NCBI GenBank assembly: GCA_010909165.1
Contig: MU008183.1
Span: 1 to 64,000, forward strand
Reading direction: 5' to 3'
DNA length: 64,000 nucleotides
From: Anthoceros angustus
Lineage: Eukaryota; Plantae; Anthocerotophyta
Shown: in pieces, positions 1 through 64,000 of the stretch
Layout: the number at the start of each line of letters is the position of its first letter
Numbering within the stretch: the stretch's first letter is position 1
The notes under the pieces: model-generated
The model's input: only the letters and a program-made list of their open reading frames with translations
What the model was told of the DNA's origin: nothing
Database searches by the model: none
Program-made: the position numbers and the translations under genes

Positions 1-346
1 GTTCTCTTGGTGTGCTCGTGGCCATTGCACAACCATACTTGCGCCCGCTCGGTCTTCATTACGAGGCTATTATCGGTTGGATGACGGTGAAGGCAAGTTC
101 AAGCTTGGCGAGAGGTAGCGGATGGATTGCCATGCTAGCTACGGGCGTGTGAGTGCTCGGCGGTGGGTAGCCTAAATCCATATTAGAAAGTCCACATGTT
201 GGATTCATACCATGCCACTTGACACGTGGATGTAACCCGTCTATAAATGCAATTTACAATCCTGTATGCTTGCTTGTATACACATGCTTGGATACGTATG
301 CTTGAACACACACGCTTGAATACGTGCTATAGTGGCACACATGGCT

Positions 347-430
347 CACTAGTAGAATAAGTCATTTACAACGTCCATAACGTGCTTTACAACGCATGAG
401 GTTGTAAAGCACATTTTGGACGTTGTAATA
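347..430 (+). repeat. Left TIR and subterminal repeats of CACTA element A
   Basis: CACTA terminus followed by direct and inverted TTTACAACG / GTTGTAA motifs. Confidence 0.75.
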
Positions 431-520
431 TGTGCTCAAAAATATATCGTATTGGTATACGATATCCATATATGGTATACCATATCCGCATATGGTAATA
501 GACACATACATGCGGCAGCG

Positions 521-830
521 TGGGGCTCACCAAGCAAAGAAATTGGGCTCACCGTGAGGCTCGCCAAGCAGTGAATTGGGCTCGCTGTGAGGCTCTCCAA
601 GCAAGAAATTGGGCTCGCCGAGGCTCGCCAAGCAAAGAAATTGGGCTCACCGGGAGGCTCGCCAAGCAGTGAATTGGGCTCGCCGTGAGGCTCGCCAAGC
701 TGGGGATCAAGCTCGTTGTACAGTGGATTGGGCCGGGGTTCTTGGCGGGGCTCACCATGGGGCTTGCCAGGGATCGCTGTGGATTGGGCCAGATTTACGG
801 GGCTCGCCAAGCAAGGGATCGATCTCGTGG
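521..830. repeat. ~34-bp tandem repeat
   Basis: Repeated AATTGGGCTCGCCGTGAGGCTCGCCAAGCA units. Confidence 0.9.
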
Positions 831-949
831 ATCGGGCTCGGATTGCTAAGTAGGTGATCGGGATTGCGCTATCGCCTCGAAATCAAGCACCATGAAGGAG
901 AAAGGACTCGAATGAGTGAGTGGCCATTATCCTCTTAGGTCGACACAGT

Positions 950-1380
950 TGCCCAAGTCTTGATGGGAGTAGCAGCCCAATTCTTCCCAATTGCTATGTG
1001 CAACCAAGTCTCGATGGCAATAGCAGCATAATCCTCCCCAATTCTTTTCGAATTTGTGCTATGTGGAGCCAAGTCTCGATGGAAGTAGCACTCAATTCTT
1101 CCCAATTCTTTCCGAATTTGTGCTATGTGGAGTCAAGTCTCGATGGAAGTAGCACTCAATTCTTCCCAATTCTTTGGAATTTGTGCTATGTGCAACCAAG
1201 TCTCGATGGCAATAGCGACAATTCTCCCCAATTCTTTCTAGAATTTGTGCTATGTGCAACCAAGTCTCGATGGCAATAGCGACAATTCTCCCCAATTCTT
1301 CTGGAATTTGTGCTATGTGGAGTCAAGTCTCGATGCAAGTAGCACTCAATTCTTCCCAATTCTTTGGAATTTGTGCTATG
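950..1380. repeat. ~57-60-bp tandem repeat
   Basis: Repeated TTGTGCTATGTG..CAAGTCTCGATGG..TAGC..CAATTCT units, about 7 copies. Confidence 0.9.
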
Positions 1381-1428
1381 TGTGTGTCTGGATATAATTA
1401 GTCTAATATGTATGTGGTCATGTGCTAG

Positions 1429-1742
1429 GTTTTCTAGTGTGGGCGGCAAGGATTACACAATCCTGTTGGTCTCTTCGTTGTTTGCCACAAAATCCAGCAT
1501 TGGAAGGACACACTCTTGTGGGAGACTCATCATGCCGGAGGTGGCCGTGGCGTGCTCGACCAATGGTTCAAGATGCTTTTGAGAAATGTAATTGTGTAAA
1601 CTGTAAGGGCAAAGGACTATGCGGGGAATCAAGTCCGTATTCATGAGCGTACATACGGAATATATCGAGGCGGAGGGAGGCGCAAGTTCGGAAGAAACCC
1701 CGTACCAAGTGAAGACTCACCGTGACGGCAAGCGTATATGAC
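1429..1742 (+). pseudogene. Putative 5' coding exon with a transposase-associated CxCxxC...H zinc-binding motif
   Basis: Reads KCNCVNCKGK then, after one frameshift, TMRGNQVRIHERTYG. Flanked by AG (1427-1428) and a GTGAGT donor at 1743, followed by an AT-rich intron-like segment. Confidence 0.55.
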
Positions 1743-1974
1743 GTGAGTTTCTAACCCCTTTGGTTAAGTATTTGAGATGTATATTGAGTTTCTAACCACT
1801 ATTTCGTGATACATTCAAGGTATATCATATTTAATATTAATATATATATTTATATTTATTTAGTATATGCATGCTCCTTTTAAATGTGCATGATGTGTCA
1901 TTGATGCATGATGGTTTCGTAAGTTAAACTGGTATGGTATGTAGTTTGTACTTATGATGATTATTTTTGTATAG

Positions 1975-2896
1975 TTGGCGTAACTTCCTATAGAGGACCA
2001 TGTTAGCACTCTTGATCCCGATGATGCGATGATGAACGCACTGTGGACACATGTCTGCTGGGTAGGAAAAATTTGGGTGGAAAGGAGAGTCACGTGGACC
2101 TTTCCTTGAACACCCTTACCACGAGAGGAGAGGATGCAAACTCTCATGATGCTGTTGTGTTATACAAGCGTCTTCTCAAAGGTGTATATCCCAAGGAGTG
2201 GGGAATGTGGGAGGAGGGGGCCCTTCTTATTAACAAACCATTTCCATATTGGGGTTGTTGGTGGATAGTGAAGGAGGCAACAAATCCAATAATGGGGTTG
2301 GGTTTGTTTGCCTTGGAAAAAATAAGTGTTAGTCGTAGCCAAAGAAAGGCGTTCCATTATTTGTGTTTGGTGGTCCCATGTATACACAGTGAGTTTAACA
2401 AGATTGGAGTGTGAGATTGCGAGTTTCAAAATATGCCTTAACTTTCAACAGATGTAGGCGTAAGAAGCTTACGTCACCTATAGTGTACTTGGATGGGCAT
2501 GTGGCATATGGGAATGTGGCAGGTTACATTAATAGCAGTAAACAAGGTAACTGTCTCTGGGAGGAAAGAGACGATGGGCATGAGCTATTGCATCATAGCC
2601 ACATGATGTGGGTGTGCACTTGGGCAGTGCGGACCATTGAAGCAGGTGAGGAGTTGTTTGTTGAGTACAATTGGTTTGACCCAAATTATGCGATAGCAAG
2701 AATAAAGGCTGCAGAGCGTGAGTATGCACATACTAAAGAGTATGTGCAAAGAGAGTGGAAGAAGATGAAGGCAAAGTTAATGCATGAAGACAGGGGTGCG
2801 GATGCGGAGGAGTATGTAGATACTGCAGAATATGCAAAAAGGGAATGGGAAAAGATGAAGGCAAAGTTGATGAAAGAGGATGTAGATTTAGAGTAG
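1975..2896 (+). pseudogene. SET-domain protein (lysine methyltransferase-like), frameshifted
   Basis: ORFs 2043-2414 and 2411-2896 together give SET motifs in the expected order: MGLGLFALEKI, PLFVFGGPMY, YLDG, GNVAGYINSS..GNC, AVRTIEAGEELFVEYNW. A duplicated C-terminal helix follows (EY..REW.KMKAKLM.ED x2). Confidence 0.85.
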
Positions 2897-3087
2897 TATT
2901 TGCATGACACGTGCTGAATGATGTGAATATTAGTTTTTCCTTACTGTGTTTGAAGTTTGAACATAGTTTATCTAGGTGATTGATATCCTTTAGAGATCAT
3001 GGTCAAGCTAGCCCATAATCAAGTATTATATATTTTATTTTATTTTATTTTAATAACATGTTATGTATGTTTCCTCAAAAATTCTAG

Positions 3088-6000
3088 GTTGAAGGGGAAA
3101 AATTCATGGTGAATCCATGCATGAGGAAGAAAACGAATACATTCACCCTCATGAACAAGTGGCTATAGAGATGGTGGAGGCACTTGGTGGAGTAGCTGGT
3201 ATTGCCGACATGACTGAGGAAGAGGTAAATTCTTTGCCTAAGGAATTGAAGAGAATGCATACAGCAACCACATCTTTATGGACCGGAGCCAAAACAAATT
3301 TGTCATTTACCTTATTATTGCTTAACGTCCAGAGGAGGCATTGTTGGTCGGATGCATCTGTGAATACTATGTTGGAATTAATAGGGAGCTTAGGACTCCC
3401 CGCTGACAACAAGTTGCCCAAGAATAGAGCTGAGATAAGAAAACTATTGAAGGGATTTGGCCTGTCTTATAAATCTATACATGCTTGTCCAAATGACTGT
3501 CTATTATTTCATGGCGAGCTACAGCTCCTGCTAATGTGCTGCAAGTGTGGGGCAAATAGGTATAGAACGGATACAAAGGGCAAAAAAATACCTGTGAAGG
3601 TGTTGCGTTATTTCCCATTAATTCCTAGGTTGAAGCAAATGTTTAGGTGCAAGAAGCTAGCTAGTATGATGTCTTGGCATGCAACATTTAAGTCTAGTGA
3701 TGGGATCATGCGAATACCATCAGACAGCCAAGCGTGGGAATATGTGGACCAAACATTTCCAGAGTTTGCTATGGAGACGCGCAATATTCGATTTGGGCTT
3801 GCTACTGATGGGATTAACCCGTTTGGACACCAGAGTTCTCAATATTCCATTTGGCCAGTGCTACTTGTCAATTATAACTTGCCTCCATGGATGTCCATAC
3901 GCAATGGACATATATTATTATCAATGATTATTCCTGGTCCGAAGCAAGTGAAAATGCACATTTATTTCCGACCGCTTATTGAAGAGTTGAAGATATTGTG
4001 GGAAGAAGGCATAATAGTGGACGATATTTCTGCTGGAGATGGGAATGCTCAAAACAATTTAGATTAAAAGCCTTATTGATGTGGACTATGCGACTACCGT
4101 GATATACGGTCACTTCAAAGCTTCAAACCAAAGGGAAGCGGGCATGTCCAAAATGTTGGGATAAACTTGAAGCACACAGATCACCACACACTAAAAAAAT
4201 GACGTATGATAAAAATTCTAGAATGCACTTGCCAGAGGAACACATGTCTAGGGTGGAAGAGAAGGACACATTTGATGGACGTCGGATCGCAAGTGTTCTT
4301 CCGAGCGATGAACCTGAGCTTATCGTAGAGAGAGTTTTTACGAAAACCGCAACTAAGGCGATCATAGGCCTTGGGGTGTCACAAGCAATGAACCTTCAAT
4401 TTTTGGGAGCTTCCATATTGGGAGGTAGGTATCGATCCGTTTTTATCCTTCACTTTAATATATTATAAAATGATTATGCTTTTAGAACTTTGTAGCAATC
4501 GAATGCTTACAATTATCATCAATATGCATGTGATGGCTGCGGTGTTGCTAATTAGACACTTGTTTGATATCATTCACATTGGAAAGAACGTTAGTGAACA
4601 AATTATGAGGCACATTTGTGGGGAGTTTGAAACCCTTTCGAGTCGTAGAGATCTCGAACTATCAAATACCAAGCAGGAATGGTGGCCCAAGGACAGGCCC
4701 CAACCTAAACCCAAGCCCAAGGGTAGGGCTAGGGCCAGGGCCATGGGCCATGGCGCCAAGCCCCAAGCCAAGTATGGGCCTAGGCCTAGGCAATCAAGGA
4801 AAAGGAAGAGAGGACAAGATGATGCAGTTGATGAAGGAAACGCTCGGGAACGTGTGCATATACGGACTCCAGCACCTTGGGTTCTTGGACATGGCACTAA
4901 CTATTCTTATCCTAAAGCATTGGAGAAATTGAAGAGAAGGGTTTGCAACATCCGTATGCCCACTGGGTATGGGTCCAACTTGAAACGTTGTTTTAAGAAA
5001 GGGACACGAGAGACAATTTCAGGCCTGAAGTCCCATGATCATCATCATTTGTTATGTGACATATGGCCAATTGCCTTGAGAGGGTTGATACATCCACATG
5101 TGCATAAGGCTATATGTGATCTCGCAGAACTAATGCGTTGGCTTACCGCAAAAGAAATTGTGAAGGATGAGATTCCTGCTATGAAGGTCAAAATTGCGAG
5201 GTGATGTGCATTTTGGAGAGAGAGTTTCCTACAACATTTCGACAAGCCGGTCCATCGTTATTCATCCGTGCGGAGGTTGAATTATGTGGGCCCACACGCT
5301 ATCGTTGGATGTATTTTCTTGAACGACATATGAAAGTGCTAAAGAACCTTGTACGACAAAAAGCTCGACCGGAAGGAAGCATGGCTTTAGGATATCTAGC
5401 ACAAGAGACAATGTTTTACTCTTGAATTCTTTGGAAATATCCATAATGCAGCTCCACGGATGTGGACAATGAAAGAAGATGTTACTCAAAGTGGGGAGTT
5501 GTTACAAGGATATGGAAAGATAAAGCGTCTGTCAGATGTGGAAAGGAGTCAAGTGAGGAAAGTGATATTAGAGAACTCGGAGTGGACTAAGCAATGGAAA
5601 GAAGTATATGATGACAACGAAATCGAAGATCGCCTTTTGTGGAGTGGTTAACTGATGAGGTGGAAGCAGCATCTAAAAGGGGAACTGCATTAGAAATATA
5701 TGGAAAGGAGGTGGTTGCACTTGTAAGAGGGCCATTTGAATCTGTGCGTTCTTATAGCATGATGTGGGCATATGGACATCATATTCGGACGGCGGATCTT
5801 GATGCTGGGAAACAAACTTGTGATAGCATCATAACACAACTATATACATTTCTATGTATTGAAAAACAGGGTGACCCTGAACCCATTGCAGCGCAGCTTC
5901 CGTATGTTGGAACAGTGGAGAGGATTTATGAAGTTGATTTTGGAGTTACTACAAATATAAATGTGCTCAAGGTAAAGTGGTTCCACACCCCCTGGAATGA

Positions 6001-6202
6001 GGATAGGACAGGAGAGAAAAGAGATGACTCCACTGGTATGGTCATGTTGAATCCAAACAAAACGTTATCTCAAGAAAAGCTGAAAGACGAACCATTCGTT
6101 ATGGTATCTCCGAAATTGGAGCGAGCTTTTATGCAAAATACCCAAAAATCTTGGAAACTTGTAGTTGGTACAACGCCGTGGAAGACGTGTAGTAGAATGT
6201 GA
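3088..6202 (+). pseudogene. CACTA transposase (Tnp2/Transposase_21 core, then DUF4218- and DUF4216-like regions), several frameshifts
   Basis: IHACPNDCLLF, PVKVLRYFPLIPRLKQMF, NIRFGLATDGINPF, WPVLLVNYNLPPW, IPGPKQ, ELPYWE|VLLIRHLFDIIHIGKNV (intron ~4425-4541), GLKSHDHH, RWMYFLERHMKVLKNLVRQKARPEGSMA, KVKWF...DEPFVM. Confidence 0.95.
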
Positions 6203-6923
6203 CGATTTTGATGGAAGACATGTCCATGAAGTGCTGGAATACAAGGATGACATGGAAGACGAGGATATCGATAGAAGACACGAAGTGGAAGATGATCATG
6301 AGCATATCGATGGAACTAGATATGTAGTGGAAGATAACGATGAAATGGAAGATGAGGATATCGATGGAATATACGTTGTTGAAGATGACATGGAAGATGA
6401 AGATATTGATGGAAGACATGTAATCAAGACGTCGACATAGAAGATGAGGATATTGATGAAAGACATGTAGTCGAAGATGAAGATGACATGGAAGATGAAG
6501 ACGACGGAAGATGAAGAGGAAGATGATGGTGATAGTGATGATGAGGATGACAAGGAAGATGCGGATGATGAGGAAGACGAGGATGCAGGTAGAGAGGATA
6601 TCGATGAAGAGACTACGGAAGATGAGGAGGGTAGCGAAAATGAGAAGGACATGGAATCAGAAGACGAGGACACCAACAAGGAAGAAGAGGAAGATGAGGA
6701 CAACAAGGAAGAAGAGGAAGATGTGGACGAAAGGGAAGATGAAGAGGAAAGTAAAGATGAGGATGATAAGGAAGATGAGGATGAAAGCAAAGATGAGGAT
6801 GACAAGGAAGATGAGGATGAAAGCAAAGACGAGGATGACAAGGAAGATGAGGATGAAAGCAAAGATGAGGACGAAAGCGAAGATGAGGATGACAATAAAA
6901 AAGATGAGGACAACAGCGAATGA
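6165..6923 (+). CDS. Asp/Glu-rich repetitive C-terminal extension of the transposase region
   Basis: ORFs 6165-6440 and 6477-6923 are almost entirely D/E with internal repeats (KDEDDKEDEDES) and overlap the end of the DUF4216-like ORF. Confidence 0.5.
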
Positions 6924-7039
6924 GCTACGATAGATATCATCTTACGTACATCGATGAGGAATTGAGAATGAGCGATACGTCATGTATGCGGTGTTAGAAG
7001 GTTTTGAAATTTCAAAATGTGATACAATGCTTGGGGTTT

Positions 7040-9310
7040 GAGTTTGGTCTTAATTATAACATATACAAGGCTTGCTTATAATGTGTGAATTATTTTTACG
7101 ATGGTGCGGGACTCGAACCATGAGCCCCTTATAATCGAACATATATACTTCTAGTTCATTTCATCGTAATGCCTTTGTCATTAAAGTGTTGATCTAGTTT
7201 CCTCCGTACTTTTGCCAACGATAGTAGCATGTACATCCTCGACTATTCCACACGTCCACCTTTCTTTGGATAAACAAAGATAGTCAAACCAAACCAAACC
7301 CAACCCAAGCAAATATTAGCCTTCCTCGTAGCAAACATCCTTTCCCGAGATTCGAGCTGGCCTTATGAAAGAAAAGGGTACGTAGACGTGGGACAAGGAA
7401 ACAATGCAAAGACATACTTATCCTTGAAGTAATCTCCGCAGATATTCTGAGGCACCGGCCTAGAGCTTTCTGGCACATGCTCCTGCCCTTTGTTAGTAAG
7501 AAATGCAATGAGGGCATGAATTCCCTAGAAAAGTTTAATCACGAAGTAAATTCGGCCGGTGAGACGAGTGACTACTGCAGTATCCAAAATCTGGCCAAGG
7601 CTAACTAGACGATTAGCAAACTATATGAAGGCATTAGAACTTCATATGGCCCACAAAAGGCGGAACCACCATCTCCCCATCAAAATCTAAACCCCCAATC
7701 TATTCACTAATATATGCTGATTCAAATACCAGGCGAACATATGGGAACTCGAACGATACGATGAGGCGGACTCGAACTATGAGCCCCTTTTGAACATACT
7801 CCCAATTGATTTGTGCACCTTAAAATGCCTTTGTCATCAACATCTAATTTCTAATTGAGTACTTTTGCCAATGGTAGCAGCATGTAACTATGCCAAGCTA
7901 TAGCTTGTCTAGCCTTTCTCTGGACAAACAAAGATAATCAACTTTCCAAGATGAAACGTTAACCCCAACCTGTTTTAGTGAAAACCGCTCCCAAAATCAC
8001 CCCTTGTGCCCCAATCTATTCAATACCAATTGCAAGTAGCCTCCCTCGCATCAAACATCCCTTGTTGGCTCTCTATGCAAGGAAAAGGTAGCATCTCCTA
8101 GAAGAAACGAGCTCCAATATTGTGCAAGAGCTCAATCTTTCTTCGACAAATATGACTGATACAATGGCGGCGCCCGACAATGTCTTGCTATACAATGGCG
8201 CCGACAATGGCTTGCCATACAATGGCGCCTAATGCCCGAGAATGGCTTGCCATACAATGCCGTGCACGCCCAACAATAATGGCGCCCAATTAACACAACA
8301 ATGGCGCCTAACGCACAACAATAATGGTGCCCCAATTAACGCCCAACGCCAACAATGGCGTCCGCCCAACAATGGCACCCAATTAACGCCCAACAATGGC
8401 GCCCAATTAACGCCCAACAATGGTGCCCCAATGACAATGGCTGGCCATACAATGGTGCCCAAATAACGCCCAACAATAGCGCCAACAATAATGGCGCCCA
8501 ATGCTCAACTATGACGCTTAACGCCCAATAATGGCGCCCAATGCTCAACTATGACGCTACGCCCAATAATGGCGCCCAACGCCCAACAATAATGGGACCT
8601 AACGCTCAACTATGGCGCTCAATTAACGCCCAAAATTGCGCCCAATACAATATGCCAAATTTAAAATACCCTCTCTCCCGTCTTCCACCCCCATCAAAAC
8701 TCTTCCTCGTTATCCCCGCCCCACTTCCCTAAAGGAAAGAGTATGTAGTCGGAGAAAGCAACAATGCAAAGACATACTTATCCTTGAAGTAATCTTCGTA
8801 GATTTTCCGAGGAACCGTCTAGAGCTTTCAAACATGCTATACTCTTTGCTAGTAAGAAATGTAATGAGGGCATGAATTTTCTAGAGAAGTTTAATCACAA
8901 AGTAAATTCGGCCGGTGAGACGAGTGACTACAGCGATCCAATCTAGCCAAGGCTAACTAGATGATTAAAAGACTATATGGAAGCATTAGAACTTCATATG
9001 GCCCAAAAAGGCGAACCGCCACCTCCCCATCAAAATCTAAACCCCAATCTATTTACTAATATACACCGATTCAAATTTCCAAGACGCCGAACGTGTGGGA
9101 ACTCGAACATGTCGATGAGGCGGACTCGTACTATGAGTCCCTTTTGAACATACTCCCAATTGATTTGTACACCTTACAATGCCTTTGTCATTTGATCCAA
9201 TTTCCATGGGTACTTTTGCCAATGGTAGCAGCAAGTAACCATGCCAAGCTATAGCTTGTCTAGCCTTTCTCGATAAACAAAGATAATCAACCTTCCAAGA
9301 TGAAATGTTA
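7040..9310. repeat. Internally duplicated/triplicated module within element A
   Basis: ~7380-7960 matches ~8740-9310; ~7090-7280 matches ~7755-7940 and ~9110-9290 (GCCTTTGTCAT...TACTTTTGCCAA..GTAGCA...AAACAAAGATA). Confidence 0.85.
8155..8655. repeat. CAACAATGGCGCCCAATTAACGCC minisatellite, block 1
   Basis: Dense degenerate 12-24-bp repeats with a CAATGGCGCC core. Confidence 0.9.
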
Positions 9311-9334
9311 ACGTGCTTGCGACAAATATGATCG

Positions 9335-10175
9335 GCTATACAATGGTGCCAGGGCGTCAATGGCGTAACGCCCAACAATGGCTTGTCATTCAATGGTGCC
9401 CCAACGCCCAACAATAATGGCGCCCAATTAATGCCTAACTATGGCGCTCAATGGCTATCTGATACAATGGCGCCAACGCCATTCAAAGGTGTGCGCCAAC
9501 AATAATGGCGCCTAATTAATGCCTAACTATGGCACCGTCAATGGCTTGCCATACAATGGCGCCGCGACAATGGCTTGCTCGATGGTGCCAACGCCCAATA
9601 ATGGCGCCCAAATAACGCTAACAATGGCGCCAATGCCCAATTATGGCGCCCAACGCCAACAATGGCGCCGACAATGGCTGGCCATAGAATGGTGCCCAAA
9701 TAACACCCAATAATAATGGCGCCTAACGCACAACAATGGCGCCTAATGCCCGACAATGGCTGGCCATACAATGGTGCCCAAATAACGCCCAATAATAATG
9801 GTAACGCCCAACAATGGCGCCCAATTAATGCCCAACAATGGCGCTTAACGTCCAACAATGGCGCCTACGCCCAACAATGGCGCTTAACGTCCAACTATGG
9901 CGCCCAATTAACGCCTAACAATGGCGTCCAACACCCAACAATGGTACCAAATTAACGCAACAATGGCGCCCAATTAACGCCAACAATGGCGCCTATTAAT
10001 GCCCAACAATGGCGTCCTACTAACGCAATGGCGCCCAAGTAATGCCCAATAATGGCGCCCAATTAACGCCTAACAATGGCGCCCACGCGACAATGGTGCC
10101 CAACGCCCAACAATGGCACCCAATTAACGCTTCAATGGCGCCTAACGCCGACAATGGCTGGCCATACAATGGCCC
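9335..10175. repeat. CAACAATGGCGCC minisatellite, block 2
   Basis: Same core as block 1. Confidence 0.9.
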
Positions 10176-10469
10176 CTGCGAAAGGTAAGCATGTAACATG
10201 TACCATCAAGTGCGCGCCTTGTGGGCATAGAGGTGGTACCTGCTCACAATAAGAACACTAAAGAAAATGCTAAAGAGCGTGACGTACTAGTATTAGAGCA
10301 CTAGCGGCCCCCCTCTCAACTTTTTCCCTCTCCATGCCAGACTGTGTGTAAGGGCTGGGATTAATGGAGTGCGAGCTGCCGAGTGGCACGCCTCCGTACT
10401 CTTGAATGGACGCGTTCATCATGCCCCCACAAAATAACCCCAATCAAATTTAAAATAGCCCTCCCGCCT

Positions 10470-11371
10470 CACATTTTGAAGAAAAATGCTTTACAACGTA
10501 ATCTACAACAAGGGAATCACGTCATCAATCGCTGTTGTAAATGGCCTCCTATCATATTTTTTGTGATTAATAACAATAATAAAGAGTTTAAAAAAAATAA
10601 AGAACACATTTTGAGAAAATTACTTTACAACGTAATCTACAACAAGGGAGCCATGTCATCAATCGCTGTTGTAAATGGCCTCCTATCATATTTTTGTGAT
10701 TAATAATAATAATAAAGAGTTAAACAAATAAAGAACACATTTTGAGAAAAATGTTTTACAACGTAATCTACAACAAGGAGCCATGTCATCAATCGCTGTT
10801 GTAAATGGCCTCCAATCATATTTTTGTGATTAATAATAATAATAAAGAGTTTTGAAGAAATAAAGAACAAATTTTGAGAAAAAGGCTTTTACAACGTAAT
10901 CTACAACAAGGAGCCACGTCATCGCATGTTTGTAAATGGCTTCCAATCATATTTTTGTGGTTAATAATAATAACAAAGAGTTTTGAAGAAATAAAGAACA
11001 AATTTTGAGAAAAAGGCTTTTACAACGTAATCTACAACAAGGAGCCACGTCATCGCATCTTGTAAATGGCTTCCAATCATATTTTTGTGATTAGTGATGT
11101 TAATAAAGATTTTAGAAAATAAAGATCAAATTTTGAAAAAGCTTTTACAACGTAATCTACAACGTGGGAGCCACGTCATCAATCCGTTGTTGTAAATGAG
11201 CACCCAAAAGAGTGCCACATCATCCAACTAGAAACCCCCGTTGTAAACCGAGTCTTAAAACTTGCCACATCAGCGAAACTCAAACCAATTTACAACGGAG
11301 GTGTTTAGACGTTGTAAAGATTGGGGGATTTGCAAAAGGGGTTTTGTAAAACACCCCTCTCCCTAGTAGTG
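10470..11371. repeat. Right subterminal ~130-bp tandem array and right TIR of element A
   Basis: About 6 units of TTTACAACGTAATCTACAACAAGGAGCCA..TCATC..GTTGTAAATGGC, ending in TAGTAGTG. Confidence 0.9.
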
Positions 11372-12438
11372 CATAATGTACACATACACCAATTGTCCAG
11401 CAGGACGTTGCTGCACAGTCCAGCTCTTGTCCGAGATGTCGAGCGGAGAGTGCTCCATAAACAACTTTACAACATACTGTTTAGCTTCCTTGTAAGGACT
11501 TTGAAAAGATGCTACGGTCGGAGTTGATGTGGTGGTAGCAGGAGTCACTACTATCGTGTTACGCATCTTTGGGGGTCTTGGTCTGGACTCGTGAGGTTTT
11601 CCATCTGGGCATGCGAATCAACGGCCTTACGCCGTGCCCGTTTCTTGTCCGCCGCTGGCACTCCTTCTCCATCAGGAGCATTGTTCCGCTTCTTGTTTAG
11701 AGGGGCCATCTGTACAAATTGAGCAAGCAGCTGTTAGTTGCTCAAGGGTCTATGAGCACCTAATCGGGAATGCAATGGTGAATCAAGAGCAAGAAACAAC
11801 CTCTCCACCTGTCGACCCCGATGTCCTGCAGTGACACCAACTTCAGGACGATGTACCACCCCGCCAGTCACACACCTATGGTTCTGCATGCGCACAATAA
11901 TACTATGAGAATGTGCCCTCTATACCCGCCAGGATGAATCGATTTTTGGCGCCAAATTCAGTCTTCCCGCGCAGTAGACGACTGAATGATGGCTCATGGC
12001 AACTAGATCGTGACCGGCATGTGGAGGACCTGCATGAATCGCGCATACGGTCATAAATTAAATGCGGTCAGGCGTGCATTTGCTAAGTTTAAATTAGATG
12101 GGTGGTCAACTGGTCACAACAAGATACTGACCTTCCACGAATATTCGGGTTTTGCCGGTAATAAGCCGGTTTGCCATATGCATAACATCTGACGTCTCGA
12201 TCATGGCAATCATTTGTGGCATTTAACGATCTTCAGCCGCCATGAGCTGTAGCCGCAAATCACACGTCCGTGTTTATTGACGTCGGTCATTGCGGCCCAG
12301 CATCCGAGATATCTAGTCACATCTTAGAAAACCTGACCAATTGCGTGTCTTCGACTCTGAGCACATTGCGGCCATCACTGTTGGCTTGTCTCTGGTAGCA
12401 CGCGATGGCTAACGACATAAGCGCGGAGGAGGAGTTCT

Positions 12439-12634
12439 TAAAGCGAGTGTGGATCATTCAAGGGGGCACGAGCGGGTGCGAGCGAAAGCACATGAGCGCG
12501 GCAGAAAAATGAAAACGGTTATTTAGTTCATGGGAAAATCAAGCATATATACAAAAGTTGTGTAAGTGGTTATAAGCTCATAAAACCACTAGCATATAGT
12601 CAACCTAACTTTAGATGACTTAACTATTTCATTA
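12439..12634 (-). repeat. 3' LTR of copia element
   Basis: Near-identical to 18490-18679 and adjacent to the PPT. Confidence 0.95.
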
Positions 12635-12988
12635 CTCCCTCTTGGTTGCAATGAACAGCTCAAGAGGAAGTATTTAAGCAATAAAATATTGTCTTAAACT
12701 TAGAACCTTGATTTGGGTTCAGTACAAAACTAAAAAAGAATCAAAATGATTTGCTGGCCAGGACTTGACCGCCTCCTCGTGACCAGCAGTTACGCCTCAC
12801 CACTTACGCTCCTAGCTCCTCCGCCACCGCCTGGCGCCTAAATCCAGATACAAATACCATGGCGCTCCAAATCTCCAGCCTTGAGATTTGCAATCTAATC
12901 AAGGCTCCTCCTGGGTTGGTTCACAATATGCCTGGTAGGTATATGGCTGCTGGGTTGTAAGCACTGCTGCTTAACCACTGAGGATCCT

Positions 12989-13456
12989 ATGGCGAAGGTT
13001 CCCAATGGCGTTGAGTGCATTCACTGTGGAAGGGAGTGGATACCTGCCTCAAAGTTCTCACCTCGACAGTGGATTCTACACAGCTCTATATGCGAACATC
13101 CTCCTACAGACTTCAACGCCCAAAAACAACAAGCAGTATCAAGGATTACAACAAGGTATATCTCAAGACCGAGACACGGTGAAAAGGCTCAGCCTTATGA
13201 CACTCCAAGTGTAGTGTCCTTTGAAGGAAGACTGACCAAGGAGCAATACCAGGATGCTATGCTGAAAGCAATGCCAAAAGAGGAAGAAGAGCTTGAGTAC
13301 TACTATGCATATAGAATCACATCGGAGGCACAGAAGGCACTCAGCAAAGAAGACCAGCTGATACTGACGCGGGCTGATAAGGTCACTGGCAGTGATAAGA
13401 CTCCCTCTGAAGAGGAAAAACAGAAGAAAAGAAAGTATGACGACCCAGATGCGTAA
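12989..13456 (+). CDS. Antisense extra ORF of the copia element; putative CxxC...HxxxC zinc-finger protein with a C-terminal basic NLS-like motif
   Basis: Uninterrupted 155-aa ATG-to-stop ORF (CIHCGREW...WILHSSIC; KQKKRKY) between RNase H and the PPT, opposite to pol. Confidence 0.6.
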   Translation: MAKVPNGVECIHCGREWIPASKFSPRQWILHSSICEHPPTDFNAQKQQAVSRITTRYISRPRHGEKAQPYDTPSVVSFEGRLTKEQYQDAMLKAMPKEEEELEYYYAYRITSEAQKALSKEDQLILTRADKVTGSDKTPSEEEKQKKRKYDDPDA

Positions 13457-13652
13457 GGCGCTTACAAAATGCGTGTGAGCTTCATCCACCGCCTTCCTAA
13501 CCTACCTCCCAAAGATGCTCAACTCACCTTGTTTACCTGCTCTTGCAGTCTCTGGATGAATCAAGAAAACCACCACCGCCGCAAACATCAAGGCAAAATC
13601 AGAGAGAAGGGCTATCACATAAATCTAGGAGCATGCTGCAAGGAGGAGTAGA

Positions 13653-16600
13653 CTAGTGGGCTATCCCTTTTCCAAGCGCAGGTGATATTTGGCTGATCCC
13701 TGCTGCTGCCACATGCTTCTGATGCAGCAATTTTGGAAGTGCTTTTGTCAGGACATCAGCAACATTCTCACCTGTTGGAATATATCGAACATCTACCTCT
13801 CCTTTGTCATAAGCTTGTCTAATGAAATGATGTGTGATTTCGATATGCTTGGAGCGGGCGTGAAAAACCGGGTTCTTCGTGAGTGCTATAGCCGATTGGT
13901 TGTCACACCACAACCTTGTAGCTCGGTGGCAATTGAAGACCACGTAGAAAGGAACGTAACCAAAATGACTTCACGGGCAGCTTGAGGCATGCTCGTGCTT
14001 AGTGGATGATAGACAAATTGTCGTAAGCTTCTTGCTAGACCAGGATACCACTGAGCCACCCAACAGGTTACAATAAGCTACTATGCTCCTTCTTGAATCC
14101 GGATCTCCAGCCCAATCCGCATCGCAAAATCCAACTAGCTCCAATCCAGCAGCCTGCTTGGTATACTTCAGGCCTAAACGAGGAGTTCCCTTAAGATAAC
14201 GGAATATTCTCTTAACTGCTGCCCAGTGCACCTCTCCCGGGTTCTCTAAAAATTGAGAAACATTGCTTACCGGATATATCCAACCTTGTCCAAGATGCTA
14301 GATATAGAAGACTACCGCCGTATGGGCGAGTGGCCATCAAGTCCTTCTCTTCCGTGTAGTTGGGCAATGTTCCGGATAGCTTCTCACTTGTTGACATAGG
14401 TGTTGACAGGCGTGCCTCGGCCATGTTGAACTTGAAAGTAGTGAAGTGCTCTTGATGCAACTCAAGCTGTATGCCTATCTTGAGAAAACTGGGCCGAACA
14501 CCAAGAGAAAACAAAGTTGCCCAAGGTCGGTCATGTCAAACGAGATAAAAGAACACTTTTGATTCGCCATCAACACCAAAGAATCTTGAAAGGAAGTTGT
14601 CGTCACATAAACGGATATAATAAGAAAGTCATCTCCATCCCACAATATGTAGCGACTATCAAGATCCAAGCGGGTAAAACCCAATTCTATCGGAGCATGA
14701 ACGCGTTTCATTCCAAGCTCTGGATTGTTTCAGCCATAAAGTGTCTTGAGCAATAGGCAAACTTTCTCCTCGTCTATAACAAAACCTTCAGGCTGATGCA
14801 TGTAAATCTCTTCTTCTAATGTACCATTAAGAAATGTTGTCTTAACGTCTAGTTGGTGAACGTAAAGACCAAAATGGGCTGCTAGAGATAGCAATATTCT
14901 GACTGAAGTAGACTTCACCACAGGCGCAAATGTCTCGTTATAGTCTAACCCAGCAACTTGGCTATATCCTTTAGCTACTAACCTAGATTTGTAGCGGCCA
15001 ACACTGCCATCTGTGTTGAGTTTCTTTTTAAAGACCCATTTACAAGCTACTGGTTTACGACCTTCTGGTAAGTCTACAAGTTTCCAAGTACCATTTTCCA
15101 TTAAAGAGTTGTATTCAGTATGGACTCCTTCCAGTCGCCTCGGGCCCTGATGGCTTCAAGGTAACTAGTTGGCTCATAAGTGTTAAAGTTTGGAACAGAG
15201 TTTTGGAAGCTACACCAGAACAAATGGTGGTTACATCCACTCATGGCGAGGGGTCTAGACCTAGTAGACCGGAAGGGTGAGGATGGTGTGGCTTGGCGGA
15301 AGGAGGATCGAGGCAACTAAAAATCGAGGCACGGAGGATCAACTCACATTCATCAAGGAGCAAACTCAGCAGTAAAGTAGACTCATCCGATTCAAGAAGA
15401 TGACATGGTGATGGGCGAGGTGACTCGGGTTGATGTGCCCCGAAGTCAAGAGTTGTATCCTCAAAATCAAAGAAGCAACATCGGTGTCCTTATCATCAGG
15501 AAAATCAGCGTCATCATCAACACCATGGATAGTGGCGAGGCAACACATAAGAAGGTGATAACAAGTCATGTCGGAGTAAAGCATTCTCATGGAAAATCAC
15601 CTGCGTGAATAAGTAACTTGCCGAGTCGATCAACGACTTGTAACCCTTCACTTCCTCGGATAGCCAACAAAGATTCGACGACGACCGGGTCGAGCTTACG
15701 TCTCGGTGAGAAGGTACAAGGGCATATGTGCTGCCAAAATCCGCAAGTGAGTGATGCGTGGCTTCTTGCACATCCAACGTTCATATGGTGTAATGAGCCC
15801 AAGTTCTTTGGTAGGGACGATTACGCACATAAGTAGGCAGCGAGCTTCGCCCGGTAGCCCCGAGTCGATCCGGAAAAGACAAACTAGAAAGAGTGGCCTC
15901 TTGTAAGTACGATTTTGCGTTGACAAAGCGCATTCAGGCGGTGTATATGGTACGATGGCGATGAAGAACTCCCTCTGTTGCACAAAAGTCTGAAAAGGCA
16001 TGACTAATGTATTCTCCACCATTGTCTGACCTCAAAATCTTGAGTTTGCAGCCTGTCTGTCGTTGGGCCATAGTGACGAAATCTTGGAAACAGGTGAAAG
16101 TGTCACTTTTGCTATGCAGCACATATACTTTACAATATCTGCTCCATTCGTCAATGAAGGTCAGGAAATATTGGGCACCCCCAAAGGAGGCTGTGGACAT
16201 GGGGCCACAAAGGTCACTGTGAACCGTGTGGAGAAGACCGGTGCTCTGGATAAGTTCTGATCTCTAAATGGCTGGGAAATGGCTTTGCTAACTTGACAGA
16301 ATCGCAAAAGCATGGTTATCAAATGAGAATGACAGAATCTCTAAAAGCGTTATTCACCAACAAAGACAAACGCTGAAAATTGACGTGTCCCAAACGACAA
16401 TGCCACGGTGAGTGGGAGATAGTGATGGGACTGGTCATGGGTGCTTGGGAAAGAGTCCTGACATTCAAGAGATACAAGTCATTAAAAGGAGTTCCAGAGA
16501 AAATTTCATCCCAGTCAGCTATGTTAGAAATGGAACAACCAGAATGATCAAAACAAATTCTACAGGAGTGTTCCTCAGAAAGCTTAATGACTGACATTAG

Positions 16601-17810
16601 ATTTTTAGTCATGGCTGGGACAAATAGGACACCTGTAAGAATCATCGTGATGGAATTAGGCAGCTCGAGGGTGACTGAGCCTGAACCTTTAATGGACAGA
16701 CCACTATCATCACCTAATAAGACGAATCGACTATCGGTAAGAACTCATGGAAAACGCCTATCGTAACAAATGTGGCTAGTAGCCCCGAGTCCAAAACCAC
16801 ATGTCATCGAATTTGAAAGCTAAACAAACGAAGAATGGAAGGTGACTTAGCCGTTGTTGATGGCTTGGTAGCTAGGTTGGATTGAGGCGATCCATCCTTG
16901 CGTGGCTCTCAGACGCTTCTTCCTGATCCTTCTCAAAATGTCACGGATCTTACACGATTACAAGTAAAAGTCTTCCTTTGGAGATTTGGGTTTTAGTGGA
17001 ATAGCCCCTCGACCTTGTCCTCCACGACCACGTCCACGAAAGCTCCCTCGCCTCGGCGAAAATAGAACTCTCGAACTAAAATGTTGTTGGGAAGTCTCCT
17101 TTCCCTTATGAAAACCCTTAGTGCGCTCTTAGCAAAGCCCCTATCAGTTGGTCCAAGGAGGCGACAGCGGCAGAGGATGCACGAGCGGTGAACTCATAAA
17201 ATGGTAGCTCTGCGGAAGTGAAGCTAACATGGTCGGCTTGTTCCTCTGTAAGGGTTGTGCCACGATGCCAAGGTAGCTCGTGCGATCTGAGCGGTTAATA
17301 TAGGATTCAACGGATTCGTTGTCCCTCATCCTCATGCCAAAGAAGTCCTGTGCAAACACAGGATGCATTACTCTTATCCTTGTAAATCTGAAACTATGCC
17401 ACCACAAGCGAGGTGGTAGCACCCAAGGTGTGAGGCATCATGTTTTCGAGAGAAGCTATGAGGATTGAGCGTGCTCTCCTGTCCCTTCGTTTCGATCGAG
17501 CGTCTGCTGCATTTGTACCTTCTGCTGGGCATACTTCACTTCCATCTACCACCGACATCAACTCATTTTCCTCAAATATCCGGGTCAATCTCAATGACCG
17601 GTGTTGTAGTCGTTTCCATTGAAACGATCCTTGTCCCACAAATCGATCTTCAAGGCGGGTTGAGGAAGAGCGTGCCATAGTTGAGGTGGATGCCCGTCGA
17701 GGCGATGTGGAAGTTGTCGCAGTAGTTGTTAGCGTGAGGATCCCTCCGGTTGTGGTTGGGCGTGTTACATTCTGCTCGGGGAGATCAGGTGTCGCTCCCA
17801 AAGGAACCAC
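13653..17810 (-). pseudogene. copia gag-pol (frameshifted)
   Basis: Gag (LMSVVDGSEVCP, RARSIL), protease/pre-integrase region (VLFVPAMTKNLMSV, WHCRLGH), integrase (YFLTFIDEWSR, LRSDNGGEY), RT (TWKLVDLPEGRKPVACKWVFK, YKSRLVAKGY, QLDVKTTFLNG), RNase H (GFCDADWAGD, CDNQSAI, HARSKHIE, ADVLTKAL). Confidence 0.95.
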
Positions 17811-18489
17811 GGGGTATAACCAAAACCTCCTCGTGGCCCTTCACGAGCACCTTGTGGTTCTCTAGGATGCCCGAACTCAAAATTGAAATCAGGACGCCTA
17901 TAGCGTTCTTCACCACGCGTGGATCGGGATCGATCGCTCTGATGCCGCCGGAATCTAAGTCAAGTCCTCTTCTTGAGGAGGATCGGGCGTGTCCTAGGCG
18001 GCATCACATCCAACTCAAGCAGACATCGGTGGGGTCGCTTCTGCAACAAGCGGTCGAGCTCCACAAACTTCATGCGCTTGGAGTTCGATGGGTCGACATC
18101 GGAGGTAGAGTTGCGTGATACGCGGTGAGGCTCTCAACCAAATCACAAGTTCACGCACCTTAGCACGGCATGAAAGGACTTCACTTTCCTTTTCTGTCGG
18201 GGCCGCCTCGAGCGAGATGCCGTGGCTGGTGCGATTACCGTCTTGATTCTGGATGGAGGGTGATGGGCTCACTGCGCCTAGAACGGTTGCACGGTGGAAG
18301 CCTTGGTGAAGATTGCCGGACAGAATGATGATAATTCTCCGGCAAGTTGTGCGAAAAACCGGTTCGGTGAGGGAAAGTGATCAACTTCTATGTTGACCTT
18401 CCGCCTAGGCGCACGTGAGGCAATCCCTCTCTTAGGCATCGTGCCTCGTCACACATGGGCGCTCGTGATTGCCTAGTGGCTCGATACCA

Positions 18490-18679
18490 TAAAGCGAGTG
18501 TGGATCATTCAAGGGGCACGAGGGGTGCGGCAAGCACATGAGCGCGAAAAATGAAAAGCAGTTATTTAGTTCATGGGAAAATCAAGCATATATACAAAAG
18601 TTGTGTAAGTGGTTATAACTGTTCATAAAACCACTAGCATATAGTCAACCTAACTTTAGATGACTTAACTATTTCATTA
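18490..18679 (-). repeat. 5' LTR of copia element
   Basis: Matches 12439-12634 and abuts the PBS at 18478-18489. Confidence 0.95.
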
Positions 18680-19140
18680 GTTCTTTGATTTGGTAAACGA
18701 CAGAATAGTTCCAGCTGATGCAGATCTCGGACATGTGTCTTAGTCCGAGATAGTGAACTTGGCGGCGGTGGCCTCGGCACAGGACTTCCATGTCGACGAC
18801 CTCGGCACTGTGTCAGATTCCATCTTAGTAGACATTGCCGCAGCTGCACCAGCCGAGTTGAACCCCGGGACGTCCGGTGATGGCTTGCCCGTATTCGGGA
18901 GGCGAGCAGGACATGCCTTAGCCTTAGACGGACTGCGGGGTGATACATCGGACGTGGCATAGCGATGGAGATTTGCTCTTGTTTGATCCACGGATGGACA
19001 CGAGCGGGCGGGCGGGATCGAAGAAATCATGACCCATGTGGACGGGTGGCCCGCACCGGCGCCGTCATCTGGAGAGGCCTCGATATCCACATCTTGTGCA
19101 GATACTGCAGGCCACGCACCGACTGACTGCATAACGGGTT

Positions 19141-19440
19141 GTGTTCAAGTCACCGGAGGCGAAGAAATTGGCGGATGTTACCTTTCTGATCAAGTTCATG
19201 AGCAAAGGGAAGGAGCCTAGCAGATGCAGCGAGGACACCGAGACGGCGGTGAGGACAATGAGGCATTTCGAATGGTATTTTGCGGACGAGTGGGAAGGCG
19301 ATCGGGATGCGAAGGTGGCTCTGGGGCGAAGAGGCACTTGGCGGCCGTGAAGAAGGCGATCTCGAGGTTCTGTCCCCATCCGTGATTGCTCACGTCTAAC
19401 TGAAGTGTTGGATCGTAGAAGGGTACAAGCGAGTCCCCCA
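19141..19440 (+). pseudogene. Possible BTB/POZ N-terminal fragment
   Basis: LADVTFLIKF and a downstream VIAH resemble the BTB DV.F and AH motifs; weak similarity. Confidence 0.25.
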
Positions 19441-19564
19441 TCGTCGAAGTCCGCATAGGGAAGGAAGAGAGGAGGAGCTTTTGTTGGCAAACAGATTCCG
19501 GACAAGGCGGTGCACAACAGCAATGGGAAAGCCAAGAAATCAAAGGGGAAACAAGGGAAGCCTG

Positions 19565-20230
19565 CACTACTAGGAAAAGTGTACTTTTACCACGGACATT
19601 ACTACGGACTTTACAACGGGCATTACTACTCCCGTAGTAAAATGTCACTAGTAATCACATAGCGTTAGTGTCTGTGGTAAAGTCCAGTACATCGTATATG
19701 ATGGCTATACTCTGTATTCTATACGGAGTACGTATGGAGTATGTTAATAAAGTCTACCGTATACTAGTTACTCTTTAAATTACCAAACCTTTTACCACGG
19801 TATTTACTACATCAACAACCACGGACTTTACTCGGCCTAATCGTGGTTAAAAATAATGGTTAGTTAACGAGATTAGCTAACTACGGTATATTAACTTCAG
19901 TTAAATGAGTGGGTTTGGTTAATCATATGTTGACCATAGTTAATTAATCACGGTTAAGTAATCCGACACCGTTGTAAAATTCCATTGGATTCCTTGTAAA
20001 TCTCTCCGTTGTAGAAAAGATCTTCTAGTAATATTTTATAGTAAGTATTAAGTAGTAAAATCCTGTAGTAACAGCGTGGTTAACATATGTAGTAAAATTC
20101 TATAGTAAAAGTATGTTGTAAAATTCTATGGTAAAAGTCCGTAGTAAAATTCTATGGTAAAAAGTCCGTAGTAAAATTCTATAGTAAAAAGTTCGTAGTG
20201 AAATGTTTAGTAGTGGACTCTGTAGTAAAT
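19565..20230 (+). mobile_element. Orphan left end of a CACTA element (TIR plus subterminal repeats)
   Basis: CACTACTAGGAAAAG at 19565, followed by many TTTACTACGG / GTAGTAAAA repeats; no partner TIR was found. Confidence 0.7.
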
Positions 20231-20479
20231 GGAAGCATAGCAAAAGATTAGCTGCAAAGTGTATGCAGATTCATAAATGTTGTCAATTTCAGTGAGGAGG
20301 GAAGGGAGGGAAGAGGAGGGAGGTAGGCGGGGATAGGATGTAGGGGAGGAGGGAGTGAGGGAGGACAGTTCGGCCAAACCCAGCATTTGCAGACCAGGCT
20401 ACATCATCGGAGGCGTCATACACCTGCAATTCCGCCTTATGTGTATTCAAAAACAAAGTTGTCCTCTCAGCTAAGCCAA

Positions 20480-20870
20480 ATCCATGGCATTGCCCTTAGA
20501 AAACCAGGCATCCTACAGAAAATTTACACACCCAAATTATGAGGTCCTGGAACAAGAAATTTCAGACAAATCATGGAACATGGAAATGATGAAAACAACG
20601 ACATCAGCCTCTAACCTTAATCATGCAGACTTCCTCAGCATCATGCCACTGCGGGAAGGTGCCCTACCATCCACCGTCGTCTAAGACATTTTTTTTTATG
20701 ATGGCATCCATGACCTTGCCATCGCATTCATCGGTTGGGTAACCTGCCTCAACCAACAGGTTCCACACGTTAATAGCAGTGTCAATCATCTCAGTTTTCT
20801 GAAGAGGAGAGCGCAGGTGAGGTTGACATAGCAGCTTGGCTTGCTTCACAGTTCTGGCAGAGTTCTCCTG
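20480..20870 (-). pseudogene. Possible BTB-associated BACK-like gene fragment
   Basis: LLCQPHL...IDTAINVWNL...VMDAIIKKN and LRLEADVVVFIIS...DLSEISC resemble BACK helices. Confidence 0.3.
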
Positions 20871-20912
20871 TCACACGAACACCACCACCACAAACCGTCA
20901 GCATAATGGCAA

Positions 20913-23900
20913 CCCTACTAGAAAGGGCAGCCTATGTTACAGTCGTTGTTGCAATTTTATGTTACACTTCTAACTTGCAACATCATTTGGAGGCTTGGTA
21001 TTAAGTTTGTCATTTCTTTCCCAAGTGGGCCTACAATCTTAACACGAACTGGCTCTCTCTCCTACCACTTCACCCTCTTAACTACACCCCTCTCTCATGC
21101 ATTGTTTATGAATTTCCTCATGCAATTGCAACATGATCAGGACCTCTCTCTTCTCTCCATCCCCATCTTTATTACACCCCATTGGGAGTACAATTAGTTA
21201 ATGTTTTTCCTAGCGCTCTTCTTTGCACTCTCTCTTCACAACTATTTGTTAATGGTGCCCGACACGAATATCACGGTAACATGCCCATTAAGCACCTTTA
21301 AAGGTGACCTAAACATAATATTATTTACCTATGTCTAAGTTCGTGGGTCCGAGGCTCACTCTATGTTCGGAGGCAAGGAGAAGGAGGAGAGGAGGGAAGG
21401 GAGAGGAGGAGGAGGAGGAGGAGAGGCAAGGAGGAAAGGGGAGAGGGATCCGAGGTAGAGGAGGAGGAGGAGTAGGAGGAGGAGGAGGAGGAGGAAGGGA
21501 GAGGCAATGAGGAAAGGGGAGAGGGATCGAGGTAGAGGAGGAGGAGGAGGAGGAGGAGGAGAGAGGAGGCGAGAGGAAGGAGGAGGAGGGAAGGAAGGAG
21601 GGGAGATTATAAGGAGGAGGAGGGAAGATGGAAAGAAGAGGAGCAAGAGGAGGAGAGGGAAGGAAGAGGAGGAGAGGGAAAGAAGAGGAGGGTAGATGGG
21701 AAGGAGGAGGAGGAGGAGAGGAAAGAAGAGGCCCGTTCCATGCTGTGATTTCAAGTAAAGACCCGTTCAAGTGATTTCTAGTCTCAATTTTTCGATGCGT
21801 AACGATGTGACATGACGTAGGTGACGGATGGTGGCGGGGCATGATCACGTGTACACCAAGCGGATCTTGTACTTCCAATCTGATTTCCTCTCAATTTTCA
21901 GCTTGCGTAACTAGCTAGTGTGATTTGATGTTAGAGAAGGCGATAGGCAAGGAGGAAAGGGAGGGATCGAGGTAGATAAGGAGGAGGAGGAGGAGGAGGA
22001 GGGAGGCAAGGAGGAAAGGGGAGAGGAGGAGGGAGAGGGAGAGGAGGAGGAGGCAAGGAGAAGGAGGGAGAGGAGTAGAAGGGAGAGGAGGGAGGAAGAG
22101 GAGGAGGCAAGGAGGAAAGGGAGGGATCGAGGTAGAGGAGGAGGAGGAGTAGGAGGAGGAGGAGGAGGAGGAAGGGAGGCAATGAGGAAAGGGGAGAGGA
22201 GGGAGGCGAGAGGAGGAAGAGGAGGAGGAGGAGAGGAGGCGAGAGGGAAGGAGGAGGAGGCGAAAGGGGCGGAAGGGAGATTATAAGGAGGAGGAGGAAG
22301 ATGGAAAAGAGGAGCAAGAGGAGGAGAGGGAAGGAAGAGGAGGAGAGGGAAGAAGAGGAGGGTAGATGGGAAGGAGGAGGAGGGAGAGAGGAAAAGGAAG
22401 AGGAGGAGGCCCGTTCCATGCTGTGATTTCAAGTAGAGACCCGTTCCATGCTGTGATTTCTAGTCTCAATTTTCAGGTGATGCGTAACCGTGACATGACG
22501 TAGGTGACGGGATGGTGGCGGCATGATCACGTGTACACCACAAGCATCTTGTACTTCATGATTTCCTCTCAAATTTTCAGCGTAACTAGCTAGTGTGATT
22601 TGATGTTAGAGAAGGCGATAGGCAAGGAGGAAAGGGGACGGGGATAGGGTAGATAAGGAGGAGGAGGAGGAGGAGGGAGGAGAGGCAAGGAGGAAAGGGG
22701 AGAGGGATCCGAGGTAGAGGAGGAGGAGGCAAGGAGGAAAAGGGGAGAGGGATCGGGGTAGAGGAGGAGGAGGAGGAGGGAGAGGAGGCAAGGAGAAAAG
22801 GGGAGAGGGATCGGGGTAGAGGAGGAGGAGGAGGAGGAGGAGGAGGAGGAGGGAGGAGGAGGAGGAGGAGGAGGAGGAGGAGGAGGGAGGAGGAGGGAGG
22901 AGGAGGAGGAGGAGGGAGGAGGAGGAGGAGGAGGAGGAGGAGGAGGAGGAGGAGGAGGAGGAGGAAGGAGGGAGATGGGAAGAAGGAGGAGGAGGAGGGA
23001 GAGGAAAAGGAAGAGGAGGAGGCCCGGCGTGATTTCAAGTAGAGACCCGTTCCATGCTATGATTTCCAGTCTCAATTTTTAGGCGATGCGTAACCGTGAC
23101 ATGATGTTGGTGAAGGGATGGTGGCGGCGGGATCACGTGTACAACCAAGCGGATCTTGTACTTGCGAGCATTGCAAGGTCAAGCCAAGACTGTTCCAATG
23201 ATTTCCTCTCAAAATTTTCAGGATGCGTAACTAGCTAGTGTGATTTGATGTTAGAGAAGGCGATAGTAGCATGGCGGGTGTCTCGTGTACATGTACAATT
23301 GCAAGTAGTTGCAAGGTCGAGGCCAAGACCCATTCCATCTGTTATTTCTATCTCAAAATTTTCAGGCGATAACTGACTATGATGTGAAGTTAGGGAAGGC
23401 GATGGAAGAATGGAGGGTTTCATGTACATGTATAGCTGCAAGGTGAGGCCAAGACCCATTCCATCGTGATTTTCTACCTCAAAATTTTATTTGATGCGTG
23501 ACCACTAGTGATGTGACATTAGAGAAGGCGATGCTAGTAGGGTAGGGTCTTGGGTGAATAGGGAGTGACAAGGCTAGTGAACGGTAGGAGGGATGTGTTT
23601 AGAGGCGATCGGGAAGCACAAAGAAGGCAGTCACCAGCAAGTAACAAATATGTGTTGAGTGTGGACGGTGAAAACAAGGGAGTGGAAGAGGCGGGTGGCG
23701 GAGGGAGGGTAGGAGTGGAGCAACCAACAGCCATGGTCGAGGGGGCAAAAGGCGAACGGACATGAGGCGTTGTCTAGGGGAGAGAGAAGGAGGGAGGACT
23801 TGGAGCCAAACAACCCCACGGCGATAGCAAACATGGGTCTGAGCACAAACTCGTAGGCACAAAAGGCAATCGAGTGCTCAAGGACAAATTAGTAAACGTA

Positions 23901-24437
23901 TCGCGGTGTACAAAGTATGTACGTTATCCGTGTGACGTATATGCTTATTTTATATAAAATAGAATATGACCGTATATCACGAAATTACCATATAGTATAT
24001 GTTACCATGAACAATACGTGTATTTTACAAAGAATATATTCATATGTATTTATATATATGTGTATTCATACAGTATTGGTGGAACTACTAAGTAAAACTA
24101 GGTATTCCATAGGGTAATAGTAGTAAAAGAGGAAGGTAGATGGGAGGAGGTTTGGTACCAAGCCCGCAAAATTGTAACAAGAGACGATGTAACACTTTGG
24201 TTGTTGCAATTATGTTGAAATTTTGAGAGGGGACACAAACCACCTCTCACTACATTGCAACATAATTGCAACAAGACTATACCATGACTGTAACAAGGTG
24301 GAGGGTTGGTTTCCAAACCTAACTGTAACAAGGGGTCCCAAAAGTGTAACAAGACCCCAAGATTTTAACATAATTGCAACAAAGGGGGGTCCAAATCTTA
24401 ACAATAAGTGTAACATGACTGCCCTTTTCTAGTAGGG
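20913..24437. mobile_element. Non-autonomous CACTA-like element with CCCTA termini
   Basis: TIRs CCCTACTAGAAA(A)GGGCAG..ATGTTACA at both ends; 3-bp TSD CAA at 20910-20912 and 24438-24440; TGTTGCAA/TGTAACA subterminal motifs; no transposase. Confidence 0.9.
21370..23530. repeat. Tandem ~650-bp units, each containing (GGA)n polypurine tracts
   Basis: Units start with CTAGCTAGTGTGATTTGATGTTAGAGAAGGCGATAG at ~21911, 22586 and 23231; GGA-rich tracts differ in length and purity. Confidence 0.9.
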
Positions 24438-26235
24438 CAACCCCGTCCTTCATGTCTGATCTCAAAGAAAAAGATAGGTTTAATGGCACGAAGTACCCAG
24501 TTTGGAGAGTGCGCATGAAAGCCATCTTGATTGCACGTGGTTGCTGGAGGGTTGTGGATGGTTCCTTTTCAAAACCAGATCCCAGCGGGTTCCTGGTGAC
24601 AAGGAAAGGTGGGCCGCCTGGCAACGGTTGCCGCAGCGATTCTTATCAATGGCTCCGCAGACTCGTCCCGATGTTGAGTGCACGACACGGGCATCCAACC
24701 GAATCAGCTCGAGAAGACGTATCAAGTCATTAACATTATGACTAAATGCGTTGTCTGGCAGGAGTATTACTCTCTACGAATGAAAGAAGGGGATAAGGTG
24801 GGCGTCTTTACCAGCAAATTCCGTCACCTCCGATCACAGCTTGCCTCCTTCAACATCAAGATTGAGGAGGAGCATGCCGTGGTTCAGTTGCTGAGCAGCT
24901 TGCCAGCTACTCTTTCAACAATTTGTCAGCTCCTATAATGGACCACTGAACGCCTCCCAAGCTGCTGCTGCCGCCGGAATTGCAAGTACGCTGACAGTTG
25001 ATGACATTGTCGCTGCCCTCCATCAGGAGGAACAGAGCAGGCTGTTCTCTATTAGTGGATCCAAGCCCAAGGCCGAAAAGGTCTTGGCGGCTCAGTTCAA
25101 GCCAAACAAACAGAAAGGCAAACCATAGTGGGTCTGGGCAATCTTCTCTTACAAAGAAATCTGGAAATTGCAACTGGTGCGGAATCCATGGACACTGGGC
25201 TCGAGGCATCGTAAGAAGGCGAACCCGGAAGAAGGCTTCCACGGTGTTTGTGGGGACAAGGGCTCGAATGAAAATTCGACATCTGCAGGCTGACAGCAAA
25301 GGAACAGTTAGAATATACACAATTTGCCTCTCTAATTCAAAGCACAATAGGGACAGTTGGTACTTGGATTGGGTGCAAGCGCCCACATACTAAGGGCAAT
25401 TTGTTCTCGTACAGATACCTCTCACCTTCTTTGAAAGGTGTTGCTTGGAGCGAGAAAAAGAGGCGAGCCTTCACATTGAAGGCGGGGGTAAATGCACCTT
25501 CATCTTACATATGGCCCGACTTGGTTTTGGAAGATGTTCTGTATGTGCCGAGGATGGCCAAGAATCTTGTGTCCTTGAGTCGTTTGCTTAGCATGAGAGC
25601 ATATAGTATGTTTGCAGACAAGAGTTCCTGTTCTTTCTATACCACTGCTGTTCCACACAGACTAGTGTTTAGAGGCATTCCAGACGGTGACCTGTACCGC
25701 CTAGATATCCATTGTCAGCCTGCACCTGTTACATTCTCAACAACTCCAGGTCAGATGGACTCCAAATTTTTAGCTTCTCTTTGGCATGCCAGGCTTGGTC
25801 ACGCCAACAGGGCTAAGCTAATCGATATGTCAGCTACGGACTGCTATAGAGAGCCTTTACCACAGTGCTTCAAGGATTTGCCTATTTGTGAGGCTTGTAT
25901 CTTGGCGAAGCAGAAGGAGCAGCCATTTCCCACCACCCCAGCACACAGAGCCAGTCACGTCCTTGAGTTAATACATGCGGATATCTTAGGAAAAATCCAC
26001 GAGCCATCACTAGGAGGTTCTCGATATTACCTTTCCCTTACAGATGACTTCAGTCGCTATTCCTGGACCTTCCCCATGCAGCTCAAGAGTGACACTTTTC
26101 ATTTGTTCAAGGAATGGCTCCCTGTGGTGCAACGCCAGACATGACAGGTGGTTAAATGGCTCCGCACGGACAATGGCACTGAATTTGTGAATGCCCAGTT
26201 TGATTCTTATCTGCAGGAGCATGGAATTCGGCGAT

Positions 26236-26943
26236 TGTGATTCTTATTGTGGTAAGGGAGAATCAGGGGCACTCCAGGGTCCTCCACTATAAGCGGCCAC
26301 ACTTATCCCAGCATCGCCCCGTGCGTTGGGTTTCGTCCCATGAGACTTGTGTGAAAGTTCGAGGTCTTGTGATGCCCAATCGTTACCTGCACAACTCTCG
26401 GCCTTCTAAACAAGCAAGGCGCCCTCTCTCTCCCCTCACGTGCACCGCTTGCTCGCCAACCCCGACCCACACAACAATTGCCTCGGTGACGAGCCTACCA
26501 CGGGCGCCGGGGACCCCAGTTCACACCGCGATTTCGTCCCTACTTCTAAGACCAAACTTGACCTACAACAATTGCGGTCACCTCGTGACAGAGCCTACCA
26601 CGGGCGCCGGGGACCCCAGTTCACACCGCGATTCGTCCCTACTTCTAAGACCAAACTTCTCCACTCGGGGGCGCTCTTTACTTGCAGTTGGGATTCGCGC
26701 TCCATTGACATTAGACAAGGACAGGGCGGGGAGCTATGGAGACGGCTCCCACTGCATAGGTATGACCCAGCTCCTGGTACAAACATACTTGCTCTAGAAG
26801 GTTCAGACGAGATATCCAATGCATCCATCTGGAGGGCCATAGCAGATTTGATTTGACGCCAGAAAACAACTTTTACCAACAGCTTTGATGAGATTACAGG
26901 CTTGCGAAGGCGATGTATGCATGGAGCCTGCAATCGCCGCAGG
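26236..26943. mobile_element. Unidentified insertion breaking copia integrase, with a ~95-bp tandem duplication
   Basis: Integrase homology stops at a TG-starting segment (TGTGATTC); GAGCCTACCACGGGCGCCGGGGACCCCAGTTCACACCGCG...AAGACCAAACTT occurs twice. Confidence 0.4.
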
Positions 26944-27690
26944 NNNNNNNNNNNNNNNNNNNNNNNNNNNNNNNNNNNNNNNNNNNNNNNNNNNNNNNNN
27001 NNNNNNNNNNNNNNNNNNNNNNNNNNNNNNNNNNNNNNNNNNNNNNNNNNNNNNNNNNNNNNNNNNNNNNNNNNNNNNNNNNNNNNNNNNNNNNNNNNNN
27101 NNNNNNNNNNNNNNNNNNNNNNNNNNNNNNNNNNNNNNNNNNNNNNNNNNNNNNNNNNNNNNNNNNNNNNNNNNNNNNNNNNNNNNNNNNNNNNNNNNNN
27201 NNNNNNNNNNNNNNNNNNNNNNNNNNNNNNNNNNNNNNNNNNNNNNNNNNNNNNNNNNNNNNNNNNNNNNNNNNNNNNNNNNNNNNNNNNNNNNNNNNNN
27301 NNNNNNNNNNNNNNNNNNNNNNNNNNNNNNNNNNNNNNNNNNNNNNNNNNNNNNNNNNNNNNNNNNNNNNNNNNNNNNNNNNNNNNNNNNNNNNNNNNNN
27401 NNNNNNNNNNNNNNNNNNNNNNNNNNNNNNNNNNNNNNNNNNNNNNNNNNNNNNNNNNNNNNNNNNNNNNNNNNNNNNNNNNNNNNNNNNNNNNNNNNNN
27501 NNNNNNNNNNNNNNNNNNNNNNNNNNNNNNNNNNNNNNNNNNNNNNNNNNNNNNNNNNNNNNNNNNNNNNNNNNNNNNNNNNNNNNNNNNNNNNNNNNNN
27601 NNNNNNNNNNNNNNNNNNNNNNNNNNNNNNNNNNNNNNNNNNNNNNNNNNNNNNNNNNNNNNNNNNNNNNNNNNNNNNNNNNNNNNNNNN
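26944..27690. other. Assembly gap (N run)
   Basis: 747 consecutive N. Confidence 1.
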
Positions 27691-28719
27691 AAAGGGTGTG
27701 TCTATTCACCCTACCTAGCTTAAGTTCGGTTTATATGTCATTCTTCATATACTCATTGATATATAAATATATAATGTAATTGTTTAATATAGCAATTGGT
27801 CTACAATCTATCCAATATTGTCGTAAGATGGTGTTGATTTTGTGAAATGGCTTAGGGAAGCAGAAAACCACAGCTGTCGGGCACACTTTCGTGAAGTCAT
27901 CAGGCTGCATCCCATTCTGGTTAGAAACTTGCATGTGCTTTGATCTCCCCTTCCATGAACATCATAGATTGTAGCCAAAGTCACCTCGCCATATCTTGCA
28001 GTTACGCAGCGTTTGTTGCATCTGATCCATTTAGAAACCTTATTGCTCACATCACGTAGCGCGCAAAACCCTAGGCAGAACCTCCCAAACATCGTCGTAA
28101 CGGCCTGATGTTTGGGCCATGTTAACCTTCACCTTCATCTGCGACTTCCCTTCCTCGTCGATTTAGCTGCTCGGATGACATCGGCCGACCCTCGCGGATT
28201 CTCCATCGGCACCGGGACCTTCTCCTCGATTGGTTGCCTTTCCACACCTTGACCACAGGGCGTCACGGCTATTGCGGGAGCCGTGAGGGGCACATCCTCT
28301 TCACATCCTCGTCATCTGATAATCCATCCAAATAAGTCCTGCTTTGCTCCTTGTGGAAGCGGGCCTCAGGGGATCCTCGTCGAGTCCTCACTCCGTGGCC
28401 TCTAATGCCCTACTCGCAGCGTCGTGAGGCACTGTGCACGATTGGGCAAAGGGTGCCACTGCGATTGCCGCCCAGCGCCATCCTGACCAGACCATCCCAG
28501 CAAGCTCTTACCCTCACCCCTGCCCCGCGCCTCTCACCCGCGTTTGCATCGTCAGCCCGGAAGTCACTTGTGGTAGTCTGGCGCCGCAGTAGCGCTCGGT
28601 TGTACATGTCCTCCTCAGGCCTTGTAGAGGCGTCTGCCTTCTGTGCCTGTGTCCGGGACTTCTTCATCAGACCAATTATGTCAATGAAACGCCCGTCGCT
28701 TCAACCGCGGATGCAAAAC

Positions 28720-29778
28720 CGACCGGTTAGCACACGGTAGCGATGGGGTGAAGCTTCTCTATGAAACAATCCCCACAGGATGATGAGGACAAAGCAGCCA
28801 TGAGTCAGATCCCTTATCGTCATGCGATGGGTTGCACGATTACATAGCTTTGGACAAGGCACGATATTGACGCTCGTGAGCCTAAATATCACAACATCAC
28901 CGAGAACCGAAGGCCACTGACCATTGGATGGGTATCAAGTAGCGCATCGCCATCTAAAGGAGCGTCCACTTATGGGTTATGCTTCAATGGAGCTGAGGAT
29001 TCTAATACCATTCAAGGGTATGCCGATGCCGAATGGGCAACCGATCCGGACCTGCGGAGGACCATCTCAACTTATTGTTTTCTACTTTCCGGTGCTGCTG
29101 TCAATTGGAGCTCGAAGAAGCAAGCCTCCGTCGCACTTTCCTCCACCGAAGCGGAGTATAAGGCACTCACCGATTCAGCTAAGGAAGCCGAGTGGGAGCG
29201 GACTTTTCTCTCCGGCCTGAATTTTCCTCAACCAGCCCCAACTACTATCTACTGCGACAATCAATCTACCATTGCGCTTGTTGGGAATCCTCGTTTTCAT
29301 GCCCGCACCAAACACATCGAGATTCAACATCATTTTGTTCGCCAATCCGTGGAGCACAAGGTGATTCAGATTGATTATATTCCAACGGAACTGAATACAG
29401 CAGATGTTCTTACGAAAAGCTTACCTGCCCACAAGCACTGTTTTCATCTGGAGTCTTTGGGCTTGGTGGATTACACTTCCTACTCGCCAGACTCCGCTTC
29501 TGCATAATTTCAAAGGCGCGCCCCCGTCATTTGATTGATTCTAACCAGCATCGTGGTTAAGGGGGTGTGTTAAATATATAACCACATTTGCTGGTTACTT
29601 AAGTTAGATTTAGGTTAGCTTTATATGAACAGTTATTTATTCATTGTATTTAAGCTACACTTTACATTTAATTGATAAGTTTTATGTGAAAGTGTTTGCT
29701 CTCGCTCACTGCTCTAGCTAGCCACGCTTGCCATTATTTATAGGAGGGGAGCGCAAGACACGATAATTTTACTTCACA
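28720..29778 (+). mobile_element. copia 3' fragment: RT end, RNase H, PPT and 3' LTR (29568-~29778)
   Basis: GYADAEW, NWSSKKQASVALSSTEAEY, IYCDNQSTI, FHARTKHIEIQHHFVRQ, ADVLTKSL, stop at 29507; PPT AAGGGGGTG followed by TGTTAAAT...TTCACA. Confidence 0.85.
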
Positions 29779-31729
29779 AGCTCCCTCCTTTTATAGGGAG
29801 GTCCTCACATACCTCCTCACAGCGCGCCCTCAGCCTTTGCCTCACTCCTTATTTTAGTGTATCCTATTGGCGGCTTTAAGTTCGACATCCAAGCATCTTG
29901 GGTAAAATTCTATTCTAGCAAATTCACTATGTGAGCCTTAATGGCTCGCCAACATTCCTATCTAGCTAGTCAACACACCCCTCTTTGGGTGACAAGCATT
30001 AATACTGTCCTCCTCTAAAGAAAAGTCTTCCCAAGTGGCATCTTGCCCATGTCTTCAAGCTAATTTAAGGACTTCTTATGAATCCCTTCCTTATCTTGAG
30101 CCTATCTTGAGTTCCTTCCTCCAATAAAATAGCCGGGCTCTCTTAGCCTTGGCTCATCCTCGGCTTCTCCTCTTCCTCTCACTTGTGGAGCAAGTGAGCT
30201 CCTTACTCTGCACCCATGTTAGGAGGTTGGTCTTCCTTGTGATTCTTGCTCCATTCACGCAAGATCAACCCCTCTTCCTTCTTTCACGCAAGGGCCAAGG
30301 TACTCGCCTCCCCGTCAAATCCATGCTAGCGACCTTGAATCGGCTGCTTCCTCCTACCATGGTAGGACCTCCTCCTACGGTAGGGTCCCTCCTAGCGACC
30401 TCCTCCTACCAGTAGAGTCCCTCCCCGCCGACCTCCTCCTACCACGCGGTAGGAGTCCCTCCTGAGGAACTCCTCCCTACGGTAGGAACTCCTCCTACAG
30501 TGGGAACTCCTCCTACAGTAGGAACTCCTACACGGAACTCCTCTGAACTCCTCCTACCACTTCTAGGGGCGTTTCTTCTTCCTCACCCCACGATTCTCTC
30601 CCTGTGGCTTCTTCCGCTCACTTCTCCACAGTGCGAGTTTCTTCACCCCATTGCTTGGGACACTCTCCAAGTCTAAGGCTTCGGTTGGACTTGCATGAGG
30701 GCCTCCCTATCATCATCATGAGGTCCCAACATCCTCCTCTCGGCAAGTCGCAACAACTCGTTAGTGGCCTTGAGCACCTTGTTGTGAAGATGGGGGCGCA
30801 AATCGTTGTTGTGCCATCTCCAATTCTTGTAATCCTCAAGCCATACTCCATGCTCACACTTGCTTTTGTAAGCATCTCGCTCAAGGCCAGCTCACCGGTC
30901 TTGACATGGAGAGCCACATTCTCCGTCCTTTCATTCTCGCAGCTTGGCGGATCAATCTCTTGTAGGGCATAATCAGCCAAATCGCTCCCTCACCGCCAAC
31001 ATATGCTGCACAACCGCCTCATGACGGCCTTTCTCCTTCCCCATTTCTTCCTCCAACTCCCCTATCCTCCTAGGGAGTTGTGCATTCTCATGCTGCTGGA
31101 CTTCTCGTTCCATTTCCAATCTTTGGACAAAATGTGTCCGCTCTTCCAGCCTTCTTCCTTCAATTCCAGCCTCATGGATTTCTCCCAGCTCCTTTTCCAT
31201 GTCACACACCTGTGGCTATGACCCTCATGTGCGCCTACTTGCCTTTGTGCCTCATTTGCCGCAGAGATTGCCTCGCCTTGACCTTTCTTCCATTAGCAGC
31301 ACTTGCTTGTCTTCTGCCTTCTTTTCCCATGTGCGCACCATGTGAGCAAGTTGTTCCACCTTCTCCTCTCGAGCTGCCAATTGCTTGGTAAGAGCCTTGT
31401 TCTCTCCAATATGATTGCTCGCCTCATGTAGCCTTGTCTCAAGACTCTTTTCCAAGTGCTCCACTTGAGCCTCCATCCTCATAATATCCTCCCCGCCTGG
31501 TTTCCGCCGCCACCGCAATTTCCTTGCTTGATAGGTCCTTGTCTTTCCGCCTCCGCCTTCAAGAATTCAACTCTCCTCTTGGCGGCTCCTATGTCAACCT
31601 TGCTGAACATCTCCCCTATGCGCAGCATCTCTTCCAACATGTCTAAGTCTCCTTTCTTACCCCCGGGAGACTCAAGGCCTTTGCCTTGCTCATGTGATCT
31701 TACATTATAACATATCACAAATCGTAACA
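29779..31729 (-). mobile_element. Degenerate LTR-retrotransposon remnant (coiled-coil gag-like ORFs, PPT, partial LTR)
   Basis: Minus-strand coiled-coil ORFs at 30618-31730; DATWEDF motif near 30030; PPT AAGAGGGGTG followed by TGTTG at 29975; TATAAAAGG inside the putative LTR. Confidence 0.5.
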
Positions 31730-32354
31730 TGACAAGGTGGAAGCAAGTTTTTGGGGGGCTCCCGCGGTTGATTCACAAACTTTCCCCTCCCTTTGAAGGT
31801 GCGAAGGATGGCTCGTGTACTAGGCGTCAACCCTCCTTTGGAGGTGCATATATTTGCACATTTCTCCCTTAACTCTCTAAAAAAAAGTGTCCCCCCAAAG
31901 TTATCTCTAGTATATGGGCACAATCCAGCTTTACTTACTTGTTTCATAAAGTACCACAGTTTAATGTCAAATCTTTTCTACCATAAATTAATTCAATGTA
32001 TTTTTCTTTTTTCTCTTAATCTCATCTTACTCGAACTAATATCTTGTTTGATAAGGAGTGTTTGTATGTTGTTGCTCGCTAATATTGATGACAACTATGC
32101 ATCTTGTTTGATAAGGAGTGTTTTTATGATATTACTATCTAATATTGATGACAACTATGTGTTGTTGCTAGCTAATATGAATGACAACTCAGTATTGTTG
32201 CCCCTTATATTAATTGGAACTTTGTAAATCTGTGCGTGTCGATTAGTATTGGTGATACTTTGTATATTCGTGAATGCGAGGAAGTATTAGAACTCACATG
32301 TCACACATTTATAAGAACATTGCTGTTAAGCATCCTCCGCTTAGATCGGTACTT

Positions 32355-32500
32355 AGATGGAGTGCCAGGAGGGAGTAGATGCCCTTAGATGAGGTGCCTA
32401 GAGGGAGTAGATGCCCTTAGATGAGGTGCCTAGAGGGAGTAGATGCCCTTAGATGAGGTGCCTAGAGGGAGTAGATGTCCTTACATAGGGTGCCTATAAG
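32355..32500. repeat. 32-bp tandem repeat
   Basis: GAGGGAGTAGATGCCCTTAGATGAGGTGCCTA, about 4 copies. Confidence 0.9.
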
Positions 32501-33019
32501 GAGTAGACGTCTTTGGTGCAAGTAGTTTAGACACACCATGGCACAAGTTGTTAAGTACCAAGTCCCATGCGAGTAGAATTCTGTTGAAGTGGTTTACACT
32601 CCTTCTCCTTCTATTAATGACAACTTTGCATATTTGTGGACTATGATAAACAACTTCTTCTATTGATGACAACTTTGCAAATTTCTGAATGCACTTGGTG
32701 CCAGCTAAGATGCTTTTGTGCATTGCAGGTTTGTAGATGCATTTGGTGCCACACAAAAATACCACCTAAAAAACCTTTAGTGGACACCCATAAATATTAA
32801 TAATAACTTTGTATATTTTATAATATACTTGCTGCCAGTTGAACTATAATAGACTTCTTCTTCGGTTATTGATGATAACTTTGCAGATTTCTAAATACAC
32901 TTGCTGCTAGCTAGAAAGCCTAAAAATGCCACCTTAAAAAACCTTTAGTGGTCACCCACAAATATTAACAATAACTTAAATTTCTTTAGTTTTTAATACA
33001 CTTGGTGCCAGTTTAAAAA

Positions 33020-33230
33020 GCCAATATTGAATGGTGATTGCCCCAACAATAAAAAGTCAATAGTGAATGGATATTATCCTAATAATAAAAAGTGAATAGT
33101 GAATGGATATTACCCTAATAATAAAAAGTCAATAGTGAATGAATATTATCCCAATAGTAAAAAGCGAGTAGTGAATGGATATTGCCCCAATAATAAAAAG
33201 GAAAATGAATGGATATTGCACCAACAATAA
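33020..33230. repeat. ~37-bp AT-rich tandem repeat abutting the tRNA 3' end
   Basis: AATAGTGAATGGATATTAYCCYAATAATAAAAAG, about 6 copies. Confidence 0.9.
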
Positions 33231-33231
33231 A

Positions 33232-33314
33232 TCCGATCTGCCGGATTCGAACCAGCGACCTAAGGATACCTGCTACTCTACAGTCCTCCGCTCTACCAAC
33301 TGAGCTAAGATCGG
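33232..33314 (-). tRNA. tRNA-Tyr (GTA) with a 10-nt intron
   Basis: CCGATCTTAGCTCAGTTGGTAGAGCGGAGGACTGTAG [AGTAGCAGGT] ATCCTTAGGTCGCTGGTTCGAATCCGGCAGATCGGA; paired acceptor stem, A and B boxes, intron at the canonical 37/38 position. Confidence 0.97.
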
Positions 33315-33693
33315 ATAGTAAATGTCACTCTGGGTTTTTTATTTATAACTCAGATTAGAGCTAAACACCCACACTACTTCACTCTGTAGCGTTCATGACA
33401 TAAATTCACGATGAAGTCCCAGGAGCAGGCCAAGGTTTCCGTGGCAACGCTAAGATTTGACAGTTTGTGGGTGGTGCCTTGAGCACATAAGAAGAGTAGG
33501 GGAAACCCCATGCCTCCAGGCTGCTGCATCAGGCAGAGGTGCTTGTCGAACGCAAGGGAGCCGTTGCATGGATCACCAGCGAAGGAAGAGCTCACTCATT
33601 GCCACACCCTGTGCTGGCTTAAATCAGTCTGGTTCCTTCCAGGGAGTGGATACAAGCCATCCATGATATGCACAGATACCCGCCTCATTCGAA

Positions 33694-35031
33694 TCAGACG
33701 CGTTGTTTCTTCTGAGCCTTCTCTACCAGGAGCTGAAAGCCAATATCGGTCTCCTTCAAGAGCCGAATGACGTATTGTTCATTTTTTTCATCTTGGCACT
33801 GCTGAAGCATTCCCGAAATTTTGCTTGCCATGGCAACGTTCTCCGCTACCAATTTGGCATACGGCGCGGAATCGAGCAGGCTGGTTTGGTCTTGAGATTT
33901 CCTAAGCCCGGCTAGCAACGCTGCCCGGACAAACGGGAGATTCCGCTGCTCGGCTTCTTTGAACAAGAAGATCGCCGCCTGACATGCCACTTCACCGTCA
34001 TTTGCGCTGTAGGAAGGGAAAACTAGCGGCCACGGCGGGTCCTTCACCCAGCATATGTGCTTCATGCACAAGGGCTTTAACTCTAGAACGCCATACTTGA
34101 TAGCAGCCTCAAGCAACAGCTGCGGCGACCTCTGCAGCACATCCTCCTCCTTCACCTCCGCAGTGTGAAGAAAGTGTATGAAATTGTTCATAACATCCCC
34201 TGGCAGCGGACCAAACTCCAACTCCTCCACACCCTCCCCTTGCAAAGCTAGTAACTCCCTATACACACATGACCTGCTCTCCTGCCACACATGCACAACA
34301 CCAGCCTCAATGCCAGAGCCACAACACCTCAAGCAGTATTGTCACCAAACCTACTCCGACAACACAAACACTTTCTTAACCGCAAATCGCGAGGGAGAAA
34401 ACGGCAAATTCCATACCAGGACGAATCGATTTATCCAGGCAACGGTCTCATCCCCGGCCTTCAACAGCACATATCCCGCCGAAGCTGAAGGAACCCGATC
34501 CGTGTCCCATTTCCGCAGAAAATCCAGCTGAGCCTTGAGCTCCTCCATCCGTATCTCCGCGTCCCGCTTGTACTTCTGCAATTCCGAAATCTGGAACTCC
34601 GCTGCACGCATCTTCATCTCGCTCACAAATAGCTGGTTCTCTAGATCGGTCACCTGCTTCTCGTGCTCCTTCTGCTGCCCGTCCCGCTCCTGTTTCAGCC
34701 GCTTCAGCTGCGCCTTGTCGCTCGTCGGGGACTTCCCTCGGCATTCGTTGCAGGCGATGGCGCCTTCGCCTTCAGCCAGGCTCACCTTCTTGCCGCACTC
34801 TTCGCACGCGTAGCATCCAGTGCACAGCACAGAAGCTCCTGGACCCTGCCCCTCCGATTCGCGTGCTTCCCACTCCGGCAGCGCGAACGGCATGTCCATG
34901 GAGCTTAACTGGCATGCCAAACTGGGAGGTGGAGCCGAGACGATCGCTAGCTGCCTCTCCTCCATACCTGATTCTCCGACCGCCGGGCTCGAAATAGCCT
35001 TGCCGCCAAGGTAGCCACTGGCCTCCATCAT
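33694..35031 (-). CDS. BTB/POZ-domain protein with N-terminal CxxC motifs and a coiled coil (appears frameshifted near 34330-34410)
   Basis: CTGCYACEEC...CNEC, coiled coil ending EELKAQLDFLR, VLLKAGD...WINRFVL, then FIHFLHT, LLEAAIKYGVLELKPLCMKHI. The architecture resembles plant C-rich BTB proteins of the At4g08455 type. Confidence 0.8.
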
Positions 35032-35348
35032 TACTTACAGAATAACTTCCACTGACACATGCGCCGCCTAACGTAAAAATGTGTCGCGAATTATGTAGAC
35101 CTGTCATCTGCCCGCTCGCGTTTAATACCCGCTATTGTTCTTCTTTTTCTGGAAATCTCGCAGGACATGCGGTGGCTGGAAATTCGGAATTGCAAGCGCT
35201 TTGCCTTCGCATGGGTGGATGTCCTGCGCCCGCCGTATTGAGCGACCCTACACCGGCTACATGCCTATAGAGTTTAATTGTGACACACCATGCCAATTGT
35301 GAGCACCGTCATCCTCAAGAGCACAACCCACATAAACATTGGGAGAAT

Positions 35349-37800
35349 TGTTACGACCCGGTTCAAGGATTATTATATAAGTACATAATTATCATAACCC
35401 AGGCAAATCACATACCAAGAGCTATCAAGAGCATAATAGCACAACATGAGCATAGATAGTCTCCTCCATGCAACCCGTACCCATCTTTTATTAACATTCT
35501 GTTAAAAAAAACTGTTTACTAGAAAGACCGGTCTTCAATGCCTACTCAATTTATTGTGAAAGTGTTATTATAATAGGAACCTCAAAATTAACTTGGGAAA
35601 GATGTTGAGATGTGGATCAGCCACATAGGAGGATTTGTTACACTTTGCGGGTCTCACTCGAGGGGAACCGACATGCCCCACGCGAATGGAAGAGATTGAT
35701 ATGTAATCCTTGTGCAGAAATAGGAGAGGTGTGGAGATGGTGGGGATAGATGTGGGAAATGGGAAGGGGAATAGTGGGAGTAGTGAATAGATGATAGGGA
35801 GTCATGGAGAGGGATGGGAGAGGGGTTGCTGTGTTGATCAGAGGATAAATGTCACACGGCATGACAGTTGTCGCACGAGGTAAGCACTTGCACTCATATA
35901 AGCACGTCCTCAACAAACAACCAAGCAAAACAAATCTAATATGCAAATATAGATGCAAACCAAAACCCCTGATAATGTGAGACTTCAAGTCAAAACATTA
36001 TCATTAGTAGGACTACATGTATGCACCTCATGTAGCGCATTCGCATGGAAATCACCTCATGGATCACCTCATGGATACACGGCATAACACTTGCAACAAC
36101 ACACTTTAAAATCATTTACAACATTAGACCCCAAACGATGTTTATCCGTTATCATTATTCTAAAATCTCTCTGCACTACTTTTTGTTCTTTGAGTAAGAA
36201 GACTTATGTCATCCCATGTGACACTAATCTCTGACTTGGGTTTAGTGTTTGATTAGCATTACTTAATCTAATTGCTTATATATAAGTAAGTAATTATTAT
36301 TAATTAATTTAAATTATTTATGTTAATTGAGTATTTATTCAGCATTTATTAGTGTTAATTGAGTATTTATTCAGCATTTATTAGCTTTAATTAAACATTG
36401 TTAGCGATAACTAAGTGGATAATTAGAAGTAATATCCTTTAGCATATTCCTTGCATATTATAGTGTATTCTTAAGATATTTACGGCATATGCTGATGCTA
36501 ATAGGATATTTTAGGAATATGCCGATGCCAAGGGCTAGTATATATATAGACCCTTTCATAGAGGACGAGCTCAGATCATAGTTTGTCCTCTAGATATGCA
36601 ATGTAAAAGTGTTGTGAGGAGGCCCTCTAGTGTGCAATGCAAGAGTGTTGTGAGGAGGCCAAAGCTATGACTCCGAGAGTGATGTATGAGGAATTTGCGT
36701 ATTGTTCTCGTAAGGAGAGTGTATTTGTGCCACGATACAGTGCGAGCCACTCTCTCCTATTGTTACAAGCTATGATCTCTTGTGTGCGCTAGATAGGCGT
36801 GTTAAGATTGATAAGCTTGCTAGGCATGTTACGCGATGCTAGGCCACGCAAGGCTTAGTGTGCTAGGCTTGTTAGGCGTGCTAGTGTGCTAGTGTGCTAG
36901 GTGTGCTAGGCGATGCTAGGCCGTGCTAGGCTTAGTGTGCTAGGCTTGCTAGGCTTGCTAAGGAGATGCTAGGCTTGCTAAGGTGATGCTAGACGATGCT
37001 AGCTAGTTAGGCAAGTAGGCAAGGGATCTTCTAAAGCCAACGTGGAGCTTAAAGAGTGTTCCCCATGCTTAAGGCCAAGAGAGCGGACCAAGGCCAAAGG
37101 AGAGGCCCAAGTCCTTAAGCTTGAGGCCAAGAGAAAGGACCCGAGGCCAAAAGAGAGGCCCAAGTTCGTTGGCTTGAGGCCAAGAGAGAGGACCAAGGCC
37201 AAAGGAGATATGCAAGTCCTTAGACGTGAGACCAAGAGAAAGGACCCAGGGCACAAGGAGAGGCCCAAGTCCCAAGGCTTAAGGCCAAGAAGAAGAAAAA
37301 GAAGCCCAAGTCCAAGGAGAGGAATGAGGCCTCCATAAGTGAGTTTGGCCTTTTAAGGCCAACCAAGTAAGGGAGGAAGAAGAGTAAAATACTCTTGGGC
37401 ACCGGATTCCAAGGGATAAGGGAGGAGAGGATAGCAATAGGCATGTTACCAATCCATTTGTTTTCTCGCACCCCATCCAAGTACTGATCCATCGTCCTAA
37501 GGATGCTTAACTGCGGAGTTCTTGTGCATGAGCTATCCAACTCACCCATCTCAACCTCTTGTCTTACAAAGGGATTGAAGAGTATTTGTATGTAATTTGG
37601 ATACGCATAGATACTTAGAGGTTTCACTAACCACGATCTAAGAGCAGAATTCGGATTCTTGCTCATCATCGAGTTTGGGACTATGGTCCACATAAAATTC
37701 TTAGCGCAGAAGCTTGGCTTGGCCGGGCTTGTTTAGTTGCACGATCACTGTTCGGAACCAGCCCATCACCTAGTGGACATGTTTGACAAAAGTGGAAGGT
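35349..37800 (+). mobile_element. Probable long LTR-like remnant with internal tandem repeats
   Basis: Starts TGTTACG; TATATATA at ~36540; GCTAGG micro-repeats at 36810-37020; GAGGCCAAGAGA repeats at 37040-37340. Boundaries are uncertain. Confidence 0.35.
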
Positions 37801-37986
37801 GGTTCATGTGATACTCCTTAGTGTATGCGTCATGTGGTACTCCCTATTGATCATGATTTGGTTATTGCCTAACCTTGTGAGTTGGAATGGCGAGTTTTTG
37901 TGAACTGTTATCCAGCGTGCATGTTCAATGGGCTGCCGTGAATGATGCTTTCGATTCCCTGGAGGAGTCCCGAGGGGAGAGACTAC

Positions 37987-40350
37987 TGTGGGCCACAGAC
38001 TCTCCTCGGAGGTAAGAAATGAGTTAGGTTTTGTTTTCTTTGTAGGTCCGGAGTAGAAAATAAGGCGGGAAGGAAGGAATAGGTCCGGAGTACTCCGGAC
38101 TACACTCCGGAGTAGGTTCAAGGACTATACACCGGAGGAGCCACTGACCGGCAGCAAGGGGCGGATCGCACGTAAATATCAGGTAAGTCCGGACCACACT
38201 CCCGGAAAGGTGACGGATAAGTACGCCAAGTAAAGTAACTTAGGAGTTGGAGCGTGTTTTGCAGATAAGGCCACGTGGAGCCGAGAGGTGGATCGCATGC
38301 AGCAGCACTGAGACCGTAGGGGTGCCACAAGAGAAAGGTGTATTCACGCCCGAGCATGCCGTCAGAAGGCTAGCACGCTAAGGCCGTAGTGTAAGCGTAT
38401 ATGAGGTTATGCACCTCATGGCCACGGGCAAAGGCACCCTCCGACGCCAAGGGGCCCGGGTAGGGGAGGGTCATTTCTTTGTGACCTCGAGACCTCAGTA
38501 CAGCCCGCCACCCGCCTTTGGCCATCTCTGCTTCAGCACCTGCCAAGGGGCTCACCTTGTGGTTGGAGCGGCAACGCGGCGAAGAGGGAGCGTGCGATGT
38601 CGCCAACAATCGACTACTGAGCAAGAAGGCGGCGATGGGACCCAAGAAGGCGGAGGTAAGGGAGCCTGGCACCTGGTGGGCGCAACATTGTCACCGGAGA
38701 ACCCACTGGACCCGCTGGTTGGCGGAGGCCGGACACAGTGGAGAAGTGGCACCTAGACATCTTAGCGGTTTGGGCGTTTTGGCATCCGCTCGTCGAGAAC
38801 ACTCGCCGAAGATCTTGGCGATCGCCCATAAGGAATGCGCTCTAAGAGCCTAAGGAGGACCCGGGAGGTGGACCGTGGAGGTCCCGAGGCGATATACAAC
38901 CGCCCGGAGGAAGAAATTGAGGCATAGTCCGAGCCTCAAAGGCAAGGGAAAGATAGGCGAAGGTGACAATCTTGAAGCCCCAAGACGCAACTGGCTGGTT
39001 GATGTCGGACCTAATTAGACAGCGGTGAGAGCGGTGGCAGGATCATTGTCCTGAACATGCTCACCAAGGTGGATCACCTTGGTGACAATCTGGTGTTCCC
39101 GCATGCTGCGTGAGGAAGAGAGGCCCAGGGAAGGATTATCCTCGCCCGGATCAACCAAGAGGCCAGAAACCATGTAGCGAAGCGCCTCCGGGTTAAATTT
39201 GTCACCCTTCCTCATCCATGTATGGGGACACCTCTACGTCCTGAAGGAGGGGGAAGAAGAGTGGGTGCTCCGGAAGGGGCTGGCGGCCCCTGAGCGAGGC
39301 GGGGAAAGAGCAAAGGCGCGCGAGGCGACCCCTAAGGCCAAAGGTCGGGAGGAGGCAGGAGGGATCCGGGACTCCATCGTGCAGGAGCGGACCCCTCGCC
39401 ACCTAGGGAAGTGTGGGAGGATATCCCTTCCCTCCTCTTGATGCCGAGAAAGGCGGAGGAGGTGGTCACAGGCGGGAGTTGGCGGTTGCACGGCCCGGCC
39501 CGACCAACAATAAAGAATCGAGCCCACCCGCGGACTCGGCGGGAGCCGAAGGCGTAAGATAAGCGCCTACCAGCGAAGTGCCGGGGACCGCCTTGCCCCC
39601 CAAGCCGGGTGGCGGGAGGCGGAGGCCGTGAGGAGGGCGAGAGGGACGCCCGGGAGGCAGGAGGCCACCGGCAACTCACCTGGCCGTCCTTGTCCCCAAG
39701 CCGGAGAGGCAAGGGGCACGGCTTCACCCACCTCAAGGAAGGAGAAGGGCGGAGAAGGAGTTAGGCGCAAGAGGGCCAAGGAAGGTGAGGCTCGGGACCC
39801 ACATTTCGAGACTGGGGTCACGATTAGGTCTGAGCCGGTCCGGACTCGCTCGGGGCTGCAGTATCATGATCCTTACGGGCCGGGAGATGCCTGCGCCCAC
39901 AGTAGGACTTTACAGGCATCTCCCAAGTGGCCGTGGAGGAAAGGCGGGCGTTTTGGCTACCGTCATGGGGCCGGCATGCTTTGGGGTCTGCGGGGACGCG
40001 TAAAAGACCCAGAGGTGGAGGCAACAAGGCGCACAGTGCTCCTCCAGGGAGGCGGAGTGGAAGCGGCCAGGATCTGCGGAAGAAGGCGGACTCCTTCGCT
40101 CAATCGAGGAGCATCGAGAAGAGGCGAGCGGGAGGTCCTCAATTAAAGCCGGACCAAGGTCCTTGTATGTCACGAATAAGTGAAAACAGCGCGAGGAGGC
40201 CCAAGCAGGCGAAGACCTCTGCGGAGGAGGTGGCAGAAGGAGGCGGAGGAGGCCCGAGGGCAGAGAGGCTGACCGGGCCGAGGTGGCCCGACCGGACCAA
40301 CACCGGCCGGTGAGGCTCAGTGAAGGTGGCGCGAGGCGGAAGCCGCGGCT
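37987..40350 (+). mobile_element. Gypsy-like LTR and flanking remnant related to the 52587-58090 family
   Basis: Purine tract GAGGGGAGAG followed by TGTGGGC...AGAAATGAGTTAGGTTTTGTTTTCTTTGTAGGT...GTAGAAAATAAGGCGG, similar to the LTR starts at 52587 and 56666. The right boundary is uncertain. Confidence 0.55.
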
Positions 40351-41159
40351 AAGGGGATCGGATCACATCGACGTGATCGAAACACGCGGAGGAGACGTGT
40401 AGCCGCTAACCCAAGGCGAACAGAGGCATGAGACAGCGGCCAGGCGGCATAAGAGAAGGAGGCCAGCAATGGAGATGGAGGATCTCGGGGCTCGATTCGT
40501 GAAGTGGAGAAACAATGACGAGATGGAAGACCGCAAGGAGACCTTGGAGCTACACCTGCCGCGTCGTGCCAGGAGGGAGCTCACGTTTCTTGGCCGGCTC
40601 TGAGCTTCCCGCATCAGCAGTGTCAGCGGGTCCCTTGCGAGCAACAGGGGAGGCAGTTGTCCTAGCCGCCTTGCTTGCTGCAAAGCGGCCTAGGTTGTCT
40701 CTTGCTAGCTGGCGGGGGTTCGCATCCTCAGAGGAGGATGACATCTCGATCAGGTTACGCTCTACAACCTCTTCTCCAATTGCACACAGCGTGAAGAGGA
40801 AGAAGAGGAGTATAGCGCACCTGGTGGGGACTGGTTTCTCACTGGCACGCTCGAATATATAAAAGCCAGGAGTTAGCGAACGCACCGAACGCAATGCATC
40901 TGCAGCTTTCACCCGACTCCATCCTACAAGGACTGGAGATGATCCAGTCGCTGGAGCATCACTTTCAAAAATGATCAACAAGTGGGGGTGAAGAGATATA
41001 CACTACTAGAAACATGGTGCCCATGTTACGGGTTTTTGACACAATTCTTGATACGGCCCTCTAGAACGTTACATTGTTGCTACGTGCTTTGCATACAAAC
41101 TGCATTTGTTACACTCAGATAACACTATTCCCTTCGGCGGGTGCATTGTGTTCCTATTA

Positions 41160-42750
41160 CCCGCCTCCCGCCTTTTCGCACTGCCCCTTATAATACAATA
41201 TTCGGTTTAAAGAGTGCCAAGTCGCGGGCTCCACGATGCGCCGGTCGTGGAACCGGAGTTCCGCTCCCGCTGCTGCTTTTTTAAGTGCGTGGCTCACATC
41301 GATGGCGTCCGTGTCCTCTACCATTCCATACGTCAGATAGGGCGACGCACATGGCCTGTGCCATGGAGGAAATGGAGCCGATGGCCATAAAGGCGCCACG
41401 ATCGTCCGGACGGCCGCCACCACCATGTAAGTCGGTATGTCCGGCTGAATGCCCATGCTAGGGTGAGTTGTGGGTACTTCCAAACAGTGGGCAAACGATT
41501 TGACGGCGGTGTGCGAAAGAGGGCGTGGACCGCGTGACTCAATGCAGCGACTACGCGGACGCCGCGAAGCGCGTGGGTGGATCGACCAGCGTCTTGGGAT
41601 GCCAGTTTTTTGCATTACCTTTGTGAAGTCACAGTGCCAAGCTCGTGTCGGATGGTTTTCATCCTGTGTCCCTCGTGCGGGATTTCCAAAGGCAGGGCCT
41701 TGAAATTTGGGACTCCAGCAATGGCACTGAGCTGGAGAGGGTCCAGTCCTACAAACACCGCAACAACAGCGGCGATGAACACTTGGGATCTCCACACGAC
41801 AAACAACGTCGCAGTGGTTGCTAGCTAGTGGGAGCGCTCGAATGAATTGTGCCTCTTGCAAAACACTGCACAATCAAGATCATGGAACATGACATTCCCT
41901 AGCGTGACAGTGCATACATCGACACCAAGTTTCGATATGAACTGCCCAAGAAACTCGCCTTCAAAAACCTCCACCAGTGGATCGGAAAGACACTTTATTC
42001 TAACAGTACGCATGCGATCGACCGGAGCCCATACAAGATCCCTCCAGCCAAGGTGTAGCACGCTCGACTATCATTTCCGCTAGAAGCCGGAAATGCCCTC
42101 ATTGCACATGAAATGCATAACTGCAAACCGCTCCACCTGCTAAGTGAATGTAACTGGTTCAAACCGTGGAAGTTTGCACTGCCCACTTGTTGCTTCATAA
42201 GCCACTATACCACATGCTGTCAAGGGGATGTGAGCATGGATCGCAAGGCATACTGCCTGCCTGCAGTGTACCGACGCCATCCCATTGAGGGCCCCTTTCC
42301 GCACATAGATATGCCGGCCCCACATCCACTTGTGATATTGAGCCTCTTCTTGCAAAGATGTCCGCAAGTTCCCACAAATCCATTGTGCCTTGTTTGGTGT
42401 CGACATATTTTCACCAAATTGGGCCACCTTCACTACAAGAACGCCAAACTTGTTGGCCCTACCATCGCATCGCAATACATTCTCTCCTTGAGTCTCAAAC
42501 CTCGTGACAATGATATTGTCCCGCCATGCTTGCCTCGGTTCGGATCGCCAAACACGAATATAGCGAGCTTTTCGCCCGTAAAGCCCACACCACAACCTTT
42601 CCGAGCATGCTGCCCACACATCCGCCTTTCCCCACCATCTCTCGGATGGCAAGACTGCAACGGACCATCGCCTTCCAAGCTTGCCCTTGCTGCAAAAACG
42701 ATGATGCATTTCGCAACCCCGATGCCTCCATGACTGGACCACCCACTTGC
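41160..42750 (-). pseudogene. Possible degenerate protein-kinase-like cargo gene
   Basis: In order on the minus strand: GVLVVKVA...SLQEEAQYHKWMWGRHI, GGILYGL..IACVLL, VMFHDLDCA, CDV. Several frameshifts are needed to join these. Confidence 0.25.
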
Positions 42751-42999
42751 CATCTCCCGCTTCCTAACGGTCTTCACCGTCCCCAAATCGGTAGGCCCAG
42801 ACATACACCTTCTCCTCACCTTCCACGGGCCCGAGGTCCGGCCCAAATCGGAGGGGCAGCACTTCATCCCCTTCGCCCGCTGGAGCCGGCCGCTCAGACG
42901 GTGTCATAATCCGTTCCTTCAGACGCTCCGCCCATGCCGCCTCCCACCGCTAAACGGTATTCTATTGGCGGTCCGCCATTGCTAAGGACACACCGCCCA

Positions 43000-45260
43000 T
43001 GCGCCGTGGTGTCTGTAATGGCCGACATGTCCTACCGGAAGTAAGCCTCGCCTCGTTTCCATGGCGCAGCGCGAGATGGCGGAGCAAAGGCATCGGGCTG
43101 AGAAAACCGCAACATCGGATTCGCGATCACCACACCGCCTCTTCCTCCAAAGATATGGAAGAAACGACGCCGGAATTGTGGAACACTTACCACCGGAGCC
43201 GCACTCGATATCGCCTCTCGCAGGATGGTGGTTGTCTGCCATCAGCGTAAGCACATTTAGTACCGCACATTTCCCGACGGGCATGAGTTTTCGCCATAAA
43301 GCACTTGCTTGCTTGGAGAGTTCACAACGCGCCCTCACGCCGATCGCCATCATACTCACCATCGCCACTTCATTCTCACCGCCTCGCGCGACACGGGAAA
43401 GAAGCACGCCATTGCGCCTCGCGACGAAGCCGCCTTGTCAACGCGCACAATGGTCCGACGATCCGGAGTTCACAACGCATATACCGCCCATGCCCAGTTG
43501 TGCAGAAGCAAATTCCGACATTTCGCTGACCGCCAAAGAACAATCCGGTCTTGGTTCCGCGAGGTGTGTACTTGATGTTTTTACAGCTCTTTCGTGGATG
43601 CGAACGATGATCCGCTCGACCCCCTCATGCCCGCATTGAGTTCCCGCAGCCGATGCCCATTCTCATGAAGTTGGCAATGGCCACCCGCCTCGCACTGTAC
43701 GATATTCCGGCGGTGCCACACGCCGCCCGCCCACCGCAAATGCGAGTGTGTGAACTCGACCACACGGGCGGATACAGCAGCCAATGCCGGACGGTGTATG
43801 GTTGTGAGAGGACATGCTGCGACCTTGATGCGACGCTAGGTGGACACCGATGCGACGCGCCGCGACCATGACGCTGCGCGACGCGACCTTCATGCCGACG
43901 GAGGAGATTCTGTGGACTTGGATGAACTATTGGCCGGTGTTCCCGACGTCGCAAGGAGAGAGCATATGCCCGGATGCTGGAAATGCCCTTGTTCACCATC
44001 GCAACCTTGCACCTCGAAGAGTCCCGCTTAATCGCAACCGCTCTTGCTTTCCATTCAAACTCGTTATGGCATACCGACGTCGATGTCGATGCAGTGTTGT
44101 TGGGCTGCATTTGTTGCCCGAGAGGAATTCTCCGCCCAAGTCGACGGAGGCTAAAAAGACATTGTACTCTTCGGGCCGCACTTCAAGAAAATTCATGCTC
44201 GTAAATGATCGCATGTCGCTTCGGGCCCCTATGCGCGGACCACGCGAATGCATTAAATGCTCGCAGACAGATATGTCGAGGGCGTGGATCGCCAAACGGC
44301 GCTAGGAGAGCTCCTGTGAAAGTTCTGGCACTTTCCAAGGATAGGCCCGCATGTTTAGAGCACCGCATAATCGCAAGGCTAATGACAACACATGGATCTG
44401 GAGCACGATGGGTCCATGGGCATAATGGTGACAACCGCATGGGAGGTTTTAGATGGATTGGATGGCTTTGGCTCGGAACCCGTAAACATCCGTCTCGCTT
44501 GCAACGGACGGTTTAACCCATTTGGACACAAGTCCACAACTACATCTATATGGCTGTTATGCTATTCTTACACAACCTTCCACCATGGCTAAGCACGAAC
44601 CGCTTATACCATCATGCATTGTGCGGGCCCTCACATTGTGCCGAACTTTGATGTTTACATGGAACCTCTTTTGGAGGAGTTGAGAGACCTGGCATGGGAT
44701 ACCCATGGACGACTTTCCCCCGACAGCCGACGGCGCTTCACGCTATGAGTGCTTTGCACACCATAGCCGATTATCCGCATTGGCACACTCCACGGCTTTC
44801 GTGTGAAGGGTTCAAGGGCATGCGAATGTTGGGATGGCTTAGACTCGCTGGGCCCACCACGCGCGTAAGGAGGAGTACCTTGGCTCGGCGGTGGCTTCCC
44901 AATCATCCCATGCGCGGTAGACATGGACCGGTACAACAATGAAGTGGAGCGGCCTCGTCCCAATCCCCTCGACGCTTAATGGCGTATATGGAAAAGAGAG
45001 ATAATGCAACAACCGGAGTTGAGGGAGAGGCAAGTTTGGCACCGCCGCAAAAGCTTATGGTTTGATTACCGCCGTATTGGAGACACATGCTGAGGTGGAC
45101 ACAAAGGGATGTTATGCACATTAAGAAGAACAATGCAAAGGCTTTGTGGCAGACCTTCATAGGAGAGAAAGATGATCTACGATCCCGTTTAGACATGGAA
45201 GAATACGGGGGCAAGCATGAGCTATGGCCATTGCTAGGCAATAGGGAGATGTCATGACAC
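43000..45260 (+). pseudogene. Degenerate, 3'-truncated CACTA Tnp2 transposase (copy B1)
   Basis: LLPERNSPPKS, ECIKCS, APVKVL, NIRLA..GFNPFGHKS, HNLPPW, DVYMEPLLEEL, PYWRHML...DVMHIKKN. Confidence 0.8.
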
Positions 45261-45639
45261 CCTGGTGTTGTGTTCGGTGAAGGGGTATGTGGGTGCATGC
45301 ATGTGCGTGAATATGGTATGTATGTCCGCTTATGGACATGCATGCATGGTGGGAATGAATGATGGATGTGCATGCGATGCTGAACATGCACTACAACAAA
45401 AAGCTTGGATTTATGACGGGCTTGTAATGACGGGTTTCTAGTTGCCACACTATTGGGCCTTAAAAACGACGGCGCGGCTGATATATGACGGTTTGGTGTG
45501 TATGTCATTGTGCTTGAATGACGGAGAGCCAGCCCGTCTTTTTCCATGTCATACTCTCGCTGTCCTATGCCATTGTTGGCCCCAACAGGTCCGGAAGAGC
45601 TTGCGGTTACCAGCTCCACCGGTTCGGATGCTCACGGCG

Positions 45640-45755
45640 CATTCCCATCCCACTCCCACCCTGCCCCCCATCCGACGCATTCCCATCCCACTCCCACCCT
45701 GCGCCCCATCCGACGCATTCCCATCCCACTCCCACCCTGCCCCCCATCCGTCCAT
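45640..45755. repeat. ~38-bp tandem repeat, 3 copies
   Basis: GCATTCCCATCCCACTCCCACCCTGCCCCCATCCGAC units. Confidence 0.9.
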
Positions 45756-45979
45756 GCCGTGGCATTTGGATAGCCAATAAGTCACGGCATCGCCTTGAGG
45801 TTTGTCGACATCTTTGGTGAAGTTTGGTTGAGCGGCACTCCAGGTGTCGTTCATGAGCAATAAAATAAGGCGGCCTTGATTGGATTCACGACCCACGTGT
45901 CCGACTTCTGGATAAAGCGGTGTCACGGTCCTTGGCCATCGTCAGCCATTGGCCGCCCTCCTTTTCCGCACATCAATGG

Positions 45980-48900
45980 ATGCTCCACGCAACAACGCGG
46001 ATCCCAAGGATTCTCTCATTGCGCTTGCGACACCAGCGCATCCGGCGGAACGCCAGCCCGCTCGAGCGCTCTTGGCGCGGCTTCTTCCGAGATCGTTTTC
46101 CTTTTCACCTACAGTACGCCGCACCACCCTGGCGATGGAGCCTACCAGCGTATTTTCTTCTTTGGCGGGGCTCGGCGGCGAGGCCATATCGATGAGGAGG
46201 AATTGGACCTTCCCAACCCGGAGCCGGCGCGATTCCAGGCGAGGCAAGCCATTCATCGGGGCCAAGACTGCGGCGCGCATTGCCGCCATCCCTTTGAGTC
46301 GACTTTCCAATGGTTCATGACCAGATATGGCCCACGAACACATGGCCAACACCCAAAAGGAATTGAGAGAGGCGATGGGGGGTGCCGCGTGTGACAATCT
46401 ACGAGGCCTGCGCATGTGGACGATCGAAGAGCCCGAACGTTCTTCACACACACGGTATCGGGGTTACGGCATTGCGGCCATCGGGACGGTTGATCTCCGA
46501 CGCGGGCATTACTGCTATTTTCAGCCTCTTGGCGTCGGACTTCCTCCCCAAGTGCAACACACTCCCCCGCTCCAGGTCGGAAGTCAAATCAATGCTCCTA
46601 CACGTAGGTCAGAAATGCATCCGCATTGATGCCTGTGTAGGTGACTGCATCCTGTTTTGGGGGCCCCGCTCGGAAGAAACCGTCTGCGAGTTCTGCGAGG
46701 AGCCCAGGTTCCGGGCTGGTGCAACAGGCCAGCCGATTCCGCGGAAAACGATGTTTTACTTCCCAATTGCCGATCGGCTAAGACGGATGTTTGCATGCGC
46801 ATCCACCGCGGGGCAACTCACATGGTGGAAAAAGCACCGCAGCACAGATGGTCTGCTACGTATAATGAGCGACACCCCCGCTTGGAGACAATTGGATGCA
46901 GTGGACGGATTCGGAGAGGAGGGCCGATGAATATTCAATTTGAGCTTGGCGCTTGGCGGCTTCAACCCCAGTGGCCATCGTTCATCGGCTTATACCATAT
47001 GGCCGGTTCTTCTCCTCATCCATAACCTGCCTCCATGGGTAGCCACCAAACGCCAACGTATCCTCATGCCCATCATTATTCCTGGCCCGAAGCAAGTGAA
47101 GAACATGGATGTATATATGGCCCCCCATGCCGAGGCTGGGAGTTGTGGATAGGTGTTCGGCGGTGACCTTTCCAAACCGCTGGATGACCCAGCTCATTTG
47201 TTCACCCTCCGAGCTGCCATTCTGCATGCAACTTGACTACCGGGGAGCACTATTTGGGCTAAGGGCACGGGCTACCAGGTGCATTGATTGTGGGCACCCG
47301 CTTAGGCCCCAGCTGGTCCAATGCTCTTGACAAAGTTGTTGTCCGAGGTCACCGGCGAAATTGAAATGACCATGGAGGATAGAGCACATTGAGTTCTTCA
47401 ACAACCTTCCGGAGCGACGCCCACCTCCGCTTCCAACAAAATTGCAGGTGATATAGCAAAGACAGATGGAAGCATGGGTGAACGCCACCGTTGGAGAGGA
47501 CTACCTGGCTGTGTGAAGCGAGTCCGCCATCCTTTCCACCCTGCCATACTTGCTCTGCATTCCGAAACTGTGGATTAAAGATGTTATGCATACGGAGGTG
47601 AACAACTGCCAGGCGTTTTGGAAAGTATGGACGGGGTTATGGGACACACACAACGCACGAATCGACCTTATGGATTTGGACTCCAAACCCTGGTTGTGGC
47701 TTGTGTGGGATGACAATGGCGAAGCACACCTTCCAGATGCTTCCTACAGTTTGAGCAAACCAGACATACACTGTGTGAAAGATGAGCTTTGTGCCATTAA
47801 ACCCCCAACCGCTTTCGGGTCCAATATCAGCACGTGTTTTCGTGGGGACAAGGTAACGGGCCTCAAGAGCCACGATTGGCACTTGCTCATGCAGTATTAC
47901 TTTCCTATTGCCTTGCGACACCGATTGAAAGGCCCGGAGTATGATACATTCATTCAACTCAGCAGCATTTACCGCTGGATTTGCCAAAAGGCAATCAACC
48001 CGACTGAGATTCCAGCGATGCGTGCGAAAGCAATTTCCACTCTTATTTCTCTGGAGCGTTATTACCCTTCGGTGATATGGAATCCTATGCAGCATTTGGT
48101 AATCCACCTCATCGACGAGGTGGAGACTCACGCACTGCGCACGCTCGTTGGATGTTTCCTGCTGAGCGTCACCTTAATGTACTGAAACAATCCATCCGCC
48201 AGCGCGCAAGGCCAGAGGGGAGCATGGCGACTGGCTTCCTAGCAAGGGAGAGCATGTTCTACTCCTCCCGCTACCTGGCTGCCAGAAACCCAGGAAAGGC
48301 TCATCTTTTCCAGCAAACACCGCAAGACCGCACAGTTGAGCGCCCCATCGGCAAGGGAAAGCCTAAAAGCCACCGCTACCGGCTCAAACGGTTGCATCGC
48401 ATTTCTGCCGCAGCAATTGGAGGTGTCCGCAACAAGCCATTCTAAACAGTATTCGCCAAAGAACTTTAGGGATGGCTCAAAAGTGCGGTGCGGGATGGCC
48501 GCTGGAGCCACCTGCCGGAGTTCGATGATATTAGGGCTTTGGTGAACGGCCCAAGACAAAGAGTAATGTCCTTCCGAGGGTTGGAGACTATGGGCTATCA
48601 TTTCCGAACAGTGGAAGGAGATGCAAACCGAAAGGTTTCCCAGGACAGTTGGGTATTTGGAACTTTTGATATGGAAGATCAACCGGTCCAATTTTATGGT
48701 AGACTGTTTGAAATCCTGGATGTTGCCTTCGAAGGTGGCGGAGTCAAAGCCTTCATCTTCGTCGTCAACTGGTTCAATTGTGCAACTACGGGCAGGCAGA
48801 TTTCTATGCATCCAGACATCAGCGGCTTCACAGCAGTGGATTCAAAGCAGCTTTACCGCTACCGGAGAGACCATATGACAGGCCCGTATACTTTCCCAAG

Positions 48901-49012
48901 GCACGTCAAACAAGATTTGGCTCACCCGGATTCGGGCCCCGGGCGCGGTGGGTGGTATGTGTGCACCCCCGTGCCCTCACGGTGGGATTCCTTGTTAGAG
49001 GAAGATGACTGA
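45980..49012 (+). pseudogene. CACTA transposase copy B2 (Tnp2 core, DUF4218- and DUF4216-like regions), frameshifted
   Basis: IDACVGDCILF, CEFCEEPRF, IPRKTMFYFPIADRLRRMF, GFNPSG, WPVLLLIHNLPPW, IPGPKQVKNMDVY, DVMHTEVN, GLKSHDWH, RWMFPAERHL..LKQSIRQRARPEGSMA, FYGRLFEIL, VNWF. Confidence 0.93.
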
Positions 49013-51439
49013 AATTAGACCAAAATCGGTGATCCGAGCACACGCTGAACCCCCTTACAAAGAAGGGCATTGCAACCACGTTCAAGCATGTGCACAGACT
49101 AAGTGCTATGTCCGCTAAGTGCGTTATCCGCTATGACCTATGTGCACAGACTAAGTGCTATATCCGCTATCCGCGACACCAAACAAAACTTTCGACACTA
49201 CCGCCTGCTCGCCAAAGCCTACATTTTGCCTCTGCTCGTGTCTTCCCCACTACCCGAATAAGTAGTCTGAGCTGCCATATCCGGCGCCTGACCACCTCCG
49301 GTGATCGGTGGCGTAAAGTCGCTGACCTCGTCACAGGGCCTCGGCCAGCTAGCTCGATTTTGGCTAGAGGGTAGATTTCTAGAGAGAATTGACCATTTGG
49401 TCATTATTTTACTCAATATGGTAAAATCTATTACAATAGAGTAGAAAACATGGCATGTCGGGTGAAATGTATCCACCATAAAAGTTGAAACCAGGCGAGG
49501 TAGGAAAAAATAGACACCAAGTGAATACGGTGTACACACACACGAGACACAACCGGCTACAGTGGTGCACACGTGTCGCTGATCAAATGTATCAAGTTAC
49601 ATCCGGACTGTTCCACTACACACTTAAAAGCGGACAAAGGCGCCTGATGAAGCGGACCCAACTACAAAGATTGTTTACTCGGAGAATTAAGACCAACACA
49701 ACCTCGTAAAAGAACGAATTGGCTTAGCCAAACCTCATTGTAAGAGCAAAAGACAATACATGCAAAATAGCATACAATTGCTATCTATACTTCAATCTGA
49801 ATCATACAATCCTACATACACGATGAGGAGACATATTACTTTCCGTGATTTAGCTTGTGGGAGGTACAAAACTACGAGGCAAGTGTATTCTAACTCTACT
49901 CATATTTAAAAAAAGCGTGGAAAGAAACAAAACTGACAATTTATGAAAGAGAGCACTAAACAACATGCAAAACATGCTACAAGAAAAGGACACAACGTAG
50001 GAACAAAATTCAGGCAACTGATGTTACTATAGACACAGCGGAAAACAAAACAAGCGAGCACGTGCGAACCAACCTCCAAACATGAACACTGAAAATTCCA
50101 AACATATACACTGAAAGAAACAAACACTTGAAGAGACTCAAAGACCATGGATCTTGTCGATTGGGAGATTTGTTTGGAAACTGATATACTATGTGTTCTT
50201 ACTTCATTACGTCTGATCGTGACCGGCTTCAAACAAAAGCAAACACGATAGAAACATAAGTTCGCAACTACAAGATTTTTAGGCGACAAAGAGACAAAAG
50301 TGACATTAAAGAACACAACATGCGAACTCTAAGCACAAAACTCCTAAAATATAACACGGCAAGTTCATAACGAAACTTGACTGACGTAAGAAGGAAAAAG
50401 GCATAACAATCAAGTACCCATGTGGGTTGAAAACATTAGTGATTACGGACACCCATAAAAGGTGACTAAAGTCGACTAAAGTGACGGACTAACCATACCT
50501 TCTAAAGCTAGCCTTAACCAAAGCCCCGACGAAAAATGAGGTTAGATAGTCATCAAAGTACAAACAAACAACGGGCTAACATAACACGATAGCACGAAAA
50601 CAACAAGATAGAAAGTAATCCAATGAAAAAACGAGACCCATGTATCGCGAGATAACACACACTTGCACCCGAACATGCGGATGTTACGTCCGCAACTACC
50701 CTTGTCTTGAGGAAGACTACGAGAAGCGTTGACTCAGGCGATATGCGCATTTGCGGACGCCGACAACGGCGGATCGCTTGAGTCAATCTGATCAATGCTT
50801 GTCCATGTGCATGCTTGCATACGAGACAAGCATTAGATCAAGAAAGCGAAAACAATTATCACTAACAAGGCGGCGGACTAACCATACCTCATAAAGGGGG
50901 CCTTAAGCAAAGGCTGAAAGGCGTAAAATGGACATAAGATAGCTATTATATAAGAAGAAATAAAAACCAGCATAAAAAGCGATAACTTTGGACACAACAA
51001 GACAAAAATAAACCACCATAAGACAAAATGACAATCAAACGACAACAAGGTATCGAAGATAACTCACAGTTGCACCCAAACATGGAGATGTAACGTCCAA
51101 TACTTCCCACGGCTGATTACTCCTTGCATAGATCGCAACAACATCGTGAGACAAGAACGTAACAAACGTACGATTGATAACAGTCAGGACCAAAGTGGTC
51201 TAGCAATATAACTTGCATAAAACAAGATGAAGGAACCGCAATGGTCGTAACAAAAGAAGTCCAAGCACGGACCAAACAAAACAAGGAAGCAACCAACAAA
51301 CAAAGACCATCAAAGAACATGATACCATCTTTCCTACAAACAAAACAAAGGACACAAAGGACGCTTCTACGATTACGTGTTAAGAAACACGAGCATGCAA
51401 CACCCCTTACTCCACGGTCATTTCTTAAAACCGAGGCAC

Positions 51440-51800
51440 CATGGCCTTCGACGAGCATTCAAAGCGGGGCAACAAACAACGGTGGCCTTGAAGCGAGCAT
51501 AGAATAGACCTTGGCCTTCAAACAAAAGCTGGAGAAAGGCCTTAGCCTTGTGGCGCTAAAAGAACCTTGGCCTTGAAAAGAGTGGACAAGGCCATAGCCT
51601 TTCGCACCACGGCATAAAAGAACCTTGGCGTAAACAAAGACCTATGCCTTTAGAGCATAGCGCAACACCTTGGCCTACGAAAAGACAGAGAAGAACTTTG
51701 CCTTCGGAGCAGAGCGCTATGCCTTTAGAGCATAGCGCAACACCATAGCCTTCGAAAAGCCAGCATGCATAAAGACCTATGCCTTCGAAGAAGGCGGCAC
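51440..51800. repeat. Degenerate ~25-30-bp GCCTT-core tandem repeats
   Basis: Repeated (T)GGCCTT / ATGCCTTTAGAGCATAGCGCAACACC units. Confidence 0.7.
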
Positions 51801-52586
51801 CTAAGCCCTCACGACGGATGAGGAAAGAAATCTATCTCCGAGACAAGCCTCTTATATAGGCCAGCAAACCTAGCCGTTCTCACTCTGTGCGCCTCCATTC
51901 TCTCTCTACCAAACCACATTTGAATTTCCGGACCTAAAATACCGAGCGGGTCCAAACATATCTAGGTTCGCGATTAGATTCGCCGCCGCCGCCCTCCTCA
52001 CCCAAACCTAGTTTCCAAGTTCTAAACCTAGCTTACCTTCACCAAACCTAGCCTACCTCCACCAAACCTAATCTCCGAACCCCAAAGCGGGCGACTGCCG
52101 AATCCACAACCGCACACGTTGACACCGGCCGTGAACCATCTAGAACCCTAAAACTTACATAAACAAGCGCCACCCTAATTACATGCGCCACCGCCCATCA
52201 CGCCATCAAGCTCACCATGTTTTTGGTGCTATTGATCGCAAAAGGTTAGCATCGGGTTTAGGGTCGCCGCTCGCTCGACAAATTCTGACCCATTAGCCGC
52301 CAAAGCACCTTACACCGCATCGCGTCATCCCTAGCGTTCTGGGACGTTCTTGCATCCTCAAGCGCTCTCTTTATGATCGAGATCCTCCGCCCACCACGCC
52401 TTGAGTGCTCATGTGTTTCACCAAGAAACTACGGTCACAGTGGAAGAGTTCTTCTGTTGGCGAAAAGGTTTGAGAGTGCATGTTACGAGTAGATTGCATA
52501 GGTGACAACCAAGTTTTGTACCCGTCATGCCCACTAGTCCTATCTTCTTATGTTTTTCTTTTATGTCTTTGGCTTGTTGGACCCAG

Positions 52587-55500
52587 TGTGGGCTATGGAC
52601 TTCCCTTGGGGTTAGGAAATAAGTGGGGTTTTGTTTTTTTGTAGGTTGGAATAGTAAAATAAAGTAGGAAAAGGAGGAATAAGCACGGATGGCGCTTGGA
52701 CGGGACTTGAGTAAAAGCGGACCACTCCGGACTAAGCAACGGACCACTCAAGAGCAGACCCGATACCACTATGGAAACTCCGGACTACACTCCGGGAGCA
52801 AGTCGAGAAGCTCGGATACCGAGTCTGTGGTTAAGTCGGACCACAGTAAGTCCGGGACCCCGAGGCCGGACCCGGAGACAAGGTCGGACCGGCGGACTGG
52901 AAATGCCGGACTCACGAAGTTCGAGTGAGCGAGACCTCGAGTCAGGCTGCGGCGATGAGGAGGAGCCCCGCCGACTTACGCTAGGGAAGCGAATGGCCGG
53001 TGGCCCGGCGAGGACCGAGGCGGGGAGGATGGCGTCGTAATGCAGGCGGTTGTCGAACCCGCCGTATAACTGGCGAGGATTAGGGAGAGGAGGGGCCCGC
53101 CTCACGGATCATCCGATTGGGGCGCCACATGGCTATCGGGCGGAGATTGGACCACCATCCGGGCGGAACCCGATCTTCCGCCCACCGTAGGCAAGGAGAT
53201 AGGGAGGAAATAGGATGGTAGGCGGCCGATTAGGGCATCTTGGGCTGGCCATCGTCGAATAGAGTGTAATAAAGGCGACCTTGGGCGTAGTATAAGAGGG
53301 CGAGGCCGCTCTAGTAAAGTATCTTTCTCTTGGTGTTGATCTGCGTTCTTGCAGACCCTTGGGCGTCTTCTTGCTAGAGTCACGAGTGGCGCACGGCGAC
53401 TCGGGAGGCAGTCAAGGTCTGTGACGGACTTAGCGTGTGGTGGTGTGTGCGGGAAGGACGGCGAGGACCCTTGTTCGTCGAGCGGCGGTCCAACGTCGGC
53501 GGGCCGGGCGTGTGAGCCGGAGGTACCGGGAGGGTGTCACGAGCCGGACGGAGAGGCGTGACACGTAGGAGGTCTGACAGTAGCCACTTGCGTTCTTTTC
53601 CAAGGTTGATAAGTGTAGAGAAGGCGATGAGGAAGGCAGATGAAGAAGCAGTGTGAGCAGCGGACGGGTCCTTAAGCGTTTGGCCACAAGCTGTTCGGTG
53701 AACGTTATAAATAGCTGGGTGTAAGCGAAGATTGAGTGTGTTAAGGTGAAGTGGACCCGAAGAAAGGTGAGAATCGGTGAGCGCAAGCAGCTATCATTCT
53801 CTTGGAACGGACTCCATACCACAACGACACGGATTGTGCGCTGTCCATCGGAAAGTCGCGCCACATTTTGGCGCGTTCGAATGAAATCGTTCGTAGCAAG
53901 CGTGGATGCGTGGAGGGGCGTGAGGTAGTTAAGACGAATTGCTAAGAGGCGGACGTTGTGGCCGGGCGCTCGGCGCGAGCACGTGAAAACGACGAGCTCG
54001 GCGAGGACACCGTACGGGTGTCACGGTGGACTTGTCGGATCGTGAGGAAGAAGTAGCACCACGCGGCGGAGTAAGGGCGGTTCCTCAAACTTTGCGGGCG
54101 ATGGCAACAACGTCGACCAAACAGCGTACTCCCTCTTTGGAGGTAAGAAGAGAGAAACCGTGGAGGATTTCGTGTCGCGAACTTCAATGGGAGGATCGGA
54201 TGCACTCATCCAATTTGTTCCAAGGGGTCCTTGGCGGGCGGCGGCTCGATTTACCGAAGGAAGTATCGGCCACCCAGAATGCCCCGCAACCTTGAGCGTT
54301 GAAGGATGCCTTCTTGGAGCGATTCCGTGGAATTGACCAAGAAGGCTAAATCTTGTCCAAACTCGAGAACACAGGCGAGGCAAGGCGGAGAAGTTGGGAT
54401 CGTACATCGAGCGGTTCTGCGCTTGAGATCGACACCACCCACACACCACCATGCGGTGCGGCGTTGGTTGCGGCGGGCTTACCTAAGCCAATGGCTAAAC
54501 ACGTCTCTTGTTGGCGAAGAAAGATGTGAGCAAGGCGGCGGAGAATTACGAAGAATCGATGCACCAGCGGCCAGGCGCCTCTAGGAGGAAAGAAGAAGAA
54601 GAAAGCGGGGTCGGACTCAAGATGAAGAGTCCTCGGAGAGGAGGATGAGGCGAGGTGGCATCGGAGGAGGAGGAAGAGGACTCTGAGGAAGAATCCGAGG
54701 ATGCCATGGAAGAAGAAGAACCTCGTCGAAGAAATAAGAAGAAAAAGCCCGTAGTGAAGCGGAGGGCGGAAAAGAAGGAGGTTATGATGCCTACACCGGT
54801 GCGAGAGGTCCCGCCTGACCCAACTCCGTTGAAAGAAGTAGCGGGGCTGAGGGAAGATTTGGAACGGGTGATGAAGAGGGTGGAGGAGTTGACGATCAAC
54901 CAAGTGAAGGACAAAGAGCGGGCGGAAGGCCACCAGTTCGAACCCATCGTGTGCGGTATGCCACCGCATGGGCACTCAAAGGCGGTGCCCCTCCGGACCC
55001 GTGAACCGGGTGGCGATTATGGGGAGGAGTCGAGGAATGGGAGGATGCTTAAGTGCAAGAAGCACCCCGGGGCCGCGATGCAGCGATGTATCCGGTAGGA
55101 GGTCCATCCATACACCGCCCTCCGATGCAACCGAATGGGAGGACCACCGAATCCTTGAGGCGTGATGGTCTCTGGGCTGGGAACCCGGGCACTACTCCAA
55201 CGCCTGCCCATATCCCACCAGACAAGGTAATGGAGATTTTGAACGGTTGTGTGGGGATTGTAAGCAGGCCGGGCACATGGCAGGCAGTACCTTGTGTCCG
55301 AATCCTCGTTCAAGAACGGTGCGCTACGCCACTCCGGCAGGGGAGCCGCGACCGCCGACGCCTCCCCTTCCTAAGGCTGCGCCAGTGCTACAAATTGAGG
55401 ATGCACAGCTGGCGGAGTGGGAAGAGGCGCCGAAGGGACTTGGAGCAGGTAGTGCAGGGAGGAGAGAAGGCGGATCCGGAGGTCTGGAAGTGTCAACCCG

Positions 55501-58090
55501 GCCAGGAGCGAAGGAGAGGAGGCGGTTTAAGAGGAAGAAAATGAATGAAGCGGATACGGAGGCGGGACACACAAAGGAGGCAACTCCGGCTAAGGAAGGA
55601 GAGTTAAATCAGGCAGCTTGGGCCGGTCGAAGCCTCCGGAAACGTTGGGAGAAACGGACCCACCCAAAGCAACACCTCAGTTTCCACCGGATGTGGCCCG
55701 AGAAGTGGCGGAGATGCTTCAGGAAGAGATCCGACAGGACCCAGGAGTGGTCCGACCACCACAGGGTGCTGGCGGAGCGCTGGAGGACTCGAGGCGGGCA
55801 CGCGATGCAGCGAAGGAGCCACCCACACCTTTCAAGGTAGCCGACCTGATGATGGATCAACAACATTTGGTAACACTGAGGCAGTTGTTAAAAGACAACC
55901 CGAAGTATCGGCAGGAAGTCCGGAGGGCCATCAGGGAGACACAACCACGACGAAACCCCTTGAGTCGAAAGGACAAGATGTGGAGGTAAGGGTAGTGTCT
56001 CATACGGACCGGGCGCCCGATGGTTGAGTAGAAATTGCGGTGTGTGATCAAGCGTACCTCTGGATCACGGGGTCGAGTGAACCTCATCACGGAAGCCACC
56101 GCAAGACGGTTGGGGTTCACAGCCTTTGAGCCATCCACCAAAACCCTTGGATGGCGGATATGTCACGCGCCCGGTAGGGAGTTGTCCGAGTCAAGCCACC
56201 ATGGCGGGGAGCCCCTATACATTGGACTTGGTCATCGGACCGCCGGACCTCCAGGGGCACAGTCTTGTTGGGACGTCCGTGGCTCGGGCTTGCTCGAGAC
56301 AAAAGTTACACTTGACGGGAAGGAAATCCACTTCAAACCCGTGGATTGGGATCCAAGGTCGAGAGGGAAGGGTGGCGCTCACTTGGAGTAAGGATACATA
56401 CTGTGGGGAAACTGTGAGCACCACTGAGGGGTACACCGCCTGTGATAGTACGGATGATGAAAGGGAAGACACTGACGACGCTTACCCTTTCCCCAAAATC
56501 ACATGGTCAGAGGAGGAGATGGATTACCTGGAGGGATGCCTTTGGAGCGAGGTGGACGAGAGGTCGCCGATTGCTTCCGGGTGGGTTGACCCGGAGCAAG
56601 AGACGGTGGCGTGTAAAGAAGCATGATACCTAGTGTTGGCGAGACGCCAATGTATGAGAAGGGAGTATGGGCTACTGACTTCCCTTGGGGTTAGGAAATA
56701 AGTGGGGTTTTGTTTTTTGAGGTTGGAATAGTAAAATAAGGCGGAAAAGGAGGAATAAGCACGGATGGCGCCTGACTTGGGACTCGGTAAGCAACGACCA
56801 CTCGGACCAGCACCCGACCACCCGGAGTAAGCAACCTGGACCGATACCACTATGGAAACTCCGGACTACATTCGGAGCAAGTCGAGAAGCTCTGACACTT
56901 CTGAGTACGGGCAAGTCCTGACCACAGTAATAAGTCCGGACCACGAGGTCCCACCCCTGAGACAAGGGTCGGACCCACCGGTTACTCAGAAATGTCGACT
57001 CAAGTTCGAGTCAGACAGACCTCGAGGTCCGACTGCAGCGATGAGGAGGGAGCCCCATGGAAGCTTACGCTTAGAAATGCAGATAGCGGACGTTAGCCCC
57101 GGCGAGGGGCCGAGGGAGGCCGGAGGAGGATGATGCCCGTCGTAATAGCAGCGGCCAGTCGGAACCTTGCCTCACTTGTGATGCTTCAACAGCAGATTCC
57201 GAGAGAGAGGAGGGCCCGCCTCAGCCTCGGATCGTCAGATTGGGAGGCGCCTACAAGCTGTCGGGGCCAGGGCCGGAGATTGGACCACTTCATCCGTGAA
57301 CCAGAATCTTCCAGCCCCACCAAGCGAAGGAGATAGGGGAGAAATAGGATGGTAGGCGGCCGATTAGGGCATCTTGCAGCCATCGGCTCGGAATAGGGTG
57401 TAATAAAAAGGCGCCCGACCTTGGCGTAGTATAAAGAAATTTGAGGCGGCTCTGGTAGCAAAGTATCTTTCTCTTGGTGTTGATGCCGCTTTGATTACGC
57501 AGGACCTTCTTGGGCGTCATTGTACTAGCCAGTCCTGGCAGGCACAGCTCCGCGGAGCGACTCTGATCAAGGTCCCCAGTAGCACGGACTTAGCGCGTGT
57601 GGTGGTGTGTGCGAGGGGAAGGGCGGCGAGACCCTTGTTAAGCCAGAGCGGCGGTCGGCGGGCCGGGCGGGCCGGAGCGTGTGTTGGAGGTACTTGGGAG
57701 CCGAGGTGTCTCAGAGCGGGCCTGACGAGAGGCCCGCGTGAACAGCAGGAGGTCCCAATGTGTACTTCGATTCTTTCTCAAGGTTGATAAGTGTAGAAGG
57801 CGGTAGAGGAGCGGATTTGAAGAAGCAGTAGCGAACGCAGAGCGGGCGCATAAGCGGGTCTTCATCGCGTTTAGCTGGCCGAGACTGTTCTGGTGAGCGA
57901 TTTATAAATAAGCTGGGTGTAAGCGAAGATTGAGTGTGTTAAGCGTGGACGACCCAAGAAGAAGGTGAGAATCGGTACGGGCAGAGCCTTGGCAAGCGGA
58001 GCTATCATTCTCTTGAGGAGCGGACTCTCCATACCACAACGACCTTTGCACGGATTGTGCTTGAGCGCCCATCGGCACGAGTCAGCGCCC
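52587..58090 (+). mobile_element. Non-autonomous Ty3/gypsy-like element with gag and protease only (TR-GAG-like)
   Basis: LTRs at 52587-53865 (TG...CA) and 56666-~58090; TGGCGCG PBS-like site at 53869; PPT GAGAAGGGAG before the 3' LTR; knuckle CGDCKQAGH; protease-like VNLITEATARRLG; no RT, RNase H or integrase motifs. Confidence 0.8.
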
Positions 58091-59919
58091 TGACGAGGTC
58101 TCCATCATCAAGGTCTCTGGCCTTGCTCTTCCAGGGTTGGTTTCCATCACATTACTGTTTCCTTGCGATGTATGTTGATTTTATTCAGTATGCGTGCGTA
58201 TACACAGGCATGTGCGGTGATTCCTTTGCCATGTGTTAGTGCATGTTTTAAAGCTTCTTATTTCTGGTTGAAAGCCACTAAAAATGAAATGCGTCCTCCA
58301 CGGAGTCTCGTGGAGCCGGGAAGGGACGGACATCAACGAGCGACACCCAGGATGTCGGGTCCCACCGGCTTCCACCCGGGCGTTCCAAAGGCGTCATCCT
58401 CGAAAGTCCCAACCCTCACGAGGATAGCCACACCATCGAGTACATGGCAGTCATCCGGAAGTACTTAGAGAACCATGGGGCGCCAAAGCAAGCGTTTGCC
58501 AAGACCAACCGGGGACATCAGAAGGATGGCTTCAACTTAAAGTGATGTGGTCGCCACACTTGACATTACAGAGCCTTCAGTTACGGTTTCTTCAATTTTG
58601 ATCATCTGCTGGTTTGTGATGCCGGCCCGATTCTGGTGCATTTGTGATGTCATCTTATTTGGTAACAGTCTTTCTTGAGCCGATGCTAATCTGCACGCAT
58701 ATAGATTGCTCAGTTCAAGTGCTCGGTTGTGCTGGAAGCCTTCGAGCGAGTTGGCTGCCACGATTCGAATGACAGTGCCTACGGCCCAAGCGCATCCATC
58801 CCATCGAGGCATAGCTTTGCAAGGCGCCCAGGAGCCAAAACCACAGAGTCACCCGCTGGTGCGGGACAACGTGCAATGACAAACTTTCATGACGCAAACT
58901 TTCGCTGGCGCGTCTGCATTACATCGCACTTCAGAGTCCGAGGGTTGGGAGGTCGATGGGTGCATGTTCGCGGCAGGATCAGGTAGGATCGAAGCAGGAT
59001 GAACAAGGCGGGGAGGGAAAGGTCATCACCGGATCCTTGAAGGTACTAGGCGCTCGGCGGTAAGCGCCTCTCCTTGAAGTTCGATGGTTTGAATGCAGTT
59101 TACGCAGGAAGGTGAAGGCGGGACGGGGCGTGAAGGTTTGGCCGTCGTGCGTACATGAGGCGGCCCAAAAGCTCAGCACGAGCTCCCGATCGACCTTGTC
59201 TTGGTGCAGAGGCTACTACGTCCGCCATGGTGGTGGCGGAGATAGCGGCCCGCCACGGGCGGAGGAGAGGACATCATCCCCTCGCTCACCGACAATCACG
59301 TGGTTCGTGGCTTTCGTAGGCAGTACTGCCGTGCTTCATGTGGAAGGCGGCCAAGCGGCGCACGGTGAGGCCGGATCTCTTCTTGCGCAGTAAGAAATAG
59401 CCTATGAATGAGTTTGATATCGATTCTAATGTATTTAAATGACCGGGACGATATTCTCTTTGTGCGGCCTTTGTGGCGCGACTTTTGGTCACGCGACCAG
59501 CCGGCAATGGTATGCACCGATCCTTGCAGGTCGTTGTAGTAAGGAGTTCGTCCACGTGGAATGGTCTCGCTTATTCCGCCCGAGCTCTATGTACCATCGC
59601 CCGAACGGACTTCATCATGTTGGGTCCGGCCCACAACCCTAAGGTGTGCCCCTCCACACCGTCGGACCAGACGCCGAGCCCACCTGACCTTCCCACAAAC
59701 CCCACCCGGTTTCTCCAAGACCAGGAATGTTTAGCGACGCTGCCTCCATCGCCGACCAGCGCCTCCCTCAACTCGTCCCCAACTCCACCTCAACACACAC
59801 GCCGCAACGCGACCTCTCTCTTATCCATCACCACCGGTAGTCACAACACCAACACGCCTGATGTATTCACACCAGCCGCCTTTTGCCCCTTCCGCCGCAC
59901 GCTCATGGAGAAGTAGCTG

Positions 59920-60280
59920 CAAACTCCTGCTCCACAGCCTCCAAGGATGGCTTCCGCCAGCAGTCACCCCAAGCGCCCTAATCCCTCCGACCGCTTCACG
60001 CTCGCAGAGAAGTGACTTCGCAGCCTGCCTCCACAGCTCCGCTCCAAGAGCCTCCAAGGATGGCTCACCGCAGTCACCCCAAGCGCCTAATCCCTCCGAC
60101 CGCCCACGCTCGCAGAGAAGTGACTTCGCACCGCAACTCCAGCCCATTCCAGCAGCCTCCAAGGATGGCTTCCGCCCCGTGTCACCCCAAGCGCCCTAAT
60201 CCCTCCGACCGCTTCACGCTCAGAGAAGTGACTTCAGCACTGCAACTCCATGCCTCCGCTCCAGCAGCCTCCAAGGTTAG
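59920..60280. repeat. ~110-bp tandem repeat, about 3 copies
   Basis: GCCTCCAAGGATGGCT...GTCACCCCAAGCGCCCTAATCCCTCCGACCGC...CAGAGAAGTGACTTC units. Confidence 0.9.
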
Positions 60281-60699
60281 TCTCGCACCCGAGATTCACC
60301 ATGAGCACCTCCCCGAGCTCAGTCCGCCCCTGGCCTCGCACCCATCAAGCGTGTTGCGGAGCTCGTCACCGTAGCTCTAAACACATCCTCTACCACCAAT
60401 TAATCCTCGACGCAGACGCAGAACTCACTCCGAGCACGAAGGCAAGAGCACACGGAGCCAAGATGGTACTCGGATAGTCGCCGCCTGGACGCCAGCCTTC
60501 CTATATACTCCCATACCCCAACCTAACCCGCCTATGTATGTATCCTAACCCCGCTATGTATGTACCCTAACCCTGGTCGTGGTAACACGGACGAGCTCAT
60601 CACACCGGACTTCTTGCACCACCGCCTCCGCCAAACAAGAGATCCATGCCAGCGATGCCCACCAAACTAAACCACCCGCCGTACCTCACCCGCCGACCT

Positions 60700-61010
60700 C
60701 TCAAGGACGGACCACTCCATCGACCTCGCCCGGACGGACCACTCCGGGACCCCAAGGACGGACCACTGACCTCGCCCCACGACCACCCGGCCGGACCTCG
60801 CCCGGACCACTCACCACCCGTCCGGACCGCCCGGACGGACCACGCCGACCGCCCGGACGGACCACTCCGCCGGACCTCGCCCGGACGGACCACTCCGGAC
60901 CTCGCCCGGACGGACCACCCGCCGGACCTCGCCGACCACTCCGCCGACCGCCCGGACGACCACTCCGCCGGACCTCGCCCGACGGACCACTCCGCCTGAC
61001 CTCGCCGGAT
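60700..61010. repeat. GC-rich minisatellite
   Basis: CCGGACGGACCACTCCGCCGGACCTCGC repeats. Confidence 0.9.
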
Positions 61011-64000
61011 TGACCTAGGGTCTAGGGATTGCACACTAGTGCAATCCGCCAAACGGCCTTATTGGCTAACTCCTCCCTATCCTCTTAACAAAGATGTGAC
61101 CCAAAAACAAACAAGCTTCTAAGACAAGTCGCCGGAGTCTGGACATCGGATTGGCACTCCACAAGCACCCTTGGTCGTTAAGAATTGTCGTTGACTCATT
61201 TCATGACGACACTTCAACAAAAGGTAATCAAGCACAAGTTCACAATAATGATTGTGCCAATCCTCCTCCACGTAAACCGATCCGCCAGTGTAGGCAACAA
61301 GTTGCTTGGTTTCCACCAAGGTGTTCCTTTGCTCTTCGGGTTAGTTTGGATCTGGAATACATTTTTCTTGCAATATGCAATTTGTTTCAAGAAGGTTTTA
61401 AGCGTAGGCTCTACTTTTTCGATGCGATGTTGTAGAAACGTGATACGCTGGTACATTGTTGGTTATCGATGCATGTACGGCATGTGCGGTGTTCCGTCGC
61501 CATGTGCTCGTGCATTTATCATCGTAAAGCGCTCTTTCGCCCGGTTACGATTAAAAGCCACTAATCAAGCGCCTACGATAACTCGATGTTCTTTACGGCT
61601 GAAGAAATAAACCATGAATGAGTTTGATGTACATTCTCTTTGATGAGTGACCGGACGCTAGTCCTTTATGCGAAAGCCACCAGTGGTCGTGAAAGCCCTC
61701 AACGTTGACTGGCGACGGCATTTCAACAAAAAGCAGGTAATCAACCAGGGCAATATTCATGGAGTCCTCCTCGGCCAAACTAATCCGCATCTGCGTATAG
61801 GCAGGTCGATTGGCTTTCACTCATATGTCACACAACGCCGAGGGCGCCGATCGCCCAAACATCGGAACACACTGCGTCGCTAATAACAATTTCATTTCTT
61901 GTAGGAAAAACTAAACGCTTATAACAAGAAGTTGGTAAGTATCCAGCTGTTTTGAACGCTTTGTAACTTAAGAACTGCAGATGGCTTAAAGTATCACGGC
62001 ATGCAATGAAAGTACGTCATGATGGATTGGTGTATACCCTTTCAACTGGGTAGAAGATACTTAGAAAAAAAGAACCCTAAAGCGGAAAGTACTAAGGTAA
62101 AATGAGAAAAGCTCGAACACCATAAAGTCATAGTAAAACTTTTGCTAGTAATTTTTGCTAAAGAGAGAAAAGAGAGCTATAAGTCGTGGGTGCATTGGGC
62201 AACGTTCTATCGCGGCAAGACCTTACGGCCTTTGGTCTGGCCGAGGCGGGTGCGCTCGCCCAGCCCCGCTCCTTCACCCTTTGAACGCAGCGGGCGCAAG
62301 ACCTAAGCAGGCCGGCCCGGCCTCGACCGTTTTCCTGCGGACGCCCTCCCGTCAGTTCCCTAATACTTGGGTGCAAAAGGAATGCGTAAAATAGGGCCCT
62401 ACACCAAGCAGTCTCGGCTGCCCGGCCTCGACGCCGGTAACGCCACCAAACATGTCACAAAGTTCCCCGAATACTTGGGTGCACAAAGGAATGCGTAAAA
62501 TAGTTCACAGTTCATCATGACAGCGTGATCAGCTTGACAAGGGCTGCCACCAAACATGTAATCGGAAGCTTTGATCACCCAGCGGCGATCGGTCCACAGT
62601 GCTTCGAGAATCCTCGGTAGATGGCCATCTTCCCGCCCCTTTCGTCGTTCATCATCAACAATCTTGTGAACGCCATTGGCACCTGAATGGAAACTTTTGA
62701 ATAAATCCCCATCTGTCCACACCGCTTCCCAACGATGGCCATCTTCCGTCCCCTTTCGCGGAAGACCTTCAGCCCATGTCGGGCCCCAGATCTTACACCA
62801 ATCGGTTGCCGCCACCCAACTTTATCCGCCATTCCTCTCGGATCCCACCCGGCTCTGGCCCCTGTACACTGAGGTGCTTGCCTCGCCTCTTGGCGGAGGT
62901 TTGGACCCCCATGTACACTTCTACCACTCGCATTGTAGCGGGGTCCACTTCTACCACTCGCGTCTGGCAAGAAGCAGGGAGGGGAGCACTAGGACGGAAG
63001 TGGTCCCTCGGGTCCAACTCTAGCATGGCCATCCATCAAGTGTAACATCTTGTCCATCTTGTCCATCTCGACAATATCATTCCAACCAAGAGCGCCCGAT
63101 TTCTTTTCCCCTTTCTAGCATCCCGCTCCGACGAGGGTGCACGCCAACGAGCCAGGTTTGGGAACCTCCACTGTCCTTCCTTCACGACAACCCACGCCCA
63201 CCGTCGTTGAAGCCAACGCTACGCTCAGCGAAAAAGCGGGTCACAAGACAAGATAATGCCCGTGGCGCCACCATAAGTCGCATTGTCCAGCTTCGCCGGC
63301 TCAAGATGGGCAAAGGGTCCACATGTTCAACAAGGAACACTTGGGCAACAAAGCAAAGTCGCCATGTGAAGAAGAGGCACAAAATACCATGTCCAACACG
63401 CCTCATGACAGCGATTGATTCATCCAGCGTCTAGCCTTCATCACGGGACAAAAGACATCATGGGCTCGAGGGGCGTTGAGTCTGAGTGGTGTCCAGGAAG
63501 TGTGTCCTAGCGGACCGCATTCCAATAGGCGAACGGCCGTATCGAAATCGCCCACATCCGCCATGCAGTGTTGAAGACAAGCCGAATTGGCAAGGAAAGC
63601 CTAGTCGCAATTGCACTCGCAGGGAGGGGAGAGAGAATGCGGCGATCGCCAAAAATCAAGTCCTCACATTAAATGGTGCGCGCCGTAGTTGGCGGGCGAG
63701 TGATGGTGGATTGCCGCAGTAATCGATGGAATGAGGTGGCGGTGGATTGTAAAGGGGCGAAACACATAAATGCAGTGACGGCGAGAGCACACACACGGAG
63801 GCGGCGGGCGATTGGATTGAATTGCTCAAATAGTGCGTAAGGGAGGTCAGACACGGGGAGGACGCGGGGCGCCCGGTCCGGGCGTGCTCTCGATAGTGAA
63901 ACCCTAACTGCGCTGCGGCGAAAGACACGACACAAGGCCACACGTCCCACCACACGGGCATCACTGGAGTGGCTCGTGGAGCTGGGAAGTTGAGCCCTCG

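Follow-up and report, generated by a model that had tools for sequence, protein, structure and literature searches.

A SET-domain exon in the first intron of a CACTA transposase gene of non-flowering plants and its predicted splicing from a shared zinc-finger exon

Elements in which one gene yields a transposase and a second protein include maize En/Spm and Arabidopsis ENSPM3/7, in which TnpA and TnpD are made via alternative splicing; among En/Spm elements generally, either alternative splicing or a split into separate genes accounts for the two proteins, and TnpA acts against silencing (PMC13547354; bioRxiv 10.64898/2026.08.24.746577). TnpA-like domains have been reported in flowering plants only (PMC13547354). 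SET genes are also carried by DNA transposons, as conserved accessory genes of HarbingerS and MuDR elements of Phytophthora and of Helitrons (cited in PMC12730594 and bioRxiv 10.1101/2025.02.11.637652); these belong to other superfamilies and hosts than the element described below, their accessory genes are separate, and the portions of these sources available to us report no shared exon. Plavaka elements of red algae, which belong to the En/Spm superfamily, have a SET domain in the accessory gene PAG2; there, as far as can be compared by description, it is fused to an adenine DNA methylase and belongs to a cassette of three genes separate from the transposase (bioRxiv 10.1101/2025.02.11.637652). 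In the literature examined, transposon-borne SET genes are listed in several superfamilies without a tested function. SETMAR (Metnase) is a domesticated host fusion protein in which a SET domain lies next to a transposase. SET-carrying transposons and En/Spm alternative splicing are thus each known, and we found no report of their combination, that is, of a SET exon nested in an intron of a land-plant CACTA transposase gene (most subscription journals and Repbase lay outside the scope of this search).

The locus studied here lies in a 64,000-nt stretch of Anthoceros angustus DNA, referred to as the window, and is an old, dead copy, a pseudogene, of a plant CACTA (En/Spm) transposon of the cut-and-paste type. 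The element spans 11 kb (347-11371) between inverted CACTA termini that agree at 8/9 terminal bases. Its left end (347-428, plus strand) consists of the CACTAGTAG terminus and subterminal TTTACAAC repeats, and its right end (10470-11371) of 131-bp subterminal tandem repeats with TTTACAAC followed by the CTAGTAGTG terminus; the subterminal motif, TTTACAAC/GTTGTAAA, is in opposite orientation at the two ends, with 3 copies on the left and 13 on the right. The flanks, gct and cat, show no 3-bp target site duplication, which an old or recombined copy would account for. Tandem arrays of 33 bp and 64 bp (519-1382) presumably represent the promoter or 5' untranslated region. On the plus strand there follow a cysteine-rich exon, a SET region, and a broken TnpD-type DDE transposase (Transposase_21, DUF4218). 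Neither a TnpA-like frame nor any other long extra frame was found in the element, and its right half contains a 600-bp internal duplication (7368-7963 and 8731-9312, 86% identical) alternating with ACAATGGCGCC-type repeat arrays. The resemblance to En/Spm and ENSPM3/7 therefore lies in a CACTA element with one gene for transposase and accessory protein, the alternative splicing being, in our case, predicted. The accessory protein of those elements is the DNA-binding beta-barrel TnpA, coded downstream of or around TnpD, whereas that of the window-type element is a SET domain, coded upstream in the first intron, which would take the transposase's own finger.

A sequence-only reading of the window had proposed that a single zinc-finger exon could be joined by alternative splicing to either of two exons, SET or transposase, and the splice signals on which it relied were verified in the sequence: a GTGAGT donor at 1743, TTTTTGTATAG ending at 1974, and TTCTAG ending at 3087. 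Each ranks first among the local candidates by a splice score that ignores the reading frame, is hand-weighted, and was written after most loci had been read. The gene would then comprise, all on the plus strand, the zinc-finger exon (1429-1742, with an uncertain 5' edge), an intron from the shared donor to the proximal acceptor (1743-1974), the SET exon with its own stop at the end (1975-2896), a spacer up to the distal acceptor (2897-3087), and the transposase body (3088-6933). Both noncoding segments were rightly described as A+T-rich, at 72% each against 50-59% in the flanking exons; the spacer contains neither a finger motif nor a canonical AATAAA. The two junctions also read as had been claimed, with 1742/1975 giving SVYD-LA-stop-LP and 1742/3088 reaching the transposase frame with a 1-nt indel.

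The damage to the window copy proved greater than that reading allowed. The zinc-finger exon has its cysteines (1587-1604), its His codon (1642), and its donor, but in the frame that yields SVYD two stops follow the cysteines before the donor is reached, and the finger histidine lies in another frame. From the third Cys to the His there are 37 nt, compared with the family spacing of 13 residues (39 nt), which places a frameshift, a 2-nt deletion, near 1620. The proposed exon start at 1429 is a candidate acceptor, but ranks only second by splice score, and the likely, though still candidate, start codon is the ATG at 1563. The SET domain itself is real (Pfam PF00856, E of 2.5e-6, above the cut-off; family profile, E of 7e-21 and 1.5e-8, one per half), but instead of a single TAA the exon has frameshifts between about 2030 and 2120 and near 2347, in addition to stops. 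The first frame after 1974 matches a W-x-H-V-C motif of the closest relative (p of 0.014 for that frame, three frames having been tried). The exon ends in a C-terminal helical tail made of two imperfect copies of a charged repeat (2675-2896), longer than the tails of relatives. The transposase carries several frameshifts and stops across Transposase_21 (ORF 3117-4067; E of 4e-43), DUF4218 (5201-5422), a C-terminal region, and an Asp/Glu-rich low-complexity tail made of 18-bp repeats (6296-6940), and its closest database matches, at about 50% identity, are from the fern Adiantum and from environmental assemblies. Since frameshifts affect exon 1, SET, and transposase alike, splice phase is unreadable from the window copy, which is itself able to make neither protein.

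Relatives with unbroken exons supply the missing phase. A direct homolog search with the window SET piece gave no match, and a SET profile search returned 74 proteins and further loci. A transposase match (P0024) led to a locus of the sequenced liverwort Calypogeia fissa (L001) with all three exons open, which forms a near-identical pair of copies with L014. Finger, SET, and transposase occur together on a single contig in six families (L001/L014, L005, L008, L015, L024, and L027/L028), and transposase cores are 46-65% identical across SET-bearing families (L005 being too short to measure). In a quick tree, from which L005 was likewise excluded and in which Adiantum was labelled SET-less without DNA of its locus, the SET-bearing families are spread over three or more deep transposase lineages and interspersed with SET-less ones, a pattern that would fit one gain of SET with losses and several gains alike. 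The SET closest to that of the window belongs to another contig (L003, 1125-2570), on which the finger exon is present and only an acceptor-like site, with no transposase, lies downstream.

The core of the finger, C-x-C-x2-C-x13-H (x14 in a few), is of the PF13963 (transposase-associated domain) type, split by the frameshift in the window; homologous finger exons match PF13963 with E of 3e-5 to 0.025, all below the curated cut-off. The same core forms the N-terminus of 48/120 transposase matches. In a SET-less Calypogeia element (L030) finger and transposase share one continuous, intronless frame, and in another SET-less element (L007) they are joined via a short phase-0 intron. Judged by this homology, the finger is an ordinary N-terminal domain of SET-less CACTA transposases, and, since SET-bearing elements have no finger other than that preceding SET, the SET exon lies inside the first intron of the transposase gene. 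Between families, synonymous sites are saturated and pN amounts to about 0.26-0.42 in each of exon 1, SET, and transposase, which indicates that SET has been kept by selection and has diverged along with the element. On these comparative signals, the nesting of the SET exon is a real, old, and selected arrangement. The view that it is a neutral host gene fragment recently captured in the intron, for which one could cite the gene pieces picked up by CACTA elements (known for soybean, cited in PMC4158355) and the broken state of the window copy, is largely refuted by this purifying selection, and the same SET family, open and identically placed in three or more deep transposase lineages, makes it extremely improbable.

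The phases found in the relatives agree with alternative splicing from one donor. The best donor after the finger, chosen blind to frame, is in phase 0 in 11/11 loci (9 families, one of them SET-less), the SET exon is terminated by a stop in all six SET-bearing families, and in 6/6 families the top-scoring transposase acceptor lies in frame; the corresponding chance, (1/3)^6 or about 0.001 if the families are independent, is optimistic because they share ancestry. Two loci deviate: in the sister copy L014 the in-frame transposase acceptor is only second by score, and the SET acceptor of L005 was not picked up by the score, although the SET frame of this locus opens at a TAG. Across the related families all three sites are in phase 0, and splice phases compatible with both products are conserved. 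An independent NCBI gene model of Calypogeia, P0152, has the finger exon spliced to SET exactly as predicted. No finger joined to SET from a spliced contig occurs among the 390 proteins fetched, and no spliced finger-SET or finger-transposase contig was found from any SET-bearing family. A further contig (L004) begins exactly at a predicted SET acceptor, a possible branch point, an observation to which we attach no weight.

From the order and homology of the exons, the phases of the splice sites, the stop codons, and the purifying selection, which are genomic signals only, we consider it likely that the finger exon is shared and alternatively spliced to SET or to the transposase, and this is our best reading; the idea of one exon with two acceptors is supported by the relatives, and both junctions remain predictions. 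We propose that a CACTA (En/Spm) lineage of non-flowering plants carries a SET exon within the phase-0 first intron of its transposase gene and that a single transcript would start in the left end of the element. Splicing of the finger exon to the near acceptor would give a zinc-finger-SET protein of about 270-390 aa, stopping at the end of the SET exon, and splicing to the far acceptor, skipping SET, would give the normal zinc-finger-transposase. The gene structure thereby predicts two products with a common N-terminus. The near splice may be the commoner one, limiting transposase output. The SET product may be an active lysine methyltransferase serving the element, most likely by countering silencing or by modifying the transposition complex, which it could join via the shared N-terminus.

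Whether the SET product would act as an enzyme was judged from its fold and motifs. The model folds as a SET domain (pLDDT of 86), with SET8 and MLL matches at E of about 1e-7. SET8, MLL1, and Legionella LegAS4/RomA, the best structural and profile matches, share the fold, but identity is only about 20%, no subfamily is clear, and the window-type SET has neither a pre-SET nor a post-SET domain. The nearest Atlas cluster of the SET family is from Streptophyta. Across 47 sequences there is almost no variation in the GxG cofactor motif, the motif-III asparagine, or the C-terminal tyrosine, all of which are present in the window pieces too. Activity as a lysine methyltransferase is plausible on these grounds, and we lean toward it. 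An alternative that overlaps with our favored explanation as regards splicing is that the SET product is a nonenzyme, a dead decoy or brake, with the near acceptor drawing off transcripts and the short finger product poisoning or tuning the assembly of the transposase. The histidine of the NH(S/C) motif is indeed replaced in every member (0/45 complete members retain it), no post-SET cysteine cluster occurs in the family, and the product would have the N-terminus of the transposase. Set against this are the near invariance of the three motifs just described, selection on SET equal in strength to that on the transposase, and the example of LegAS4, which is described as an active H3K14 methyltransferase although it lacks the NH histidine. 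A dead decoy seems to us rather unlikely.

A second alternative holds that there are two separate genes, a finger-SET gene that took the old first exon and a transposase gene that lacks the finger and starts independently, within the spacer or downstream of it. The NCBI models of Calypogeia show two genes, one for finger-SET and the other for a transposase lacking the finger, in L008 an ATG is the first codon of the transposase exon, and some Arabidopsis En/Spm families split TnpA and TnpD into tandem genes (PMC13547354). However, SET-less relatives begin their transposase with the finger, and the spacer from the SET stop to the transposase acceptor is short and intron-like (111-298 nt in the six families, without a finger). 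The transposase frame opens exactly at the TAG of the acceptor in 4/6 families, and the stretch from the acceptor to the first in-frame ATG, 161 codons in total, has no stop (P of 4e-4). Upstream of that ATG a D-G/E-x-V-x-R stretch is kept in three families, and out-of-frame ATGs occur in 4 families. Since the frame is open and partly conserved before the first ATG, entry by splicing fits better than a new start, and we give the two-gene arrangement a low probability. One point against the shared-exon reading is that no conserved poly(A) signal was detected in the relatives downstream of the SET stop.

The third alternative is that the SET exon is internal, with a donor just before its stop, and that the product is a finger-SET-transposase fusion, a plant parallel of SETMAR. 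All acceptors are in phase 0, as this would require, and L001, L005, and L015 have a phase-0 GT after the last SET motif and ahead of the stop, with weak ones in the window. L006, L008, L024, and L027 have none, and the lack of a usable donor after the last SET motif in these 4/7 families excludes a three-part fusion as a family-wide arrangement. The stop is retained in every family, and no long two-domain protein was present among those fetched, in searches limited by length. Nor is there one frame joining SET and transposase as in SETMAR, the SET stop being present in all loci; the two cases are alike in that SET adjoins a transposase and differ in that the window-type SET exon ends in a stop and is borne by a mobile element. 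The fusion is, in our judgment, very unlikely.

Returning to alternative splicing from the shared finger exon, a more ambitious version is that the element writes its own chromatin marks: one promoter would supply both a transposase and an active histone methyltransferase, the shared finger would recruit the enzyme to element DNA or to the transposition complex, and the choice of acceptor would balance jumping against self-marking, making the system a non-flowering-plant counterpart of TnpA. Taken as a whole, this version is tentative and, we think, improbable. The sequence-only reading had suggested that the finger may target SET to the element; the structure model of the finger is poor (pTM of 0.42), and a fold search with it gave no structural match (best Z of 3.3), which leaves DNA targeting as speculation, and a role in protein assembly is as likely. 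The predicted gene structure and the liverwort copy pair with unbroken exons make two questions testable, (i) whether transposons can bring along a histone-modifying enzyme of their own to counter silencing, and (ii) what the role is of the widespread, uncharacterized transposase finger (PF13963).

Several further features of the window and of related contigs were recorded. A small CACTA-ended element (19565-20215, about 650 bp), which contains TTTACAAC motifs as well as tandem repeats of 13 bp and 27 bp, is probably nonautonomous and has no clear target duplication at its flanks. Two decayed CACTA transposase remnants lie at 44400-48800 and a CACTA end at 41001; neither a SET nor a finger motif was detected near the remnants. 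An assembly gap of N (26944-27690) adjoins a copia-like pol fragment (25401-26144). In two related elements, minus-strand genes stand head to head with the transposase (L015, 1155-5637, and L007, 8001-8765), one of them with DUF8039; no counterpart was found in the window element. Two long frames of related elements (412 and 457 aa) gave no Pfam match. Finally, one SET-bearing contig (L002) contains no C outside CG and CHG contexts (97/97), and so comes from a bisulfite-type library; this SET copy is CG- and CHG-methylated in its host.

Follow-up and report, generated by a model that had tools for sequence, protein, structure and literature searches.

The DNA analysed here, called the window in the following, is a stretch of 64,000 nucleotides of Anthoceros angustus (MU008183.1). 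It contains a CACTA-type element with subterminal repeats at both ends, a candidate first exon, a broken exon encoding a SET domain and the broken exons of a Tnp2-type transposase (Table 1). The preliminary description had placed the SET motifs inside CACTA ends and on the transposase strand. Both ends were found and the Tnp2 exons lie downstream on the same strand, but a 3-bp target-site duplication is absent around this copy, which is flanked by GCT on the left and CAT on the right. We therefore use the label CACTA-type and do not claim a single intact insertion.

Table 1. Positions of the CACTA-type element and its parts in the window.
Feature	Position	Strand	Evidence and remarks
CACTA-type element, 11.0 kb	347..11371	+	Ends CACTAGTAG / CACTACTAG (reverse complement), 8 of 9 terminal bases match
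Left end and its subterminal TTTACAAC repeats	347..428	.	Repeats at 365, 386 and, inverted, 401
Candidate exon 1 with CxCxxC..H motif (1587-1659), frameshifted	1429..1742	+	Resembles the N-terminal Transpos_assoc domain of TnpD
Predicted intron GT..AG, 28% GC	1743..1974	+	Phase-0 intron, same place in L003, L004 and L005
SET exon, broken	1975..2896	+	Pfam SET, leave-window-out profile, motif order
N-terminal extension with G-x-W..F	2193-2290	+	Part of the SET exon
SET core	2292-2671	+	Asn-Ser-Ser from 2531; final Tyr 2669
Helical tail, 70 aa, with internal duplication	2682..2893	+	Not in the metagenome relatives
Stop of the SET exon	2894-2896	+	
AT-rich spacer, 28% GC; the predicted transposase-exon acceptor is at its end	2897..3087	+	Matching CAG|GAC acceptors in L003-L005
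Tnp2/TnpD transposase exons, several frameshifts	3088..6923	+	PF02992 E 4.6e-43; PF13960 E 5.8e-17; TnpD profile segments
Right subterminal region	10475..11371	.	Repeats of about 131 bp, each with TTTACAAC in both orientations, then terminal TAGTG

The TTTACAAC repeat occurs three times at the left end and 13 times at the right end, in both orientations at both ends. Between 8150 and 10180 there are two arrays of short CAACAATGGCGCCC-type repeats, which lie within a larger duplication inside the element. The transposase carries the domains Tnp2 (Transposase_21, Pfam: PF02992) and DUF4218 (Pfam: PF13960), has an intron donor after LPYWE at 4425, with the same intron in three relatives, and shows an acidic tail at about 6200-6923. 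Its coding sequence is spread over several frames and is thus broken, like the SET exon. The best 120 long Tnp2 relatives listed are mostly flowering-plant TnpD proteins with 35-51% identity, and PF00856 is on record in none of these 120. A TnpA-like product was not detected by Pfam on the ORFs tested, nor was a TnpA found by tblastn of 640 ORFs from related loci against 347-1500 and 6200-11371, where it has to be considered that TnpA diverges fast and that this copy is broken. The motif of the window exon 1 is not significant by itself (with each of the two profiles it ranks 8th among about 426 tiles, against a window-wide null), and the exon was assigned because of its position and because the relatives described below have the same exon.

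Two overlapping ORFs with ordered SET motifs had been reported for this locus. All of these motifs, their order and their strand stand: GLGLFA is found in the ORF 2025-2414, FGGPMY follows at 2366-2383 in the next frame, and YLDG, GNVAGYINSS..GNC and AVRTIEAGEELFVEY are found in this order in the ORF 2399-2896, all on the forward strand. FGGPMY is, however, in neither of the long ORFs, and 1975-2896 is one exon and not two genes. The Pfam SET model (Pfam: PF00856) matches the ORF 2399-2893 with an E-value of 2.2e-6 and 28.5 bits, above the curated cut-off of 22.4, which confirms the SET assignment; a second value for the window ORF is 29.3 bits. We also built a leave-window-out SET profile from 16 relatives, which matches 2193-2336 with 31 bits and 2342-2677 with 89 bits, and the X read-through of the window exon scores 132 bits against it. 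No other SET-profile match above 0 bits was detected in the six frames of the 64 kb. The structural model of the window half-domain is poor (pLDDT 64.7) and gives weak matches with a best E-value of 0.29, all 46 of those listed being SET proteins. The SET domain homology of 1975-2896 is real.

The SET exon is interrupted by a TAA at 1981 and changes frame near 2340; further stop codons follow at 2390 and 2396 (alternatively, there are two compensating shifts). AT-rich spacers flank the exon (28% GC compared to 44%), with a GT at 1743 and AGs at 1974 and 3087. The contigs of a single DNA run extend over most of the element and its SET exon. In a variant among them, 17 out of 95 bases differ in the 5' part of the SET exon, and for the seven changes listed the coding frame has 4 synonymous codons out of 6, compared to 2 and 1 out of 7 in the two alternative frames. 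At 2340 the run contigs have an extra A, which unites GLGLFA and FGGPMY in one frame, but single-base deletions are numerous in the contigs and occur even within conserved motifs, and contig depth is not copy number, so both the sign of a second variant and the extra A are only hints. Some of the breaks in the window may be assembly errors, and the one-base indels that are frequent across the whole window may reflect long-read assembly error.

Besides this element, a second, GC-rich CACTA-type element is found at 41001-49012, with a CACTACTAG end at 41001 and a duplicated Tnp2 piece (44437-45236 and 46493-48970). It has no SET and forms a very long branch in the Tnp2 tree. At 19565-20230 a CACTACTAGG end has dense subterminal repeats of its own and lacks a neighbouring transposase; this is probably a non-autonomous or truncated element. 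A possible host gene lies on the minus strand at 33694-35034, where one of two ORFs matches BTB weakly (Pfam: PF00651, E 0.045) and the other has a Cys cluster and a coiled coil. ORF translations revealed frameshifted Copia-like and Gypsy-like retroelement pieces at 13650-17840, 24400-30970 and 54300-56630. A run of N at 26944-27690 is a scaffold gap.

SET-bearing relatives and predicted gene structure

A phmmer search against 1.84 billion representative proteins gave seven hits, four of which are true SET relatives, all with G(Y/F)INS and without the His. The remaining three (P0122, P0125 and P0127) were discarded as repetitive proteins without SET. P0126 matches the 5' ORF of the window as well, with 51% over 35 amino acids. 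The SET ORF gave no match, near or longer, in word-index protein searches, and a single-ORF pattern scan of metagenomes gave none either. The same type of scan pointed to a viral locus (L001, E 1e-3), which was rejected as it fits neither the SET nor the TnpD profile, and in one-pattern scans no member of the SET family was found in viral contigs or prokaryote genomes.

With the alignment of the four phmmer relatives we fetched 15 metagenome loci, which are 11 distinct ones (L012-L015 are near-identical, and L002 and L011 overlap exactly). In 10 of the 15 loci (7 of 11 distinct) SET is followed by Tnp2 on the same strand, and in 7 of the 15 it is preceded by the CxCxxC..H exon. Taken together, exon 1 and/or Tnp2 are adjacent on the same strand in 13 of the 15 loci (9 of 11 distinct). 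In the loci without Tnp2 the contigs stop 0-715 bases past SET and are too short to judge; two distinct loci, L006 and L016, have room upstream and lack exon 1. Exon 1 matches Transpos_assoc (Pfam: PF13963) in all six relatives tested, with E-values of 5.5e-6 to 1.1e-3 that are below the curated cut-off, and Pfam SET matches 16 of the 17 family rows at E<=0.1. The SET exons of the relatives are open, with 190-206 codons. In L010 a CACTACTAG end precedes exon 1 by about 400 nt, while none of the metagenome relatives has both element ends. The order exon 1 - SET - Tnp2 is conserved, and the data support that SET is a regular part of this CACTA-type family and not a one-off capture.

Some loci have features of their own. 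In L016 (3569-5576) an NIF/FCP1 phosphatase-like ORF (Pfam: PF03031, E 1e-15) lies directly upstream of the SET ORF, in a contig that contains neither the exon 1 motif nor Tnp2, which is possibly a second layout with SET joined to an accessory gene. L006 (1-941) is a short contig without exon 1 or Tnp2; its SET looks more canonical (LHGLGLFS, EYVS), has the same N-terminal extension and forms a long branch. On the minus strand of L004 (1-115) an ORF begins that has a YE..R..NI..N motif, of a kind known from transposon accessory proteins, and that points away from the SET/TnpD unit.

In L003-L005 dN/dS is 0.16-0.18 for the SET core at a dS of 0.7-1.05, 0.16-0.19 for the region before the core and 0.10-0.25 for Tnp2. 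Seven more distant pairs of SET cores were compared, of which five are saturated and two give 0.11-0.15. The SET exon of the relatives is under purifying selection, with values like those of Tnp2. A single-copy, neutrally decaying capture of a host gene, which the preliminary description had considered, is not what we find. Such a Pack-CACTA-like capture of a decaying SET fragment would agree with the stops and frameshifts of the window copy, but there the transposase is broken too, the exons of the relatives are open and selected, the placement of SET agrees across 9 of 11 distinct loci and no close host protein was found among the 1.84 billion representatives. We consider it the most improbable of all explanations.

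The Tnp2 tree comprises 39 rows, including 30 of the 120 database proteins. All seven metagenome SET-bearing transposases fall into one starred clade (99/95), and the window transposase is its distant sister on a long branch (81/93, not starred). P0002, a transposase that may or may not be linked to SET, falls between the window and the other SET elements. The window SET is 30-50% identical to the other SETs of the family. This suggests that the window holds a distant sub-lineage and that the association of SET and CACTA is old. The SET tree is too weak to argue for co-descent, being poorly resolved with 2 of 13 inner branches starred and showing congruence with the Tnp2 tree no further than L007 and L009.

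A phase-0 donor follows exon 1 in all six relatives listed, in five of them at ..SIL|GT, and L003, L004 and L005 have phase-0 acceptors at both the SET and the Tnp2 exon. In these three relatives the exon 1-SET and the exon 1-Tnp2 joins are both open, and exon 1 plus SET gives 268 amino acids with its own stop. The SET exon is thereby predicted to sit in the first intron of the transposase gene. From the conserved phase-0 splice sites we infer that the unit makes two proteins with a common N-terminus, and we regard such a shared-exon layout as very probable. Exon 1, whose CxCxxC..H motif is Zn-binding by its pattern, would be joined either to the SET exon, giving a protein of about 270 amino acids, or instead to the Tnp2 exon, giving the transposase.

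A fusion of the SETMAR type, in which exon 1, SET and Tnp2 are spliced into one protein, would be consistent with the phase-0 boundaries and with the collinear arrangement of the three parts on one strand. A GT between the final Tyr and the stop is absent in 5 of 9 relatives, though, and the other four share no donor. As the SET exon ends in its own stop and no donor is conserved, SET is not fused to the catalytic domain, and SETMAR as the nearest model is not supported by this gene structure. We judge the fusion to be very improbable; together with neutral capture it is nearly excluded.

Fold, motifs and proposed function

The model of the L005 protein (pLDDT 83.5) has the SET fold, in agreement with the domain assignment of the preliminary description. 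Foldseek found EZH2 (E 1.7e-8) and MLL1 (E 2.4e-8), and the Z-scores are all tied, with 12.6 for SET7/9 and SET8, 12.5 for Set1, 12.0 for EZH2 and 11.8 for PRDM5. The rmsd to SET7/9 and SET8 is 2.7-3.0 over 123-137 residues. By sequence, the closest solved relatives are LegAS4, MLL1 and ASH1L (E 2e-8 to 2e-7). A likeness to the chlorovirus vSET had been proposed and finds no support: viral SET models fit L005 no better than cellular ones (best E 5.4e-7 compared to 1.7e-8), and the one-pattern scans of viral contigs gave no family member. No host or viral SET class stands out as closest, and the matches give neither origin nor substrate.

The named motifs had been interpreted as the SAM-binding G-x-G, NHS-type and EEL..Y motifs of SET domains. 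Counting the rows that cover each column, G-x-G is kept in 12 of 12 and 11 of 11, the Asn in 17 of 17 and the final Tyr in 14 of 14, and the L-F after G-x-G and the Glu are kept too, whereas the His of the NHS motif is Ser. Relative to RFINHS, both His>Ser and Arg>Gly are found in all 17 rows, 12 of which were fetched with that very pattern, leaving five that are unbiased for these two changes. The change to NSS had been taken to cloud activity. The His is indeed absent, and a post-SET Cys cluster was found in none of the nine intact metagenome SET exons listed, but NSS is a trait of all relatives and not a sign of decay. LegAS4 (YINFS) and ATXR5 (FISGIN), which were solved with a histone peptide, are without the NHS His as well. 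Eight of the nine exons end 2-4 or 8 residues past the final Tyr, and the window carries its helical tail where the post-SET would be.

We took the active-site and switch positions to be those given by alignments to solved SETs and by the customary motif names. In 9 of 11 rows Phe takes the place of the first active-site Tyr, and no row has a Tyr at the switch position. According to PMC3868588, a Tyr>Phe change at the first site turns G9a into a trimethylase, and the post-SET always helps to form the cofactor site. Phe at the first site without a switch Tyr would favour di- or trimethylation. We lean slightly towards an active methyltransferase.

The element is known here from its DNA sequence, through layout, fold model and selection. 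We give an about even chance to the reading that the window holds a broken copy of a Tnp2-type CACTA family in which SET is an alternative last exon and its product methylates histone lysine on the element's own chromatin. The shared N-terminal domain, putatively a DNA- or chromatin-targeting Transpos_assoc domain, would take the SET protein where the transposase goes, the methylation would keep the element active, and the SET protein would fill the regulator role of TnpA. This self-directed anti-silencing is the weakest step and is somewhat less probable than not to be right. The anti-silencing by Arabidopsis TnpA proceeds without H3K9me removal, according to 10.64898/2026.08.24.746577, and a histone writer is therefore not needed for that role. 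Rather unlikely is the most far-reaching version, that an old plant-type CACTA clade swapped TnpA for its own histone methyltransferase. After a shared zinc-binding exon, the splice choice would then lead to the transposase or to a minimal SET enzyme, one of a new, post-SET-less subfamily that writes an activating mark on the chromatin of the element itself.

With the same layout, SET might instead be a non-catalytic reader or decoy that attaches to methylated histone tails or to silencing complexes of the host and guides or protects the transposase, with no transfer of methyl groups. The missing post-SET, the changes His>Ser, Arg>Gly and Tyr>Phe that are fixed in the family, and the PR domains and MLL5, which score near active SETs in the fold search, point in this direction; but G-x-G, Asn and final Tyr are invariant at 30-50% identity, and the conserved N-terminal extension or a partner could close the pocket. 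We consider this unlikely, and still less likely the other main rival, an active methyltransferase with another target or sign, such as the transposase, a host non-histone protein, a repressive mark that restrains the element or a mark at the insertion site. SET7/9 and SET8, which are among the best structural matches, have non-histone substrates (TAF10, ER complexes), EZH2 is among the top matches too, and the exon 1 shared with the transposase would co-locate both proteins. However, with no SET class standing out the matches do not predict the substrate, and selection on a selfish element would more readily keep an activating function.

If methylation of the element's own chromatin is true, the transposon would use its transposase gene to produce a histone-lysine writer and so counter chromatin silencing directly, and the splice switch would couple the levels of writer and transposase. 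The unusual SET subfamily, with AG(Y/F)INSS, no post-SET and a conserved N-terminal extension, informs about the minimum that a SET enzyme needs. Some of the SET genes counted in such genomes may in fact be transposon exons.

Comparison with known systems

SETMAR (Metnase) is a domesticated fusion that exists as a single copy and has both pre- and post-SET. Its SET chain (3bo5) has a Z-score of 9.3 in the fold search with L005. SETMAR and the window have in common that SET is found beside a transposase, but here the two are predicted alternative products of a mobile family.

SET had been thought not to be described for CACTA elements. For Tnp2-type elements this holds: one with a SET exon was not found in the literature on CACTA/EnSpm and SET, a search with Repbase and most subscription journals outside it. 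The Plavaka elements of red algae, in the same EnSpm/CACTA superfamily, do carry SET, in the accessory gene PAG2, for which a role as chromatin modulator was proposed (10.1101/2025.02.11.637652). PAG2 and the window SET are both cargo of superfamily elements, but PAG2 is a separate gene with an N6-adenine methylase and SET beside a Plavaka transposase. The window element has a Tnp2-type transposase and a SET exon that shares exon 1 with it; Pfam finds only SET, and no N6-adenine methylase, on this exon. Further DNA transposons with SET are HarbingerS and MuDR of Phytophthora, with a SET histone-methyltransferase-like gene (PMC12730594), and proto-Helentron-Pi, with SET as a stand-alone ORF (PMC4067079), which as described there belong to other superfamilies and to oomycete hosts. 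SET cargo is thus already in print for DNA transposons, and the Tnp2-type shared-exon layout was not found in print.

In maize and Arabidopsis, En/Spm resembles the window element in its CACTA ends, subterminal repeats and Tnp2 transposase, and in the alternative splicing of regulator and transposase, which is predicted here. In Spm, TnpA and TnpD are made by alternative splicing of one unit, as stated in PMC1636069. VANC of the VANDAL MuDR elements is an unrelated protein of another superfamily and might be a functional analogue, as element-encoded anti-silencing. The known plant anti-silencing factors TnpA and VANC bind DNA and borrow host enzymes. Where the En/Spm TnpA is a DNA-binding activator that recruits host DNA demethylases (PMC1636069, 10.64898/2026.08.24.746577), the predicted alternative product of the window element is a SET-fold protein.
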